From Minisyncoccota bacterium (GTDB lineage Bacteria; Verrucomicrobiota; Verrucomicrobiia; Limisphaerales; UBA8199), in the NCBI GenBank assembly GCA_035452965.1, contig DAOTCE010000006.1:109941-173940 (forward strand): a stretch of 64,000 bases of DNA, given 5' to 3'. The notes under the pieces were generated by a model. It made no database searches. It was given only the letters and a program-made list of their open reading frames with translations, and was not told the origin of the DNA. Shown piece after piece: positions 1 to 64,000 of the stretch (positions within the stretch are counted from its first letter, which is position 1; each line of letters starts with the position of its first letter). The position numbers and the translations under genes are program-made.

Positions 1-1833
1 AGTGTCCTTCAAGGGTATGGTCCGGTTAAACACCAAGGTGGGGACGGTCGGACCACTCGGCCGGTCCTCCCGGCTAGATGACCCTGCCGTGCTGTCCTTA
101 TCAAGCGTGAAGTAACCCAGACGCTCAAACTGGTAGCGAAGCTCTGGTTTGGCATCCTTGAGGCTCGGCTCGCATTTGGCAGTCACAACCTCCAAAGAGT
201 GCGGGTTGAGATGCTGCTTGAAGTCGCCGCTGGCATCAGGCTCGGCGACGGTGAATAGACGGTCATAGAGCCGCACCTCAGCGTCGATGGCATGCGCGGC
301 GCTAACCCAGTGGACTGTGCCTTTGACTTTGCGGGCGGCGGTGGGACCGCCGGTCTTGCTGCCGAGGTCGGCGGTGCAGCGGAGTTCCACCACCTGCCCG
401 GCAGCGTCCTTGACCACTTCGTCGCACTTGATGATGTAGGCGTACTTGAGGCGCACTTCGCCGCCCGGACGCAGGCGGAAGTATTTAGGCGGCGGTGTCT
501 CCATAAAGTCGTCGCGCTCAATGTACAACTCGCGGCCGAAGGGGACCTTGCGCTTGCCGGCGCCCAGGTCCTCGGGGTTGTTGACGGCTTCCACTTCTTC
601 GACCTGGCCGGCGGGGCAATTGGTGATGACGACCTTGATCGGGCGGAGCACGGCGAGGCGGCGGAGGGCGCGGCGGTTGAGGTCCTCTCGCATGCAAAAC
701 TCCAGGACGGACACGTCGGTGATGCCGTTGTACTTGGTGATGCCGATATTGTAGGCGAAGTCGCGCAGCGCCTCCGGAGTGACGCCGCGCCGCCGCAGAC
801 CGCTGATGGTCGGCATGCGGGGATCGTCCCAGCCGGAAACGAGGTTCTCGTTGACGAGCTGCATCAGCTTGCGCTTGCTCATCACGGTGTAACCCAGGCT
901 CAGGCGGGCGAATTCATACTGGTGCGGCAGGGGCCGAGGCAAGTCTAGCTGTTCGAGTATCCAATCGTAGAGCGGGCGGTGCACCTCGAACTCCAGCGTG
1001 CAAATCGAGTGGGTGATACCCTCGATGTAATCGCTAAGGCAGTGGGCAAAATCGTACATCGGGTAAATGCACCATTTGGCGCCCGTATGGTGATGCTCGG
1101 TGTGGCGAATGCGGTACAGGACCGGGTCGCGCATCCAGATATTCGGCGACGCCATGTCAATCTTCGCGCGCAGCGTGCGCGTGCCATCCGGGAACTCGCC
1201 ATCCTTCATCCGGATGAAGAGGTCCATGTTTTCCTCGACGGAACGGGTTCGGAAAGGGCTCTCCTTGCCGGGGCGCTCCGGCGAACCGCGATACTTGTCA
1301 GTGTCTTCGGCGGAAAGGTCGTCCACGTAGGCGACACCCTTCTTGATAAGCTGCAAGGCGTATTCGTAGGTTTGGTCGAAATAGTCGCTGGCGTAGAAGG
1401 GCTCCAGCGGGATGTTGGACGTTCCTGTTATCGGCGCCAGGTAGAAATCAGTTTTGCCGCTGACGGTCTGGGCTTCGGCCAGTTTGCCCTTGGGCTTGAA
1501 CCCGAGCCGGTCATCCGCCCAGGCGCTGATGAGCCATTTCACATCTTCGGTGATGGAGTCCACATACTCGACGTCTTCCTTGGTTGGGTTGGTGTCGTCC
1601 ATGCGCAGGTTGCAGATGCCGCCGAACTCGCGGGCGATGCCGAAGTTGAGGCAGATGGATTTGGCGTGCCCGATGTGCAGGTAGCCGTTCGGTTCCGGAG
1701 GGAAGCGGGTGTGGATTTGCGGGTATTTCTTCTCGGCCACGTGGGCGGCGACGATGTCGCGGATGAAGTCCGAGGGAGCCGCAGCGGCGCCGGCCGCGGT
1801 GGCAGGTTCAGAAGCTTTATTAGCCATAGTCAT
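1..1833 (-). CDS. glnS: glutaminyl-tRNA synthetase (C-terminal end runs off the left edge of the window)
   Basis: My own reverse-strand translation from the ATG at 1833 gives [10 protein letters not shown]...[26 protein letters not shown] (class I HIGH motif), then [11 protein letters not shown] (KMSKS-type motif). It ends ...[12 protein letters not shown] at nt 1 without a stop. It is absent from the ORF track because no stop codon lies inside the window. The long + strand ORFs 292..948 and 979..1836 are its antisense shadows. Confidence 0.9.
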
Positions 1834-2280
1834 TGAATGTGGGGCGGAGGGTAACAGGAGGTTCGGGCAATGTCCAATTTGCTTTCCTTCCGCAAAGCCC
1901 TCGGGTGTTGTCGCGCTCGGTCCGGGCGTTGTCATGTCTCTTGCATCCGTCATTGTCCGCCACATGGTCGCCCATGGCTTTTTCCACTGCTTCGACGCCC
2001 TTCCAAACCTCGCAGGATTGAGCCTAAGTGCGTGATTTCGCGAATCCACTAACTTATTGCCTACCCATTGCGCAGAATCCCAGCTTGGCCGGCATCTGTT
2101 GGAATTGTCTCACCGAGCGGGTAAGAAGCTCAAGACCTGCGCCGCAAGCCGGGTGATTCTGGCCACGCCCGCCGAGCGCCGCCCCAACCACTGGATCCAC
2201 CCGTCCTCCTCCTGGGCGCGAGGCACGCCAACCCCAAAGCCAGCTACGGCGCTGCGACGGCGACCATCCAGTGGGACTAC

Positions 2281-2322
2281 GGTGTGTATCCCATGAGGGT
2301 CGACCCACATGGGATACACACC
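2281..2322. repeat. 42-bp near-perfect palindrome in the glnS/purN spacer
   Basis: GGTGTGTATCCCATG (2281-2295) and CATGGGATACACACC (2308-2322) are exact reverse complements. The 12-nt centre AGGGTCGACCCA is itself palindromic (GGGTC/GACCC), so 20 of 21 arm positions pair. A second inverted repeat, CCACTGGAT 2188-2196 / ATCCAGTGG 2266-2274, lies just upstream. Confidence 0.8.
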
Positions 2323-2583
2323 GGGATGTAACAGGCTTCACGACGTGGTCGCCCGGTCACTTCTGGCTGTGGGAGGCTGTGAGGGCGGATGTGCTCGGGA
2401 GGCCTCACTGTCTCAAAAATGGACACGGCGCCGATTTCCACCCGGGCGCCTGTTCGGTTCAGGAATGGGGAATTGTATGAATGGATTGCGGTATCTAAGG
2501 GAGTGTTCACTATCCACGCCCCACCGGATGCGCTTACGTGCGCTCAGTGGGCGCACCACCTGCCATTGGCGTTCGTATGGCGT

Positions 2584-2639
2584 GATATCCGCTCGTGCTT
2601 AGCTCGTATTCCGCTGATATTCCGCTCATACTCCTGCTC
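2584..2639. repeat. five phased 11-bp direct repeats (candidate transcription-factor binding array)
   Basis: Consecutive units read from the sequence: GATATCCGCTC / GTGCTTAGCTC / GTATTCCGCTG / ATATTCCGCTC / ATACTCCTGCTC. The reverse-complement consensus GAGCGGAATAY resembles the TCACCGTATAC units at 40201-40246. Confidence 0.6.
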
Positions 2640-2760
2640 TCCGGCCGCTGCCGTGAACGTCCCGCGTAATGGCGTGCCGCTCAGGATGCGAGAAAGGAAT
2701 TGGTGGTTTGACACGACTTGGGGCTTGTGGAGTCTGCCGGTGTGGCTGTAAGAAAGCGGC

Positions 2761-3390
2761 GTGATGGTTGAACGCAAATTCCGCATCGGGGTGCTGGGCT
2801 CGGGCAAGGGCTCGAACTTCGTGGCTATTGCCGACGCCTGCCGGATGGGCACAGTGGCGGCGGAAGTGGCACTGGTGTTGAGCGACGTGGCAGAGGCGGG
2901 CATCCTTGAGCACGCGAACGATCGAGGAATTCCAGCGCGATACATTCCACCCGGCAAGTATCGCACCAGGCTGGAAGAGGAGACGGAACGAGCGTACATC
3001 GAGGCGCTGCGCGCCGCCGAGGTGGATTTGGTTGTGCTGGCTGGGTTCATGCGGGTGCTCAAGGAAGCGCTGCTGGGCGCCTACGCGAGGCGCATCATCA
3101 ATATTCACCCGTCCCTGCTGCCTGCTTTTCCCGGGCTGGAAGCCTGGAAGCAGGCTTTGGCGCATGGGGTGAAGGTGACAGGATGCACGGTGCATTTCGT
3201 GGATGCGGGGGTTGATTCCGGCCCCATCATCGGCCAGCAGACCGTGCCGGTTTTGGATGAAGATACGCCCGAGACGCTGCACCAGCGCATTCATGCGGCG
3301 GAACACGTCTTGTATCCGCGATGCGTCGCAGCAATTGCGCGCGACGACATCACCGTCCGAGGCAGGCGCGTGCTGTGGCGCACGGCCTGA
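2761..3390 (+). CDS. purN: phosphoribosylglycinamide formyltransferase
   Basis: Track ORF 2761..3390 (GTG start, ATG at 2764). Hallmarks: IGVLGSGKGSNF, INIHPSLLPAFPGL, GCTVHFVDAGVDSGPII. Confidence 0.9.
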   Translation: MMVERKFRIGVLGSGKGSNFVAIADACRMGTVAAEVALVLSDVAEAGILEHANDRGIPARYIPPGKYRTRLEEETERAYIEALRAAEVDLVVLAGFMRVLKEALLGAYARRIINIHPSLLPAFPGLEAWKQALAHGVKVTGCTVHFVDAGVDSGPIIGQQTVPVLDEDTPETLHQRIHAAEHVLYPRCVAAIARDDITVRGRRVLWRTA

Positions 3391-3519
3391 CCGGCTTGAG
3401 GCGGCGCCAAGAAAAAGGTCGCTTTGGCGGGGGGGTTGTGGCAAATAGGACCGTTCACACGAGCGGGCGAATCAGCGAAGTGCTCTTCGCGTCCTCGTGC
3501 CAGAGAGCCAATTAACAGC

Positions 3520-4401
3520 ATGAAGAAGAAGCACGCACTGCGGTTTGGGCTGCCCAAGGGCAGCTTGCAGGAGGCCACCATTGAGAAGATGGGCAAGGCC
3601 GGATTTAACATTTCAGTCGGCAGCCGCTCGTATATTCCCTATGTGGATGACGAGGAGCTGGAAATCCGGCTGATTCGGGCGCAGGAGATAAGCCGCTATG
3701 TTGAGCACGGTTACCTGGATTGCGGCATCACCGGCCACGACTGGATTCAGGAGAACGGCTCGAAAGTGCACGAGGTGGGTGAATTCCAGTTTAGCAAGGC
3801 GACGCGCCAAGCCGCCCGCTGGGTGCTGGCGGTGCCGGAGCACTCGCCAATTCAGTCCGTGAAAGACCTGCGGGGCAAGCGCATCGCAACTGAGGTTGTC
3901 AACCTGACAAAGAAATATCTGCGCCGGCACAAGGTCAAAGCCGAGGTGGAGTTTTCCTGGGGCGCAACCGAAATGAAGGCGCACGAGCTTGTGGACGCAA
4001 TCGTGGATATCACGGAGACCGGCTCGTCTCTGCGGGCAAACAAGCTGCGCATCGTGGACACACTGTTGACTTCAACCCCACGGCTGATAGCGAACCACTC
4101 CTCCTGGCAGGACACCTGGAAGCGGCAGAAGATCCAGAGGCTGGCGCTGTTACTTCAGGGCGCGCTCGAAGCAGAAACCAAGGTTGGCCTGAAGATGAAC
4201 GTGGCGCAAAAGAGTCTCCCAAAACTCCTGAAGGCTCTGCCCGCGCTGCGCAATCCGACCATTTCCAGTCTCAGCCAGGAAGGCTGGGTGGCGGTAGAGA
4301 CGATCATTGACGAGCATATCGTGCGCGAGATGATTCCCGCGCTGAAGGCCGCCGGGGCGGAGGGGATAATCGAGTATCCCCTCAACAAGGTGGTTTACTG
4401 A
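3520..4401 (+). CDS. hisG: ATP phosphoribosyltransferase (long form)
   Basis: Track ORF 3424..4401. The conserved protein begins at the internal ATG 3520: [18 protein letters not shown]...[18 protein letters not shown]. The upstream 32 codons open at a TTG and carry none of the motifs I recognised. Confidence 0.9.
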
Positions 4402-4407
4402 GGCTGG

Positions 4408-6873
4408 TCAGGGTTGCGCGCCGGCCGATGCGGTTTTGGGCGGTTCGGCGCTGAACCGCAGGCCGTCCATATGCGAGCCGTTGGGCGTGCGCAGGCGCGC
4501 GCAGAAGGCCCAACCCTGGTTAAGCTGTGTCACTTTCAGCAGAACTCGGTTCCAACCCTCGGTCAGACTGACCTGCGCTTTGTCCGACGCGGGCTGCAAG
4601 CCGCGGAAGGTGTTGTTGGTGTGGACAACCTGGTCGTTCAACCAGACTTTCACTCCGTCGTCGGTGCCCAACTCAAGCAGCGCGGGCTGTTGCCGGTTGG
4701 AATAAACCCAATGGCGCGCGTAAGCAACGCGCTGATTGCCCCCCAAGGCTTGTAGCAAATCCATGATCCACGGGCGCTTCGCGTCGGGGCCAGGCGGCAT
4801 CGCCTTCCACTCGACGTCTTGGGCAGCGGGGTTTTCGGGCGGGAAAGCGATGTCGAACAGTTCGTTGTACTCCTTCCCGTTCTGATGATAGGGCCCGGCA
4901 ATTTGCCATGTCATGATGTGGTCAGCGCCGTCCTGGATAACCTTCAAGGCCTCCTCGGTGGCCTTCCGCGCGCCGGAGTCCGAGATGGCCACCAGCACCC
5001 TCGCCAAGGCATTGGTCGCCGCCTCCGCCTGCGCATAAGGCAGAGCAGTGGCGATCCTGGTAATGGTCTGGCCGGCCTCGAGCTGAATGGACGATTCTCT
5101 CAACATCGGTTCGGCAAGTGCAAGCGCTTGAGGGTCGGGAATCTCGGCGAGGCCAGCCAGCACGACGCGCTTCTGGTCCGCGCTCAAGTCCGTGGCGAGG
5201 ATAGTCCTGAGGGGCTCTATCTGCTCCCTCGCCGGCAGCTTGATCGATTCCTCCTGGGTGGTAAGGCGCACACAGGTGCGAATAGCCAAGGTGCGGAGAT
5301 TCTCTTCTGGCGCCTCGCAAGCGACCCTGAGGGCGTCAGGCAACAGCTCAGGATCACAGGAATCACAAAGTGCGCGAATGGCGGCGGCACGAACCCGTGA
5401 ATCGGAGGCCGCGACAGCAGCGCGCAGGGCTGCGCGGGTCTTGGGATCAATCTGACCGCCGCACACTGGGAGGAGAGCAATGCGGGTATCAGTGGTGCCG
5501 GTCGCTAACGCTTCCAGCAGAGGCTCCGTGTTCACGCGGCCACGCCGGATTTGAGCCTGGTGGCAGGCGGAGCTGAGGGCTTCAACAGCCTCAGCACGGG
5601 GGGTGTCGGTCTTTGCCTCCGCCACAAACTTGACCATGGCGTCCAATTCGGCGTCGTCCACAAGCACGGCCAACGCCTTGAGTGCCGCTTTACGGGCCGA
5701 CCCAGACCCCTGCCGCACCAACTCCATCAATTTGGGAACCGCCAACTTGTCACCGCGCTCGCCCAGCGCGCGAGCGATTTCAGCCTGGATATCGGGTTTG
5801 GCATCGGGCAAAACCCGAAGCAGTGTTTCGGTTGGATTGCCTCGCTGCAGCTGCACCAATGCCCGCCGGGCAGCTCTTTGCTCCTCGCCGTTCGAGGACG
5901 CCGCGCAGGCTGACAACACAGGAACCATCGAGGCATCACCCAGAATGCCCAGCGCGTTAATAGCCGCCAGCCGCACCTCGGGCGCAGGGCTGCTCACGGT
6001 CGCTGCGATGGCTGGCGTCGCGGATATATCACCGCGCTGGCTCAAGCCTTCAACCAGGGCGGCCTGGACCGGGTGATCAACTCCGCTTAGCAAGCCAACC
6101 ATGGTCTCGGTCGCATCGGGAACAGTCACTACGCCTACCAGTTGCAGCGCAGCGGTCTGGCTGGGACCATCCTTGCCAGTGATGGCCCGGGACATCAAAG
6201 GCAGGGTCTCTTTTCCGGAAGACTGGATCATTCCGCGATAGGCAGCAGTACGGACAGAGTCCCTTCTCTCAGAATCGTAAAGCTGCTGATAGATCGCCAT
6301 AGCCTTTGATTGGCTGCCTTCCACCAGAAGGCGGCTGGCGCAGCGGAGGCACGCATCCACGATTGCGTCACGGACAGGCCCCGCGGAATCCGGACGAGCG
6401 GCACACAGTGCTTTAAGGCCTCTGGGAGCGTCGACTTGGCCCAAAGCAGTTGCTGCGGCGGCAGCCACCTGAGCGTCGTGGTCCTTGAGCAATTTGACCA
6501 GACCAGATACTGCTCGTTTCTCGGCCCGCAAACCAAGAGAGTTAATAATGCCGACTTTCGTCAACGATGCGGTCCTGGGCAATGCGTCGATCAAAGCATG
6601 CCCTGCTTTGACAGAGGACATGGATTCAAGTGCATAGCGAGCGGAATGAGAGAGTTGCTCGTCGGTAAGCAGCGCCGCGAGCGCGGGAACCGACCGGTCT
6701 GTGCCAATGAGCTTGAGCCGCGCGCAAGCGGCATCTTTCTCAGCTGCGGATGAACCGGATTTCAAGACTGCGATCAGGCGTTGCTCCTCGTTCGTTGTCG
6801 CGGCCTGCGCTGAAGTGCGAATTGCAGGCAGCAGGATGCTGAGAGTCAAGATCAGGAGGGGGAGTCTTCTCAT
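4408..6873 (-). CDS. secreted HEAT-repeat protein with C-terminal beta-sandwich (jelly-roll-like) domain
   Basis: Track ORF 4408..6969. Signal peptide MRRLPLLILTLSILLPAIRTSAQA starts at the internal ATG 6873. Repeated helical units of the type LGxxGDxxAVPxLxxLL. The C-terminal ~190 aa contain ...DDGVKVWLNDQVV...GWNRVLLKV. Paralog of 36660..38630. Confidence 0.75.
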   Translation of the reverse strand: MRRLPLLILTLSILLPAIRTSAQAATTNEEQRLIAVLKSGSSAAEKDAACARLKLIGTDRSVPALAALLTDEQLSHSARYALESMSSVKAGHALIDALPRTASLTKVGIINSLGLRAEKRAVSGLVKLLKDHDAQVAAAAATALGQVDAPRGLKALCAARPDSAGPVRDAIVDACLRCASRLLVEGSQSKAMAIYQQLYDSERRDSVRTAAYRGMIQSSGKETLPLMSRAITGKDGPSQTAALQLVGVVTVPDATETMVGLLSGVDHPVQAALVEGLSQRGDISATPAIAATVSSPAPEVRLAAINALGILGDASMVPVLSACAASSNGEEQRAARRALVQLQRGNPTETLLRVLPDAKPDIQAEIARALGERGDKLAVPKLMELVRQGSGSARKAALKALAVLVDDAELDAMVKFVAEAKTDTPRAEAVEALSSACHQAQIRRGRVNTEPLLEALATGTTDTRIALLPVCGGQIDPKTRAALRAAVAASDSRVRAAAIRALCDSCDPELLPDALRVACEAPEENLRTLAIRTCVRLTTQEESIKLPAREQIEPLRTILATDLSADQKRVVLAGLAEIPDPQALALAEPMLRESSIQLEAGQTITRIATALPYAQAEAATNALARVLVAISDSGARKATEEALKVIQDGADHIMTWQIAGPYHQNGKEYNELFDIAFPPENPAAQDVEWKAMPPGPDAKRPWIMDLLQALGGNQRVAYARHWVYSNRQQPALLELGTDDGVKVWLNDQVVHTNNTFRGLQPASDKAQVSLTEGWNRVLLKVTQLNQGWAFCARLRTPNGSHMDGLRFSAEPPKTASAGAQP

Positions 6874-6913
6874 GGCGGTGTCTGGCAGGGTGACGGGATG
6901 GGTGGGCACGGGT

Positions 6914-8233
6914 TCAGATACACCAGGGCGGGCGCTTGGCGATCGCGAGAAAGCGATTGGCCTCGTCATCCTTTATGAACTGCTCAGCCTCGGGATCCCA
7001 TTTGAGGCTGCGTTTCAACTGCTTGGCGACGCCGCCCAACAGCAAGGCGCTGGCGGCGCGGTGAGCGATGTCCGCATCGCAGATCGGCTTCTGCCGGGTG
7101 CGGACGCAGTCCAGGAAGTTGCCCGCGTGGCTCCTGCTGTGGTATAGGTGCAATTCGTTCGGCCGGAGCGGCTCGCGCACGATGTCCGGCGGATCCGACA
7201 CCAGTGCATCGCGGTCCACGGCGATGCGGCCTTCGGTGCCGACGAAGACCCCGCCGCCGACGTTGCCAACCGCTTCGCCCGGATAGGCTTTACCATAAAC
7301 CACGATCCCGCTGGCGTACTTATAACAGGAACGATCTTCCTCCATGAAGATCTCCACCGGTCCCGTGTCGTCGGCCGCCGCGGCCCACTGGACTATGTCG
7401 TAGTGGTGCTGCCCCCAGTTGAGTTCGCCGATGTCAAAGCGGTGCGCGCTGGCATTGCCGTCGTAAGGGATCCAAGGCGCGGGACCCAGGTAAAGGTCCC
7501 AGTCCAGACCATCGGGCACTGGCTTGGCGGAGCCAAATCGCTGTGGCCAGAAGACGCCGCCGCCATCCCGATAGGCGTAGATAGCCTGCAACTTGCCAAT
7601 GCGGCCGCTGCGGATGAATTCGCAGGCGCGACGGAATTTACCGTCGTATTCGCTGCGCTGCTGAGTGCCGGCTTGAAAGACGCGGCCATACCGCCGCACC
7701 GCCGCGAGCATAGCCTGGCTCTCGCGCACGGTCACCGCGGTCGGCTTCTCGCAATAGATATCCTTGCCCGCCTCGGCAGCCATGGCGGTCATTATGGCGT
7801 GCCAGTGGGCGGGGCTGGCGATCAACACGGCGTCTATGTCGGCCCGGTCGAGGACCTGGCGAAAGTCCGTATACGCTTCGCACGACTTGTAGTTGCCGAC
7901 GCCGTAAATCTCGGCGTAGTGGTCGTTCACTTTCTTGCAGGCGTTTTCGCGGCGGTTGCGCCAGACATCGCAAACGGCCAATACGTGAACATCCTTGCGC
8001 CCCGCATAGCCCCCGGCGACATATGTCCATGCGCCGCCCAGCAAGTGGCCGCCCCCCTGGCCGCCGACGCCGATGAACCCCATCGTGATGCGTTCGCTGG
8101 GCGAGAGCGCCCCGCCCCGGCCAAAAACTGACGCCGGAACGATTGTCGGCGCGGCGAACGCGGCAGCAACGACGGTGGTGGATTGGCGTAGGAAATGGCG
8201 GCGGCTGACGGGTGGTGCGGGCTTCATATTCAA
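6914..8233 (-). CDS. Gfo/Idh/MocA family oxidoreductase with twin-arginine (TAT) signal
   Basis: N-terminus VSRRHFLRQSTTVVAAAFAAP, followed by the Rossmann motif GFIGVGGQGGG and the family-typical EKP motif (YCEKPTA). Confidence 0.85.
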   Translation of the reverse strand: MNMKPAPPVSRRHFLRQSTTVVAAAFAAPTIVPASVFGRGGALSPSERITMGFIGVGGQGGGHLLGGAWTYVAGGYAGRKDVHVLAVCDVWRNRRENACKKVNDHYAEIYGVGNYKSCEAYTDFRQVLDRADIDAVLIASPAHWHAIMTAMAAEAGKDIYCEKPTAVTVRESQAMLAAVRRYGRVFQAGTQQRSEYDGKFRRACEFIRSGRIGKLQAIYAYRDGGGVFWPQRFGSAKPVPDGLDWDLYLGPAPWIPYDGNASAHRFDIGELNWGQHHYDIVQWAAAADDTGPVEIFMEEDRSCYKYASGIVVYGKAYPGEAVGNVGGGVFVGTEGRIAVDRDALVSDPPDIVREPLRPNELHLYHSRSHAGNFLDCVRTRQKPICDADIAHRAASALLLGGVAKQLKRSLKWDPEAEQFIKDDEANRFLAIAKRPPWCI

Positions 8234-8318
8234 GTGCTGCGCAACTGGATAGTTTGAAACCTAGCGAGCTGGTTGGTGAATGTCGAGCGCCGGACATTCT
8301 GTGAGAAAATGGCTCTTG

Positions 8319-8335
8319 CAACTGAGTCTCAATTG
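8319..8335 (+). promoter_or_regulatory. 17-bp palindrome upstream of feoA (candidate metalloregulator operator)
   Basis: CAACTGAG-T-CTCAATTG, with 7 of 8 arm positions complementary, lies 77 nt upstream of the proposed feoA start at 8412. It does not match the classical E. coli Fur box. Confidence 0.3.
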
Positions 8336-8411
8336 TCCTACTCTGCCGACAGTGAAACAGAAGCTGTTGCCCGAACTCGCGGTTCTCGAAGGTTGTCGTG
8401 CCGGACATGCG

Positions 8412-8651
8412 ATGTGCCCCCTCAGTCGGGTGCGTACCGGGACAGTCGTCTGCATCAAGAAGCTTGTCACATCCCCCGAGGTCACCGACCGGTTGCGGGA
8501 ATTGGGCCTTTGTGAGGAGCAGCGGATCAAACTCCTGGCCAGGCAATCGAATTTCATTTGTCAGGTCTGCAACGCGCGGCTGGCGATTTCCGGTGAACTG
8601 GCAGACTCGATCATGGTGGAAGCTGTCCCGGCATCCACCCAGCGGGCTTGA
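8412..8651 (+). CDS. feoA: FeoA-domain protein (copy 1)
   Basis: Track ORF 8280..8651. FeoA-like core MCPLSRVRTGTVVCIKKL...RLRELGLCEEQRIKLL...ICQVCNARLAISGELADSIMVE. The start at 8412 is chosen to match the usual FeoA N-terminus and is uncertain. Confidence 0.7.
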   Translation: MCPLSRVRTGTVVCIKKLVTSPEVTDRLRELGLCEEQRIKLLARQSNFICQVCNARLAISGELADSIMVEAVPASTQRA

Positions 8652-8680
8652 GTCGCGCCGACTTGCCCCACAACGAAGCC

Positions 8681-8923
8681 ATGCCCCCCTCCCTCCAACC
8701 CTTGACTTCGCTTGCCTTAGGGACCACGGCCACCGTCGTTGATATCAAACTGCCCTCCGAAACGCGGCCGCGATTGATGGAAATGGGCTTGCTGGTGGGA
8801 ACTCCGGTTGAGCTTGTGCGTTTTGCTCCGCTCGGCGATCCGGTGGAGATCAAGGTTCGCGGTTACCATTTGACTTTGCGCAAGCACGAAGCGGAGCAGA
8901 TTCTGGTGCAAGTTAATGGGTAA
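8681..8923 (+). CDS. feoA: FeoA-domain protein (copy 2)
   Basis: Track ORF 8648..8923 (TTG). The ATG at 8681 gives MPPSLQPLTSLALGTTATVVDI...RLMEMGLLVGTPVELVRFAPLGDPVEIKVRGYHLTLRKHEAEQILV. Confidence 0.7.
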   Translation: MPPSLQPLTSLALGTTATVVDIKLPSETRPRLMEMGLLVGTPVELVRFAPLGDPVEIKVRGYHLTLRKHEAEQILVQVNG

Positions 8924-11255
8924 GCCCGGCGGAGCATCTTCCACCGATCCAGGGCAGGCAGTCTTGCCTACCGGGGCGGCGCCGGTCGGCGCTGCCGCCC
9001 CCAGTTCCTCGACCAAGTCCTCCCAGGCGGCAGGCGGCGCTTTTCCTCCGTATGTCGTGCTGACAGGCAATCCGAACTCAGGCAAGACGACGCTGTTCAA
9101 TGCCCTGACTGGTTTGCGCGCGAAGGTCGGCAACTACGCGGGAGTAACGGTCGAGCGCAAGGAGGGCCGTTTGCTCGGCGCGCCGGCTGGCATCAACGCG
9201 CGAGTGTTGGATTTGCCCGGCACCTACAGCCTGAGCCCGCGCTCACTTGACGAGCAGATTTCGCGCGACGTGTTGCTCAATCGGCTGCCGGAGGTGCCCG
9301 CGCCGTCAGTCATCATCGTGGTAGTCGATGCTTCGAATCTGCAGCGCAATCTCTACTACTCCACGCAAGTGATTGAACTGGGATATCCAACAATCATCGC
9401 ACTGAACATGATTGATGTGGCGGAGGAGAATGGACATTACATCGACGCGGCGAAACTGTCCGGCGAATTGGGCGTGCCTGTGCTGCCGCTCATCGCCAGC
9501 ACCGGTCGCGGTGTGCCCGCACTCCGCGAGGCGGTCCTTTCCAAGCTCCAAGAACCACTCCGGTCCAGGCCGCCCCAATTCTCCAAGTTACCAGCGTCGG
9601 TCGAAGCGGAGGCAAACGCGCTGGCCCAATTACTCGCGGGGACCTTCCACGAGCGCCGCCCGCAGGCTGCGGCGGAGGCGTTGCTGATTCTTGGCAACGA
9701 AAAGGCGCTGGCCTCCAGCCTCCAGCATTACTCGGCGCCCATACAGGAAGCCGTTGCCGCCGCGCGAACCCGTCTCGAGGCCGGAGGGATTGATTGGCGC
9801 GGCGTCACCATCGAGAGCCGTTACCTGGCTGTGGCGGCGATCCAGCGCGCAGTCACCTCCGAACTCGCGCCTCCGGGCGAGACGTTCAGTGACAAACTGG
9901 ACCGCGTGCTGACGCACAAGTTCTGGGGCACGATCATCTTTCTGGCCGTCATGACCTTCATGTTTCAGAGCATTTTCACCTTCGCCCGCATTCCCATGGA
10001 CGCGATGCAAATGGGCGTAGACTGGCTCGGATACGCCGTGGGAAACCTAATCCCCCCCGGGGATCTGAACAGCCTGTTGGTAGACGGGGTGATTGCCGGC
10101 GTGGGTGCCGTGGTGGTGTTTCTTCCGCAAATCCTGCTGCTGTTTCTCTTCATCGGCTTTCTCGAAGACACCGGTTATATGGCCCGTGCGGCGTTTCTTA
10201 TGGACCGCCTTATGAGCAAGGTCGGCCTGCACGGCAAAAGCTTCATCCCGATGCTGAGTTCCTTCGCCTGCGCCATTCCTGGGATTATGGCGACCCGCAC
10301 CATCGAGAGCCCCAAGGACCGTTTGGTAACCATCCTGGTGGCGCCGTTGATGAGTTGCGCCGCCCGGCTCCCCGTCTATACGCTGCTCATCGCCGCCTGC
10401 ATCCCCAACCTCACGGTGCTCGGTTTTCTGAAACTGCCCGGGCTGACGATGCTGGCCATGTATCTGCTAGGCATCGTGGTTGCCCTGTTGATGGCCTGGC
10501 TGTTCAAAAAGACCCTGCTCAAGGGAGACACGCCCATGCTCATCATGGAATTGCCGCCCTACAAACGGCCGCTGCTGCGGGTTGTCCTCCGCCACATGTG
10601 GGACCGCTCGAAACTCTTCCTGCGCCGTGCGGGAACCGTGATCCTCGGCATCAATATCCTGCTCTGGTTCCTCGCCACCTATCCCCATGCAACCGAATCG
10701 CAGTTGGCCGCCGCGACCCAGCGCGCACGCTTGCAGGCCGAAATGGCCCAGCCCCTCTCCTCTGAACAGGCCGCCGCCATCCGCACCCAACTCCAAGGGC
10801 TCGACGACCAGGCCGCCGGCGAGCGGCTGCGCCAGAGCTTCGCCGGACGGTTAGGCCGCCTGATTGAACCAGTGATTGCTCCCCTCGGATTCGATTGGAA
10901 AATCGGTATCGGCATCATTACCTCCTTTGCCGCTAGGGAGGTTTTTGTCAGCACCATGTCCACTGTCTATAACGTGGGCCGGTCAGACACCGCCCCCTCC
11001 AGCATGACCAACCTCGTTCAGACCCTCCAAGCCCAGAAAAGGCCGGACGGCACGCCCGTCTACACCCCTTTGACTGCGGTCACGCTAATGGTCTTTTACG
11101 TCTTTGCCCTGCAGTGCGTCAGCACAGTCGCCATCGTACGCCGCGAGACCAATGGCTGGAAGTGGCCATTTTTCCAGTGGTTATACATGGGCGCGCTGGC
11201 TTGGGGCTTGGCCTTCCTGACCCATGTTGGGGGGCGCTTATTGGGTTGGGTTTGA
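8916..11255 (+). CDS. feoB: ferrous iron transporter B
   Basis: G-domain motifs GNPNSGKTTLFNALTG and DLPGTYSL, followed by a polytopic membrane domain. Overlaps the feoA copy 2 stop by 8 nt. The first ~45 aa are low complexity (Ala/Pro/Ser), so the true start may lie further downstream. Confidence 0.9.
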   Translation: MGKPGGASSTDPGQAVLPTGAAPVGAAAPSSSTKSSQAAGGAFPPYVVLTGNPNSGKTTLFNALTGLRAKVGNYAGVTVERKEGRLLGAPAGINARVLDLPGTYSLSPRSLDEQISRDVLLNRLPEVPAPSVIIVVVDASNLQRNLYYSTQVIELGYPTIIALNMIDVAEENGHYIDAAKLSGELGVPVLPLIASTGRGVPALREAVLSKLQEPLRSRPPQFSKLPASVEAEANALAQLLAGTFHERRPQAAAEALLILGNEKALASSLQHYSAPIQEAVAAARTRLEAGGIDWRGVTIESRYLAVAAIQRAVTSELAPPGETFSDKLDRVLTHKFWGTIIFLAVMTFMFQSIFTFARIPMDAMQMGVDWLGYAVGNLIPPGDLNSLLVDGVIAGVGAVVVFLPQILLLFLFIGFLEDTGYMARAAFLMDRLMSKVGLHGKSFIPMLSSFACAIPGIMATRTIESPKDRLVTILVAPLMSCAARLPVYTLLIAACIPNLTVLGFLKLPGLTMLAMYLLGIVVALLMAWLFKKTLLKGDTPMLIMELPPYKRPLLRVVLRHMWDRSKLFLRRAGTVILGINILLWFLATYPHATESQLAAATQRARLQAEMAQPLSSEQAAAIRTQLQGLDDQAAGERLRQSFAGRLGRLIEPVIAPLGFDWKIGIGIITSFAAREVFVSTMSTVYNVGRSDTAPSSMTNLVQTLQAQKRPDGTPVYTPLTAVTLMVFYVFALQCVSTVAIVRRETNGWKWPFFQWLYMGALAWGLAFLTHVGGRLLGWV

Positions 11256-11365
11256 CGAGTTGCGCAGAGGCGGGCGTTCTGGTGACTGGAGAGTTGTGCC
11301 GTTATCTCCGCCGACCAGTGCTTGCAGACCAACGGCCCCCTTCAAGAAAAAAGCAAAAAAGGGGC

Positions 11366-11395
11366 TTGCATCTGGCACGATCCAAGCGGTATATT
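11366..11395 (+). promoter_or_regulatory. candidate sigma70-type promoter for the 11414 gene
   Basis: TTGCAT (11366-11371), 18-nt spacer, TATATT (11390-11395), 19 nt before the ATG at 11414. Preceded by an imperfect hairpin GCCCCCTT...AAGGGGC. Confidence 0.35.
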
Positions 11396-11413
11396 TCCGT
11401 GCGTAATACGGCA

Positions 11414-12229
11414 ATGACCGTGAGATTAGCGAACTCAAATTCGCGTAAGTTACAGCGGTGGCGAGGCTTTACGCTCGTCGAACTACTGACCGTCATTGCT
11501 ACCATTGGCATACTGGCCGCCCTGTTGCTCCCAATTCTGAGCAAAGCCAAAGGCAAGGCTCAACGCACTACCTGCCTTTCCAACCTTCGGCAACTGGGAT
11601 TTGCTTGGGCTATGTACCGAGATGACAACAGCGACTACATCGCCGAATCCTATCCGGGCAGCAGCGCCACGGACATCAACCCCGAGGTTTGGGTTCGCGG
11701 AGACATGAACAAGCTTGCCGAAGCGGGCAACAAAGACCTGATTCGGCAAGGCAAGCTCTTCCCCTATAACCGCAGCCTGGGTATTTATCATTGTGCCGCT
11801 GACCGGGGCGTCTGTATCGACGGCAAGTTGGTGCCTACCGTGCGTAGTTACTCGATGAACAGTTTTATGGGTGCGCGCAATTCTCTTAACCCACCCATAC
11901 CGTCCACCGCTGGCGACTATGTGCGGTTCTATGCCAAGTACTCGGAAATCCCACGCCCGGACAACATGTGGGTCTTGGTGGAGGAAGACGAGCGCAGCAT
12001 CAACGACGGATTCTTCGTTACCGATCCCACAGGCCGGATATGGTATGACTTCCCAGCCATTTCCAATGCGCGCCACAATCTCAGCTACGCCCTCAATTTT
12101 GCGGATGGTCACTCTGCAATCTGGCGGCATCGGGACCCGCGCACCCTGCTCGTCAGCATCAATAATACCGAGCAGCCCGGCAATCGAGACCTCGAGCGCC
12201 TGGCCAAATCAACCACGACCCGGAAGTGA
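11414..12229 (+). CDS. prepilin-type N-terminal cleavage/methylation domain protein, H-X9-DG family
   Basis: Track ORF 11114..12229. The internal ATG 11414 gives ...[30 protein letters not shown] (pseudopilin N-terminus) and a C-terminal H-NLSYALNFA-DG (H-X9-DG) motif. Confidence 0.8.
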   Translation: MTVRLANSNSRKLQRWRGFTLVELLTVIATIGILAALLLPILSKAKGKAQRTTCLSNLRQLGFAWAMYRDDNSDYIAESYPGSSATDINPEVWVRGDMNKLAEAGNKDLIRQGKLFPYNRSLGIYHCAADRGVCIDGKLVPTVRSYSMNSFMGARNSLNPPIPSTAGDYVRFYAKYSEIPRPDNMWVLVEEDERSINDGFFVTDPTGRIWYDFPAISNARHNLSYALNFADGHSAIWRHRDPRTLLVSINNTEQPGNRDLERLAKSTTTRK

Positions 12230-12405
12230 CCTTTAGGCTCAGGTTGATCGGCACATCTTGTCCCGTTTTCCCTTCATAAAGCGAAAGCCTGCACGAGTCT
12301 AATCGCTTAGCTCCGGGCAGGTAATACGTTAGCGGTTTGCCGGAACCATACACTCACAGCAATCCGCCATGATCAAGTCTCACGGCGACATTCCTCGGTC
12401 CAGAT

Positions 12406-15400
12406 TCAAGGGATTAGAACTACGCGATAGAAACGGCGCACTTTTGAGCCGATAGTATCGGACGCCGTGATCGCAGTGCCCGTCGCCACGGTCTCAGCAC
12501 CTAAATTGGTCCAATCGGAGGAGTCCAAGACTTCCTTATACTGGAGCTGGTAGATCTGTCCCGAAACCGAGCTCCACACCAGGTTGACAGCACCGTTGGA
12601 TTGGGTGACCGCCTGGAATACCGGTGGCGATAGCACCGTGAGAACTGCGCTCGCGCTTACTGTGGAGCCCAGACTGTTGGTGACAACGACAGAATACGCC
12701 CCCGAATCCGCCAGGGAGACGTCGGTGAGGGTCAGGCTGCTGGTGGCAGAGCCGGCAATATTGCCGCCGTCTGCCAGTTGGATGCCGTTACGCCGCCAAT
12801 TGTAGGAGAAAGGTTGGCTGCCGAAGAGCGAGACTTCAAAGATCACATTGGCCCCTGCAAGCACCGTCAGGTCGGCCGGCTGCGCGATGACTTGCGGAGC
12901 GAAACTGAGGCGAAAGACCGTCCCGTGCCCCCCCAGGCCCGCGTCGGTGGTGGTGCCGTAAAAGCTGCCATTGGTCCCCGTCACGAGAGCCGACATTGGA
13001 TGCGCGCCGGTATCGAAGCCATCGAAACTCACCAGTGTGGTCATGACCCCGGCAGGCGTGACGCGAAAGACGGTGCCGAGACGGTTGACGCCTCCGCCGT
13101 AAGTAGTGCCATAGAAGTTGCCATCGGCGCCTTGTATCAAGCTGGCCTCGGGAAACCAGCCATCCGAAGGAACGAACGCATTGAACGCATACAACGAAGT
13201 GAATACGCCATTGGTGGTGAGCTTGAAAATTGCTCCCTCCACTGGCACACCCATCAAAGTGCTATGCTTGGTGGTGCCGTAAAAAGCGCCATCCGCGCCC
13301 TGCACCAAGGCGGCGACTGTATGATTGGGAGCTGGTGGAAAGCTGCCTGCGTCGCTGCGAAACGAGTAAAGGTTGGTCAGCCTGCCATCAGGCAGCAGCT
13401 TGAACACACTGCCGCAATTGTTGGAGCCCCCATTCGGAGTGGTTCCGTAGATGCTGCCATCCGCCCCCTGCACCAGGGCGGCCACGGGGGCACCGCCACT
13501 GGCATCACCCCTGAAGTAGTAAAGGGACTCGAGCACCCCATCGGGGGTAAGCCTGACAATCGTGCCTTCATCATAGAGCCCACCACCCTGAGCCGTGCCG
13601 TAGAAGTTGCCGTCAGCGCCGTGCAACAGCGCCGCATACGGATTCCGTCCGTCCGCCAAGCCTGAGAAGGAGTGCAAGCTTGCCAGTTCACCATCCAACG
13701 TCACATTGAAGGCAGTGCCGGCGCCATAATCGCCGCCGTACTCGGTCGTACCATACAAGAAGCCATCGGCCCCCTCCACCAGCGCCGCCGCGGGCAACGC
13801 CCCGTTGGTCCAACTTAATGAAAACAGGGTTACAAATGCTCCATCAGGAGACGCCCGGAAGATAGTGCCCCCTTGATGCGCGCCTCCGTAAACCGTCGTG
13901 CCGTAGAGACTTCCGTTGCTGGCCTGCACCAGTCCATTCGGACTGCCGCCGCCTTCATCGCCTGTGAACCAGTGCAAAGTGGCCATGCGAGTCCCCGGCA
14001 AGCTGGCAGGAATGACCGCCAATACCGCTTCGGAACTGACCGCCGACCCGATGCTGTTGGTCACGATCGCAGTATAGGTGCCGCTGTCAGGTTCCATCGC
14101 AGCGTTCAGGGTGAGGCAGTGGCTGGAGGAACCCGATGCGTTGGTGCCATCGGCCAGGGGAATTCCGTTCTTCCTCCATTGGTAGGACAAAGGCAAACTG
14201 CCGACCGCCTCCACACAGAAACTCGCCCTGGAACCCGGAATCAACGCCCCCCCCACCGGTTGGAGCGTAAAGATCGGCGGTGATGAGGTGATGGACAGGA
14301 TGGCGTTACTGCTTAGAACTGAGCCCAGGGAGTTCGTGATGAGCACCGAATAAGTCCCGGCATTGGCAAGCGTTACATTGGACAGCGTCACGGTGTCCGT
14401 GGCCGAACCGGCAAGGTTGCCGCTGTCGCTCACATTGGTTCCGTTCTTTCGCCACTGGTAGCCCAAAGGCGCACCGCCAAAGGCGCCAACATTAAGCACG
14501 ACATCAGCGCCGGTAAATTCATCCTGGCTGACGGGTTGACGCGTGATTTGCGGGAAGGAGTTGACATGGATAGCGAAAACAACGCCTTTGCCCTTCGCAC
14601 CGCCGTCCCGGGTCGTGCCGTAAAGCCTGCCGTCGGGCCCCTGGATCAGAGTGGCCTGGGGATTGGCGCCGTTGTAGCCGTCGAACTGCACCAGTGTCAG
14701 CAGTGCGCCGTTGGTGGTAATGCCGAAAACGGTTCCAGCGCCATAGTCTCCGCCAATGGCGGTGGTGCCATAAAGTGCCCCGTCGCTGGCAAGCAGCAAG
14801 CCGCTCATCGGACTTGCCCCATCAGAACCACCACTAAAAGACCACAGCGCGGCGAGCACGTTGCCATCGGGCGCCACGCGGAAGACCGCGCCCTTGCCGT
14901 AACTGCCGCCCCCGGTCGTGGTGCCATAGAAGTTGCCATCGCTGCCCAGCGCCAGCGCTGCAGCGGGAAATGCGCTGCTGGCGCCATCGAAGGAAGCTAC
15001 TGTGCCAAGCACGCCGTTGGTCGTGATTCGGAACACGGTGCCGTTTGTAGTAGCGCCCCCCCTGTAGGTTGTCCCGTAAAGGCTCCCATCAACTCCTCGC
15101 GCCAGCCCGGCGTAAGGCAATCCGCCGTCATTGCCATCGCTGAATGAATACAGGTTGCTGATCGTGCCGTGCATTCCGTTGCGCGTCATGCGGTACACCG
15201 TGCCGAAGAACTGGGTGACACCGCCGCCATAAGTGGTGCCGTAGTAGTGGCCATCCGTCCCTTGCGTCAATTCCGAGTATGGCAGCGCACTGCCGGGTAG
15301 ATCGAACGAAACCAAGCTAACCAGTCCGCCATTGGTGCCAGTCTTGAAAATGGTGCCAAGGCCGTTGGAACCACCGCCATAGGTCGTGCCGTAGAACTCG

Positions 15401-18270
15401 CCGAGGCCGGCTCGCACCAGGGCCGCCCGGGGATTTGCCCCATCGCCAACACCATTGAACGACCATACTGGCGTCAACACGCCACCAGTAGTCATGCGGA
15501 ACACGGTGCCGAAGGAATTGGTGCCACCGGTTTGTGTCGTGCCATACAATTGGCCATCGGCCCCCTGCACCAGCCCATTCGGATTGGCTCCATCGTTGCC
15601 GCCGCCGAACGAGTAGAGGGATTCCAGAGTCACTCCCGGCGCGGTCACCGAATCAATGGTCAGCAGGGCATTGGAACTGAGGACATACCCAAGGCCATTG
15701 ACCACCACTGCGGCATAGGTTCCGGCGTCCGCGACCGACACGTTGCCGATGGTCAGTGTGCTGGTCGCGGTGCCGGACAAGTTGCCTCCGTCGGTCAAGA
15801 AAGTCCCGTCTTTGAGCCATAGGTATAATAGCGGCGGGGTGCCGACGGCCGACACGCTCATCGTTACAGTCTGTTCCGGCACCGCCGCCTGGCTGCCCGG
15901 CTGCGCGGTGATGAACGGGGCCGAGGCGAGAACCGTGAGCTGTGCGACTGCGCTTGTCACACCCCCCGCGACGTTACGAATGTTGACCAAATACCCCCCC
16001 TCCTGGGCGGGAGATACATTGCTGAATATCAGGGTGCTGTTGGCAGTCCCGAAGACCTTGCCGCCGTCGGTCAGGTTCGAGAGTGTTGTTCCATTCGTGT
16101 ATTGCCACTGATAGAAGAGCTGCGCGTTGGTCGCCGTCTCCACGCTGAAGGCCGCGGTCATGCCCTCGAGCAAGGACAGATTCGCCGGCTGTGAGGTGAT
16201 CGCAGGCGGGGTGACAACGTTCAGCACAAAGCCACGACTCTGCCCGAAGTAGTTGTTGAGATTCGTGAACCAGGTTGCAGCAGTGTAGCTGCCCGCAGGC
16301 AGGGCGTTGGCATCAGCATTCGGGCTGAACGTCACGGTGGCAGCCGGTCCGCCGGGAACCAGGGTCCCGCTGGACGGCGACACGTCGAGCCAGACGGGTG
16401 TGTTTGCCTGCGTCCACATCAGCGAGACCGCGCCGGCGTTGGTCAGAACGCAGCTTTGAATCGCAGGATTGAACGGACCCTGGACCGGGCCGCTGGCCGT
16501 GAAGCCGGTGGCCGGCGTAATCTGCAAAGCATCCGGCGGTGCCAGCAAAGCGGCGATCAGGTTGCTCCCGTTGGGAGTGCCCCAGCCCGTGGCGAGGTCG
16601 TAGCCCGGGCACGCGAAGTACTTCTCAGCGCCACAGCAGGTGTTGGTGATGTTGCCGGCCGTGATGTCGTGAAAGGCGGCGCCGTAGCCGGGCCCAGAGC
16701 CGATGGCGTAAATAGCAGGGTTGAGAAATCCGATAGCGGGCTTGCCGCTGAGCGCCGCCTGCTGATTGACCAGCGCGGCAAATCCGGCCCACAGGGGCGC
16801 CGATGCACTGGTGCCGCCAACGCGGTATTGCTGGCCGTTGTTAGCGATGAGCCAGATCATCGCGTCAGCCAGGCCGGCCACATCCGGAAAGTTGCGGTTG
16901 GTCGTGGAGCCCGCGCTGCAAGTCAGGTCAAGGCCCTGTTGCCAGATCGGCATGGGGAAGGTGGTGCTGACCCCGCCGCCGCTCCCGGACCAGACGGTTT
17001 CCGATACCCACTCTCCTCCCGGCCCACTGGTGGTGAGGGAACTGCCTCCGACAACTGTGATGAATGGATTGTCCGTTGGCGGAAAGGGAGGACACGCAAC
17101 GCAGCGGGCGCCGTCGTCCGAAGAGGCCTGGAAGAACGACTGCCCCTGCGCCTGAAACCGCAGGAACAAGTTGTCCCGCGTAGTGTCCCGGGGTGAGCCG
17201 AACCCCCACGAAGAGCTGAGTTGGCGGACCAGTGGCTGCCCCAGGCTGTTGGTGTCGGTGGCCATGCGGCTCAGGATGGTGTTCAGGAGCCTGCCCTGAT
17301 AAACGACAATCCCGGACAAGCCCGGAGCCATGGCAATGGCCATATCAATGTCCAGGGCGACCTCGATGTTGTTCGGGCCCGGCTGCCCGCTGACCGAATT
17401 GAGCAACACGTGTGTCAGCGTAACATTTGGCAATCCTGCCAGGCTCGCGTAGGCGCGAATATCGCTAGGATAGTAGCTGTCAAACGCCACCAGCCCAACC
17501 GTTTGCCCGGTGCCGTCCAGCTGCACACCCGGAGCGTAAGCCGCCCGGAAATCTCCGCCCCAAAACGTGCCTCTGGGACCTGAGCCCGTCGCCACAGGTT
17601 CCGAGTACGGAATCGAGTCAAACGGGCTGGCTTGCAGTCCCAAAGGCCGTGGCAGGTCAAAGTCGTCCAATCCGTTGATCCCCTCCAACGGGACATCCAG
17701 GTCGAGCGACGGCTCGGCATCCGGCGCGAAGAACGTGCGGTTCTCTTTCGGGTGCCGGTAAGTCTTCAGATTTACATTAAAGGCGCGCTCGATGTCCGCC
17801 ACCGCACCCCGCACATTGAGCAGCCCTCGGTCCTGTTGCTGACCGTTCAAGCGCAGGCCGCGGGATTCCACAAAGGCGACGACTTTTTGGTATTCCTCCT
17901 CCGTCGGCCCAAACCGCTCTGCGAATTGCGCGGGGGTCAAGTATTGCCGGTAATCCGGGCTGGCCGGATTGTAGAGCTCTTCGAGCAGGTTGGTCAGGGC
18001 CTCCCGGTTGCGCAGCGGCAGGCCGATGGCCAGCTCGATCTCATTGGCGCCTGGCAGTTGGCCCAATGCCGACAAACCCTCCACGGCAGACGGCAACTGG
18101 CCCCGCAGTTGTTGCCGCCCTCCCGCGCGAGCGGCCGTCGCGCTTTGAAGCAGCGAAACCGCACAACCCAACGCCAGGAGTGCTGTTACAAAGCGTCTTG
18201 GGCAAGTTCCTGGGGATTGAGCAAAACCGAAGATTGAGCGTTGTCTCCCGTGACTATTCAAGGTTCCCAT
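12406..18270 (-). CDS. giant secreted sedolisin (S53) peptidase fused to Ig-like domains and 14 GloVer (Gloeo_Verruco) repeats
   Basis: 1954 aa. Signal-like N-terminus. Pro-kumamolisin-type prodomain (YLTPAQFAERFGP...). S53 active-site region GGTSASAPLWAGFAAL near nt 16800. Five Ig-like modules (YQWRKNG...GTYSV type). Two blocks of seven ~47-aa repeats, each ending in ..YGTT..GG..G.GTVF. C-terminal FN3-like tail ending RFYRVVLIP. Confidence 0.85.
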   Translation of the reverse strand: MGTLNSHGRQRSIFGFAQSPGTCPRRFVTALLALGCAVSLLQSATAARAGGRQQLRGQLPSAVEGLSALGQLPGANEIELAIGLPLRNREALTNLLEELYNPASPDYRQYLTPAQFAERFGPTEEEYQKVVAFVESRGLRLNGQQQDRGLLNVRGAVADIERAFNVNLKTYRHPKENRTFFAPDAEPSLDLDVPLEGINGLDDFDLPRPLGLQASPFDSIPYSEPVATGSGPRGTFWGGDFRAAYAPGVQLDGTGQTVGLVAFDSYYPSDIRAYASLAGLPNVTLTHVLLNSVSGQPGPNNIEVALDIDMAIAMAPGLSGIVVYQGRLLNTILSRMATDTNSLGQPLVRQLSSSWGFGSPRDTTRDNLFLRFQAQGQSFFQASSDDGARCVACPPFPPTDNPFITVVGGSSLTTSGPGGEWVSETVWSGSGGGVSTTFPMPIWQQGLDLTCSAGSTTNRNFPDVAGLADAMIWLIANNGQQYRVGGTSASAPLWAGFAALVNQQAALSGKPAIGFLNPAIYAIGSGPGYGAAFHDITAGNITNTCCGAEKYFACPGYDLATGWGTPNGSNLIAALLAPPDALQITPATGFTASGPVQGPFNPAIQSCVLTNAGAVSLMWTQANTPVWLDVSPSSGTLVPGGPAATVTFSPNADANALPAGSYTAATWFTNLNNYFGQSRGFVLNVVTPPAITSQPANLSLLEGMTAAFSVETATNAQLFYQWQYTNGTTLSNLTDGGKVFGTANSTLIFSNVSPAQEGGYLVNIRNVAGGVTSAVAQLTVLASAPFITAQPGSQAAVPEQTVTMSVSAVGTPPLLYLWLKDGTFLTDGGNLSGTATSTLTIGNVSVADAGTYAAVVVNGLGYVLSSNALLTIDSVTAPGVTLESLYSFGGGNDGANPNGLVQGADGQLYGTTQTGGTNSFGTVFRMTTGGVLTPVWSFNGVGDGANPRAALVRAGLGEFYGTTYGGGSNGLGTIFKTGTNGGLVSLVSFDLPGSALPYSELTQGTDGHYYGTTYGGGVTQFFGTVYRMTRNGMHGTISNLYSFSDGNDGGLPYAGLARGVDGSLYGTTYRGGATTNGTVFRITTNGVLGTVASFDGASSAFPAAALALGSDGNFYGTTTGGGSYGKGAVFRVAPDGNVLAALWSFSGGSDGASPMSGLLLASDGALYGTTAIGGDYGAGTVFGITTNGALLTLVQFDGYNGANPQATLIQGPDGRLYGTTRDGGAKGKGVVFAIHVNSFPQITRQPVSQDEFTGADVVLNVGAFGGAPLGYQWRKNGTNVSDSGNLAGSATDTVTLSNVTLANAGTYSVLITNSLGSVLSSNAILSITSSPPIFTLQPVGGALIPGSRASFCVEAVGSLPLSYQWRKNGIPLADGTNASGSSSHCLTLNAAMEPDSGTYTAIVTNSIGSAVSSEAVLAVIPASLPGTRMATLHWFTGDEGGGSPNGLVQASNGSLYGTTVYGGAHQGGTIFRASPDGAFVTLFSLSWTNGALPAAALVEGADGFLYGTTEYGGDYGAGTAFNVTLDGELASLHSFSGLADGRNPYAALLHGADGNFYGTAQGGGLYDEGTIVRLTPDGVLESLYYFRGDASGGAPVAALVQGADGSIYGTTPNGGSNNCGSVFKLLPDGRLTNLYSFRSDAGSFPPAPNHTVAALVQGADGAFYGTTKHSTLMGVPVEGAIFKLTTNGVFTSLYAFNAFVPSDGWFPEASLIQGADGNFYGTTYGGGVNRLGTVFRVTPAGVMTTLVSFDGFDTGAHPMSALVTGTNGSFYGTTTDAGLGGHGTVFRLSFAPQVIAQPADLTVLAGANVIFEVSLFGSQPFSYNWRRNGIQLADGGNIAGSATSSLTLTDVSLADSGAYSVVVTNSLGSTVSASAVLTVLSPPVFQAVTQSNGAVNLVWSSVSGQIYQLQYKEVLDSSDWTNLGAETVATGTAITASDTIGSKVRRFYRVVLIP

Positions 18271-18343
18271 GGCTTTTTATGCTGCGCCAATTGTAACCGT
18301 CCCGGCCAACGTGGGCAAGAACAGTCCGACGCAGGAGGGAGTC

Positions 18344-18517
18344 TCACCATATCCTCTCCGTCTCCACACCGTATCCACACCGTGGATACAGCCTTGACAC
18401 CTCCGGTGGATTTTGGCGTAACACGTTGTGATTGCAGGACTTATATCAAATCAGACCCACAGCCGGGCTTTCTCCCGATCAGATTGCGGTAAACCACTGT
18501 AACGATTGAACTTACAC
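18344..18517 (+). repeat. conserved non-coding element, copy A (phased repeats + TTGACA + distal conserved block)
   Basis: 11-12-bp units TCACCATATCC / TCTCCGTCTCCA / CACCGTATCCA / CACCGTGGATAC (18344-18390). TTGACA at 18394-18399. Exactly 91 nt later comes the block AAACCACTGTAACGATTGAACTTACAC (18491-18517). Copy B at 40201-40374 has the same layout and spacing. Confidence 0.7.
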
Positions 18518-18627
18518 GGTTACTCGACCATTGAACGATTTGCGTAACCAACTCACCCCGCTGTGAGACAACTAGCGGGAGCAAGCGCGCTCCCCCGACC
18601 ACGTAGGCCTCCCCGCGGCCAACCCAC

Positions 18628-20112
18628 TCACTCGGCAGCTTTCTTGAACTGCTTCAACCGCTGGGCATCGGGCTTGGCGGCGTAGTAGCGGTCCAGGGGG
18701 TAGCAGCCGCTGACGAGGCCTTTGCGGGGCGCCGTCGTGCAGTCGCTGAAGGTGCGGCAGATGGATTTGGACGAGAGAGTCCCCTGCCCTATCGCGTCGG
18801 CCAGGATCGTCGGGTACGCCAGCACCATGCGCCCAATGCCGATGAGGTCGGCCCAGCCGTGGCGCAGGACGTATTGCGCCACGTGCGGGAGATATTCCTG
18901 AAGATAGCTGTACGCGGTGCCGACAAGCAGGAGGTTCTTCCGTACGCGAGCCTTGAGCTGACGCACGACGTTGATCTGGCGTGCCACGCCCACCAGCGGG
19001 TCCTCGGGCGGTTGATAACCATCGGACGGCGGATAGGCAGCCGGCCGTTGGATATGGGGGTTGTAATAGGGCGATCCGGCGGTGAGGTTGACGATCTTGA
19101 CACCGAGCGTTGCGCACAAGTCGAGGAATTGCATCGTCTCCGTCAGGTCATACTCGATCGGGTTGTGCTGGTTCACCCCAAAGGCGTAGCGGTAAGGCAG
19201 GCAATGGGCATGATCCACCGGGACACCGGGGCCGGGTTTGCCGGGCCGGGACAGTGCGGGATCCGGCCGGAAAGGAACGAAGTCGAAGGCGCTGAGCCGC
19301 ACCGCCAAGTCAATCCGGTTCCCGCTGGCGCGGATGGCGGCCACGATGTCGCGCAGCAGGCGAGTCCGATTTTCGAATGAGCCGCCGTGCTTGCCGGGCC
19401 GGGTGAAGGCGCTGAGGATCTCGTGGAGCAGGTATCCATGGCAGTGCTTGATGTCCACAAAGTCGGCACCCACGTCCCAAGCGATGCGAGCGGCGGCGGC
19501 GTAATCCTCCACGAGGCGGTCCAGGTCGCTGTCCGTCCAGACTTGCGCGTCGCTGGTGACCTTGAAGTTGCCGTCCAGCAGAGGATGGCGGTAGGCCGGA
19601 CGCGGTTCCAGGCGGGCATTGTCGTTGGGTTTGCAGAACCGGCCCGAGTGAGTGAGTTGAAAACCGATCACAAGGTCGTCGGTGGTTCCGTGGCGCTGCT
19701 TGTGGGCGGCCAGCAGGGATTCGCGGAGCCCGGCCAAATCGGCCTTGGTCTGCTCGCCAATGATGAGCTGGTTAGGATTGGCTCGGCCATCGGGCCGGAC
19801 GGCCATCGCTTCACCGCCGAAGATCAGCTTCGCGCCGCTCTCGCCGAATCGCTGCCAGCGCCGGCGCACATCAGGGGTCACCCCGCCGCTGGTGGTGCCA
19901 TCCCAGCCTTCCATCGGCTGCACGGCGTAGCGGTTGCCTAAATGCTTGCCGTTGATGGCGACCGCTGGGACCGGCTGGGCCAGCGGCGACGCAGCCCCGG
20001 TGGCGATGGCGTCTTCGCAAGGCAAGTCTATCCCCAGCGAAGCGACGTGGGCACGAAACTCGGCCACGGTCTTGAGCGATGGAATGCGCGTCAGTTTGGA
20101 AGACTCGAACAT
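18628..20112 (-). CDS. Old Yellow Enzyme-family NADH:flavin oxidoreductase
   Basis: Track ORF 18628..20148, with a likely start at ATG 20112 (MFESSKLTRIPSLKT). TIM-barrel OYE-like motifs: ...FQLTHSGRF..., ...DFVDIKHCHGYLLHEILS..., ...GRMVLAYP.... Confidence 0.8.
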   Translation of the reverse strand: MFESSKLTRIPSLKTVAEFRAHVASLGIDLPCEDAIATGAASPLAQPVPAVAINGKHLGNRYAVQPMEGWDGTTSGGVTPDVRRRWQRFGESGAKLIFGGEAMAVRPDGRANPNQLIIGEQTKADLAGLRESLLAAHKQRHGTTDDLVIGFQLTHSGRFCKPNDNARLEPRPAYRHPLLDGNFKVTSDAQVWTDSDLDRLVEDYAAAARIAWDVGADFVDIKHCHGYLLHEILSAFTRPGKHGGSFENRTRLLRDIVAAIRASGNRIDLAVRLSAFDFVPFRPDPALSRPGKPGPGVPVDHAHCLPYRYAFGVNQHNPIEYDLTETMQFLDLCATLGVKIVNLTAGSPYYNPHIQRPAAYPPSDGYQPPEDPLVGVARQINVVRQLKARVRKNLLLVGTAYSYLQEYLPHVAQYVLRHGWADLIGIGRMVLAYPTILADAIGQGTLSSKSICRTFSDCTTAPRKGLVSGCYPLDRYYAAKPDAQRLKQFKKAAE

Positions 20113-20209
20113 AGTATGACCGGGAATGTGGTTAGCGCCAGCGGACATGGCCAGAAGATTTTTCCGCGTGTAGTCTGCCCTGATCCGTGCTACACTGCCG
20201 CCCGGTCAC

Positions 20210-23200
20210 ATGCGAATCCAAATCCCTTCTCTCCAGGGGCTCAAGCAGTCGCGCTGGTACAAACGCCTGCTCTGGGCAGGCGCGGTGCTGCTGCTGTATG
20301 TGCTGGTTGGCTTCTTCGTGCTGCCGCCCATCATCAAATCCCAACTGGTCAAACGCTTGCCACCCATCACCAAGCGGCAAGTGGCGGTCCGCCAGGTGAA
20401 GTTTAATCCGCTGGCCCTCTCGCTGACTATCCGCGGGCTCTCGCTCACCGAGCCGAACGGGGCGGTTTTCGCGTCGTGGGAAGAGCTGTATGTGAACCTT
20501 CAACTTTCGTCGCTCGTCCGCTTCGCCTGGACGTTCGCGGAGATCGGCCTCAAGCAGCCCTACGGCCACATCGCGTTGTCCAAGGACGGGCAGTTCAATT
20601 TCGCCAACATGGCTGAAAAGACCGAGCCGCCACCGCCCAAGCCGGAGAAGCCCGGCGCCCTGCCCCGCATCAACGTCCGGCGGCTGCACATTGATGACGG
20701 CGTGGTGGTGTTCGACGACGGAACGCATCGCTTGCCGCTGCACACCGAATTCAAACCCATCAACATCTCGCTAACCAATCTAACCACCCGCCTCGGCAAA
20801 GACAGCGTCTACTCCTTCGAAGCCCGCAGTGATTCCGGCCGCAGTTTTGCCTGGACCGGCAGCCTGACGGTACAGCCGTTCGAATCGCGCGGCCGCTTCG
20901 AGATGGTAGGCGCCGACCTTAGCAAATGGACGCCCGTGGCACGGGACTTCGTCAAAGCGGAAATCACCGGCGGGCGGCTCAGCGTCCGCGCGGACTACGC
21001 GCTGGCCGCTGGAACCAATGGCTTCGACGCCAGCTTGACCAATTGCGCCGCCGAGCTGGCGGCCTTCAAGGTCAAGGACTTGAACACCGGGGAGACCGTG
21101 ACGTCCGTGCCGTGGTTTGCCCTTCGGGAAGTGGACTTTGACCTGCGCCGCCGCGAGGTGCGGATCGGGAACGTCAGGCTGGTGCGATACGACCAGATCG
21201 TCCGCGTGGAGAAAGACGGCGCGCTCAACCTCGCCCGGCTGTTGGACCCGCGCCCGGCGCAGCCCGCTCCCACCAACACCGCGCCCGAAGCTTCCGCGGC
21301 GCCGTGGGTCATCGCGGTGAATGATGTCACCGTGAAGGACGCGGCCGTTTCGTTCGCCGACCTGAGCCGGTCCAACCGCTTTGAAACCACGCTCAAGCCA
21401 ATTCAGGTCCACTTGCAGCGCTTTGCCACGCGCTCCGACTCCGATGCGGCGTGGGATTTCAGCATGGCCACTGAAGTCGGGGAGACGATCACCGGCAGCG
21501 GCACGTTAGCCCTCGCGCCATTGCGGTCGGCCGGCGAAGTCAAACTGTCCGGGATCCAGATCAGGAAATATGCGCCCTATTACCAGGACAGCCTGCGCGG
21601 CGAAGTGCTCGCCGGCAAGGTGGATGTCGGTGTCGGCTACCGCTTTGCCGCCGCCTCCAACGCGCCGCTTGTCACAGTCTCCAACGCCGGGGTGACGTTG
21701 ACCGGCTTTCAGCTCAAAGCCGCGGACACAGGGGAAACCGTAGTCAGCATCCCGTCCTTCTCGATCCAGGGAACCGAAGCCAGCCTCGCGGAGCGCAGAA
21801 TTCAGGTCGGCATGGTCAAGTCCACCGGCGGTTCCATTCTCGCGCGTCAGTCGAAGGACGGAAAAATCAACCTGCTCGGGCTGTTGAATCCGCCAGCGCC
21901 CAAGCCCGTCGAAACCAACGCCCCCGCCCCGAACGCAGCCCCCTGGACCGCACTCCTCAAAGAGATCGCGTTCGACGGCTACGCCATCAAGCTGGAGGAC
22001 CAGAAACCCGCCAAGCCGGCTGCCCTTGCCCTCGACCAGCTCACGTTCAACGTGCAAGGACTCAGCACCGTGAGCAATGAGCCGATCAAAGTGTCGCTGT
22101 CGGCACGCCTCAACCAGGCCGGCACTCTGGCGGCGCAAGGCACCGCGAAGATCACCCCCCCTGCGGCTGACATGGCCATCCGCCTGAACGACCTCGATCT
22201 GCGGCCCTTCCAACCGTACGTGAATGAAGCGGTGCGCCTCGGCATCGCCAGCGGGAAGTTCAGCACGCAAGGCCGGGTGCTCTACACTCCCCCCGGCGCC
22301 GGCGCGCCGATGCTGAAGTTCACCGGCGGACTCAGCCTCACCAATTTCGTTACCACCGACCAGGTGCTTTTCAAGGAGTTCGTGAAATGGGACGCGCTCG
22401 ATGTGACCGGCATTGACTTCGACCTGCAGCCCAATCAACTGCAAGTGCAGGAAGTCAAGTGGCGCGGACTCGAAGGCAGCATCCTCATTGGCCCGGACCA
22501 GCGCCCGAATCTCAAGACCATCCTCCCCGAAAAACCGGCGGGCGCCCCCGCTGCCCCCGCCACAAATGCGCCACCGGCCAAAGCCGGCGAGTTCCCAATG
22601 CAGCTTGGCGCGTTGGTGCTGGAGAACGCTGCGTTCCATTTCGCCGACGAGTCCATCCAGCCGCATTGCACCTTTGACGTGCAGGAGCTCAGCGGCACCG
22701 TCAAGGGTCTGTCTTCCCAGGAGCAGAGCACGGCCATGGTGGACCTCGGCGGCAAGGTGGAAGCCACCTCGCCGTTTTCCATTCTCGGCAAGGTCAATCC
22801 GCTGGCCAGGGATCCGCAACTGGCCCTGGCCGTGGCGTTCACCAACATGGATCTCACAGCCCTGAGCACCTACCTGGAGAAGTTTGCCGGCCACCCCCTC
22901 AATAAAGGCAAGCTATTCATGGATCTCCATTACGACATCAGCCAGCGGCAGCTCAAGGCCGAGAACAAGTTCCGCATTGACCACTTCACCCTCGGGCCAC
23001 GCAATGAAAGCACTAACGCCACCTCCCTTCCAGTTAAGCTGGCCGTGGCGTTGTTGAAGGACCGCAATGGGCAAATCAACCTCGATATCCCGCTAAGCGG
23101 CCGGACCGACGACCCGCAGTTCAAGATCGCCCCCATTGTCGCCAAGGTCGTGGTCAACCTCATCATGAAAGCAGCCACTTCTCCCTTCTCACTGCTGGGC

Positions 23201-23989
23201 GGCCTGGTGGGCGGCGGCGAAGAACTCAGCTTCGTGGAGTTCCAGCCCGGCCTGGCCGAGATCCCGGACGCCGAAGCGCAAAAGCTCGATAAACTCGTCC
23301 AAGCTCTATACGAACGCCCGGCCGTCAACCTGGAAATCGCCGGCTCATTCGACCTGGAGCGGGACCACCCGGCATTGGCCCGCATGAAGTTGGAGCAACA
23401 CCTCAAGGTGCTCCACCTCAAGGAGCTCGCCGACGCCGGCAAGACAGTCCCCAGCCCCTCCGGCATTCAACTTGAACCGGCGGCAAGGGAACGCCTTCTG
23501 AAGCAGGTGTATCTGGAACTTGGCACGAACCAAACGCTTGTTCTGCCGCCCGTTGCCGGGGCCACAGATACGAACGCTGTCTCGGCGCCTCCCGTCACCT
23601 CGTTGCCGGATCCGAAGGAACTTCAGGCCGTCGCCAAGGCTTCGGACAAAGCCCCCGCGGCAAAGCCTGCAAAGCGCAAAGGCATCGCAGGGCTGATAGG
23701 ATTCGGAGCCAGGAGCTCTTCACCCTCCAAACAACCCAGTTCGGCCCAACTTCCTGCAACTCCCGCAGGCACCCCCCTCACCACCGACCAGCTCGAGGCC
23801 AAACTCGCTTCCGTCGTCCAGGTTTCCGGAAACGAGCAAGGCGCGCTGATGAAGCAAAGAGCCCAGGCGGTGCAGGCATTGATCCTCCAGGGCGGAAAGG
23901 TCACCGCTGAACGCCTGTTCATCGTTACGCCCAAGACCACGACGGGCGCTGCCAAAGGCCAAAGCCGTGTGAATCTCTCCCTTCAATAG
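20210..23989 (+). CDS. DUF748/AsmA-like large envelope protein
   Basis: 1259 aa. Single N-terminal TM helix (LLWAGAVLLLYVLVGFFVLPPII) followed by a long repetitive beta-rich region. The N-terminal region (KSQLVKRLPPITKRQVAVRQVKFNPLALSLTIRGLSL) is as I remember DUF748 proteins. Confidence 0.7.
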   Translation: MRIQIPSLQGLKQSRWYKRLLWAGAVLLLYVLVGFFVLPPIIKSQLVKRLPPITKRQVAVRQVKFNPLALSLTIRGLSLTEPNGAVFASWEELYVNLQLSSLVRFAWTFAEIGLKQPYGHIALSKDGQFNFANMAEKTEPPPPKPEKPGALPRINVRRLHIDDGVVVFDDGTHRLPLHTEFKPINISLTNLTTRLGKDSVYSFEARSDSGRSFAWTGSLTVQPFESRGRFEMVGADLSKWTPVARDFVKAEITGGRLSVRADYALAAGTNGFDASLTNCAAELAAFKVKDLNTGETVTSVPWFALREVDFDLRRREVRIGNVRLVRYDQIVRVEKDGALNLARLLDPRPAQPAPTNTAPEASAAPWVIAVNDVTVKDAAVSFADLSRSNRFETTLKPIQVHLQRFATRSDSDAAWDFSMATEVGETITGSGTLALAPLRSAGEVKLSGIQIRKYAPYYQDSLRGEVLAGKVDVGVGYRFAAASNAPLVTVSNAGVTLTGFQLKAADTGETVVSIPSFSIQGTEASLAERRIQVGMVKSTGGSILARQSKDGKINLLGLLNPPAPKPVETNAPAPNAAPWTALLKEIAFDGYAIKLEDQKPAKPAALALDQLTFNVQGLSTVSNEPIKVSLSARLNQAGTLAAQGTAKITPPAADMAIRLNDLDLRPFQPYVNEAVRLGIASGKFSTQGRVLYTPPGAGAPMLKFTGGLSLTNFVTTDQVLFKEFVKWDALDVTGIDFDLQPNQLQVQEVKWRGLEGSILIGPDQRPNLKTILPEKPAGAPAAPATNAPPAKAGEFPMQLGALVLENAAFHFADESIQPHCTFDVQELSGTVKGLSSQEQSTAMVDLGGKVEATSPFSILGKVNPLARDPQLALAVAFTNMDLTALSTYLEKFAGHPLNKGKLFMDLHYDISQRQLKAENKFRIDHFTLGPRNESTNATSLPVKLAVALLKDRNGQINLDIPLSGRTDDPQFKIAPIVAKVVVNLIMKAATSPFSLLGGLVGGGEELSFVEFQPGLAEIPDAEAQKLDKLVQALYERPAVNLEIAGSFDLERDHPALARMKLEQHLKVLHLKELADAGKTVPSPSGIQLEPAARERLLKQVYLELGTNQTLVLPPVAGATDTNAVSAPPVTSLPDPKELQAVAKASDKAPAAKPAKRKGIAGLIGFGARSSSPSKQPSSAQLPATPAGTPLTTDQLEAKLASVVQVSGNEQGALMKQRAQAVQALILQGGKVTAERLFIVTPKTTTGAAKGQSRVNLSLQ

Positions 23990-24053
23990 CGGCCCATGAA
24001 GCCACCCGCAAGAGTCCTGGCGGGGGCGATTTCCCCGTAACCCGGTGCTGTCC

Positions 24054-24371
24054 ATGAATGACCGTGAAGCGATCAAGGTGTTGATCGTAAACGAAAACGG
24101 CTTGTATCTCGCCGGCACCGCCTTTCAGTGGGAGTTCACGGATGACCGGCGCAAAGCCAGGGTGTTCGACTACCACGCTGACCACGTGGCGGACCGAATT
24201 GACTTGCTCCGCAAAGCCGAGGGGCAAGTCTTGATCGCCGTAAGAGTGGACCCACGCGAGATCTACGAATTCTGTGATCAGTGCGGCTGCAGGACGCGAG
24301 CACTGAAGATGTTCTTCGATGGGCAGCAGTTCCTGTGTAGTGATTGCCGGACCGCCGGATCCGGCATTTGA
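24054..24371 (+). CDS. small hypothetical protein, paralog 1, with C-terminal CxxC...CxxC zinc ribbon
   Basis: Track ORF 24045..24371 (GTG; ATG at 24054). IKVLIVNENGLYLAGTAFQWEFTDD...A...VLIAVRVDP aligns with the two downstream ORFs. The tail CDQCGCRTRALKMFFDGQQFLCSDC has 4 Cys in two CxxC pairs. Confidence 0.5.
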   Translation: MNDREAIKVLIVNENGLYLAGTAFQWEFTDDRRKARVFDYHADHVADRIDLLRKAEGQVLIAVRVDPREIYEFCDQCGCRTRALKMFFDGQQFLCSDCRTAGSGI

Positions 24372-24565
24372 GCCGCGCTCTCCGCGTCCGCACCTTGCGG
24401 GCAGGCTCCGTATTCACCCGCCCCTCCGCTTCAGTATAAGTGCGGATTGTGCATTCTTTGCGTCTGTGCGACGATTCCTGTACGCAGTGGGCTCGTACGA
24501 CCGGACGCACTGCCAAATTACAGAATGGAACTCACTTTGGCGGTGTCTGGCAGAGGAATTAAGGA

Positions 24566-24874
24566 ATGAAGGTGTTTGTGCGCAACACTCAAACCGGGTG
24601 GTACTATCAAGGGCCATCCCAGTGGACTCCTGAACAGGGGTCGGCGCAAGACATGGGCCAGGTGGCGCGAGCCGTGGAGCAGATATTCGAGACACGGCTC
24701 GAGAACGTGGAGATTCTCCTTTGCTATGACGACCCGCGTTACGACCTGGTGCTGCCTGTGCCGCCTTCGCCCAGTCGGGCTGAGCCTCCCGGGCAAAGCC
24801 ATTCCTCATGGGGGGACCAACCAGGGAAGACCGGGAAACCGGGACTTCAGCACAAGAAAGGCCCCTTGCTGTGA
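24566..24874 (+). CDS. small hypothetical protein, paralog 2
   Basis: MKVFVRNTQTGWYYQGPSQWTPEQGSAQDMGQVARAVEQIFETRLENVEILLCYDDP..., roughly 35% identical by eye to 24942..25166. Pro/Gly-rich disordered tail. Confidence 0.5.
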   Translation: MKVFVRNTQTGWYYQGPSQWTPEQGSAQDMGQVARAVEQIFETRLENVEILLCYDDPRYDLVLPVPPSPSRAEPPGQSHSSWGDQPGKTGKPGLQHKKGPLL

Positions 24875-24941
24875 ATAAGTTGTGAATAAGTATTTGCTTC
24901 GCGCACTTGCTATTCACTGACTTGTTAACAACTCTGGCGAC

Positions 24942-25166
24942 ATGCGGCGGTTGCTCAGGAGTTTAACGACCCACGAGTATTTCGGCCAGGGCTGCTGGAC
25001 GCCGGACCCGGCACAGGCCCAGAATTTCCCCGATGCAGGCAAAGCTATTGAAACGTGCCTGCGCTACCGCCTGAGCGAGGTGGAACTGGTCCTGCAGCTT
25101 GACACTGAGCAACAGGGGTTTTACGACACCCACCTGCGGCTTTTCGACTACGGCCAGGCAGCCTGA
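24942..25166 (+). CDS. small hypothetical protein, paralog 3
   Basis: MRRLLRSLTTHEYFGQGCWTPDPAQAQNFPDAGKAIETCLRYRLSEVELVLQLD.... Shares the G..WTP...AQ......A.E...RL.EVE..L pattern with paralog 2. Confidence 0.5.
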   Translation: MRRLLRSLTTHEYFGQGCWTPDPAQAQNFPDAGKAIETCLRYRLSEVELVLQLDTEQQGFYDTHLRLFDYGQAA

Positions 25167-25237
25167 TCTGCTGAGGGCACTCGCACGGATTGGCGGGTGG
25201 CACTTGCGCCGGAACGCGATGGCGGTAACATCCTTGG

Positions 25238-25402
25238 ATGAAACTGCTCCTGGCGTTCATTGCTTACCTGGCCATCGCCGTCGTGCTCGGCTGGGGCATT
25301 CTCCTCGCGGTCAAAGGTGAACCGTGGCTGCTGATCGTAGGTTCTCTCACCTACGCGCTGGCATTCGCGAAGCTGGGCTGCTTGCCGAATAAATCCCACT
25401 GA
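25238..25402 (+). CDS. 54-aa predicted two-helix membrane protein (below the ORF-track length cut-off)
   Basis: My own translation: MKLLLAFIAYLAIAVVLGWGILLAVKGEPWLLIVGSLTYALAFAKLGCLPNKSH. The stop TGA (25400-25402) overlaps the dtd ATG (25402) as TGATG. Confidence 0.45.
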   Translation: MKLLLAFIAYLAIAVVLGWGILLAVKGEPWLLIVGSLTYALAFAKLGCLPNKSH

Positions 25403-25854
25403 TGCGAGCCGTCGTCCAGCGGGTCGCCGAGGCCAAAGTCACCATCGCAGGTGTTGTCAAGGGCGCCATCCAGAGGGGTTTGCTCGTGCTGCTGGGGGTG
25501 GAAGAAGCCGACACGCCGGCGGACATCGAATGGCTGAGCGGCAAAATTGTGCGGCTGCGGGTATTTGATGACGAGCAGGGCGTGATGAATCGCTCGGTCC
25601 AGGAGGCGGCGGGAGACATCCTGCTGGTCAGCCAATTTACCTTGTTTGCCAGCACAAAGAAGGGCAACCGGCCATCCTACAGCCGATCAGCCCGCCCTGA
25701 TATCGCCGTACCGCTTTATGAGCAGTTCATCCAAAGGCTGACGCAGGACCTTGGCAAGCCGGTCCAGACCGGCGAGTTTGGCGCCGACATGCAGGTGAGC
25801 CTCACGAACGACGGACCAGTGACGATCCTTCTGGATACCAAAGCACGGGAGTAG
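25402..25854 (+). CDS. dtd: D-aminoacyl-tRNA deacylase
   Basis: MRAVVQRV...LLVLLGV...SQFTL...GADMQVSLTNDGPVTILLDT, canonical Dtd motifs, ~150 aa. Confidence 0.9.
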   Translation: MRAVVQRVAEAKVTIAGVVKGAIQRGLLVLLGVEEADTPADIEWLSGKIVRLRVFDDEQGVMNRSVQEAAGDILLVSQFTLFASTKKGNRPSYSRSARPDIAVPLYEQFIQRLTQDLGKPVQTGEFGADMQVSLTNDGPVTILLDTKARE

Positions 25855-25864
25855 CACCGATGGG

Positions 25865-26692
25865 TCAGGCTATCTGCAGCGAGATTGCCCTCGGTTCTGA
25901 ATCCTCGTCCTCCTCGGCCTGGATGCCGTCAGAGAATGCCAGGTAAAGAAACGCGAAGAGGCTGGTCAACGGCAGCAGCAGCAGCACCCCCACCCAGAGG
26001 CTCTTGCACCGCGCCTGGGCAATCTTGAACGGCCAGAGAACTGTCGGCACCAGATTCAATAACGGCACAAAGTAAGCCAGGAACCACCACCCCGACATGC
26101 CGGCAGCACGCAGCATGGGAATCGTCTGTAGCACCGGCAGCCACACCATGATGCCTCCCGGGTTGCCGGTTTTGCGGCAGATCAACATGCAGCAGTAGCA
26201 GTAAAACAGATAGAACAGGAGCATCACCCCCAACACGGCCCAGAGCACCTTCATTCGAATCAGAGCCCGCCAATCCAGTGCCGCGAGCGAACGCTTCTGC
26301 GGCTCTTGCCCCAACTGTTGTCCCAGTTGTTGCCCCAGTTGCTGCCCCAGAGCCTTCACCTGCGGCGCGTCAATCTTGGCGATTTCCCGCTTTGCCCAGG
26401 CCGCCGCCGAGTTGGTCTGGACCTTCGCGTAACCGAGGTCCTGCTGAACCACTAGCGGCAACTCGGGGATCTTGAGACTGGCCAGACCGCTGTCGTGGTG
26501 AATGATGATATAGTTCTTGGCCTTGGTGAAGACTGTCACGTTGCTATACGTCGTTGTCTTCGTTTGGAGCACATCGAAACGCTCCTCAGCCAATACCAGC
26601 TTCTCCGAGGACAATGTCCAGGATACCGCCAGCGCACACCACGCCAGCCATCTTGCGGCACAGCGACTAGATCGATAAGTATTCATGCTCAC
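25865..26692 (-). CDS. membrane protein with DUF5684-like C-terminal domain and QQLG tandem repeat
   Basis: N-terminal signal/anchor, a soluble domain, (GQQL)x3-4, then a TM region containing KTGNPGGIMVWLPVLQTIPMLRAAGMSGWWFLAYFVPLLNLV. This resembles the DUF5684 pattern as I recall it. Confidence 0.55.
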   Translation of the reverse strand: MSMNTYRSSRCAARWLAWCALAVSWTLSSEKLVLAEERFDVLQTKTTTYSNVTVFTKAKNYIIIHHDSGLASLKIPELPLVVQQDLGYAKVQTNSAAAWAKREIAKIDAPQVKALGQQLGQQLGQQLGQEPQKRSLAALDWRALIRMKVLWAVLGVMLLFYLFYCYCCMLICRKTGNPGGIMVWLPVLQTIPMLRAAGMSGWWFLAYFVPLLNLVPTVLWPFKIAQARCKSLWVGVLLLLPLTSLFAFLYLAFSDGIQAEEDEDSEPRAISLQIA

Positions 26693-26991
26693 TAAATCAC
26701 CGGCACCGGGTCAGTTCGGACCAGGCAGCCATGCCGGAGAACCGCACGATTTGTGCCATGAAAACCGCAACCTTCCCCTCCCACAAAGGTGATGAAGAAG
26801 GCCATCCCTGGTATCTTGAGGTACTAGGGTCACCCAATGCTGTCAGCCTGGGTTGCGTTCGAATAGGGGGCTAAGTCCGCTGCTTCCATGGAAATGAGAA
26901 CAAGCCTTGGCCCCAGGCGCTCCCCTTGCCGGTCGGGCGAGTTATCCAGGAAACCGCGCCGGGCAATGCGGCGTCAGTTCTCTTGATCCGG

Positions 26992-28224
26992 CTAGGGTTT
27001 GGGCGGCTCCATCAGGTCTGCCGCGTCCTTGTCGTTGGTCGCTGCCGCCTTTTCTTCCTTCTTAGGTTCCTCTTTCTTCTCAGTCAGGAGCTGGCCCCGC
27101 TCTTTGAGCAGCGAATCAACCGTCCAATTGGAAACAAGATAGATCCTCTTGCCGTAGGCTTGCTCCTGGCTCAGCTTGTCCTGGAGCTTCTTCTGGTTGT
27201 CCTTGAACTCTTTGTCCAGCTTGTCCTTGTCCTCGGGCTTCTCATCCTTGCCGGGCGTGCGTTCCTGGGGGATTTGCGCCGTGACGGACAAGGTCATCGG
27301 CAGGCTATCGTTGGTCTTCTGGCCGAGTTTGATCGCGTAGGTGAAGTTGTCGAAGGTGTCCAGCGTGATCACGGTCGGCTTGTCGAGGCCAACCTCCTCC
27401 GGTTTGGTGTCCGCCGGGAGCACGTCGTTGAAGGATGGTGATGAGAGAGCATAGGAGAAGCTGGAGGTCTTGGACGAATCCAGTTTCTCATCAGCCTTGG
27501 CATCCGCCAGTTTCCAGTCAGTAGCGTTTTCAGTGTCGCGCGTCACCTTCCAGGAATTGGTTGCCAGCGGATACGTCACAGCAACCGAGCGTATCTTCTC
27601 CACCTTGAAGAAGTCCTTGTTGAGCCACTGCTCGGGCTTGGCCTCGATGTTGCTCAACGGATCGGAGACCACAGCCACCGTCTTGGCCGACGTGCCAACC
27701 ATGACGTAACGGCCATCGGGCCAGCCTTCGCTCTCACCCATTTCGCCCATCGGCGAAGGGCGGCCTTCGGACTTGCGCATGTGGGTTTTCCCGAGCAACA
27801 AGGACCGGATCACCTTGCCGGCCTCGTCGCGCAACTCCACCAGCACGGCGGTATTGGTCCCCGGCCCGGGCGGCAGCAGCTTGTAACGGCCCAAGTGGGA
27901 AGGACCGATCTCTTCGCTCTGGGCCGCCTTGAGGTCCGCGGCTTTAAGGAGAAGACCGCTGATCTCAGAAAAGTTGGCCGGGTAATCGTTGCGTTGCTTC
28001 ACGCGCCACAGGTTATCCTTCCTGACCAGATCCAATTGGTTGGTGCCGCCCTTGATCATGATGGACGCGACGTCATTGACCGGCAGTTCGCCCAGGAGCT
28101 TTCCGGCCGATCCCTTCCGACCAGCGCCCTGCCAGGCGCTCTGGTTCCGCTGGTGCACGACCAGCCCAAGCACACCCAAAACCACCACCAATGCCAGTAG
28201 AATGAAGAGCTGTTTCCGATTCAT
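26992..28224 (-). CDS. DUF4340 domain protein (accessory to GldG-type ABC system)
   Basis: N-terminal TM helix, then ...VASIMIKGGTNQLDLVRKDNLWRVKQRNDYPAN.... The start overlaps the upstream GldG-like stop by 4 nt (28221-28224). Position downstream of gldG is typical. Confidence 0.7.
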   Translation of the reverse strand: MNRKQLFILLALVVVLGVLGLVVHQRNQSAWQGAGRKGSAGKLLGELPVNDVASIMIKGGTNQLDLVRKDNLWRVKQRNDYPANFSEISGLLLKAADLKAAQSEEIGPSHLGRYKLLPPGPGTNTAVLVELRDEAGKVIRSLLLGKTHMRKSEGRPSPMGEMGESEGWPDGRYVMVGTSAKTVAVVSDPLSNIEAKPEQWLNKDFFKVEKIRSVAVTYPLATNSWKVTRDTENATDWKLADAKADEKLDSSKTSSFSYALSSPSFNDVLPADTKPEEVGLDKPTVITLDTFDNFTYAIKLGQKTNDSLPMTLSVTAQIPQERTPGKDEKPEDKDKLDKEFKDNQKKLQDKLSQEQAYGKRIYLVSNWTVDSLLKERGQLLTEKKEEPKKEEKAAATNDKDAADLMEPPKP

Positions 28225-30140
28225 TTTGCCGAAGTCTTTCTACGGTTAACAATCGCAATAACAATGCCTGTGGCCGTCACCGCCAGGGGGATGGCCAGAA
28301 TGTTGACCCATTTGAGGCGCGTTTGCAGCGAGACAACTTCCTTGCGCAAGTCCTTCTGCACTTGCTTCAAGCGCTTGCGGGATTCCGCCTCTTCCTTCCG
28401 GAGTTTCTCCAGTTCGGTGCGCTGTTCCGGCGACAGGATGAAGCGCTGGTCCTTGTCCTTCTTCTGCGCTTGCAAGTCGTTGATCTTGCGCTGCGCCTCA
28501 GCCGCGCTGTCCTCCAGGCGCTTGATCTCGCTTTGGAACTTCACGTTGGCGGCAGCCTCCATCTCTTTCACACGGGTGAAGGGCCGGTTCATGGTGGCCC
28601 GGCTGCGCACAGCGATCAAGTTGTTGTCGCCGGTCATCTGTTCGACGATGTTCTGCGCCAGATTCAGATTGGCGTTCATGGCCATTTGCAGCGCGCCAAA
28701 CGGGCTGTCAATCCGGCGCATCGTGAACGGATCGTAGAGCATATCAGCGTCGCCGAACAGCACCACGGTATTATCGCCCTTGGTCTCCTTGAGCGAATCA
28801 TCGGCCTTCTTCTCCTCGGCCGGCTTCTCGTCCTTCTTCTCGGCATCGTCCTTCTTCTCCGCGGGAGCGCCGTCAGGAAACGCGGTCTTGAACTTGCCCG
28901 TCAGGCGAATCGCCAGGTTATAGTTCACGCCGGACGGCTTGAATTCCTTCATGATACTCTCGCCCGAGAGATTGGCGAGCATGGCGTCCACCAGTTGCGA
29001 ATCCTTCGAGCTTTGAAGGAGCACGGTCTCCTTCAAGCCCGCCACCGGGGTGCCAGTGAACGCGCCGCTCAACGGCATCCAGATATTGTCAATCTGGCTC
29101 GTGGCCACGTCATCCTTGTTGATCGCATCCGCCGTCAGGCCCAGCCAGGCTGGGGCTTCCTGCGGCTCGCCGGCACGCCCGCGCAACTGCATTTTGAACT
29201 TCAAGTCAGCCACTACCTTGCCGGTGTCAAACTGGATGCCCCAAGCTTTGAGGAGCTTGTCCAGCGAGGACCCGCCCCCGCCCATGTTCGCCATCATTTG
29301 ATTCTGCTGGCGGTTGTCGGCCAGGCACTGGGCGTCGAGGAAAGCGATCAGCTTGCCGCCCCGCAGGATGAACTGATCTATGGCGTACTGCGCCTTCTCG
29401 GAAATGTCCTTGGGCGCGACGACCACCAGCAGCTTGATCTCTTCGTCAATCTTGTCAACGTCCATACCGACCCGCTGAACGGTGAAGTCGTTCTTCAGCT
29501 CGTTGACGATCGCCCATGGCTGGCTGCCTTGCTGCCCCATCTGTTGCATCATGGGATTGGACGGCATGCCGAAGACCGGCAGCGGGCTCATCAGCCCGAT
29601 GGTCGGCTTCTCCGGATTCGCGGCGCGCACAATGGCGCGCGCCAGATCATATTCGAGCAGTCGCTCGCGATTGGGCGCCAGGAAGGGAATGGACTGGACC
29701 TGGTCGGCACACTTTACCGCCAGGCCCAGATAGAACCTGTCGGCGCCCGGCAGCGGTTGCGCCTCGATCCCATCCAGCCGTGCCGAGTCCTCGGCGTCCG
29801 AATCCGGTTGCGGGTCGTATTTCTCCACCTTGAGTTTGCCCCCCGCGACTTGCCTGTATTCGGCGACCAGGTCTTCAACCTTCCGCGCATAACCCTTGAG
29901 AAACACGGTCTCGGGTGTTGCGCTCTCGCTCTGGGTGCAGTAAAGACGAATCGTTACCGGTGTATCGAGCTTCTTCAAGATCGCCCGGGTCCCGGCAGAA
30001 AGCGTGTAGGCCTTCTCCTGGGTCAGGTCCACCCGCGTGCGCGCCGCGCCGGCGATGAAGTTGAACGCAATCAAAATGACCAGCATCACCACGATGCCAG
30101 CGGTCGAGTAGAGTATTGTCTGAAGCGATTTCTTTTGCAT
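28221..30140 (-). CDS. GldG-like ABC transporter auxiliary protein
   Basis: 639 aa with N- and C-terminal TM anchors. The N-terminus ...RVDLTQEKAYTLSAGTRAILKKLDTPVTIRLY is typical of the GldG / ABC-type uncharacterized transport system family. Lies directly downstream of the ABC-2 permease. Confidence 0.75.
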   Translation of the reverse strand: MQKKSLQTILYSTAGIVVMLVILIAFNFIAGAARTRVDLTQEKAYTLSAGTRAILKKLDTPVTIRLYCTQSESATPETVFLKGYARKVEDLVAEYRQVAGGKLKVEKYDPQPDSDAEDSARLDGIEAQPLPGADRFYLGLAVKCADQVQSIPFLAPNRERLLEYDLARAIVRAANPEKPTIGLMSPLPVFGMPSNPMMQQMGQQGSQPWAIVNELKNDFTVQRVGMDVDKIDEEIKLLVVVAPKDISEKAQYAIDQFILRGGKLIAFLDAQCLADNRQQNQMMANMGGGGSSLDKLLKAWGIQFDTGKVVADLKFKMQLRGRAGEPQEAPAWLGLTADAINKDDVATSQIDNIWMPLSGAFTGTPVAGLKETVLLQSSKDSQLVDAMLANLSGESIMKEFKPSGVNYNLAIRLTGKFKTAFPDGAPAEKKDDAEKKDEKPAEEKKADDSLKETKGDNTVVLFGDADMLYDPFTMRRIDSPFGALQMAMNANLNLAQNIVEQMTGDNNLIAVRSRATMNRPFTRVKEMEAAANVKFQSEIKRLEDSAAEAQRKINDLQAQKKDKDQRFILSPEQRTELEKLRKEEAESRKRLKQVQKDLRKEVVSLQTRLKWVNILAIPLAVTATGIVIAIVNRRKTSAK

Positions 30141-30154
30141 CGGAGCTCTCCTTC

Positions 30155-30898
30155 TTAACCCGCGCGATGCGTGCGCAGGATCACACTGGTTGTAAAGAGC
30201 GAAAACCCAATGACCGAAAGGAAGAAGAGGATGTCACGGGAATCGAGCACTCCTTTCTGGAATCCATCGAAATGGGTCATCACGCTGAACGACGTGACCA
30301 GGTCCACCAACGAAGGCGCAACCTGTTCGAGCACGTTAATGACTGGAGGAAATCCGGCCAGGATCAGGAACAGGCACACCACAAGCGAAATGATGAAGCT
30401 GACGACCTGGCTGCGCGTCAGCGCTGAGGTGATGCAACTGATAGCCAGGTAAGCGCCTGCCATAAGCCAACTGCCAATGTAGGCCGTCAGAATGACGCCA
30501 TTGTCCGGATGGCCCAGGTAATTCACAGTAATCACCACCGGGAAAGTCAACACCAGCGCCAGCGCCAGGAACAGCCACGACGCAAGGAACTTCCCAACGA
30601 TCGCCTGCCAGGCGGTGATGGGCATCGTTAGCAGCAGCTCAATGGTGCCTACCCGCCGCTCCTCGGCCCACAGCCGCATGCCAACGGCCGGTACCAGGAA
30701 CAGGTAGAACCACGGGTGCCAGTCAAAGAAAGGCCGCACCAATGAAGCCTCCTGCCGTTCGAAAAAACCGCCCACGAAGAACGTGAAGAAGCCGCACAGC
30801 AGCAGGAAGATGACGATGAAAACGTAGGCCAGCGGCGAGGTGAAGTAAGCGCCCAATTCGCGCTTCGTAATGGTCCAAACATTGCGCCAGGCGTTCAT
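30155..30898 (-). CDS. ABC-2 type transporter permease (GldF-like)
   Basis: ITKRELGAYFTSPLAYVFIVIFLLL...EERRVGTIELLLTMPI motif, six predicted TM segments. 1-nt overlap with the ATPase gene stop. Confidence 0.85.
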   Translation of the reverse strand: MNAWRNVWTITKRELGAYFTSPLAYVFIVIFLLLCGFFTFFVGGFFERQEASLVRPFFDWHPWFYLFLVPAVGMRLWAEERRVGTIELLLTMPITAWQAIVGKFLASWLFLALALVLTFPVVITVNYLGHPDNGVILTAYIGSWLMAGAYLAISCITSALTRSQVVSFIISLVVCLFLILAGFPPVINVLEQVAPSLVDLVTSFSVMTHFDGFQKGVLDSRDILFFLSVIGFSLFTTSVILRTHRAG

Positions 30899-31851
30899 TA
30901 TGCAGCCTCCTTCGCCGTGTCGGGCATGGTGATGCTCCGAAAGACCTCGTCGAGCCGGCCTTCCTCGGTCTGCAGCTGTTCAATCTGCCATTCGCGGGCC
31001 GCCTCGCCAATCGCCTGCGCCAGGGCTCCGTTGGCGCCGCTCTTCGGAAAGGCCCGCACCGTCACGCGCCCTTCGGCCTCCTCTACCACCGTCACCCGCT
31101 TAACCAGCGGCACCTGATACAACTTGCTGCTAACCGCACTGGCTGCCGCGCCTTTAACCCGCAGCGTCACAGCGCCGGCCCACTCCGACTTCTGCCGAAG
31201 TTCCTGCGGCGTGCCATTCGCGACAATCTTGCCCCGATCAATGATGATTGCCCGCGAGCACGCCGCGTCCACTTCCTCCAGGATGTGCGTCGAGAAGATG
31301 ATCGCCTTCTTCTCTCCCATTCGCCGGATTAACTGCCGCACCTCGTGCTTCTGGTTCGGGTCCAGTCCGTCCGTCGGCTCGTCCAGGACCAGCACGTCGG
31401 GATCGTGAACGATGGATTGAGCGAAGCAGGTGCGGTGACGATACCCTTTGGAGAGGGTCTCGACACTTTGGTGCAGCACCGCTTCCAGGAAGCACATCTC
31501 CACGACGCGGTTGACGGCTTGCTTCCTGGCATCGCCGCGCAGGCCGCGAATCTCCGCCGCGAAATTGAGAAAGCCATACACCGTCATGTCCGTGTACGCG
31601 GGCGCGTTTTCCGGCAGGTAGCCGATCAAACGCCGCGCTTGAATCGGGTGCTCGACGATGTCAAAGCCTCCAACGGTGACCGAACCGCCGGACGGCGGCA
31701 GGAAACCTGTGATCATGCGCATGGTGGTGGACTTGCCGGCGCCATTGGGGCCGAGGAAGCCCAGCACCTCGCCACGGTTGATCGCAAACGAGACGTCATC
31801 TACCGCCCGCTTGGTCCCGAAAACTTTTGCCAGATTCTGAACCTTAATCAT
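30898..31851 (-). CDS. ABC transporter ATP-binding protein (GldA-like)
   Basis: Walker A GPNGAGKSTT, signature LSKGYRHR, Walker B VLVLDEPTDGLD. Confidence 0.9.
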   Translation of the reverse strand: MIKVQNLAKVFGTKRAVDDVSFAINRGEVLGFLGPNGAGKSTTMRMITGFLPPSGGSVTVGGFDIVEHPIQARRLIGYLPENAPAYTDMTVYGFLNFAAEIRGLRGDARKQAVNRVVEMCFLEAVLHQSVETLSKGYRHRTCFAQSIVHDPDVLVLDEPTDGLDPNQKHEVRQLIRRMGEKKAIIFSTHILEEVDAACSRAIIIDRGKIVANGTPQELRQKSEWAGAVTLRVKGAAASAVSSKLYQVPLVKRVTVVEEAEGRVTVRAFPKSGANGALAQAIGEAAREWQIEQLQTEEGRLDEVFRSITMPDTAKEAA

Positions 31852-31925
31852 ATCGATTCTTCACATTCATCCGAAAACGACCGGTGGAGATAACCTGTTT
31901 AGGCCAAAGAGTAAAGTGTCTTCTT

Positions 31926-32034
31926 CACCAAATCGTAAGCCCTCAATCTGGTAGGGCGCTTTCGCCGAAAGCACCACCGTTTGGCCGCCTCGGCAATACA
32001 GCCCTGCCCAGGATTGAGGCCTTACACCAAATCG
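31926..32034. repeat. 89-bp inverted-repeat element flanked by 10-bp direct repeats (miniature-transposon-like footprint)
   Basis: CACCAAATCG (31926-31935), TAAGCCCTCAATCTGG (31936-51), internal sequence, CCAGGATTGAGGCCTTA (32008-24), CACCAAATCG (32025-32034). The inner arms are near-complementary and the outer 10-mers are identical direct repeats. Confidence 0.45.
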
Positions 32035-32191
32035 CCCGCCCGCACAGTTGCAGCCTGCGGGGCCTGTTCGGCAGATTTGGATTAAATTCGGGCATTTCTG
32101 TTCAAAAAAACTTAAGGGCAAGTGTGATCCGACGCGGCGAGCCGTCTTCAGCTTCCAGATTCAGGCCTCCGGACCGGCCACTTCCCCTGCC

Positions 32192-32575
32192 CTACAACCG
32201 CTCCCGCCCCGCGTAACCGGCATCCAGTTCGTGCCAAAATTCAACGTCCTCTTCGTCTTTCTCCCAGCACAAAAAGACCTCCTTCCCGCCGATTATAGCC
32301 GGGAAATCCACCAAGCCACGCTCAATGTCCTTGACCTGAATATCGCGCCGCCGGAATTCCGCCATTGCTTCCGCCACGTCAGCGATAGCCCTGATCCGCG
32401 TGTCCACCAGGTTGCCCCCCAGATCGCAGCCCGGAGACATCAGCCCGCCAATGCGCTGTTCAAGCTTCTCCAATTCGGCGTGCAGTTCGGCAAGCCGTTT
32501 CAGCCACTGCCGGATTTCGGGCAGCAGTTTCCGGGCTTCATCCCGAGTGTAGTGTGTTTGGAATTGGTAGGCCAT
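32192..32575 (-). CDS. DUF2203 domain protein
   Basis: 127 aa. ...TRDEARKLLPEIRQWLKRL...VKDIERGLVDFPAIIGGKEVFLCWEKDEEDVEFWHELDAGYAGRERL matches the DUF2203 pattern as I remember it. Confidence 0.7.
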   Translation of the reverse strand: MAYQFQTHYTRDEARKLLPEIRQWLKRLAELHAELEKLEQRIGGLMSPGCDLGGNLVDTRIRAIADVAEAMAEFRRRDIQVKDIERGLVDFPAIIGGKEVFLCWEKDEEDVEFWHELDAGYAGRERL

Positions 32576-32611
32576 GGAATTCGCATTTCGATGCTGGGCT
32601 GCCCTTTCGAC

Positions 32612-34324
32612 TCATTTGGAGCCGCCCGCCTGGATCTTCTTCCGCACTTCCTCACTCGGTTCGATGGATAGAGACTTGCGCCAGGCCTCCCGCGCCTTGT
32701 CAATTTGTTTGAGCGCGGCGTAAATGTCACCGAGGTGATCATAGACCGTGGCGTCTGGTTGCTCGATCAACTCCGCCGCCTGCAACGCGTAGGGCAGCGC
32801 CTCGCCGGGCTGGCCCTGCTTGAAAAGCACCCATGCCATGCTATCAAGGAATGCCGCGTTCCTCGGTTCCGCCTTGACGGCCTTCTCAATCAATTCGCGT
32901 GCCCGTTCAAGTTTCTCCCCGCGCTCCGCCCACATATAGCCAAGATAATTCTGCGCCTCGGCGAAGCCGGGCGCGAGCTGCAGGCACCTCTCGAAGTATT
33001 TCTCAGCCTGGGCATAATCTCCCTTCCGCTCACAGGCCGCCCCCAGCCGGAAGTAGAAATCCTCGTTCAATCGGCCCGGGTCCGTGACCTTGGCGATGAC
33101 CTCGGCGGCCAGAAAATGCCGCGAGGCCTCCGCATACGCCTTCTTCCGGCTGTAGGCTAGCCCGCTGTAATACTCCAGCGCGAAGCTCTGGGCAAACTTC
33201 TGCCGCGCCTTTTCCAGCGTCGCCAGGGCCTCACCGACCTTGTCTAACTCAATTTGCGCCAGCGCCAGGTAATAGTAGGCAGGTTCCTGGTCGGGGCGCA
33301 GCACCAGCATCTTGCTGAAATGGTCGGCAGCTTCCGCCGGCTTCTTGTCCTCCAGCGCCATGCGGCCCAGGTAATAGTATGCTTGCGGATTGGTCGGGTC
33401 ATCGCGCAAAATAGCTTGGAGCTGTTCGCTCGCCCGCTGGTGGTCGCTGCCGTGCAGGTAGATGGAAGCCAAATTGGCCCGCACCCGCTCCTCCACCAGC
33501 GGCAAGTCCGGCGGGTCCTTCAGCACTTCGAGATAAAACTGCGCGGCCTGATCTGATTCACCCAACAGGTTGAAGCCATCCGCCAGCTTGAGGCGCGACA
33601 GCGGGGTGCCGGGCCCCAGCCTGGCCGCGCGGTTAAGCAACTCCAGCGCCTTGGCGTTAGCATCTGACCGTTGCGTTGGCGCTTGCAGTCCAACTGCCGC
33701 GCAGAGTTCGGCTGCGCCGATCAGAAAGTCAGCTTCCGCGTCTGGTTGCTGTGCGGCCTCCGACAGCACTTGCAGCGCTTCCACTGGTTGCTTCTTCCCG
33801 AGGTAAACCTGGCACAGGTTTTGGTAGCCGGTCAGCGAAGCGGGCGATTTCTCGATCGCCTGACGGTTGGCGGCGAGAGCCTCATCGGGCTCATCGAGTT
33901 GTGCGTAAATCAAGCCCAGGCGCCCATAAATCTCGCCCGATGCATTGGGCCGCTGGGCCGCGCGTGTCACCAATTCGAGGGCTTTCTGCGGCTGCTTGTT
34001 CCGCAGCAGCCGGGCGGAGACTTCCAGCATGAGCGTTTCGTCGTCGGGGTCCAGCAGTGCCGCCTCGTAGTAATCCTCATCCGCTTCGGCCGAGTTTCCG
34101 TCCACCTCGTGTATGACGCCAGCGGCGTAACGGGCGTGCGCCCGGGCCAATCGCTCGGCCGCTTTGCTGTCCACCTGTTCGCGTTCCGAGACATCCTGGG
34201 CCTGGCCATCGGGCCTGCCGGGCTGCCGCGTGGGCACGGAGCCGCATCCAGCCACCAGCATGCTGCTCGCAGCCACGGCCGCCCACAGATTCCAATGACG
34301 GCAAAGCATACGGTAAAACGCCAC
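32612..34324 (-). CDS. TPR-repeat lipoprotein
   Basis: Lipobox ...SSMLVAGCGS, followed by more than 10 TPR-like units (AxxYLGxxYxxxGxxxxAxxxxxxAL pattern). Confidence 0.8.
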   Translation of the reverse strand: MAFYRMLCRHWNLWAAVAASSMLVAGCGSVPTRQPGRPDGQAQDVSEREQVDSKAAERLARAHARYAAGVIHEVDGNSAEADEDYYEAALLDPDDETLMLEVSARLLRNKQPQKALELVTRAAQRPNASGEIYGRLGLIYAQLDEPDEALAANRQAIEKSPASLTGYQNLCQVYLGKKQPVEALQVLSEAAQQPDAEADFLIGAAELCAAVGLQAPTQRSDANAKALELLNRAARLGPGTPLSRLKLADGFNLLGESDQAAQFYLEVLKDPPDLPLVEERVRANLASIYLHGSDHQRASEQLQAILRDDPTNPQAYYYLGRMALEDKKPAEAADHFSKMLVLRPDQEPAYYYLALAQIELDKVGEALATLEKARQKFAQSFALEYYSGLAYSRKKAYAEASRHFLAAEVIAKVTDPGRLNEDFYFRLGAACERKGDYAQAEKYFERCLQLAPGFAEAQNYLGYMWAERGEKLERARELIEKAVKAEPRNAAFLDSMAWVLFKQGQPGEALPYALQAAELIEQPDATVYDHLGDIYAALKQIDKAREAWRKSLSIEPSEEVRKKIQAGGSK

Positions 34325-34388
34325 CCGCCCCGTTCCGGCAGCGGGTGGCGCTGAATCGGCAACTCGGCGGCCCCGCAGGGCCTCCGCG

Positions 34389-34490
34389 CTATTTCTGCCA
34401 GGTGCGCTTCTTGTGACGATGCGCCCTCAGCTTCTTGCGCCGTTTATGCTTATTGATCTTCGCTTTCCGTCGTTTCTTCAATGAGCCCAT
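34389..34490 (-). CDS. 33-aa highly basic protein, bS22 / AURKAIP1-COX24-like
   Basis: The internal ATG 34490 of track ORF 34389..34601 gives MGSLKKRRKAKINKHKRRKKLRAHRHKKRTWQK. This closely resembles the mycobacterial bS22 sequence as I recall it ([25 protein letters not shown]...). Confidence 0.65.
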   Translation of the reverse strand: MGSLKKRRKAKINKHKRRKKLRAHRHKKRTWQK

Positions 34491-34504
34491 AGGCAGTATG
34501 TTTG

Positions 34505-34534
34505 ATTCTATTACCGCTGGCCGACCGTATGCAA
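34505..34534 (-). promoter_or_regulatory. candidate sigma70-type promoter for the bS22-like gene
   Basis: On the minus strand: TTGCAT (34534-34529), 18-nt spacer, TAGAAT (34510-34505), 14 nt before the ATG at 34490. Confidence 0.3.
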
Positions 34535-34727
34535 GCCGCAGGTGGCGCCCGCGCCGGCCCGCAACTTCCTGCGCAACCCAGCCGATCATGCCATCGGCCA
34601 TACCGTGCGGGATGTCGGCACCAAGGTCAAGCCTGCTGGCAATAGCACCGGAAAGCCGGAAGGCGAACTATCGCCACGGCAGCACCCGGGGCAGTTAATG
34701 CCCGCCCCGTTCTGCAACGCTGGCGGC

Positions 34728-36602
34728 TCAGCGCTTCTCCAACTCCAGCAGGGTCACGGAATTCGGCTGCAGGACTTGCTGCCAGGTGAACGCTGGCTGG
34801 TTGTTCTCGCCGGTCCGGCTGACAGCAAGCTCGGCTTTGCTCTGGTCGTTCCAGGCGTTGCTATGAGTGGCGTCCACCGTGGATTCCCGCCAGCGACCGG
34901 CTTTCAGGGCCGTGGGGAGCGGGTCAAGGCGAAGGCGGACGGTCCGCCGTAACGGGTAGCGGTCGCGGAAGTTCACCAGGACAATCGCCAGGCGAGCTTG
35001 CCCGGCGTCCCAGGCGGCGGCGGCGGAGACATCATCGTCGGTGCCCGTGACGCGAAGCCAGTTGCCACGCAGGCCGTTGAAGACCTTGGCGACGTTATAG
35101 GAGGCCTTGGGCAAATTATCCTTCATCAGCAGGCTGTAATCGCCGCGGAAGCCAAGGTCGCCCTGCTTGACATAGAAGAAGCACGGGCGGTCAATGCCCG
35201 CGGGGAGGAAGGCCCGGGTGATGGAGTTGGCGCACCAGGCGGCACCCAGCTCGTGGTCTTGCGGCCGGTCCGCCCACCAGGCTTCGTTCCATTCAGTGAT
35301 CATGAAGGATGCGACCGTGCGCTTCAGCTCAGGGAAATCGGCCAGGTAGGTGCGAAAGGCTTCTGCTTCCTTGACGATGATCTCGGGCGGCTGGAAGTAC
35401 TCATGCCAGCTCACAAAATCGAGAGGCAACTTCTGTTGCTGGCACCAGAGCATCAGGCCGCGAGCAAAGCCTTTGCCATGCTGACAATGGCCGTGCTCCG
35501 AGTTCTCGAACGGGCCACTGGCAAGGGCGGGGCCGCCGATCTTCGCCTGCGGATCCGCGCGCCGCACGCCGCGGGCAGTGGCGCGGTAAAGCTTGCAGTA
35601 AGCCTCGAAGCGGCGAACGACTCCGTGGTCCGTCTGCTCCTTGCCCAGCGCCGTGTTGTAGAGTTGCTGGAAGGCGTCGCTGCCGGTGTCCTCGGGACCG
35701 GGCTTGAGCCAGCCGGTGTTGACCTCGTTCCACACCTCCCAGAAGGGGATGCGTTTACCGCGTTGCAGACTGCGCTGGGCAGCCTGGAAGCATAGCTCCT
35801 CCCAGGCGGCGTAATCCCGGGGCGCGCTCTGGCGCTCGCCGTTGGGCACGGCGTCGAGGACTTGCGGCATGTAGGAAACAGCCATTATGGGGTCCGCGCC
35901 GATCTTGTTGATGAAGTCCACGCGGCGGTCGAAGTCCGACCAGTCATAGACCAGGTTGGTCCCCTGCCCTGTCTTGAGAACGCCGGTGAAGACGTTGTCC
36001 ATGCGGAACCATCTGAAGCCGCCCTCCTTGAGCTTGCGCGCCGTCGCGTCCTCGTAGTCTGACACGCCGCCACCCTGGCTGAGGCCGACAATACCATCGG
36101 GGACCTTGCCTGCCGGATGCTGCGCGTCAACCGTCAGAACCAGTGGCTCTTTGGCGCGCCAGGAATCAATGATCACCCAGTTGGCCTGGTCAAACCTGTC
36201 GCCACCTTGGACGTGCGCATACACCTGGATGGCGACGCGCACCCTGGCGCCAGGCGCGGCAGCTTCGCTCAGAATGAGGAGGGCGGGATGATCGTTGTCG
36301 AAGCGAGCCTGCAGGACGTCGTTGACCCAGGCCTCGCCGCCGTCGGCGCAGTTGATCTGCAGGCCCACCACCTTGCCGGCGGTGGCTTCGTTGCCGATGT
36401 GGCCGGGAATCTCCAACTCGGCCACCAGCCAGCGGAACTTCTGGTCGTCGGGACAGGCGTCGCCGAGTTTAATGGGAGTGCCTTCGGAGAAATTCCTGGG
36501 GGGCTGCGTTTGGCGCTGGTCGCTGGGTGACAGAACACGCCACTGCGCCGAAGCAGTAATGGCAATTGTCAGGAGCGCGGCGGTGCACAAGGAGCGAACC
36601 AT
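34728..36602 (-). CDS. secreted glycoside hydrolase, clan GH-A TIM barrel (GH39/GH5-like) with N-terminal beta-sandwich domain
   Basis: Track ORF 34728..36653. The signal peptide MVRSLCTAALLTIAITASAQ starts at ATG 36602. Acid/base-type motif FWEVWNEVN and nucleophile-type ITEWNE. Exact GH family not resolved. Confidence 0.65.
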   Translation of the reverse strand: MVRSLCTAALLTIAITASAQWRVLSPSDQRQTQPPRNFSEGTPIKLGDACPDDQKFRWLVAELEIPGHIGNEATAGKVVGLQINCADGGEAWVNDVLQARFDNDHPALLILSEAAAPGARVRVAIQVYAHVQGGDRFDQANWVIIDSWRAKEPLVLTVDAQHPAGKVPDGIVGLSQGGGVSDYEDATARKLKEGGFRWFRMDNVFTGVLKTGQGTNLVYDWSDFDRRVDFINKIGADPIMAVSYMPQVLDAVPNGERQSAPRDYAAWEELCFQAAQRSLQRGKRIPFWEVWNEVNTGWLKPGPEDTGSDAFQQLYNTALGKEQTDHGVVRRFEAYCKLYRATARGVRRADPQAKIGGPALASGPFENSEHGHCQHGKGFARGLMLWCQQQKLPLDFVSWHEYFQPPEIIVKEAEAFRTYLADFPELKRTVASFMITEWNEAWWADRPQDHELGAAWCANSITRAFLPAGIDRPCFFYVKQGDLGFRGDYSLLMKDNLPKASYNVAKVFNGLRGNWLRVTGTDDDVSAAAAWDAGQARLAIVLVNFRDRYPLRRTVRLRLDPLPTALKAGRWRESTVDATHSNAWNDQSKAELAVSRTGENNQPAFTWQQVLQPNSVTLLELEKR

Positions 36603-36659
36603 CGGTCGCAGCAATTCAACGACACCCCGCAGTCGAACACAGACAGGCCACATTCCAGG

Positions 36660-38630
36660 TTACTTGCCACCCACCTTGGTCTTGGCCTGGTCGCCGAGTT
36701 CCTTGGCGCGTTTGGCCAGGTCGGCGTTGGCTGTCGAGCCGCACACCTTGTCGAGCACCTCGGCGAGCCGGGGCGCCAGCTTCGCCGCATCCGCGCTTTT
36801 CAACAGCATGTCGGAAACATTCACCGCGGCCGTGGCGGCCTCTTCCTTTGTGCCCGGTTCGTCCAGATGCGGCGCGACCAGGTCGAACGCCTCGACGGAG
36901 GCAATGCCGCCCAAGGCAGCCAGCAGCAGCCTTTTCTCCTCGTCCTTCTGGGTCAAAGCCGCCGCCTCGCGGCACATCGCCAGGCGCTTGTCCACCGGCA
37001 GGTCGGCCTGCCCCGCCAGGCGCAGGTAACCGCGCAGGCAAATCATCTTGTCGGTCGGGTTAGAGGCGGCCTTTGCTGCCTCAAGCAGGTGCGGCGCGGC
37101 GTCAGCGGTGCTCCAGGCGCCCAGCGCGCGAATAGCGGTGGCGCGCACCTCGGTGTTGGGATGCTGGACGGCTCCCCGAACGGCTTTGAGAGCCTTTTCG
37201 CCTCCGACTGCTCCCAGCACGCGAACCAGGGCGCACTGTTGGGCAGGCGGGGCTTGCGTCAAGCGGCCTTCGACCTGGCTGACGCACGAAGCAGGATCCT
37301 GCGCCCTCAAGCAGGCAGCGCTAAGGGCCTGCTCGGCCGCCTCCAGGTCTTCGGAACTCGCCGCCCGAACCAAGAGGTCAAGCAAGCGCGGGACTTCGGC
37401 CGATCCGGCCAGTTCGCCGAGCCTCTTGGTGGCAGCAACGCGCAGCTTGAGGTCCGGTCCGCCCGCGGCATCGAATAGAGCGGGAATGGCCGCAGTCATG
37501 CGCCGCCGCGCGATGAGGTCCAAAGCGCTGGCGCGGCGCGCGGCTGGACCGTCCGCAAGCATCTTGATGATGGCGGCGTCCGCGTCCTTGCCGGGGAGGC
37601 CGCCCAGGCTTTCCTGGGCCGCTGCGGCGATGTCCTTGTCTGGATCATCCATCAACTCCACAAATACTGGCAGCGCCGAGGCATCGCCGAATTGAGCAAT
37701 GGCACGAACGGCTGCCAGCCGGGCGCTCTTGTCCCCGCTCCGGGCGGCGGCGAACAGGGCGGGCAACGCCGCGGCGTCGCCCCGCTGGGCAAGGGTCTGC
37801 ATCAACAGAATTTGGCGTTCGGCCGGGATTGTTGGCAGCTCGCCGGCCAGAAGTCGCGTGACCTCCGGGCCCGGCATCTCCTGCGCGCTGCGAACCGCGG
37901 CGGAGAAAAGCGCGAAATTGCTGTCCCGCAATGTTGCCTTTAGCAGCGGCAGGCCATCCGTCTGTCGCGTAAGAATGGCCCCACGCACGGCCGCGGTGCG
38001 CACCTGGTGCGGCGCCGCTGTGGCACGCAGACGATCGTAAATCGCCACCGCCTGCTTGCGATTGCCCTTGCCTGCCTGCGTTTCCGCGCAGCGAAGCAGC
38101 CCCTCGCACAACGCGAGCTGGTTGGCGGCGGAGACAGCCGGCAAGGCATCCAGGAGCGCTTTGCCGGCGGCAGGAGTGCCGATGCTGCCCAGGGACCTTG
38201 CCGCGGCCTGGGCCACGTCGTTGTCGGGAGCCTGGAGCAGCTTGGTCAGGAGCTTTACGGCCTTAGGATCGCGGCGCACGCCAATGCTGCCGACGACGCC
38301 AGCGAGCAGGCGGCCCTGGAGTTTGCCAGCCGCGTCGCGCAACGCTTTGTCCACCGAGGAGCCGGGGATCGGCTCCAAACCGTAGCGGGCCATATGGGAA
38401 AGCTGTTCGTCCGACAGCAGCGCAGCCAGCGGCGCCACGGCGTCACTGGTGCCGATGCGGGCCAGCTCGCGGCAGGCGTCCGCCTTCTCCTTCTGAGTGG
38501 CGCCAGACTCCAGGACGGCAACTTGCTTCTTAACCAGCTCTTTAGTCGTAAGCGGGGCGCTTTCTGCCAGGCAGGCAGTCGCACAGGCGATGGTCAGGGT
38601 GAGGGTCAGGGAATGACGAATGAGATGCAT
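36660..38630 (-). CDS. secreted HEAT-repeat protein (paralog of 4408..6873, lacking the C-terminal beta-sandwich)
   Basis: Signal peptide MHLIRHSLTLTLTIACATACLA. LAALLSDEQLSHMARYGLEPI compares with LAALLTDEQLSHSARYALESM in the paralog. HEAT-like repeats throughout. Confidence 0.75.
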   Translation of the reverse strand: MHLIRHSLTLTLTIACATACLAESAPLTTKELVKKQVAVLESGATQKEKADACRELARIGTSDAVAPLAALLSDEQLSHMARYGLEPIPGSSVDKALRDAAGKLQGRLLAGVVGSIGVRRDPKAVKLLTKLLQAPDNDVAQAAARSLGSIGTPAAGKALLDALPAVSAANQLALCEGLLRCAETQAGKGNRKQAVAIYDRLRATAAPHQVRTAAVRGAILTRQTDGLPLLKATLRDSNFALFSAAVRSAQEMPGPEVTRLLAGELPTIPAERQILLMQTLAQRGDAAALPALFAAARSGDKSARLAAVRAIAQFGDASALPVFVELMDDPDKDIAAAAQESLGGLPGKDADAAIIKMLADGPAARRASALDLIARRRMTAAIPALFDAAGGPDLKLRVAATKRLGELAGSAEVPRLLDLLVRAASSEDLEAAEQALSAACLRAQDPASCVSQVEGRLTQAPPAQQCALVRVLGAVGGEKALKAVRGAVQHPNTEVRATAIRALGAWSTADAAPHLLEAAKAASNPTDKMICLRGYLRLAGQADLPVDKRLAMCREAAALTQKDEEKRLLLAALGGIASVEAFDLVAPHLDEPGTKEEAATAAVNVSDMLLKSADAAKLAPRLAEVLDKVCGSTANADLAKRAKELGDQAKTKVGGK

Positions 38631-38648
38631 AGTTGTTATAATTGGAAA

Positions 38649-40025
38649 TTACGCAGATTCGATTATCCAAGGCTCCCGCATCGCGCGGGAGCGGAGGCGG
38701 TTGGCCTCCGGGTCGTTGATGAACTCCTCTTTCACAGGGTCATACTTCATGTCGCGCTTGAGCCACATGCAGATGTTGGCGGCGTGCACGGTGGACATGG
38801 AGCGGTGCATGACTTCGGGATTGGCCACCGTGGGACGGCGCGACTTGATGCAGTCAAACAAGTTCCGCACATGGCTCATCGGGCGGCCCGTGCGCGCCAT
38901 GTAATCCTTGACCAGCTTGGAGAAGTCGGCCAGCAGCGCGGGCGATGAGGCTTCCGGCTTGGAGTAGCCGTCGGCCACTGCCACCCACCCTTCCGAGCCC
39001 TCGTAGCGGACCCCGCACGAGCCGTGCCACCACTGCTCGCCGCGGGATAGAATCATCTTCACGCCGTTGGGAAAGACGGTAACCATGCCATCGCCCGTGG
39101 GGTTGTTGACGTAGCCGTAACGGACCGCAGAGGTATCCGCAGCCCCCATCGCGACTTGGCATTGCCCGAAGGTGTGGGCGCCCCACTCGCCGATGCAGCT
39201 GGTGTGAAAATCATAGTAGCCACGCCAGCCGCCGCGCGTGTAGGCGGCATTGTAAGGCCGCCAGGGACACGGCCCCAGCCACTGGTCCCAGTCCACCTCA
39301 TCCTTAGCCGGCTCGGGTTCGGCGGGCAGCCAATCGAATTTCATCTCGGCGGCATCCCACGGCGCGATATGCGCCCGAACCGTGTGCACCCGCCCCAGCC
39401 GGCCGGTGCGGAGCAGCTCGTTGGCGAAGGTGAAGTTGTCCTCGCTGAGCCGCTGCAGGCCGGTTTGGTAGATGCGCCCGTAGCGCCGCGCCGTCGCGAC
39501 GACCGCCTGCCCCTCGGCGATGGTCATCGAAGACGGCTTTTCGGAATAGACATCCTTGCCCGCGCGCATCGCCATGACGGAGGCGGTCGCATGCCAGCGG
39601 TCCCCCGTCGCGATAAGCACCGCGTCAATGTCCGTGCGCCGGGCCAGAAAGTCGCGCATGTCGCGATACATCGCACAATCCTTGTTGCCATACTGCTCGT
39701 CCACCAGCCGCTTGATGGCCTCGCGCTGGGACTTCTTCGCATCGCAGATGGCGACGAACTGCACATCCTTCTCCGGCAGCATCCACTTTAAGACCCCGGT
39801 GCCTCGCCCGCCAACGCCCAGCCCCCCAAGCACAATCCGCTCGCTCGGCGGCACCAATCCATTCCGCCCCAGCGCCGAGGCCGGGATGAACCAGGGCGCG
39901 GCCACCGCACCACCGGCGACCACAGCGCGCCGAAGAAAATCCCGGCGGGTTAAGCCTGCCCCCCAGGAGCTACTGGGGGACAGACCGGACGGCCCAGTTG
40001 AAGGAGAAGGCTTCTGCTTAGACAT
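38649..40025 (-). CDS. Gfo/Idh/MocA family oxidoreductase with TAT signal
   Basis: LTRRDFLRRAVVAGGAVAAPWF, GLGVGGRGTG Rossmann motif, YSEKPSS motif. Confidence 0.85.
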   Translation of the reverse strand: MSKQKPSPSTGPSGLSPSSSWGAGLTRRDFLRRAVVAGGAVAAPWFIPASALGRNGLVPPSERIVLGGLGVGGRGTGVLKWMLPEKDVQFVAICDAKKSQREAIKRLVDEQYGNKDCAMYRDMRDFLARRTDIDAVLIATGDRWHATASVMAMRAGKDVYSEKPSSMTIAEGQAVVATARRYGRIYQTGLQRLSEDNFTFANELLRTGRLGRVHTVRAHIAPWDAAEMKFDWLPAEPEPAKDEVDWDQWLGPCPWRPYNAAYTRGGWRGYYDFHTSCIGEWGAHTFGQCQVAMGAADTSAVRYGYVNNPTGDGMVTVFPNGVKMILSRGEQWWHGSCGVRYEGSEGWVAVADGYSKPEASSPALLADFSKLVKDYMARTGRPMSHVRNLFDCIKSRRPTVANPEVMHRSMSTVHAANICMWLKRDMKYDPVKEEFINDPEANRLRSRAMREPWIIESA

Positions 40026-40200
40026 TAGCGGAGCCTAACAGCCTCGCTCCGCCAGACGCAAAACTTTTCCCACTGCTGGCGTAATCCCTCAGTCAGCCAC
40101 GGCCGCTTCGTCGAGGCGGCCAAACGGTGGGCCACTCTACGCAAACCAGGCGGTCGAATCGGTTACCGGCCGGAATCCGCCCCCGCTGCCCACGCCAGTC

Positions 40201-40374
40201 ACACCGAATACTCACCGTATACTCACCGTATCATCACCGTGGATACAGCCTTGACATCCGAGGTAAATTCCAGCGTACACCGCTGTCGTTACGCAACTTA
40301 CACGAATTCGGGCCCGGAATGGGCGCTCTTTACAGCACCATCCATGCAAACCACTGCAACGATTCAACTTGCAC
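40201..40374 (+). repeat. conserved non-coding element, copy B (four phased 11-bp repeats + TTGACA + distal conserved block)
   Basis: ACACCGAATAC / TCACCGTATAC / TCACCGTATCA / TCACCGTGGATAC (40201-40246). TTGACA at 40251-40256. 91 nt later comes AAACCACTGCAACGATTCAACTTGCAC (40348-40374). Oriented toward the oxidoreductase gene at 40501. Confidence 0.7.
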
Positions 40375-40500
40375 AGCCTCTGGCACCGATTGGTCCCCGC
40401 GCTGCCCAGCAGTCCTGCCGGACAAAGTCCGACACGAGAAAGGAGTTGAGGCGGGAGCCGCTTTCCCCTAATAGATATTCAAACGATAAAGCAAACGATC

Positions 40501-42006
40501 ATGAACTTCACACGCCGTAATTTCCTCAAGGCGACCGCCATGGGCGCCGCTGCACTCACCTTTGACGCTCGCATCTGGAGCCGGGCCGCCGGCGCGAACG
40601 GCGACATCCGGGTTGCGCAGGTTGGCCTCCGGAGCCAGGGTGCCGGTCACATCAAGACCTTAAGCAAGTTGAAAGGCGTGCGCCTCGTGGCCCTCTGCGA
40701 CGTGGACCGGCATGTGCTCGATGCCAAAGCCCAGGAACTGGGTGGCGGAATCCAGACCTACACCGACATCCGCAAGCTGCTTGAAAACAAGGACGTGGAC
40801 GCCATTTCCATCGCCACGCCAAACCATTGGCACGCCCTGGGAACTGTTTGGGCGTGTCAGGCGGGCAAGGACGTCTATGTGGAGAAGCCCGCATCGCACA
40901 ACATGTTCGAGGGCCGGCAAATGGTCGAGGCGGCCCGCAAGTACAAACGCATCGTCCAGTGCGGCACACAGTGCCGTTCTTCAGCGGGACTGCAGCAAGC
41001 CGTGGAATACGTGCGCGGCGGCAGTCTGGGCAAGATCGTCCTCGCCCGCGGCTTCTGCTACAAAGCCCGCAAGAGCATTGGCCTGGTGGACGGCCCGCAA
41101 CCCGTGCCCGATTACATTGATTACGACCTCTGGTGCGGCCCGGCTCCGAAAGACCCCCCGCGCCGCAACACCAGTTTTGGCACGATCCACTACGATTGGC
41201 ACTGGTTCTGGAACTACGGCAACGGCGACTACGGCAACCAGGCCCCGCACCAGGTGGACATCGCGCGCTGGTTCCTGGGCGAAACGGCCATCGCGCCTTT
41301 CTCCCTCGCCGTCGGAGGACGCCTGGGCTACCGGGACTCCGCGGAAACGCCCAACACCCTCGTCGTCTATCACGGCTACAAAACGCCGCTCTTGTTCGAG
41401 GTGCGCGGCCTGCCGCAGGACAAAGCGTCCCAGGAGCAAGGTTGGAACATGGACAAATACAAGGGCGTGGGCGTGGGCAACGTCATCGAGTGCGAACAGG
41501 GTTACGTCGTGGTCCCCAGCTACACCGAGGCCATCGTTTATGACAAGTATAACAAGGAAATCACCCGCTTCACTGGCAAGCGGAGGAGCAATGTCCCGGA
41601 CCTGAAGACCCCAGTCGGGCTGACAGCCGAATCCGGCGGCCACCATGGCAACTGGATCGCCGCAGTCCGGAGCCGGAGAAGCAAAGACCTGCACGCGGAG
41701 ATCCTGGAGGGCCATCTTTCGGCCGGCCTCGTCCACACCGGAAACATCTCCTACCGCCTCGGCGCGCGAAAGGCGCCGGGCGAAATCAAGGAAGCGCTCG
41801 CCGACAACCGGAGCCTGACCGAAGCCTACAACCGCATGGCCGGCCACCTGGACGCCAACGGCGTGGACATCACCAAAGACAATGTGCAGCTGGGCATGCC
41901 GCTGAAGTTCGATCCCCGGAAGGAGCGCTTCGTGGACAACGCACAGGCCAACGAACTGCTCAGCCGCAATTACCGCCCGCCGTTTGTCGTTCCGGCCAAG
42001 GTCTGA
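40501..42006 (+). CDS. Gfo/Idh/MocA family oxidoreductase with TAT signal
   Basis: MNFTRRNFLKATAMGAAALT, VGLRSQGAGH, YVEKPAS motif, 501 aa. Confidence 0.85.
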   Translation: MNFTRRNFLKATAMGAAALTFDARIWSRAAGANGDIRVAQVGLRSQGAGHIKTLSKLKGVRLVALCDVDRHVLDAKAQELGGGIQTYTDIRKLLENKDVDAISIATPNHWHALGTVWACQAGKDVYVEKPASHNMFEGRQMVEAARKYKRIVQCGTQCRSSAGLQQAVEYVRGGSLGKIVLARGFCYKARKSIGLVDGPQPVPDYIDYDLWCGPAPKDPPRRNTSFGTIHYDWHWFWNYGNGDYGNQAPHQVDIARWFLGETAIAPFSLAVGGRLGYRDSAETPNTLVVYHGYKTPLLFEVRGLPQDKASQEQGWNMDKYKGVGVGNVIECEQGYVVVPSYTEAIVYDKYNKEITRFTGKRRSNVPDLKTPVGLTAESGGHHGNWIAAVRSRRSKDLHAEILEGHLSAGLVHTGNISYRLGARKAPGEIKEALADNRSLTEAYNRMAGHLDANGVDITKDNVQLGMPLKFDPRKERFVDNAQANELLSRNYRPPFVVPAKV

Positions 42007-42038
42007 TTCAGGTCCCGCCGCCGCCGCCGGCGCGTCTC

Positions 42039-42163
42039 AGAGCCTGTTTGAAAATGCCAGTCTAACGCCGGGTGTGGACACCCGGCCTGCAGGGAATCGG
42101 CGAAAAGGCGCCATCCTGTGGGCCCGGACCCCTGACCGGGCGAATTCTCAAACAAGGTCTCAG
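42039..42163 (+). repeat. 125-bp MITE/REP-like element, copy 1
   Basis: 120 of 125 positions identical to 52996-53120, in the same orientation. Imperfect terminal inverted repeats (AGAGCCTGTTTGAAAAT ... ATTCTCAAACAAGGTCTCAG). Internal hairpins CCGGGTG-NNNN-CACCCGG and GCCCGGAC-CCCT-GACCGGGC. The 3' end overlaps the stop codon of the convergent gene 42160..43506. Confidence 0.75.
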
Positions 42164-43506
42164 CCCTTCGACGGCTGCGGGTGCACCCACGGAGCACGGT
42201 AGGGCCGCTCCAAGAGCCGGTTGGCTTCATCGTCGCCGATGATCCTGCCCGCGGCGGCATCCCACGCGAAGCTGCGGCCCAATTTCATGGACAGGTTTGC
42301 CAGGATGCACGCGGTGCTTGAAATGTAGCCTTGCTCGATGTCCGCAACCGGCTTGCCGCGGGACGCAATGGCGGCCAGGAAGTCTCTCATGTGGCCACGA
42401 ATCGCAGGGGCGACTTGCTTCTCCAGGTCCTTCTCGTCGCGGTCCTCGGGATACTGGTCGAACTCCATCGTGACCTCGCGATGGACGGGCTGGCCGTTGC
42501 CGGTGGGCGCGAACGTGTAGCTGTTGATGCTCGCCTTCAGGTTGCCCTTGTCCCCCCAGAACGTAACACCCCAAGGGTAACGCGGGTCCGGTGACTGGCC
42601 CCAGCGGCGGTGCTGCCAGACCACCTGCAGGTCGCCGAAGTCGAACACAGCCGTCTGCGTGTCCGCGATGTTGGCCTTGCGGCCCTTTCTCATGATGATG
42701 CCGCCGGAGGAACTGACCGTCCGGGGCGAGCCCAGGTCGAGCATCCAGCGGGCGGCGTCAAGCATGTGGATGCACAGGTCGCCCACGGTGCCGTTGCCAT
42801 ACTCCATGAACGAGCGCCAGCCGCGGGGATGCTTCATGCGGTTGTAGGGCCGCATGGGGGCCGGGCCAGTCCACATCTCCCAGTCGAGGTGGTCGGGCGG
42901 ATCGCTGTCCTCCGGGTCAGGCCCGGCACCGCCGCCGTAATAGCTGTAGATTTCCACCAGGCCCACCTTGCCCAGCTTCCCCTCGCGGATGATGGTGTCC
43001 CGCGCTTCGATCAGGTGCGGCGTGCTGCGGCGCTGGGTGCCCACCTGCACCACCCGCCCGTGCTTGCGCGCGGCGGCCAGCATGGCTTGCCCCTCGATGA
43101 TGTCCACGCTGATCGGCTTTTGCACATAGACGTCCGCCCCCGCCTCGACCGCGGCAATCATCGGCAGCGCGTGCCAATGGTCGGGCGTGGCGATCAGGAC
43201 AATGTCCAGGTCCTGCTCGCGGAGCATCTGCCGGTAGTCATGGTAGGTGCGAGGCTTCTTTTTCGAGGCTTGGCGCGAGGCGACAATGTCCGCCGCGCCG
43301 GCCAGCATCCGTTGGTCCACGTCGCAGAGCGAGACGACCTCGACCGGGGCCACCTGGATCAGGCGCAGCAAGTCGCACTTGCCGTACCAGCCGCAGCCGA
43401 TGAGGCCAACGCGCTTCCGCTGCTCGGCGAACTCAGCGGCATAACTGCCGAGGGCGGACAACGCCAATCCCGCCGCGCCAGCCTGGAGGAATTCCCTTCG
43501 GTTCAT
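42160..43506 (-). CDS. Gfo/Idh/MocA family oxidoreductase with TAT signal
   Basis: Track ORF 42160..43542. The internal ATG 43506 gives MNRREFLQAGAAGLALSALG. GLIGCGWYG Rossmann motif, YVQKPIS motif. Confidence 0.85.
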   Translation of the reverse strand: MNRREFLQAGAAGLALSALGSYAAEFAEQRKRVGLIGCGWYGKCDLLRLIQVAPVEVVSLCDVDQRMLAGAADIVASRQASKKKPRTYHDYRQMLREQDLDIVLIATPDHWHALPMIAAVEAGADVYVQKPISVDIIEGQAMLAAARKHGRVVQVGTQRRSTPHLIEARDTIIREGKLGKVGLVEIYSYYGGGAGPDPEDSDPPDHLDWEMWTGPAPMRPYNRMKHPRGWRSFMEYGNGTVGDLCIHMLDAARWMLDLGSPRTVSSSGGIIMRKGRKANIADTQTAVFDFGDLQVVWQHRRWGQSPDPRYPWGVTFWGDKGNLKASINSYTFAPTGNGQPVHREVTMEFDQYPEDRDEKDLEKQVAPAIRGHMRDFLAAIASRGKPVADIEQGYISSTACILANLSMKLGRSFAWDAAAGRIIGDDEANRLLERPYRAPWVHPQPSKG

Positions 43507-43593
43507 GCGGGTCGTTTTACGGCCAACCACACCCCAGCGCAAGCCCTGACTCCCCTGCCGCCCGCGAGCGTGCTCCGTTAGCCTGAAACAGGA

Positions 43594-43809
43594 CTAGCCT
43601 CGAACCAGCACGGCCTTGTTGGTCTTGAGGTATTTCTCCACGGCCTTCTTGTTGGAAAGCGACATGGGCGTGCGCTTGGCGTCGCGCTTGATGAGCTTGT
43701 AATGAACGAGGTGTTTGCCGACGAGGTCAACGTGCAGGTCGGAATCCTCCATGCGCCAGACCTGGCCGGTAGCCAGCGGCGGGGCAGAAACTCGACTCTT
43801 CTGGCGCAT
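43594..43809 (-). CDS. 71-aa hypothetical protein
   Basis: The internal ATG 43809 of track ORF 43594..43989 gives MRQKSRVSAPPLATGQVWRMEDSDLHVDLVGKHLVHYKLIKRDAKRTPMSLSNKKAVEKYLKTNKAVLVRG. The longer form would overlap the leuD start region. No family recognised. Confidence 0.4.
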   Translation of the reverse strand: MRQKSRVSAPPLATGQVWRMEDSDLHVDLVGKHLVHYKLIKRDAKRTPMSLSNKKAVEKYLKTNKAVLVRG

Positions 43810-43924
43810 AACTTTCAAGCGCTCAGGATGCCAGACCGATCCGGCGAAGGCAATGCAAATTGACGCAATCTGACACCCTGCAAATCTGGTTGAATAATCG
43901 CCCGCCAGCGGCCAAGCTGCCGCC

Positions 43925-44473
43925 ATGCAATCTGTGTTTACAGGTCCGGTCTTTGTGGTGCGGGATAATATAGACACTGACCAGATCATCCCGGCGCAAT
44001 ACCTGAATCTTGTGCCAACGATACCCGAGGAGTACGAGAAGCTGGGCGCTTACGCGTTTGCCGGCCTGCCCGAATCGGCGTACCCGGAGCGCTACGTGCA
44101 GGAAGGCCAGCTCGACAGCGATTACCCGATCGTGGTGGCGGGTCGCAACTTCGGTTGCGGCAGCTCCCGCGAGCACGCGCCCATCGCCCTGGGCTCCGCG
44201 GGCTGCAAGGTGGTCCTCGCGCAGAGTTTCGCGCGCATCTTCTTCCGCAACTCCGTCGCAACCGGGGAACTCTACCCCTGCGAAACCGTCGAGCGGCTTT
44301 GCGACGTGTTGAAGACCGGCGAAGTGGCCACCGTGGACCTGAACGCCAGCACGGTGACCATCAAGAGCACGGGCCAGGTTTGCCAGCTCAAGCCACTGGG
44401 CGATGTGCGCCCGGTAGTGGACGCCGGGGGGCTGTTCAATTACGCCCGCAAGACGGGGATGATCCCCAAGTGA
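43925..44473 (+). CDS. leuD: 3-isopropylmalate dehydratase small subunit
   Basis: ...VRDNIDTDQIIPAQYL...VVAGRNFGCGSSREHAPIAL...FARIFFRNSVATGEL, canonical LeuD/aconitase swivel-domain motifs. Confidence 0.85.
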   Translation: MQSVFTGPVFVVRDNIDTDQIIPAQYLNLVPTIPEEYEKLGAYAFAGLPESAYPERYVQEGQLDSDYPIVVAGRNFGCGSSREHAPIALGSAGCKVVLAQSFARIFFRNSVATGELYPCETVERLCDVLKTGEVATVDLNASTVTIKSTGQVCQLKPLGDVRPVVDAGGLFNYARKTGMIPK

Positions 44474-44506
44474 CGCGGGCTAACTACAGGTCCCGGAGAT
44501 GGCCGG

Positions 44507-44836
44507 TCAGTAAATCTCCACGTCCTTGGTCACCGCCGGCGTGCCGTGACTGGCGGCCAGCTCCAGCGATTTCTTCGGGCACACCTCCACGCAGCAGCCG
44601 CACGTGATGCACAGCAAGCGGTCGATCGCCCACTCCTTCCTAGCGCGGTTTACCACCAGCGCGCCGGTGGGGCACTTCTTGGCGCAGACGTTGCAATAGA
44701 CGCAGGTGTCTTTGGTGAAGACCAGCCACCCGCGGGAGCCGGCCAGCTCGCGCCGCGGCTCAAAGGGGTAGCGGCTCGTCGGCGGTTTGGTCAGCGCCCA
44801 CTTGAGGGCCAGCCGGGACATTTCGAAATAGGCCAT
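44507..44836 (-). CDS. 2x[4Fe-4S] ferredoxin subunit of group 4 hydrogenase (EchF/HycF/NuoI-like)
   Basis: Track ORF 44507..44872. ATG 44836 lies 4 nt after the large-subunit stop. Two cluster motifs: CVYCNVCAKKCP and CITCGCCVEVCP. Confidence 0.8.
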   Translation of the reverse strand: MAYFEMSRLALKWALTKPPTSRYPFEPRRELAGSRGWLVFTKDTCVYCNVCAKKCPTGALVVNRARKEWAIDRLLCITCGCCVEVCPKKSLELAASHGTPAVTKDVEIY

Positions 44837-44840
44837 AAGA

Positions 44841-45917
44841 TCACCGTTCGGTGCAACTGATACAGGGGTCAATGGTGAGCACCAGCACCGGCACGTCCGC
44901 CAGCTCGCAGCCCTGCAGCATCTTCACCAGGGCCGGCAGGTTGGCAAACGTGGGCGTGCGCACGCGAAAGCGCTGGATGTGCTTCGTGCCGTCCGCTTTC
45001 ACACAATACGCCACCTCGCCCCGCGGCTGCTCGGTGCGCGCGATGAACTCACCGTTGGGATTGCCCGCCACCTTCACCGCGATCTCCCCCGCCGGCATCC
45101 GCGCGACGGCCTCGCGGATCAGATTGATGGATTGGAACAGCTCGTCGCATCGGACGGCGCAGCGGGCGTAGGAGTCGCCGTCCGTGTGCGTGACCGGCTC
45201 GACGGGCAGATCCTTGAAAGCGGCGTAGCCCAACTGGCGCATGTCCTGGGCCACCCCGCTGGCGCGCGAGGTCGGGCCGACGCACCCCAGGTCGCGGGCG
45301 TCCTGACGCGTTAACACGCCCACTCCGCAGAGGCGGCTTTTGACGGAATCGTCGCGGATGAAGACCTTGGTAAGGTCACGGAGGTCCGCCTCGATCTGGC
45401 CCAGGTCCGCCAGCATGGCCTGGAGGCCGGCGGCGTCAATGTCCCGCCGTACGCCGCCGATTTTGCAGGAGCCGAAGATGACGCGTCCGCCGGCCGTGGC
45501 CTCGATGATATTGAGGACGCGCTCGCGCACGCGCCAGGAATGCATGAACAGGCTTTCAAAGCCCACGGCGTCCGCCATGAGCCCCAGCCAGAGCAGATGG
45601 CTGTGCAGCCGGGAGAGCTCGCCCCAGATCGTCCGGAGGTAAAGGGCGCGCGGCGGCACCGCCACGTTCATGATCGTTTCCACCGCCTGGCAGTAGGTCT
45701 GGCCATGAATAAAGCTGCAAATGCCGCAGATGCGCTCCGCGACATAGACAAACTCGACATAGTCCTTCTTCTCGACCAGCTTCTCCAGGCCGCGGTGAAT
45801 GAAGCCGATGGAGGGGCGCGCCTCGACTACTCTTTCGTCCTCGACCACCAGGTCGAGGTGGATAGGCTCGGGCAGCACCGGGTGTTGCGGACCAAAGGGT
45901 ATGATCGTGCGGGCCAT
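44841..45917 (-). CDS. [NiFe]-hydrogenase large subunit, group 4 (EchE/HycE/NuoD-like)
   Basis: Track ORF 44841..46112. The internal ATG 45917 gives MARTIIPFGPQHPVLPEP.... N-terminal Ni-Fe ligand motif RICGICSFIHG. C-terminal DPCISCTER sits at the very end of the protein, so there is no cleavable extension. Confidence 0.85.
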   Translation of the reverse strand: MARTIIPFGPQHPVLPEPIHLDLVVEDERVVEARPSIGFIHRGLEKLVEKKDYVEFVYVAERICGICSFIHGQTYCQAVETIMNVAVPPRALYLRTIWGELSRLHSHLLWLGLMADAVGFESLFMHSWRVRERVLNIIEATAGGRVIFGSCKIGGVRRDIDAAGLQAMLADLGQIEADLRDLTKVFIRDDSVKSRLCGVGVLTRQDARDLGCVGPTSRASGVAQDMRQLGYAAFKDLPVEPVTHTDGDSYARCAVRCDELFQSINLIREAVARMPAGEIAVKVAGNPNGEFIARTEQPRGEVAYCVKADGTKHIQRFRVRTPTFANLPALVKMLQGCELADVPVLVLTIDPCISCTER

Positions 45918-45927
45918 GGCGTGCGGG

Positions 45928-46350
45928 TCAGTGTTTGGCGGCTGCGGGGGGAGGGTTGGCGACTGGAGGCGCGGCCGCAGGCTTTGCCACGGGGACTTTG
46001 GTCGTGCCGAACGGGAACTTGACCGCGGTCTCGTAGAAGTGGCCATGGAAATCCACCGCCATGCCGTCCACCTGGACGCCGAACAGGTCGTGGACCTCGT
46101 TTTCATAGACAAACGCGCACCAGTAAATCCCGCTGATGCTCGGCACCCGGGCCGCCGTGGCCGGCAGGTGCAGGCGCAGATTGGCCAGGCGGCTGTCGCG
46201 ATCGAAGCTGTAGGTCAGCTCGATTTGCTCCGGCAGGCGCGTGGCACCGATCTGCACCAGCCGGTATCCTTGTTTGTGCATTGTGCCTGCCCGCTCCAGG
46301 AGGGCCGACACGGGTATGATCTCAAAAGTCTGGGCTGGTCCGTTGCTCAT
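45928..46350 (-). CDS. NuoC/EchD-like hydrogenase subunit
   Basis: ...IELTYSF...YWCAFVYENEVHDLFGVQVDG... (NuoC 30-kDa family signature), Pro/Ala-rich tail. The start overlaps the upstream stop as ATGA. Confidence 0.7.
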   Translation of the reverse strand: MSNGPAQTFEIIPVSALLERAGTMHKQGYRLVQIGATRLPEQIELTYSFDRDSRLANLRLHLPATAARVPSISGIYWCAFVYENEVHDLFGVQVDGMAVDFHGHFYETAVKFPFGTTKVPVAKPAAAPPVANPPPAAAKH

Positions 46351-47348
46351 TTTACGTTTTTGGTTGTTGCGGGCGCCGGCGCGCGCTCCTTTTGCAGGAA
46401 CACCCAGTTGATGTGGGGCGTGAAGGGCTCAGTCCGCAAAACCTGGTAGCCGGTGTGGGTGAGCTGGAAGAGGTTGCGCTTGCTTTGATGGCCCGTCTTC
46501 GCCTCGAAGCGTTGAACGTCGGGAAAGGCATTTTCAATCTCTCGCAGCAGCCGCCGGCCGATGCCCCGGCCTCGAAAATAGGGGTGGACAATCACCCGGC
46601 GGATGTAGGCGGTGGCACCGATGGCGAAGCCGCGCACGGAGCCGATGATCTTGCCGTTGACCACGGCCTTGAGAAAGACAATTTGGTCCGCGTCCGGGTG
46701 GGTGTCTTCCGCCGCCGGGGCATGGGCCAGGACCGCCACCCGCTCGGGCGTGCGCTCGAAGTCGGCCAACAGGTCGGCCAGGGTCTGTTGCAGTGGGGGC
46801 AAACTGTCGTCCCCATACAGCTCCGCCTCGCTCTGGTAGGCGATCTTTTGCAGGGCCAGAATCTCCGGCGCATCGCTCTTGTCGGCCCGCAGGTAGAGGG
46901 TTTGGTCGAGGCTGTTGGCCAGGGCCTTCATTTCGCGGTGCTTGGCCTCCAGCACGGCCAAGGCTTTGACCACGCCGTCAATGATGGCCTCCGGCCGCGC
47001 GGCGCAACCGGGCACGTAAACGTCCACCGGGATGACGCTATCCACCCCGCCCGAGACGTTGTAGCAATCCCGGAAGATGCCGCCGCTGCAGGCGCAGATG
47101 CCCACCGCGACCACGACTTTGGGCTCGGGCAACTGGTGGTAGATGTTGCGGATGACCGCCTGGCTTTGCGGGTTGACGGCTCCGGTGACCAGGAAGATGT
47201 CCGCGTGCTTGGGGTTGCCCATGTTAACGACCCCCAGGCGCTCGACGTCGAAGAGCGGCGTCAGGCAGGCCAGCGTCTCGATGTCGCACCCGTTGCAGCT
47301 CGAGGCGTCGTAGTGGATGATCCAGGGTGATTTTTTGATGCCGTGCAT
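46347..47348 (-). CDS. hydrogenase small subunit (NuoB/EchC-like) fused to a C-terminal GNAT N-acetyltransferase domain
   Basis: Single 333-aa ORF. Residues 1-~150 carry SCNGCDIE, VGICACSGG and VPGCAARPE (proximal 4Fe-4S ligands). Residues ~165-320 carry NGKIIGSVRGFAIGATAYIRRVIVHPYFRGRGIGRRLLREIE (GNAT motif A, R-x-x-G-x-G). Confidence 0.8.
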   Translation of the reverse strand: MHGIKKSPWIIHYDASSCNGCDIETLACLTPLFDVERLGVVNMGNPKHADIFLVTGAVNPQSQAVIRNIYHQLPEPKVVVAVGICACSGGIFRDCYNVSGGVDSVIPVDVYVPGCAARPEAIIDGVVKALAVLEAKHREMKALANSLDQTLYLRADKSDAPEILALQKIAYQSEAELYGDDSLPPLQQTLADLLADFERTPERVAVLAHAPAAEDTHPDADQIVFLKAVVNGKIIGSVRGFAIGATAYIRRVIVHPYFRGRGIGRRLLREIENAFPDVQRFEAKTGHQSKRNLFQLTHTGYQVLRTEPFTPHINWVFLQKERAPAPATTKNVK

Positions 47349-47366
47349 GTCAGTTCGTGTCTTCGC

Positions 47367-48224
47367 CTACAGGTGCCGCAGCCAGGAAAGCACCAGGATA
47401 TTGCCAAAGCCCAGCACCAGCGCCACGACCCACGCGCTGCGGAGGGCGGTTTGCCATTTGAGCCGGGCAAACACGTTGTCCACCAGGATCACGAACCCGA
47501 ACACCGCCAGCGACACCAGCACCCCGAGCAGCGGGGAGGCGGCGAAGAAGAGGTAAACCCAGCCCAGCAGGAACACCGTCTCATACCAGTGCGCGATCTC
47601 GATCATCGCCAGCGCCCGCCCCGAGAATTCGGTCGTGAGGCCGCGCACCAGCTCCTGGTGGGCGTGGTGCGAGCTGGAGAGGTCGAACGGCGATTTGCGG
47701 AACTTGATCTCCAGCGTGTAGAGGAAGCCCAGGAAAATGCCGGGCAACGCCAGCACCAGGAGCGTGGGATGGGCGGCGATGTCGTGCACGTAGAAGCTCC
47801 GGGTGACCAGGTACATCCCGATGGCGGTCAACAGCACCATTGGCTCGTAGGCCATTAACTGGATGAGCTCCCGCTGCGCGCCGACAAAGCTGTAGGGCGA
47901 GCTGGCTTTGCAGGCAGCCAGCACGAAGAAGATGGCCGCCAGCGTCAGCGCAAAAATCACCAGCAGCAGGTCCGACCCGGCGAAGAACAGCGCCCCGGTG
48001 AAGATCACCAGCAGCAGGAAAAAGAAGATGTAGAAGTTCTGCGAGCGGCGGACGACGACGTTTTCCTTTTGCCACAGCTTCAGCACATCGTAGAACGGCT
48101 GGAGCAGGGGCGGACCGCGCCGCGCCTGCATGCGCGCCGAGAGGCGCCGGTCCCACCCGGCCAGCAGGCCGCCCAGCAGGGGCGCCCCCACCAGGAAGAT
48201 GATGAGTCGAAGCCAGGGGCTCAT
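47367..48224 (-). CDS. NuoH/EchB/HycD-like membrane subunit
   Basis: Track ORF 47367..48302. The internal ATG 48224 overlaps the upstream stop (ATGA). ...RRGPPLLQPFYDVLKLWQKE... and about 8 TM helices. Confidence 0.8.
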   Translation of the reverse strand: MSPWLRLIIFLVGAPLLGGLLAGWDRRLSARMQARRGPPLLQPFYDVLKLWQKENVVVRRSQNFYIFFFLLLVIFTGALFFAGSDLLLVIFALTLAAIFFVLAACKASSPYSFVGAQRELIQLMAYEPMVLLTAIGMYLVTRSFYVHDIAAHPTLLVLALPGIFLGFLYTLEIKFRKSPFDLSSSHHAHQELVRGLTTEFSGRALAMIEIAHWYETVFLLGWVYLFFAASPLLGVLVSLAVFGFVILVDNVFARLKWQTALRSAWVVALVLGFGNILVLSWLRHL

Positions 48225-50101
48225 AGCATCGGCCACACGGCCGCGGCCGCCAGGAGCACCAGCAGGGCCGCGGCGCAAATCACGCCGCCGCGCGCCAGCC
48301 ACGCCTCGCTCAACAGGCCGTGCAGGTGGTAGTTGTTGGTCGCCACGTCATGCTCGGTGTTGCCCGCGCCCAGGAAGCGCGTGCTGCTGTGCAGGTTGGC
48401 CCCGCCCAGGTAGGCGTCTGTGACCCGGACCCCGCGCCCGTAGTTGATGAAGCTGAGCGGGAAGAGCAGAATCATCACCATCATAATGGTCATGATGACC
48501 ACGTTGCCGTGGGTCAACACGCCGCATTGCCCGTAAACGGACACCACGTAGGGCTGGATGAGCCAGGCCGAGATGAGCGGAAACAGCAGGCAGGCCAGGG
48601 CCGTGACCACGGACAGGCCGGACAGCGCGATGTTCTGGCCCAGGGCCAGCGTTTGCGCGACCGCTTGCCGGGGCCGCTGGACCTCGAGCAGTTTGCCGAT
48701 CCACTTGACCCAGAAGAACAGCGTGGCCGCGCTGCCGAAGACTAGGAAGATGGAGAGGGACGGGGCGGCGTCCACTACCGCTTTGAGCACGGCCCATTTG
48801 CTGATCAGCATGCCGAAGGGGGCCAGGAACATGCCCGCCATCCCCAACTGCATCATCACCGCCACCCGCGGCATGTTCAGAACCAGGCCGCTCATCGCCT
48901 CGATGTCGCGGCTGTGCAGGCGGTGCTCCACCACCCCGACGCAGAGGAAGAGCAGGCACTTGGCCGCCGCGTGGAAAATGATCAGCAGGATGCCCGCCCA
49001 CACCGCCTCGTGCGTTCCGATGCCGCCGCACAGCACGATCAAGCCCAGATTGGCGATGGTGGACCACGCCAGCACCTTCTTTGCGTCGCTGGTGGTGATG
49101 GCGGCCAGGGAGCCCGCCAGGAACGTCACCGCGCCCACCAGGGCCACCAGGTAACCCACCGCCGTCCCGGTGACCACCGGCGCCATGCGCAGCACCAGGT
49201 AAACGCCGGCTTTGACCATCGTGCTGGAGTGCAGCAGGGCGGAGATGGGCGTGGGCGCGACCATGGCGCCGAGCAGCCAGCTTGAGAAGGGCAGTTGCGC
49301 CGACTTGGTGATGCCCGCGAAACAGAGCAGCGCGGCCGGCAGCAGGGCCAGCGAATGTTGGGAGCCGGCGAGCGTCCGCAGCTCGATGCTCCCGCTTTGG
49401 CGCGCAAACCAGGCGATCGCCAGCGCGAACCCCAGCCCCCCGGCCAGGTTCATCACCAGCGCCCGCAGGGCGTTGGCCCGCGCCTCTTGCGTCCCCGTGT
49501 AGCCGATCAGCAGGAAGGAGCACAGCGTCGTGATTTCCCAGAACAGGAACAGCCAGAGCAGGTTGTTGCTGAAGATGAGGCCGAACATGGCGCCCGTGAA
49601 GATGAACAGCAGCCCGAAGAACAGCGGCCGCCGGTCCGGCACTTCGGGATGGGCCGCCCGGTGATACTCGCGCATGTAGCCCAGCGCGTAGAGGCATATC
49701 CCCCCGCCCACCAGGCCGTTGATCAGGGCCATGGTGATGGACAGCTTGTCCGCCAGGAGATTGTGCGCGGCCTTCAATTCCGCCCCGTGCGCCCATTCCA
49801 GCCAGGCCATCAGCCCCGCCTGGGCCAGCATCAGCCCCACGATCCACGGGCGCCGCGCCCGCAGGCCCACGTAAATCACGTAGAGCCCCATGGCCCCTTC
49901 GATCGCCATGAGCGCGGCGTTCAGCCAGTGATAATCCAGCGGCAGGAGGTCCGGCGCGGGCAGCACCGCCAGCGCCAGCACCCCGGCGCAGATCAGCAAC
50001 GTGACGGCGCTAACCAGAATCTTGCGAAACGGGTCGGACTTCAACCACAGCAGCCCCGCACCAGCGGCGATGGGGCCGAGAATTAATGCTGGAACAAGCA
50101 T
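48221..50101 (-). CDS. NuoL/EchA/HyfB-like antiporter-type membrane subunit
   Basis: Track ORF 48221..50578. The internal ATG 50101 gives MLVPALILGPIAAG.... Conserved ...PISALLHSSTMVKAGVYLVLR.... The upstream 159 codons are Pro/Ala/Arg-rich and overlap the divergent GH20 gene. Confidence 0.8.
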   Translation of the reverse strand: MLVPALILGPIAAGAGLLWLKSDPFRKILVSAVTLLICAGVLALAVLPAPDLLPLDYHWLNAALMAIEGAMGLYVIYVGLRARRPWIVGLMLAQAGLMAWLEWAHGAELKAAHNLLADKLSITMALINGLVGGGICLYALGYMREYHRAAHPEVPDRRPLFFGLLFIFTGAMFGLIFSNNLLWLFLFWEITTLCSFLLIGYTGTQEARANALRALVMNLAGGLGFALAIAWFARQSGSIELRTLAGSQHSLALLPAALLCFAGITKSAQLPFSSWLLGAMVAPTPISALLHSSTMVKAGVYLVLRMAPVVTGTAVGYLVALVGAVTFLAGSLAAITTSDAKKVLAWSTIANLGLIVLCGGIGTHEAVWAGILLIIFHAAAKCLLFLCVGVVEHRLHSRDIEAMSGLVLNMPRVAVMMQLGMAGMFLAPFGMLISKWAVLKAVVDAAPSLSIFLVFGSAATLFFWVKWIGKLLEVQRPRQAVAQTLALGQNIALSGLSVVTALACLLFPLISAWLIQPYVVSVYGQCGVLTHGNVVIMTIMMVMILLFPLSFINYGRGVRVTDAYLGGANLHSSTRFLGAGNTEHDVATNNYHLHGLLSEAWLARGGVICAAALLVLLAAAAVWPML

Positions 50102-50106
50102 TACGA

Positions 50107-50143
50107 CAATTGGCGGGGATGCTACACCCCCTGCTTGCCAATT
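50107..50143 (-). promoter_or_regulatory. imperfect hairpin/palindrome immediately upstream of the hydrogenase operon start codon
   Basis: On the + strand: CAATTGGCGGGG (50107-50118) ... CCCCCTGCTTGCCAATT (50127-50143). AATTGGC/GCCAATT and GGGG/CCCC pair. The structure ends 6 nt from the ATG at 50101. Confidence 0.35.
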
Positions 50144-50337
50144 CCCAGCCCAACCTTTGCTCTCGCCGAAGGCGCCGCCCCAATCCTCGACGAAGGCAGG
50201 GCGGTTTCGCTGTACACCGCCGGCGGCGGGTGCGGGTTGCGGGTCGCTTGAATTGGGGCGCGGGTTGGGGAAGAGTAGGAGCCGATATGCGGCAACCGGA
50301 AAAATGGACGGTCTGACCCGGGCGAGGATTTGAGTTC

Positions 50338-52278
50338 TTGAACGGCTTGGTATTGCTTCCTTATCCCCGCTGGGTGCGGCGTTTGCCGGGATGTTACCGG
50401 CTGCCGCAGCGCGGGGTGCTGCACCTGGACGCCGGGCTGCCGCGGGAGCGGGTGCTGTGGCCCGTGGCGGCGCGGGTGAAGTCGGCGGCGGCGGAGGCGG
50501 GGGTCGAGCTGGAGGTAGCAACGGGACCGGCGCAGCATCCGCGGCTGGCGATTCGCGCGGTGCAGAGCGCCGCCGCACCGGCCCAAGCCCAGGGATATGA
50601 GCTGCGCATCGGTTCGGATGGGGTGACGTTGTTGTACCGGGAGGAAGGGGGGTTGCGGGCGGGAACGGCGACGCTGCGCCAGTTGTTGCGCGGGCACGGG
50701 CGGCGGCTGCCGCGGGTGCGGATTCGGGATTACCCGGATTTCGCGCGGCGGGGAGTGATGCTGGATGTGTCGCGCGGACGGGTGCCCCGCCTGGACACGT
50801 TGCTGGAGCTGGCCGGGGACCTGGCTGATTTCAAGGTCAATGAGCTGCAGCTTTACACGGAGCACACGTTCGCTTACCGGAACTACGAGCCAGTCTGGCG
50901 CGGCTGGGGGCCGTTGACAGGCGAGGACATTTTGCGGCTGGACGCGCGGTGCCGCGAGCTGGGGATTGATTTGGTGCCCAATCAAAACTCGTTCGGGCAT
51001 TTGCGGTATTGGCTGGCCTACCCGCCGCTCCGGAAGCTGGCGGAGGTGCGCGCGCCTTACGCCTGCGCGGGCGGCGCGTATCTCCGCTACCCGGCGACGC
51101 TGGCCCCGAACCATCCGGACACCCTGCCCTTCCTGCGCGGGCTTTATGACGAGCTGCTGCCGCATTTCAGCAGCGGGCGGTTCAATGTCGGTTGCGACGA
51201 GACGTGGGACCTCGGGCGCGGCCAAAGCCGGCGGCTTTGCCAGGCTAAAGGGGCCGGTCGGGTGTATGTGGATTTCTTGAAGCAAGTGCACCGGGAAGTC
51301 TCGGCGCGCGACCGGCGGATGATGTTTTGGGGGGACATGATGTTGAAACACCCCGAGCTGGTGCGGGAGCTGCCGCGGGAGATGGTCGCGCTGGCCTGGG
51401 GCTACGAGGCAACTTACCCGTTCGCGGTCGAGGCGGAACGGTGGGCGCAAGCCGGGCACCCGTTTTACGTCTGCCCCGGGACGTCCACGTGGATGAGCCT
51501 GATCGGGAAGCATGACGTGGCGTTTGCCAACTTGCGCCAGGCGGCGGCCGCGGGGTCCCGCCACGGGGCGCAGGGTTACTTGAACACGGATTGGGGCAAC
51601 GGCGGGCACCCGCAGCCGCTGGCGGTGAGCTACCTGCCGTATCTGCTCGGCGCGGCGCTGAGCTGGTGCGCGGCGACGGCGGATGAGCGGCTGCTGGTGC
51701 CGGTGATCAGCCGGGATGTGTTCCAGGATCCCAGCCGGCGCCTGGCCGAGGCGGCGCTGGGGCTGGGCTGGGCGCACCGGAAGTTCGAGTATTGCGCGCT
51801 GAACGTTACGCCGTTCGGGGCGGTGATCGCCGCGCCGCGCCCGCGCACCGGGGAGCTGGATTGCCGGGACGGGCTGAAGTATTACGCGCGCATTCCGGCG
51901 GCGAAGGTCCGCGCGGCGCTGGAGGAGGTGGAGAGGCTGCGGGGGACGCTGCCGCGCGCGCCCGCGTCCGGCCGCCGGGGGGAGATGTTCGCGCTGGAGC
52001 TGGACCTGGCGGCGCGGATGGCGGCGGAGTCGTGCCGGATCATGCTCTGGCAGCAGGCGGTCGCCGGGGGAGGAGGGCCGGGGGCGCGGCGGCTGGCCCG
52101 CGCAGGCGTGCGCGCTTTGGACGAACTGGACCGGGAGTTTCGCCGATACTGGCCGCGGCGGAACAAGGGCACCACCGCAAAGTGCTCGACATTCCTGCAG
52201 TGGCGGAGGGAAGATTACCGGCGCGGCACGGTTCATTTTGCGCCGGAGGCGGCGCGGGTTCCGGAGCCGGCACTGTGA
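50338..52278 (+). CDS. glycoside hydrolase family 20-like protein (beta-N-acetylhexosaminidase-like), no signal peptide
   Basis: TTG start. GYELRIG...GLRAGTATLRQLL (GH20b-like), RGVMLDVSRG and the catalytic-type motif FNVGCDET ([HN]-x-G-x-D-E). The 770-aa minus-strand ORF 50122..52434 is its Pro/Arg-rich antisense shadow. Confidence 0.7.
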   Translation: MNGLVLLPYPRWVRRLPGCYRLPQRGVLHLDAGLPRERVLWPVAARVKSAAAEAGVELEVATGPAQHPRLAIRAVQSAAAPAQAQGYELRIGSDGVTLLYREEGGLRAGTATLRQLLRGHGRRLPRVRIRDYPDFARRGVMLDVSRGRVPRLDTLLELAGDLADFKVNELQLYTEHTFAYRNYEPVWRGWGPLTGEDILRLDARCRELGIDLVPNQNSFGHLRYWLAYPPLRKLAEVRAPYACAGGAYLRYPATLAPNHPDTLPFLRGLYDELLPHFSSGRFNVGCDETWDLGRGQSRRLCQAKGAGRVYVDFLKQVHREVSARDRRMMFWGDMMLKHPELVRELPREMVALAWGYEATYPFAVEAERWAQAGHPFYVCPGTSTWMSLIGKHDVAFANLRQAAAAGSRHGAQGYLNTDWGNGGHPQPLAVSYLPYLLGAALSWCAATADERLLVPVISRDVFQDPSRRLAEAALGLGWAHRKFEYCALNVTPFGAVIAAPRPRTGELDCRDGLKYYARIPAAKVRAALEEVERLRGTLPRAPASGRRGEMFALELDLAARMAAESCRIMLWQQAVAGGGGPGARRLARAGVRALDELDREFRRYWPRRNKGTTAKCSTFLQWRREDYRRGTVHFAPEAARVPEPAL

Positions 52279-52288
52279 GCATGGAGCT

Positions 52289-52996
52289 ATGGCAATCGCG
52301 GACTTGCGACGAGAATATAGTTTGACCGGTTTGCGCCGAAGGGATTTGGACCCGGACCCGATGGCGCAGTTCAAGCTTTGGTTCGACCAGGCGGCGGGGG
52401 CGCGGGCCGGCGGCCGGGTGCGGAAGTTTTGCATCCGCGCTTACAAGGCGCTGCTGCTGGCCGCAGGCGGGGAGCCGCTGGACTTGACGGCGGCGACGCT
52501 GGCCACGGCCGACAAGCAGGGGCGGCCGTCGGCGCGGGTGGTGCTGCTCAAAGGGGTGGACGCGCGCGGGTTTGTGTTCTTCACCAATTACGAAAGCCGC
52601 AAAGGGCGGGAGCTGGGCGAAAACCCGCACGCGGCGCTGGTGTTTTACTGGTCTCACCAGGAGCGACAAGTATGCGTGACGGGACAGGTGAGGCCGCTGC
52701 CGGCGGCGGAGTCGGACGCGTATTTTCAGTCTCGCCCGCGAGGCAGCCGCGTGGCGGCCTGGGCCTCGCACCAGAGCGCGGTGATACGCGACCGGGCGGC
52801 GCTGGAAGAACAATGGCGGCAGGTGGAGGCCCAGCACGCGGGCCGGGAAGTGCCGCGTCCGCCGTTTTGGGGCGGGTACGTGCTTGCGCCCGGGCGGCTC
52901 GAATTCTGGCAGGGGCGGCCCAACCGGCTGCACGACCGGTTTCGCTACACGCGGCAGGCAGATGCGCGGTGGTTGATCGAGCGCTTGTCGCCGTAA
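52289..52996 (+). CDS. pdxH: pyridoxamine 5'-phosphate oxidase
   Basis: Track ORF 52238..52996. ATG 52289 gives MAIADLRREYSLTGLRRRDL... and ...RVVLLKGVDARGFVFFTNYESRKG...PPFWGGYVLAPGRLEFWQGRPNRLHDRFRY... Confidence 0.85.
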   Translation: MAIADLRREYSLTGLRRRDLDPDPMAQFKLWFDQAAGARAGGRVRKFCIRAYKALLLAAGGEPLDLTAATLATADKQGRPSARVVLLKGVDARGFVFFTNYESRKGRELGENPHAALVFYWSHQERQVCVTGQVRPLPAAESDAYFQSRPRGSRVAAWASHQSAVIRDRAALEEQWRQVEAQHAGREVPRPPFWGGYVLAPGRLEFWQGRPNRLHDRFRYTRQADARWLIERLSP

Positions 52997-53120
52997 GAGC
53001 CTGTTTGAAAATGCCGGTCTAACGCCGGGTGCGGACACCCGGCCTGCAGGGAATCGGCGAAAAGGCGCCATCCTGTAGGCCCGGTCCCCTGACCGGGCGA
53101 ATTCTCAAACAAGCTCTCAG
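52996..53120 (+). repeat. 125-bp MITE/REP-like element, copy 2
   Basis: Begins at the last base of the pdxH stop codon. 96% identical to 42039-42163. Hairpins CCGGGTG-CGGA-CACCCGG (53025-53042) and GCCCGGTC-CCCT-GACCGGGC (53079-53098). Confidence 0.75.
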
Positions 53121-53327
53121 ATTTGCCGGCAAGGCCTTGGTCCTGGTTGGGGCCGCCCTGCCGAGGCGGCTAAACGGTGACGCTCTCGGCGAGATCGCCC
53201 TGGAGGGATTACATTTAACGCAATATTTAACTTGCCTTCCCGCTGCGCGGGCGCAAATTCACGGATGTGGCTGTGGTTATGCCGCTTGCGCCGTTGTGCG
53301 GGGAGGCATGCCGGAGCCGACGCAATC

Positions 53328-53891
53328 ATGACAGGGACAGACGACAGCGAAAGTCGGATGGGGGCAAAAGCGCCCCGGTCAGTGGTGGTCGTGTATGAGG
53401 ATTCAGCCGCGCGCGAGCGGGCGGTGGACTTCTGCGATCAACTGGCGGCCCGGTTCAGGGAGCGATGCAAGTTTGACGTAAGCTGGTGGTCCTTCGAGCT
53501 GCTGGCGGAGCTCGGCTCGGCGAGCCAGGCGGCGCAAAGGGCCGCGGAGGCGGAGGTGGTCGTGGTCGCCGCCGCGCCGGAAGGTGATTTTGCGCCGTCC
53601 GTCAAGGAGTGGCTCGATCGCTGGCTGGCCCAGCGGGCCAAGCGGGAAGGCATGCTGGCGGGATTGCTGGAGGCGGAGCCCAGCCCAGGCAACCTCGAGG
53701 GGCCCAAGGCCCAGCAGCTCCGCCAGGCCGCGCACCGCGGGGAGGTTGTTTACGTGACGCAGGTGCCCCAGGAGACCCGGCACACAATGCCGGATTCGCT
53801 CGATTCATATTCCAGCCGCGCCGACCATGTCACCAGCCTGCTGCAGGACATTCTGCGCCAGCCGCCGCCGCCCCCCCCCACGCTCCCTTGA
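53328..53891 (+). CDS. hypothetical protein with poly-Pro C-terminus
   Basis: Track ORF 53232..53891. ATG 53328 gives MTGTDDSESRMGAKAPRSVVVVYEDSAARERAVDFCDQLAARF.... An alternating beta/alpha pattern suggests a flavodoxin/TIR-like fold (weak inference). No family recognised. Confidence 0.5.
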   Translation: MTGTDDSESRMGAKAPRSVVVVYEDSAARERAVDFCDQLAARFRERCKFDVSWWSFELLAELGSASQAAQRAAEAEVVVVAAAPEGDFAPSVKEWLDRWLAQRAKREGMLAGLLEAEPSPGNLEGPKAQQLRQAAHRGEVVYVTQVPQETRHTMPDSLDSYSSRADHVTSLLQDILRQPPPPPPTLP

Positions 53892-53912
53892 GCGGGCGCG
53901 GTTTGGCGCGGC

Positions 53913-56579
53913 CTAGCTGGCGCCGGCCTGTCCGGCCGCATCGTCTTCCTGCTGCTCGCTGATCACCGGCGCGATGGCTTGCAGTTTGTCGCCTTCGGCT
54001 AGGTTGATGAGCTTGACGCCCTGCGTGTTGCGGCCCGCTTCGCGGATGTCCTTGACAAAGATGCGCACCAACTGCCCGCCCGAGGTAATCAGCATGATTT
54101 CATCCGCATCGCGCACGGTGAGCGCGCCGACGACCGCGCCGGTCTTCTCGTTGGCCTTCATGGTGATGATGCCTTTGCCGCCGCGGGATTGCAGCCGGTA
54201 AACCTGCTCGACGGTGCCATCCTCGCGGACGAGGTCGAAGGGAGTGCGTTTCCCAATGCCGTTTTCACCAGCCACCAGCAGGGTCGCGTCGCGGTTGGTC
54301 ACGGCCAGGGCCACGACCGCATCGTCTCTTTCGAGGTTGATGCCTCGCACGCCGGCGGCCGGGCGGCCCATGGCGCGCACGTCCTCTTCGGAAAAGCGGA
54401 TGCTCATGCCGTCGCGCGTGATGAGAACGACCTGGTCGCGGCCCGAGGTCAGCTTCACCTCGATCAGGGCGTCGCCCGGCTCAATGCCAATGGCAATGAT
54501 GCCTCCTTTGCGGACGTTGGCGAAGTCCTCGAGCGGGGTCTTCTTGACCGTGCCTTGCTGGGTGGCGAAGAAGAGGAAGCCCGGCTGCTGCCAGGTGGTG
54601 TCTTCCTTGTTGGGGCCGGTGCGGGCTTCGATGCGGATGAGGGCGGCGATGGTCTCGTCGGATTTGAGCTCGAGCAGGTTGGCAATGCTGCGGCCTTTGG
54701 CGACACGGCCCATGTCGGGGATCTCGTGCACGCGCTCCACATACACCCGCCCGGTGTTGGTGAAGAACATCAGGTGATCGTGCGTGCCGGCGCTGAACAG
54801 GTGCTCGATGAAGTCCCGGTCCTCCTCGCCCGCGCCGTCGCGGGTGGTCATGCCAATCACCCCTTTGCCGCCGCGGCGCTGGGCGCGGTAGGAGCTGATG
54901 TTGGTCCGCTTGATGAGGCCGGTGTGCGTCAGGGTGATGATAACCCCTTCGTTCGCAATGAGGTCCTCGATGGCAATTTCGCCTTCGTCGGGCACCAGGT
55001 CCGTCCGGCGGGGCGTGGCATATTTTTCTTTGATGGCCTGCAGCTCGGCTTTGATGATGGCGAGCACGCGGGCTTCTTTGGCCAGGATGTCGAGGAGGTC
55101 CTTGATCCGGGCCATTAAGTCGCGGTATTCGGCCCGCACCTTGTCAATTTCCAGCCCGGTCAACTGGTAGAGGCGCAGTTCGAGGATGGCGTTGGCTTGC
55201 GCCTCGCTGAAGGAGTAGCGGCCGCTCACCAGGCGCGCCTCGCTGCGGATGAGGATGCCTATCTTCTCCACCTGCGCGCGCGTAAAGTCGAAGGCCAGCA
55301 GCTTGATTTTCGCCTCCTCGCGGGTGGCTGAGTGGCGGATGATGCGGATGAACTCGTCCAGGTTGGAAAGGGCAATCAGGTAGCCTTCCAGCAGCTCCGC
55401 CCGCTCTTCGGCCTTCCGCAGCTCGTGCCGGGTCCGGCGGACAACCACCTCGCGCCGGTGTTCGATGTAGCAGTTGATCAGGTCCTTCAGCCCGAGGGTC
55501 TTGGGCCGGCCATGGTCAATGGCCAGCGCATTGACGGCAAAGGCCGATTCGAGCGCGGTGTGCCGGTAAAGGTTGTTGATCACCACCTTGGGCACCGCAT
55601 CGCGCTTGATTTCTATGACGACACGCGTGTTCTCATCCGACTCGTCCCGCACGGCGGTGATGTCGGTGATGGTTTTTTCGTTGACCAGGTCGGCAATCCG
55701 CTCGACCAGCACGGCGCGGTTTACGTTGTACGGGATTTCGGTGATGATAATTTGCTCCCGGCCGCCTTTGAGTTCTTCGAGGCCGACTTTGCCCCGGACT
55801 TTTACGCTGCCGCGGCCGGTCAGGAAGTACTGCTTGATTCCTTCCAGGCCGCAGACCATGCAGCCGGTCGGGAAGTCCGGCCCTTTGACATGCTGCATGA
55901 GTTCCTTGAGGGTGATGTCGGGTTTGTCAATCTGTGCGCAGACGCCGTCAATGATTTCGCCCAGGTTGTGCGGCGGCATGTTGGTGGCCATGCCGACCGC
56001 GATGCCGGTGCCGCCGTTGACCAGGAGGTTGGGGAACGCGGAGGGAAAGACGGTGGGTTCGGTGCGGGTCTCGTCGTAATTGGGGACAAAATCCACCGTT
56101 TCCTTGTCCATGTCCTCCATCATTATGGCCCCAAGCGGGGCCAGGCGCGCTTCGGTGTAGCGCATGGCCGCCGGCGGATCGCCCTCGACGGAGCCGAAGT
56201 TCCCCTGCCCTTCCACGAGGCGTTCGCGCATGGCCCACGGCTGCGCCATGTGCACGAGGGTCGGGTAGATCGCCTGGTCGCCGTGCGGATGGTAGTTGCC
56301 CATGGTTTCGCCCACGATCTTGGCGCACTTGAGGTGCTTGCGGTTGGGCATAACCCCCAGGTCGTTCATCGCGTAGAGGATGCGGCGTTGGGACGGCTTC
56401 AGGCCATCCCGCGCGTCGGGCAGCGCGCGAGAGATAATCACCGACATGGAGTAATCCAGGAACGAGTTCTTGATTTCCTCGGCGACGTTGATTTTCGCCA
56501 CTTTTTCGTTGGCGGCGAACAAGGGCGTGCTGCTCGCGGGCACTGCCGGTGTCTCGTTAGGTTCGGTCGGTTCGGGCAT
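53913..56579 (-). CDS. gyrA: DNA gyrase subunit A
   Basis: ...DYSMSVIISRALPDARDGLKPSQRRILYAM...HPHGD..., with C-terminal beta-pinwheel repeats. Confidence 0.95.
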   Translation of the reverse strand: MPEPTEPNETPAVPASSTPLFAANEKVAKINVAEEIKNSFLDYSMSVIISRALPDARDGLKPSQRRILYAMNDLGVMPNRKHLKCAKIVGETMGNYHPHGDQAIYPTLVHMAQPWAMRERLVEGQGNFGSVEGDPPAAMRYTEARLAPLGAIMMEDMDKETVDFVPNYDETRTEPTVFPSAFPNLLVNGGTGIAVGMATNMPPHNLGEIIDGVCAQIDKPDITLKELMQHVKGPDFPTGCMVCGLEGIKQYFLTGRGSVKVRGKVGLEELKGGREQIIITEIPYNVNRAVLVERIADLVNEKTITDITAVRDESDENTRVVIEIKRDAVPKVVINNLYRHTALESAFAVNALAIDHGRPKTLGLKDLINCYIEHRREVVVRRTRHELRKAEERAELLEGYLIALSNLDEFIRIIRHSATREEAKIKLLAFDFTRAQVEKIGILIRSEARLVSGRYSFSEAQANAILELRLYQLTGLEIDKVRAEYRDLMARIKDLLDILAKEARVLAIIKAELQAIKEKYATPRRTDLVPDEGEIAIEDLIANEGVIITLTHTGLIKRTNISSYRAQRRGGKGVIGMTTRDGAGEEDRDFIEHLFSAGTHDHLMFFTNTGRVYVERVHEIPDMGRVAKGRSIANLLELKSDETIAALIRIEARTGPNKEDTTWQQPGFLFFATQQGTVKKTPLEDFANVRKGGIIAIGIEPGDALIEVKLTSGRDQVVLITRDGMSIRFSEEDVRAMGRPAAGVRGINLERDDAVVALAVTNRDATLLVAGENGIGKRTPFDLVREDGTVEQVYRLQSRGGKGIITMKANEKTGAVVGALTVRDADEIMLITSGGQLVRIFVKDIREAGRNTQGVKLINLAEGDKLQAIAPVISEQQEDDAAGQAGAS

Positions 56580-56658
56580 AATGCTGGTTGGCGGCTCCGG
56601 TCGCGGGTTCAGCCAATCGGGTCGGCCGGACGGCGCCGGCAGATCGGCGCTGCGCCGC

Positions 56659-59307
<2,649 letters not shown>

Positions 59308-59378
59308 CTATATATTGGGCCTTTTGGAGGGCCCGTCCCAAGTGCCACAACTTACCTTTTCAAGCCCGCCAAAGCAAC

Positions 59379-60215
59379 CTAGGTTTTGATGTCGCGCGCC
59401 TGAAAAGCGGCCGCGCCAATGAGGAAGGTGGTGAGGTTTACCGCGACCAGGGCGCAGAGGGATTGCCCTATCTGCGCCCAGGGAATGGGCTCGGCATACA
59501 CGTGGCGCCAGGCGTGGAAATGATAGGTCAGCAAGTACTCGTGATACGCCTCGAAGAAGGGGATGCCTTCCATCACCAGGTTCACAAACAGAAGTGACAG
59601 TGACAGGATGGTGGCCGCTGCGGGCTTCATGTTAAAGCAGGATAACATGAACGCGATGCCCAGCACTACGCTCGCGTTCAAGGTCATGGACAGGTGCGAC
59701 CAAAGATAGAGCTTCAGCCCCTCGCCCGCCGGCAGGACATTGAAGACCTCGCCCGGCACAAATACAAACATGCCCTTCCACGGGAACCACAGGCGCGCAA
59801 AACCCAGCGCGGTCCCGCCCAGCACCACCACCAGGACCGCCGCAAATATCACCCCGGCGATCCATTTCACCAGCAACAGTTGAAAGCGGGAGATCGGCCG
59901 CGACAGGATCATGCGCAGCGTCCCGTCCTCAACTTCTTTCGCCACCAGGTCTCCCCCCACTAACGCCGCATACAGCGGCATCAGCAGCAGGATCTGGGGG
60001 ATCAACATGATTACCGCCACGGTCAGTGCCGACACGAACTCCTGCGCCAGGTAGCCGTTGCCCGCCAGCATTCGCTCCATGCTGGACTGCCAGCGAGTAA
60101 AACGGAAGGTCAGCAGCATGGCATTCTGCGCCAGCAGAAAGGCGCCAAAGCCAATGTAGGTCCGCTTCTTGCCAAACAGCTTCCACAGCTCGTTGCGCAG
60201 GTGACGCCAAAACAT
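59379..60215 (-). CDS. ABC-2 family transporter permease
   Basis: ...GGDLVAKEVEDGTLRMILSRPISR..., six predicted TM segments, 2 nt downstream of the ATPase gene. Confidence 0.8.
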   Translation of the reverse strand: MFWRHLRNELWKLFGKKRTYIGFGAFLLAQNAMLLTFRFTRWQSSMERMLAGNGYLAQEFVSALTVAVIMLIPQILLLMPLYAALVGGDLVAKEVEDGTLRMILSRPISRFQLLLVKWIAGVIFAAVLVVVLGGTALGFARLWFPWKGMFVFVPGEVFNVLPAGEGLKLYLWSHLSMTLNASVVLGIAFMLSCFNMKPAAATILSLSLLFVNLVMEGIPFFEAYHEYLLTYHFHAWRHVYAEPIPWAQIGQSLCALVAVNLTTFLIGAAAFQARDIKT

Positions 60216-60217
60216 GC

Positions 60218-61162
60218 TTACCTGGCCTCCCTTTGCCCGTTCATCAGCGACAGGTAGAAGTCCTCCAGCGTTTCCTCCGCCGGGGCAATCTCATGCACGG
60301 CCATACCGCGCTCCACCAACAGCCGGACAACCTGATCCGTTCCCACGCCCGGGCACAGCGAAATGAGGCGGCCATCGCGTTCCTGCGTGATCAGTTCTGC
60401 CTGTCGCAGTTCCCGCACCGCCAGCCCGAAATCGCCGGTGCGCAGCCGTATCCAGGCCTCGCGCTGCTTTGTCGCCGCCAGCGAGCCTTCAAACACCTTG
60501 CGGCCCTGGTTCAACACCGCGATGCGCGTGCATAGCTGCTCCACCTCGTTGAGAAAATGGGACGATAACAGAATGGTCAGCCCCAGTTCCTTGTGCAGTC
60601 GCAGGATCGTCTGGCGCATTTCGTGTATGCCCTCCGGGTCGAGGCCGTCGCTGGGTTCGTCCAGAATCAGCAGTTCCGGCTGGGGCAGGAGCGCCTGGGC
60701 CAGCGCCAGCCGCGCCCTCATGCCGTGGGAGTAGGTCCCCACTTTGGAGCCTTCCCGCCCGCTCAATCCCACCCACTCGATGACCTCCCGCATTCGCTGG
60801 GGCGGGGTCCGAGCCGTGTAGGAGCTAAGTATCTCCAAGTTTCTCCAACCGCTCAGATACTCGTAGAACGCCGGGCTCTCGAAGATCGCCCCCACCTTTC
60901 GCAGCGCCAGGCGGCGGTGGGCCGTCACGTCGTGGCCGCAAACGCGCACCTTGCCGCTGGTTGGCCAAACCTGCCCCAGCATCATGCCGATGGCGGTGCT
61001 TTTGCCAGCGCCGTTATGCCCCAGCAGGCCGTAGATTTCGCCCGCCGGCACCTGGAGCGTCATGTCCTCGACCGCCGGGCGCCGGCCAAACTTCTTGCAC
61101 AGGTTGTTGAGTTGAATCACGGGTTCAGGCGCCACGCTGATGTTCGGATCAGCCACGCGCAA
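60218..61162 (-). CDS. ABC transporter ATP-binding protein
   Basis: Walker A GHNGAGKST, signature YSHGMRARL, Walker B LLILDEPSDGLD. Confidence 0.9.
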   Translation of the reverse strand: MRVADPNISVAPEPVIQLNNLCKKFGRRPAVEDMTLQVPAGEIYGLLGHNGAGKSTAIGMMLGQVWPTSGKVRVCGHDVTAHRRLALRKVGAIFESPAFYEYLSGWRNLEILSSYTARTPPQRMREVIEWVGLSGREGSKVGTYSHGMRARLALAQALLPQPELLILDEPSDGLDPEGIHEMRQTILRLHKELGLTILLSSHFLNEVEQLCTRIAVLNQGRKVFEGSLAATKQREAWIRLRTGDFGLAVRELRQAELITQERDGRLISLCPGVGTDQVVRLLVERGMAVHEIAPAEETLEDFYLSLMNGQREAR

Positions 61163-61168
61163 TCGGGA

Positions 61169-61813
61169 TCATTGCTTCCTTTCAATGGTCCCTTCGAACA
61201 GGAGCAGGTTCTTAATGTGCCCATCCGCGTAGAGCCAGTTCTGCGCCTTGGATTCCCCACGCGCGATGTGGAACTTGTCCTTGTCGTACATCAGGGGCAT
61301 CTGGTGCGGGTCGAACTTGAGGCCCATGGCGGACAGATGATCGGCGTTCTCGCCATTGAGCAGGCTGTTCCACGAGAAGCTGGAGCCGGTCTGGCCAAAG
61401 AAGGTTTCCCCCGCCCCGGCTCTCAGCTTGGCCTGGTTCCCCGGCCACCTGTCGGATGGGCACTTAAACACGTTGACATTCCCCACGCAATTCGACAGCA
61501 CCTGGTCCGGGCCGGGCAGATCATTGATCAGCGTCGTCACGGACTTGTCCCGCATGACCGGCAGCCGATTGTGGTTGTCTCCCACGTAGATCTGCAGCCC
61601 CACGCCAATCTGGTGCAGGTTGCTCAAGCACACCGTCGCTCGGCCCGCTTCCTTTGCGCGGCTCAAAACCGGCAGCAACAGCGCGGCGAGGATGGTGATG
61701 ATCGAAATCACAACCAGCAACTCAATCAGCGTGAAGGAGTGCGCGGCCCGGGTGCTCCCCGCGCGGCGCCTGGCCGCTCGCCGCTCGCGATTCGCCACCC
61801 TCACCATGCTCAC
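61169..61813 (-). CDS. prepilin-type N-terminal cleavage/methylation domain protein (pseudopilin-like)
   Basis: ...[34 protein letters not shown]..., with C-terminal ...[10 protein letters not shown]. Paralog of 11414..12229. GTG 61813 overlaps the upstream stop (GTGA); alternative ATG at 61807. Confidence 0.75.
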
Positions 61814-62436
61814 CTTCCCCGGAATGGCCGGCCGCTTTCCATCACCCGCTGCAGCTCCTCCAGCACCGGCGCCAATTCCGCCTTGGTCTGCGCCGAGCTC
61901 TGGCTGTAAAACGTCTTCAGCCCGATGGAGCGCACCTTGGCCTCCAATTCCTCGCTGAGCACCGGCGGCGAGTTGGTGCCATTGCGCGGGCCTCGGCGCG
62001 CGCCGCTGCCGGCCTGGTCCCGCGCCTGCCGGAGACGCCGCAGCGCGTCGTCAATCGTCTTGCGCCGGCTCTCCTCCGGCAGTTCCTCGAAGGCCGTCAG
62101 CATTTGTTTAAAGCCATTGGGCATCGTCGCCTCCAGGAACGCCCCCTTCTCTTCCTCCGTCATCCGGTCGAACCAATCCCTGGCCGTGCGATCCAGCCGC
62201 GCTTTGCGGCGCTCCTCCAATGACAATGCGTTGAGCTTGTCCGCCAGTTCTCGTATCGCCTTCGCTCGCGCGGCTCCGCTCAACTTGCTGATATCCACCG
62301 ACTCGCCGTAAGCCTTTACCTTCTCCGCTGTCATTTTGGCATTGCTGGCAATCCGGTAGCCGGCCAGCGCCACCAGCCAGATCGCGCAGACCACACCCCC
62401 GGAAACAAGCACGGGACGCCAACGTTGACTTAGCAT
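61810..62436 (-). CDS. membrane-anchored helical hypothetical protein
   Basis: 208 aa. One N-terminal TM helix ([20 protein letters not shown]), then charged helical sequence. First gene of a tightly spaced four-gene minus-strand cluster. Confidence 0.55.
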
Positions 62437-62576
62437 GGCCCAAGTCTAGCGCCCCCACCCGCTTTCGCCACGAAAAACCACCCCGCGCACTCTCCCGGCC
62501 GCAACCTTGCTTTTGCTCCGCCCGCGCATTAGTCTGGGTCCGATGACCGCTCCAATACACCCGCCGCGCCCCCGCT

Positions 62577-63761
62577 ATGACTAAGCGCCTCTCGAAGTCC
62601 CCCCAATCCGCCAAGGCCGCCCCGGCCACCCCGACGGTCTCCAACGCGGGCCTGGACCAATTGCGCGAGCAGATAGACAGCATTGACCAGAAGTTGGTGG
62701 ACTTGCTGGCCCGGCGACTTCGCGTCGTCCAGGAGGTCACCGCTATCAAACAAAAGCACGACCTGCCCACTTTCCACCCTGCCCGCGAGGAAAACCTCAT
62801 TTCCGCCCGCCGCGTCCAGGCCACCCAAGCCGGGCTCGACCCGGACTATGTGGAGGACCTGTTTCGCGCTGTCCTCCGCCATTCCCGCGTGGGGCAACTG
62901 AACACCCTCAGCCGACGCAGTGTCCGCCCCGGCGCCAAGGTTCTCATCGTCGGCGGGCTGGGCAACATGGGCCGGTTCTTCTCCAATTGGTTCCGCCAAT
63001 CCGACTACGACGTCCGCATTCTCGACCGCGAGGATTGGCCCCGGGTCGAATCCCTCGCCGCCGGAATTGACCTCTGCCTGCTGGCTGTGCCCATTGACAT
63101 CACCGCGTCGGTCGCCATCCAGATCGGCGCGCACCTCCCGCCCGCCTGCATCCTGGCCGACATCACCAGCCTTAAAAGCATACCCGTCGAGGCCATGCTC
63201 AAAGGCCACGCCGGCCCCGTCGTCGGCCTGCACCCGCTCTTCGGCCCGGCCACCGTCACCATGGACAAGCAAATCGTGGTCGTCACTCCCGGCCGCCAGA
63301 TGGACCAATGCCAATGGCTGCTCGACCAACTGACACTGTGGGGCAACGTCCTGGTCGAAACCCCGCCCGCGGAGCACGACGAAATCATGGGTGTCGTCCA
63401 GGCGCTGCGTCACTTCGCCACGTTCACCTTCGGCCAGTTTCTTCACTCACGCGGCGTTCCCATTCTCCGCACCCTCGAGTTGTCCAGCCCCATCTATCGC
63501 CTGGAACTGGCGATGGTCGGCCGCTTGTTCGCCCAGGACCCCTCGCTGTATGCCGAGATCGTGTTTGCCACTCCCGAGCGCCTGGCCCTCCTGAAGGACT
63601 ACCTCCAGTCGCTACAGCAGAATCTCGCCCTCGTCGAACGAGGCGACAAAGCCGAGTTCATCGCCCGTTTCCGCCAGATTGCCGAGTGGTTCGGCCCCTT
63701 CAGCGAGCAAGCCATGCGCGAAAGCACGTTCCTCGTCGAGAAGCTCGTCCATCGGTTCTGA
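62577..63761 (+). CDS. tyrA: bifunctional chorismate mutase / prephenate dehydrogenase (T-protein)
   Basis: The N-terminal CM domain (LREQIDSIDQKLVDLLARR) plus GGLGNMGRFF, GLHPLFGP, ALRHFATF and SSPIYRLELAMVGRLFAQDPSLYAEI are close to E. coli TyrA as I remember it. Confidence 0.85.
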   Translation: MTKRLSKSPQSAKAAPATPTVSNAGLDQLREQIDSIDQKLVDLLARRLRVVQEVTAIKQKHDLPTFHPAREENLISARRVQATQAGLDPDYVEDLFRAVLRHSRVGQLNTLSRRSVRPGAKVLIVGGLGNMGRFFSNWFRQSDYDVRILDREDWPRVESLAAGIDLCLLAVPIDITASVAIQIGAHLPPACILADITSLKSIPVEAMLKGHAGPVVGLHPLFGPATVTMDKQIVVVTPGRQMDQCQWLLDQLTLWGNVLVETPPAEHDEIMGVVQALRHFATFTFGQFLHSRGVPILRTLELSSPIYRLELAMVGRLFAQDPSLYAEIVFATPERLALLKDYLQSLQQNLALVERGDKAEFIARFRQIAEWFGPFSEQAMRESTFLVEKLVHRF

Positions 63762-63830
63762 GGTCTTCGCACGTGCCCCTCGCCCGCCCCTCGAAATTTC
63801 AGGAATCGCTCTTGCGCGCCCGCCTGGGCT

Positions 63831-64000
63831 GATCGCCGCGTCGCCATCGCCCTCACCGGCCAGCGATAACCTCTCTTCTGGAGCGGCGCCGACCGCGAGG
63901 CGAAGTTCGACCTCCATGACCTGAAAGGCTTGCTGGAGGAATTCCTCGACCAGTTCGGCCTGCGCGGGATGAACTGCGTCTGCCAGCCGGACAGCACCAC
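63831..64000 (+). pseudogene. pheT-like 3' gene fragment with in-frame TAA (runs off the right edge)
   Basis: The frame continuing from tyrA reads DRRVAIALTGQR-TAA(63867-63869)-PLFWSGADREAKFDLHDLKGLLEEFLDQFGLRG.... This resembles the PheT segment ...G.R....W......vDFyDLKG.lE..L...G of E. coli as I recall it. There is no room for the ~550 upstream codons, because tyrA ends at 63761. Confidence 0.4.

Follow-up and report, generated by a model that had tools for sequence, protein, structure and literature searches.

Organisation of the locus

The window, a 64,000-nucleotide stretch of contig DAOTCE010000006.1, carries a six-gene echABCDEF operon, the third gene of which encodes a NuoB/EchC-type small subunit joined to a GNAT domain (Table 1). 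The original prediction had described one unbroken 333-codon ORF at the canonical EchC position; both points hold, and the strand, which had not been given, is minus. All of the motifs quoted for the two halves are found in the translation: SCNGCDIE (aa 17-24), GICACSGG (aa 83-90) and PGCAARPE (aa 113-120) in the small subunit, and YIRRVIVHPYFRGRGIGRRLLREIE (aa 248-272) and SKRNLFQLTHTGYQVL (aa 289-304) in the GNAT domain. The translational coupling proposed for the next gene is also there, as the stop codon of the fusion overlaps the echD start in an ATGA at 46350..46347 (minus), and the echB ATG overlaps the echA stop in the same manner. The echA product starts with MLVPALILGP; the mechanical ORF that reaches 50578 is over-extended, and the 626-aa version is the one called on independent contigs. 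There, gene calls of 626, 285, 333, 140, 358 and 109 aa recover the same six-gene operon. A scan of the operon for sigma-70 promoters and terminators returned nothing exceeding chance.

Table 1. Genes of the ech operon and features of the EchC-GNAT fusion, with positions in the window
Feature	Position	Strand	Details
echA, NuoL/Mrp-antiporter-like membrane subunit	48221..50101	minus	626 aa; Pfam Proton_antipo_M 2.4e-54
echB, NuoH-like membrane subunit	47367..48224	minus	285 aa; Pfam NADHdh 1.4e-42; start refined
echC-GNAT fusion gene	46347..47348	minus	333 aa; ATG start, TGA stop, uninterrupted ORF
NuoB/EchC-type small-subunit domain, aa 1-135	46944..47348	minus	Pfam Oxidored_q6 5.9e-30
End of long C-terminal helix and short hinge, aa 136-150	46899..46943	minus	AF2 helix 119-147
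GNAT domain, aa 151-322	46383..46898	minus	Pfam GNAT families; AF2 pLDDT ~90
GNAT insert between alpha2 and beta2, aa 198-221	46686..46757	minus	Predicted disordered, pLDDT ~57
beta4/acetyl-CoA pyrophosphate P-loop, V254-H-P-Y-F-R259-G-R-G262-I-G264	46557..46589	minus	Matches consensus Q/R-x-x-G-x-G/A
L296 codon, alpha4 general-acid Tyr position	46461..46463	minus	Tyr in stand-alone relatives
echD, NuoC-like subunit	45928..46350	minus	140 aa; Pfam Complex1_30kDa 1e-8
echE, [NiFe] large subunit (NuoD-like)	44841..45917	minus	358 aa; Complex1_49kDa 2.3e-56, NiFeSe_Hases 3.4e-12
echF, 2x[4Fe-4S] ferredoxin-like subunit (NuoI-like)	44507..44836	minus	109 aa; Pfam Fer4, Fer4_7; start refined

An Ech-type hydrogenase

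Ech is the group 4e energy-converting [NiFe]-hydrogenase, represented by EchA-F of Methanosarcina barkeri, Caldanaerobacter/Thermoanaerobacter tengcongensis and Desulfovibrio gigas. The window operon shares with it the echABCDEF gene order, the Pfam family of each subunit, the NiFe motifs of EchE, the four-Cys small subunit and the 2x[4Fe-4S] EchF. The six-subunit echA-F composition required of group 4e is present (by Pfam for each gene, with the same order in related fused loci). EchE, read in translation, carries the required RxCGxCxxxH and DPCxxCxxR ligands as RICGICSFIH near its N-terminus and DPCISCTER near its C-terminus, with no C-terminal extension. The small subunit has the four cysteines for one proximal [4Fe-4S] cluster (C18, C21, C85 and C115), and all 307 of the 307 fused protein clusters keep every one of them. 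EchE is 60.5% identical to its counterpart in a Caldanaerobacter MAG, 58% to that of Desulfovibrio and 64% to that of Methanoculleus, in loci with the same six-gene order, and the fused clade nests among same-order Ech loci in a neighbor-joining (NJ) tree. Judging from its sequence, the operon encodes a true Ech-type [NiFe]-hydrogenase of six subunits, probably one of group 4e. It is predicted to be functional, given the invariant Cys ligands, the EchE NiFe motifs and the 58-64% identity of EchE to Ech.

Architecture of the fusion protein

A Pfam search of the fusion protein places Oxidored_q6 on aa 18-128 (E 5.9e-30) and Acetyltransf_1 on aa 217-278 (6.9e-11), with weaker GNAT matches to Acetyltransf_7 (1.4e-9) and Acetyltransf_10 (1.8e-6); every NCBIfam match falls far under its cut-off. 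The best sequence matches of aa 1-135 are MbhJ (6cfw_J, 1.4e-42) and HycG (7z0s_G, 1.4e-36), and Foldseek agrees. The in-frame joining of an EchC-type small subunit to a GNAT fold is therefore upheld by Pfam, AF2, Foldseek and independent contigs. Fifteen contigs from independent assemblies, ENA ERZ27257456 and Logan SRR5007150 among them, encode the identical 333-aa protein, so the fusion is not an assembly error; nor is it an annotation merge, which the original prediction had already rejected.

The junction had been placed at about 46850-46900; it exists, but lies slightly upstream, at the end of the long C-terminal helix and a short hinge (Table 1). K136, M140, S146 and D148 are conserved in this linker across the fused clusters. 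Two AF2 monomer runs (pTM 0.58 and 0.54) gave no confident packing between the domains, and the hinge has a pLDDT <50 in the second model.

The GNAT topology is full (beta1-alpha1-alpha2-beta2-beta3-beta4-alpha3-beta5-alpha4-beta6-beta7, from the AF2 secondary-structure order of aa 151-321), as the superfamily fold demands, and Foldseek TM scores (target) against solved GNATs are 0.64-0.78, with matches including 3f0a, 1tiq and 3ld2. The insert between alpha2 and beta2 varies by lineage from 0 to 30 aa across fusions. Purifying selection acts on the GNAT part, whose dN/dS of 0.02-0.19 is in the same range as that of the FeS domain. In the GNAT superfamily, the consensus Gln/Arg-x-x-Gly-x-Gly/Ala, located before alpha3, forms the site for the acyl-CoA pyrophosphate (PMC4964394). 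It is retained in 97-99% of the 307 fused clusters (R/Q259 in 300, G262 in 299 and G/A264 in 304).

The GNAT domain had been called complete-looking. This stands for the fold and the acetyl-CoA loop but not for the usual catalytic set, as the window protein has Leu (L296) in place of the general-acid Tyr of alpha4. Across the 307 fused clusters this position is L in 149, Y in 111, F in 31 and M in 11, so Tyr is lost in 196. It is retained in the fusions of Spirochaetia, Kiritimatiellales and Lentisphaerae and in part of those of Opitutaceae. Among the fusions, the early-branching, ancestral-type lineages retain the Tyr, and the clade of the window has Leu. A Pontiellaceae protein (P0380) is an example of a Tyr-type orthologue. 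Only ~62% of characterised GNATs use a general-acid Tyr, and hence it is not universal (PMC4964394).

Distribution of the fusion

The architecture is not the singleton it might have been. Public sequence data contain ~300 protein clusters (at 90% identity) with this fusion in an operon of the same kind, and the species-level genomes that carry it number at least 71, from several phyla. The hosts are Verrucomicrobiota, Kiritimatiellales, Lentisphaerae, some Planctomycetota, Spirochaetia and Omnitrophica; all are uncultured, and no search turned up a cultured carrier. In three protein searches all matches carry PF01058, and all but two also carry GNAT families. The echABC(GNAT)DEF context is present at 38 of 38 loci in a first genome scan and at 72 of 78 in a GNAT-seeded scan; wherever the fusion looked split, a contig end or a frameshift was the cause. 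NCBI names the fused proteins plain "NuoB", and 'ech hydrogenase subunit C' is used too; under such names the GNAT domain is missed in metabolic reconstructions. Some fusions carry the JGI label 'Ni,Fe-hydrogenase III small subunit/GNAT superfamily N-acetyltransferase'.

When all data are used, the fused loci fall into a single group in the EchE tree, as do the fused domains in the GNAT tree. A single origin has weak bootstrap support, with 41 of 100 replicates in the EchE tree and 37 of 100 in that of the GNAT, and the NJ bootstrap rises from 37-41% to 72% when Spirochaetia are left out. In 119 ech loci without the fusion, this GNAT never occurs in the vicinity, which gives no sign of a looser association before fusion. 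The fusion marks a distinct variant of Ech, echA-B-C::GNAT-D-E-F.

Neighborhoods of the fused operons were searched for pyruvate:ferredoxin oxidoreductase (PFOR), hyp and ferredoxin genes, and no consistent neighbor was found; a HypB-like gene occurs at three loci only. There is no PFOR gene within the window or in the conserved neighborhoods.

Stand-alone relatives of the GNAT domain

The fused domain is 40-50% identical to an uncharacterised family of stand-alone GNATs of 150-170 aa, throughout which its motifs are common (consensus EILALQKxAYxSEAxxYxDxxIPPLxQTLEEL...GSVR...GRLIVHPxxQxRGIG...FTGxxSxxNLxLYxKxGY). The two share the P-loop and the alpha1-alpha2 region, which includes the acceptor site and is near-identical between them. 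The fused domain has its origin in this widespread stand-alone family. The stand-alone proteins differ in keeping the alpha4 Tyr (59 of 69 relatives) and in having L/F for W315, D/E/A for Y257 and C for A247. Near-invariant residues that are specific to the fusions are N231, H255, Y257, F258 and W315, with K136, M140 and D148 in the linker. The top 'stand-alone' matches, P0122-P0129, were dropped as free GNATs: they are fusion fragments with linker starts and EchC cluster mates, which makes the count of 59/69 conservative.

Stand-alone members occur in Chloroflexota (within a trp operon), Methanobacterium, Acidobacteria, Nitrospirae and Bathyarchaeia. The same family is also fused to TrpF, TrpC, NUDIX, DUF3592 and further GNATs, and is thus a promiscuous fusion partner. 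When a sequence profile was used to look for a characterised relative, the structures that came up were all distant and mostly uncharacterised, the nearest being 2ATR (3e-13), VipF (6WQB), YpeA (2PDO) and RibT (5XXR).

Comparison with known systems

Canonical EchC proteins have ~140-165 aa and stop soon past the last helix, whereas the helix of the fusion runs into a GNAT domain of 170-190 aa. MbhJ of the Pyrococcus furiosus MBH (6CFW) and HycG of the E. coli formate hydrogenlyase (7Z0S) are the closest matches in sequence and fold over aa 1-135. HycG (250-255 aa), like the fusion, has a C-terminal extension of its own past the NuoB fold, but the extension of neither protein is a GNAT, and we know of no acyl-CoA site in them.

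Accessory subunits of mitochondrial and respiratory complex I include NDUFA9 (an SDR fold with NADPH), NDUFA10 (a kinase fold) and NDUFAB1 (an acyl carrier protein), and plant complex I has gamma-carbonic anhydrases as enzyme-derived accessory subunits. As in the fusion, a metabolic-enzyme fold, with or without its cofactor, sits on a complex-I-type module, and a functional analogy is possible. However, the accessory subunits are separate eukaryotic polypeptides and the GNAT domain is covalently attached to a bacterial hydrogenase NuoB homologue; homology is not implied. In Elp3, which acts in tRNA modification chemistry, a GNAT/KAT domain is joined to a [4Fe-4S] domain of the radical-SAM type. 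It likewise combines iron-sulfur and acetyl-CoA-binding GNAT domains on one polypeptide, but its FeS domain is of the radical-SAM type rather than an electron-transfer NuoB fold, and the kinship is limited to the GNAT superfamily.

Possible roles of the GNAT domain

A functional GNAT domain is predicted from its dN/dS, a P-loop kept by no fewer than 97% of the 307 clusters, the AF2 fold and the conserved acceptor region. Our preferred reading, tentative and at something short of an even chance, is that it works as an accessory module on the cytoplasmic arm of the hydrogenase, binding acetyl-CoA or CoA for acetylation or for sensing of the pool. The domain might acetylate a nearby amine, which could belong to a subunit, to a partner such as ferredoxin or to the ancestral substrate; or it might sense the acetyl-CoA pool. 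Either way, ferredoxin-driven H2 production would be tied to acetyl-CoA. By textbook knowledge, fermenters of this kind usually obtain their reduced ferredoxin from pyruvate:ferredoxin oxidoreductase, which yields acetyl-CoA alongside it. The functional idea of the original prediction, regulation by acetyl-CoA or self-acetylation, is speculative but compatible with these observations. The Leu at the Tyr position makes binding/sensing or Tyr-independent catalysis more likely in the window clade than classical general-acid catalysis. The fusion-specific near-invariant residues and the single groups in the EchE and GNAT trees suggest integration rather than accident. Counting against the reading are the lack of a PFOR gene in the window and in conserved neighborhoods, the missing Tyr of the window clade, the readiness of the GNAT family to fuse with unrelated enzymes, the low confidence of the inter-domain packing and the weak bootstrap values.

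A stronger version, in which the acetyl-CoA pool would directly gate the whole Ech clade of PVC bacteria, Spirochaetia and Omnitrophica, is unlikely. In it, the GNAT domain would acetylate a lysine or the N-terminus of the hydrogenase module or a ferredoxin partner, or would act allosterically, and ion-pumping, ferredoxin-driven H2 production would be switched by the product of pyruvate:ferredoxin oxidoreductase. Among candidate acetylation sites, EchE has no lysine specific to the fused clade, only nine other clade-specific residues. If true, gating would provide the first metabolite-sensing or acyl-transfer module within a complex-I-type energy converter.

The domain may instead be an ordinary acetyltransferase that acts on the substrate of its stand-alone relatives and is attached to EchC for co-expression, stoichiometry or membrane-proximal localisation alone, leaving the hydrogenase unaffected. 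The identity to those relatives, with the acceptor alpha1-alpha2 region and most motifs in common, their broad occurrence, the promiscuity of the family and the AF2 models without confident inter-domain contacts all favor this. As the acceptor region is shared with stand-alone relatives in organisms that lack Ech, it argues against a hydrogenase-specific target. Yet the fusion has been retained at the same operon position in several phyla with no re-splitting seen, this GNAT is missing from the vicinity of non-fused ech loci, the fusion-specific invariant residues and conserved linker point to a domain adapted to the complex, and the largest clade has lost the catalytic Tyr with selection still strong. 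We give this account a minor chance.

Somewhat less probable still is a structural role, in which the GNAT fold was co-opted as a pseudoenzyme to stabilise or shield the peripheral arm and any CoA would be a structural cofactor only. The loss of the canonical Tyr in most fused clusters, the window's included, would fit, as would the invariant fusion-specific surface or core changes (Y257, W315 and N231) and the direct joining of the domain to the last FeS-domain helix. The P-loop and acceptor region are nevertheless conserved as in the active-looking stand-alone enzymes, and several lineages keep the Tyr. Its limited use among characterised GNATs (PMC4964394) means that its loss is no proof of inactivity.

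It is very improbable that Met140 in the linker acts as an internal start, giving a free GNAT of ~194 aa besides or in place of the fusion. M140 is present in 285 of 307 fused clusters and missing from non-fused EchC, and some gene callers gave 160-194-aa products with linker starts (for example P0121 and P0122). However, the replacements of M140 by L, I and T fit a hydrophobic helix position, and the short calls are accounted for by contig ends and frame errors. No convincing ribosome-binding site precedes it (a GGAGG 14 nt upstream is imposed by Leu-Glu codons), and the sigma-70 scan gave no internal promoter.

An artefact, whether a frameshift, a lost stop or an assembly chimera joining echC to an adjacent GNAT gene, can be set aside as next to impossible, given the same ORF in independent assemblies, hundreds of orthologous fusions (57-89% identical, all in frame) and purifying selection that spans the junction itself; nothing at this locus favors it, and only a related one (L006/P0117) has a false 'triple fusion' made by frameshifts in a long-read MAG. 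That 488-aa EchC-GNAT-EchD protein, whose GNAT C-terminus is frameshifted, was dropped as a guide for docking.

Implications

The original prediction knew of no earlier account of a group 4 hydrogenase bearing an acyltransferase module, and we found no description of the EchC-GNAT fusion in the searchable literature. Of the refuting condition that the original prediction had set, an architecture already common and described, the first half holds, at ~300 clusters, and the second, as far as the searchable literature reaches, does not. It is apparently a conserved yet undescribed Ech variant, hinting at a possible link between acetyl-CoA and hydrogen metabolism. Should the GNAT domain be a mere passenger or a structural add-on, the fusion would be a well-documented but modest variant of domain architecture.

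Respiratory complex I has its simplest relatives in Ech and the rest of the group 4 hydrogenases, which hold a central place in fermentative and syntrophic H2 metabolism. The fusion has been retained over long evolution, and its carriers are abundant bacteria of peat, lakes and sediments (Verrucomicrobiota, Kiritimatiellales, Lentisphaerae and others); many of the MAGs come from the SPRUCE and Stordalen sites. Protein-level regulation of group 4 hydrogenases is hardly known, and the predicted acetyl-CoA-binding domain may offer a testable handle on how these organisms tie H2 to carbon flux.

An Ech-type operon with a fused small subunit

The echC-GNAT gene, which joins a NuoB/EchC-type small subunit to a GNAT domain, is a single reading frame of 333 codons, uninterrupted from ATG to TGA, and is third among six same-strand echABCDEF genes, the canonical EchC position. 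Its stop and the echD start share an ATGA overlap, and echA and echB overlap in the same way, so at least two operon junctions are translationally coupled. In all of these respects the original prediction of a translationally coupled, in-frame fusion stands, and the motifs that it quoted are all present (aa 17-24, 83-90, 113-120, 248-272 and 289-304). Pfam places Oxidored_q6 at aa 18-128 (E 5.9e-30) and Acetyltransf_1 (6.9e-11), Acetyltransf_7 (1.4e-9) and Acetyltransf_10 (1.8e-6) at aa 217-278; NCBIfam assigns the N-terminal half to NuoB-family models only and the C-terminal half to GNAT models at sub-threshold scores.

Features of the window, with refined ech starts; the last column gives mechanical ORFs over-extended at the 5' end (all on the minus strand)
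Feature	Position	Strand	Description	Over-extended ORF
echA	48221..50101	-	NuoL-like, 626 aa	48221..50578
echB	47367..48224	-	NuoH-like, 285 aa, ATGA-coupled to echA	47367..48302
echA/echB overlap	48221..48224		ATGA	
echC-GNAT	46347..47348	-	fusion, 333 aa	
M140 codon	46929..46931		linker helix of the fusion	
echD	45928..46350	-	NuoC-like, 140 aa	
echE	44841..45917	-	NuoD-like [NiFe] large subunit, 358 aa	44841..46112
echF	44507..44836	-	2x[4Fe-4S], 109 aa	44507..44872
Gfo/Idh/MocA-type oxidoreductases	38649..43542		three paralogues, 458, 501 and 460 aa, twin-arginine-like signals	
GH20 hexosaminidase-like gene	50338..52278			
gyrA/gyrB	53913..59187			
Very large ORF	12406..18270	-	1954 aa, signal-like N-terminal sequence	

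Such 5' over-extension of mechanical ORFs is typical of high-GC DNA, and the refined starts match gene calls on independent contigs for all six proteins. EchE carries RICGICSFIH and a C-terminal DPCISCTER. Full-length comparison gives 58-64% identity with the EchE proteins of Caldanaerobacter, Desulfovibrio and Methanoculleus genomes that share this operon. Gene content, EchE motifs and EchE identity mark this as a genuine Ech-type (group 4e-like) hydrogenase operon, with every sequence-level Ech hallmark that could be tested present.

The oxidoreductase genes adjoin the operon, with the GH20 and gyrase genes on its other side, and these surroundings fit a polysaccharide-degrading verrucomicrobial genome. 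The window's two nearest relatives encode a second [NiFe]-hydrogenase large subunit (N-terminus MPRTITLDPVTRIEGHLRIDVEV) a few kb downstream of ech (L001 14416..16098, L004 11407..13089); at that place the window carries a LeuD-like gene and the Gfo/Idh/MocA oxidoreductases. No hyp genes occur within the window; a His-rich HypB-like protein of the nickel-insertion GTPase type lies near fused ech at three loci only (L008 3751..4623, L014 3792..4631, L021 12493..13302).

Reality and novelty of the fusion

The echC::GNAT fusion is confirmed as real, widespread and under selection. The identical 333-aa protein occurs with the same neighbours on 15 contigs of independent assemblies (e.g., ENA ERZ27257456 and Logan SRR5007150), and all of the best 120 clusters from a search of 5.8 billion proteins combine PF01058 with GNAT families (73-89% identity, about 334 aa). 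These independent contigs and numerous orthologous fusions vindicate the earlier claim that the gene is not an annotation merge. Searches seeded with Planctomycete-type and Kiritimatiellales-type fusions gave the same architecture picture. Three protein searches yielded 306 full-length fused clusters; in these and the window protein (307 in total), the four cluster-binding Cys are invariant. Between close orthologues, dN/dS is 0.02-0.19 for the GNAT parts and 0.04-0.36 for the FeS domain.

An apparent EchC-GNAT-EchD triple fusion (P0117, 488 aa; L006 8001..9464, from a long-read MAG and on the same contig as L178) is a frameshift artefact with the last third of the GNAT out of frame, and several short "GNAT-only" database entries were rejected as free GNATs because they are fragments of fusions. 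Separately, a deltaproteobacterial MAG joins EchC directly to an EchD/NuoC-like domain without a GNAT (L041 8001..8850, 283 aa).

Databases name the fused proteins "NADH-quinone oxidoreductase subunit NuoB" or "ech hydrogenase subunit C", and a few JGI entries give both COG names. Literature searches outside subscription journals and InterPro architecture tables turned up no account of a hydrogenase small subunit with a GNAT domain; the architecture appears undescribed, in the sense of not found rather than proven absent. HycG of E. coli is likewise C-terminally extended, but its extension is not a GNAT. Complex I has enzyme-derived accessory subunits and Elp3 is an FeS-plus-GNAT protein, in both cases a functional analogy only.

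Distribution and origin

With the whole fusion protein as query against one genome per GTDB species, 38 fused loci were recovered, all labelled Verrucomicrobiota (Limisphaerales/subdivision 3, Opitutaceae), the exceptions being an unclassified bacterium and a contig that is probably mis-binned. A second scan used a profile built from the GNAT portion alone and found 78 loci, 72 of them fused within echA-B-C::GNAT-D-E-F and three truly stand-alone (Anaerolineales, Methanosarcinales, Bathyarchaeia). It added Kiritimatiellales/Pontiellaceae, Lentisphaeraceae, Tepidisphaeraceae, Planctomycetales, Spirochaetia and Omnitrophica as hosts. De-duplication left 71 separate fused loci whose EchE is complete. 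Across both scans and the protein search, all hosts were MAGs or metagenome contigs, with no cultured carrier seen. In the first scan, the closest non-fused EchC was from Lentisphaerae/Victivallis (74% identity over aa 1-139).

In a neighbour-joining EchE tree (72 fused-locus and 101 non-fused-locus sequences), a single clade holds all fused loci, with weak bootstrap (41/100, or 72/100 without Spirochaetia); its sister is non-fused Ech of Lentisphaerae, other PVC bacteria and Methanomicrobiales. Spirochaetia branch at the base of the clade, and the verrucomicrobial group encloses the Tepidisphaeraceae. The fused GNATs also form one group apart from 37 stand-alone relatives (bootstrap 37/100). 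The trees are consistent with, without proving, a single ancient fusion event and then vertical inheritance with some transfer. No GNAT of the same family lies within about 8 kb of ech at 119 non-fused loci, and the neighbourhoods of fused loci revealed no consistently linked genes. Labels or binning look wrong for L197, L205 and L212 (Akkermansia), whose Ech genes group with Kiritimatiellales, and for L034/L186 (Candidatus Acidoferrum), whose Ech genes group with Limisphaerales-type Verrucomicrobiota.

Fold and conservation of the GNAT domain

AlphaFold2 predicts a NuoB-like fold in the N-terminal part at lower confidence, as expected for a domain modelled without its cluster and partners, then a long helix (aa 119-147) and a complete GNAT topology (aa 151-321, pLDDT about 90), in line with the complete-looking GNAT first proposed. 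An insert predicted to be disordered (aa 198-221) varies by lineage. Neither of two runs placed the domains relative to each other with confidence (pTM 0.58 and 0.54; pLDDT below 50 at the hinge). Foldseek, with the halves matched separately, links the N-terminal half to HycG and MbhJ and the C-terminal half to many solved GNATs (target TM 0.64-0.78). The P-loop R259-x-x-G262-x-G264, kept in 97-99% of the 307 clusters, matches the GNAT consensus Gln/Arg-x-x-Gly-x-Gly/Ala (PMC4964394). The last helix of the Ech FeS small subunit leads at its end into a folded, selected GNAT whose acetyl-CoA loop is intact.

The window domain has the GNAT fold and P-loop and lacks the common alpha4 Tyr. This general-acid position is among those where fused and free domains differ most sharply: it is Tyr in 59/69 free forms, and in the fusions (n=307) Leu in 149, Tyr in 111, Phe in 31 and Met in 11. 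Tyr is kept in Spirochaetia (4/5), Planctomycetales/Omnitrophica (2/2), Kiritimatiellales (16/16), Lentisphaeraceae (8/8) and some Opitutaceae (4/7), so the ancestral fusion looks catalytically canonical. Leu, Phe or Met replaces it in the window's Limisphaerales-type clade (L296 in the window) and Leu in Tepidisphaeraceae. Strong constraint persists in the window's clade despite the loss of this one canonical residue. A Tyr of this kind serves in about 62% of characterised GNATs (PMC4964394), so its loss alone does not mean inactivity.

The parent family is large and consists of stand-alone GNATs of 150-170 aa, 40-50% identical to the fused domain (691 clusters at E below 1e-10 among 1.84 billion representatives). 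No characterised member was found, and among solved structures even the closest are distant (2ATR, VipF, YpeA, RibT). Other members are fused to TrpF (PRAI), TrpC (IGPS), NUDIX or DUF3592 (P0136, P0140, P0150, P0135, P0147) or to further GNATs, and a free copy lies in a Chloroflexota trp operon (L158 3995..4450), flanked by trpD and trpC/trpF. The Trp fusions and this copy suggest a possible link between the family and tryptophan biosynthesis.

Possible roles of the fused domain

Our tentatively favoured reading is that the GNAT is a working accessory module on the peripheral arm of Ech. It would bind acetyl-CoA or CoA, and may acetylate a nearby amine or report the acetyl-CoA pool to the complex. 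It is somewhat unlikely that the domain is instead a passenger enzyme with its ancestral substrate kept. The family's promiscuous fusions favour this reading, as does the shared acceptor region: nearly every motif is common to fused and stand-alone forms, including alpha1-alpha2, which usually gives the acceptor site its shape. Co-option as a structural domain or pseudoenzyme is unlikely; the lost Tyr favours it, as do N231, H255, Y257, F258 and W315, residues that are invariant or almost invariant in the fusions alone. M140, kept in 285/307 fused clusters and absent from non-fused EchC, may have a structural role or act as an internal start giving a free 194-aa GNAT. The latter is highly improbable; inspection found no supporting ribosome-binding site or promoter.

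For an acetyl-CoA-binding accessory module, metabolism offers a context. In saccharolytic anaerobes, pyruvate:ferredoxin oxidoreductase is the main source of reduced ferredoxin for Ech, and its other product is acetyl-CoA; a link between the fused hydrogenase and acetyl-CoA is plausible, if unproven.
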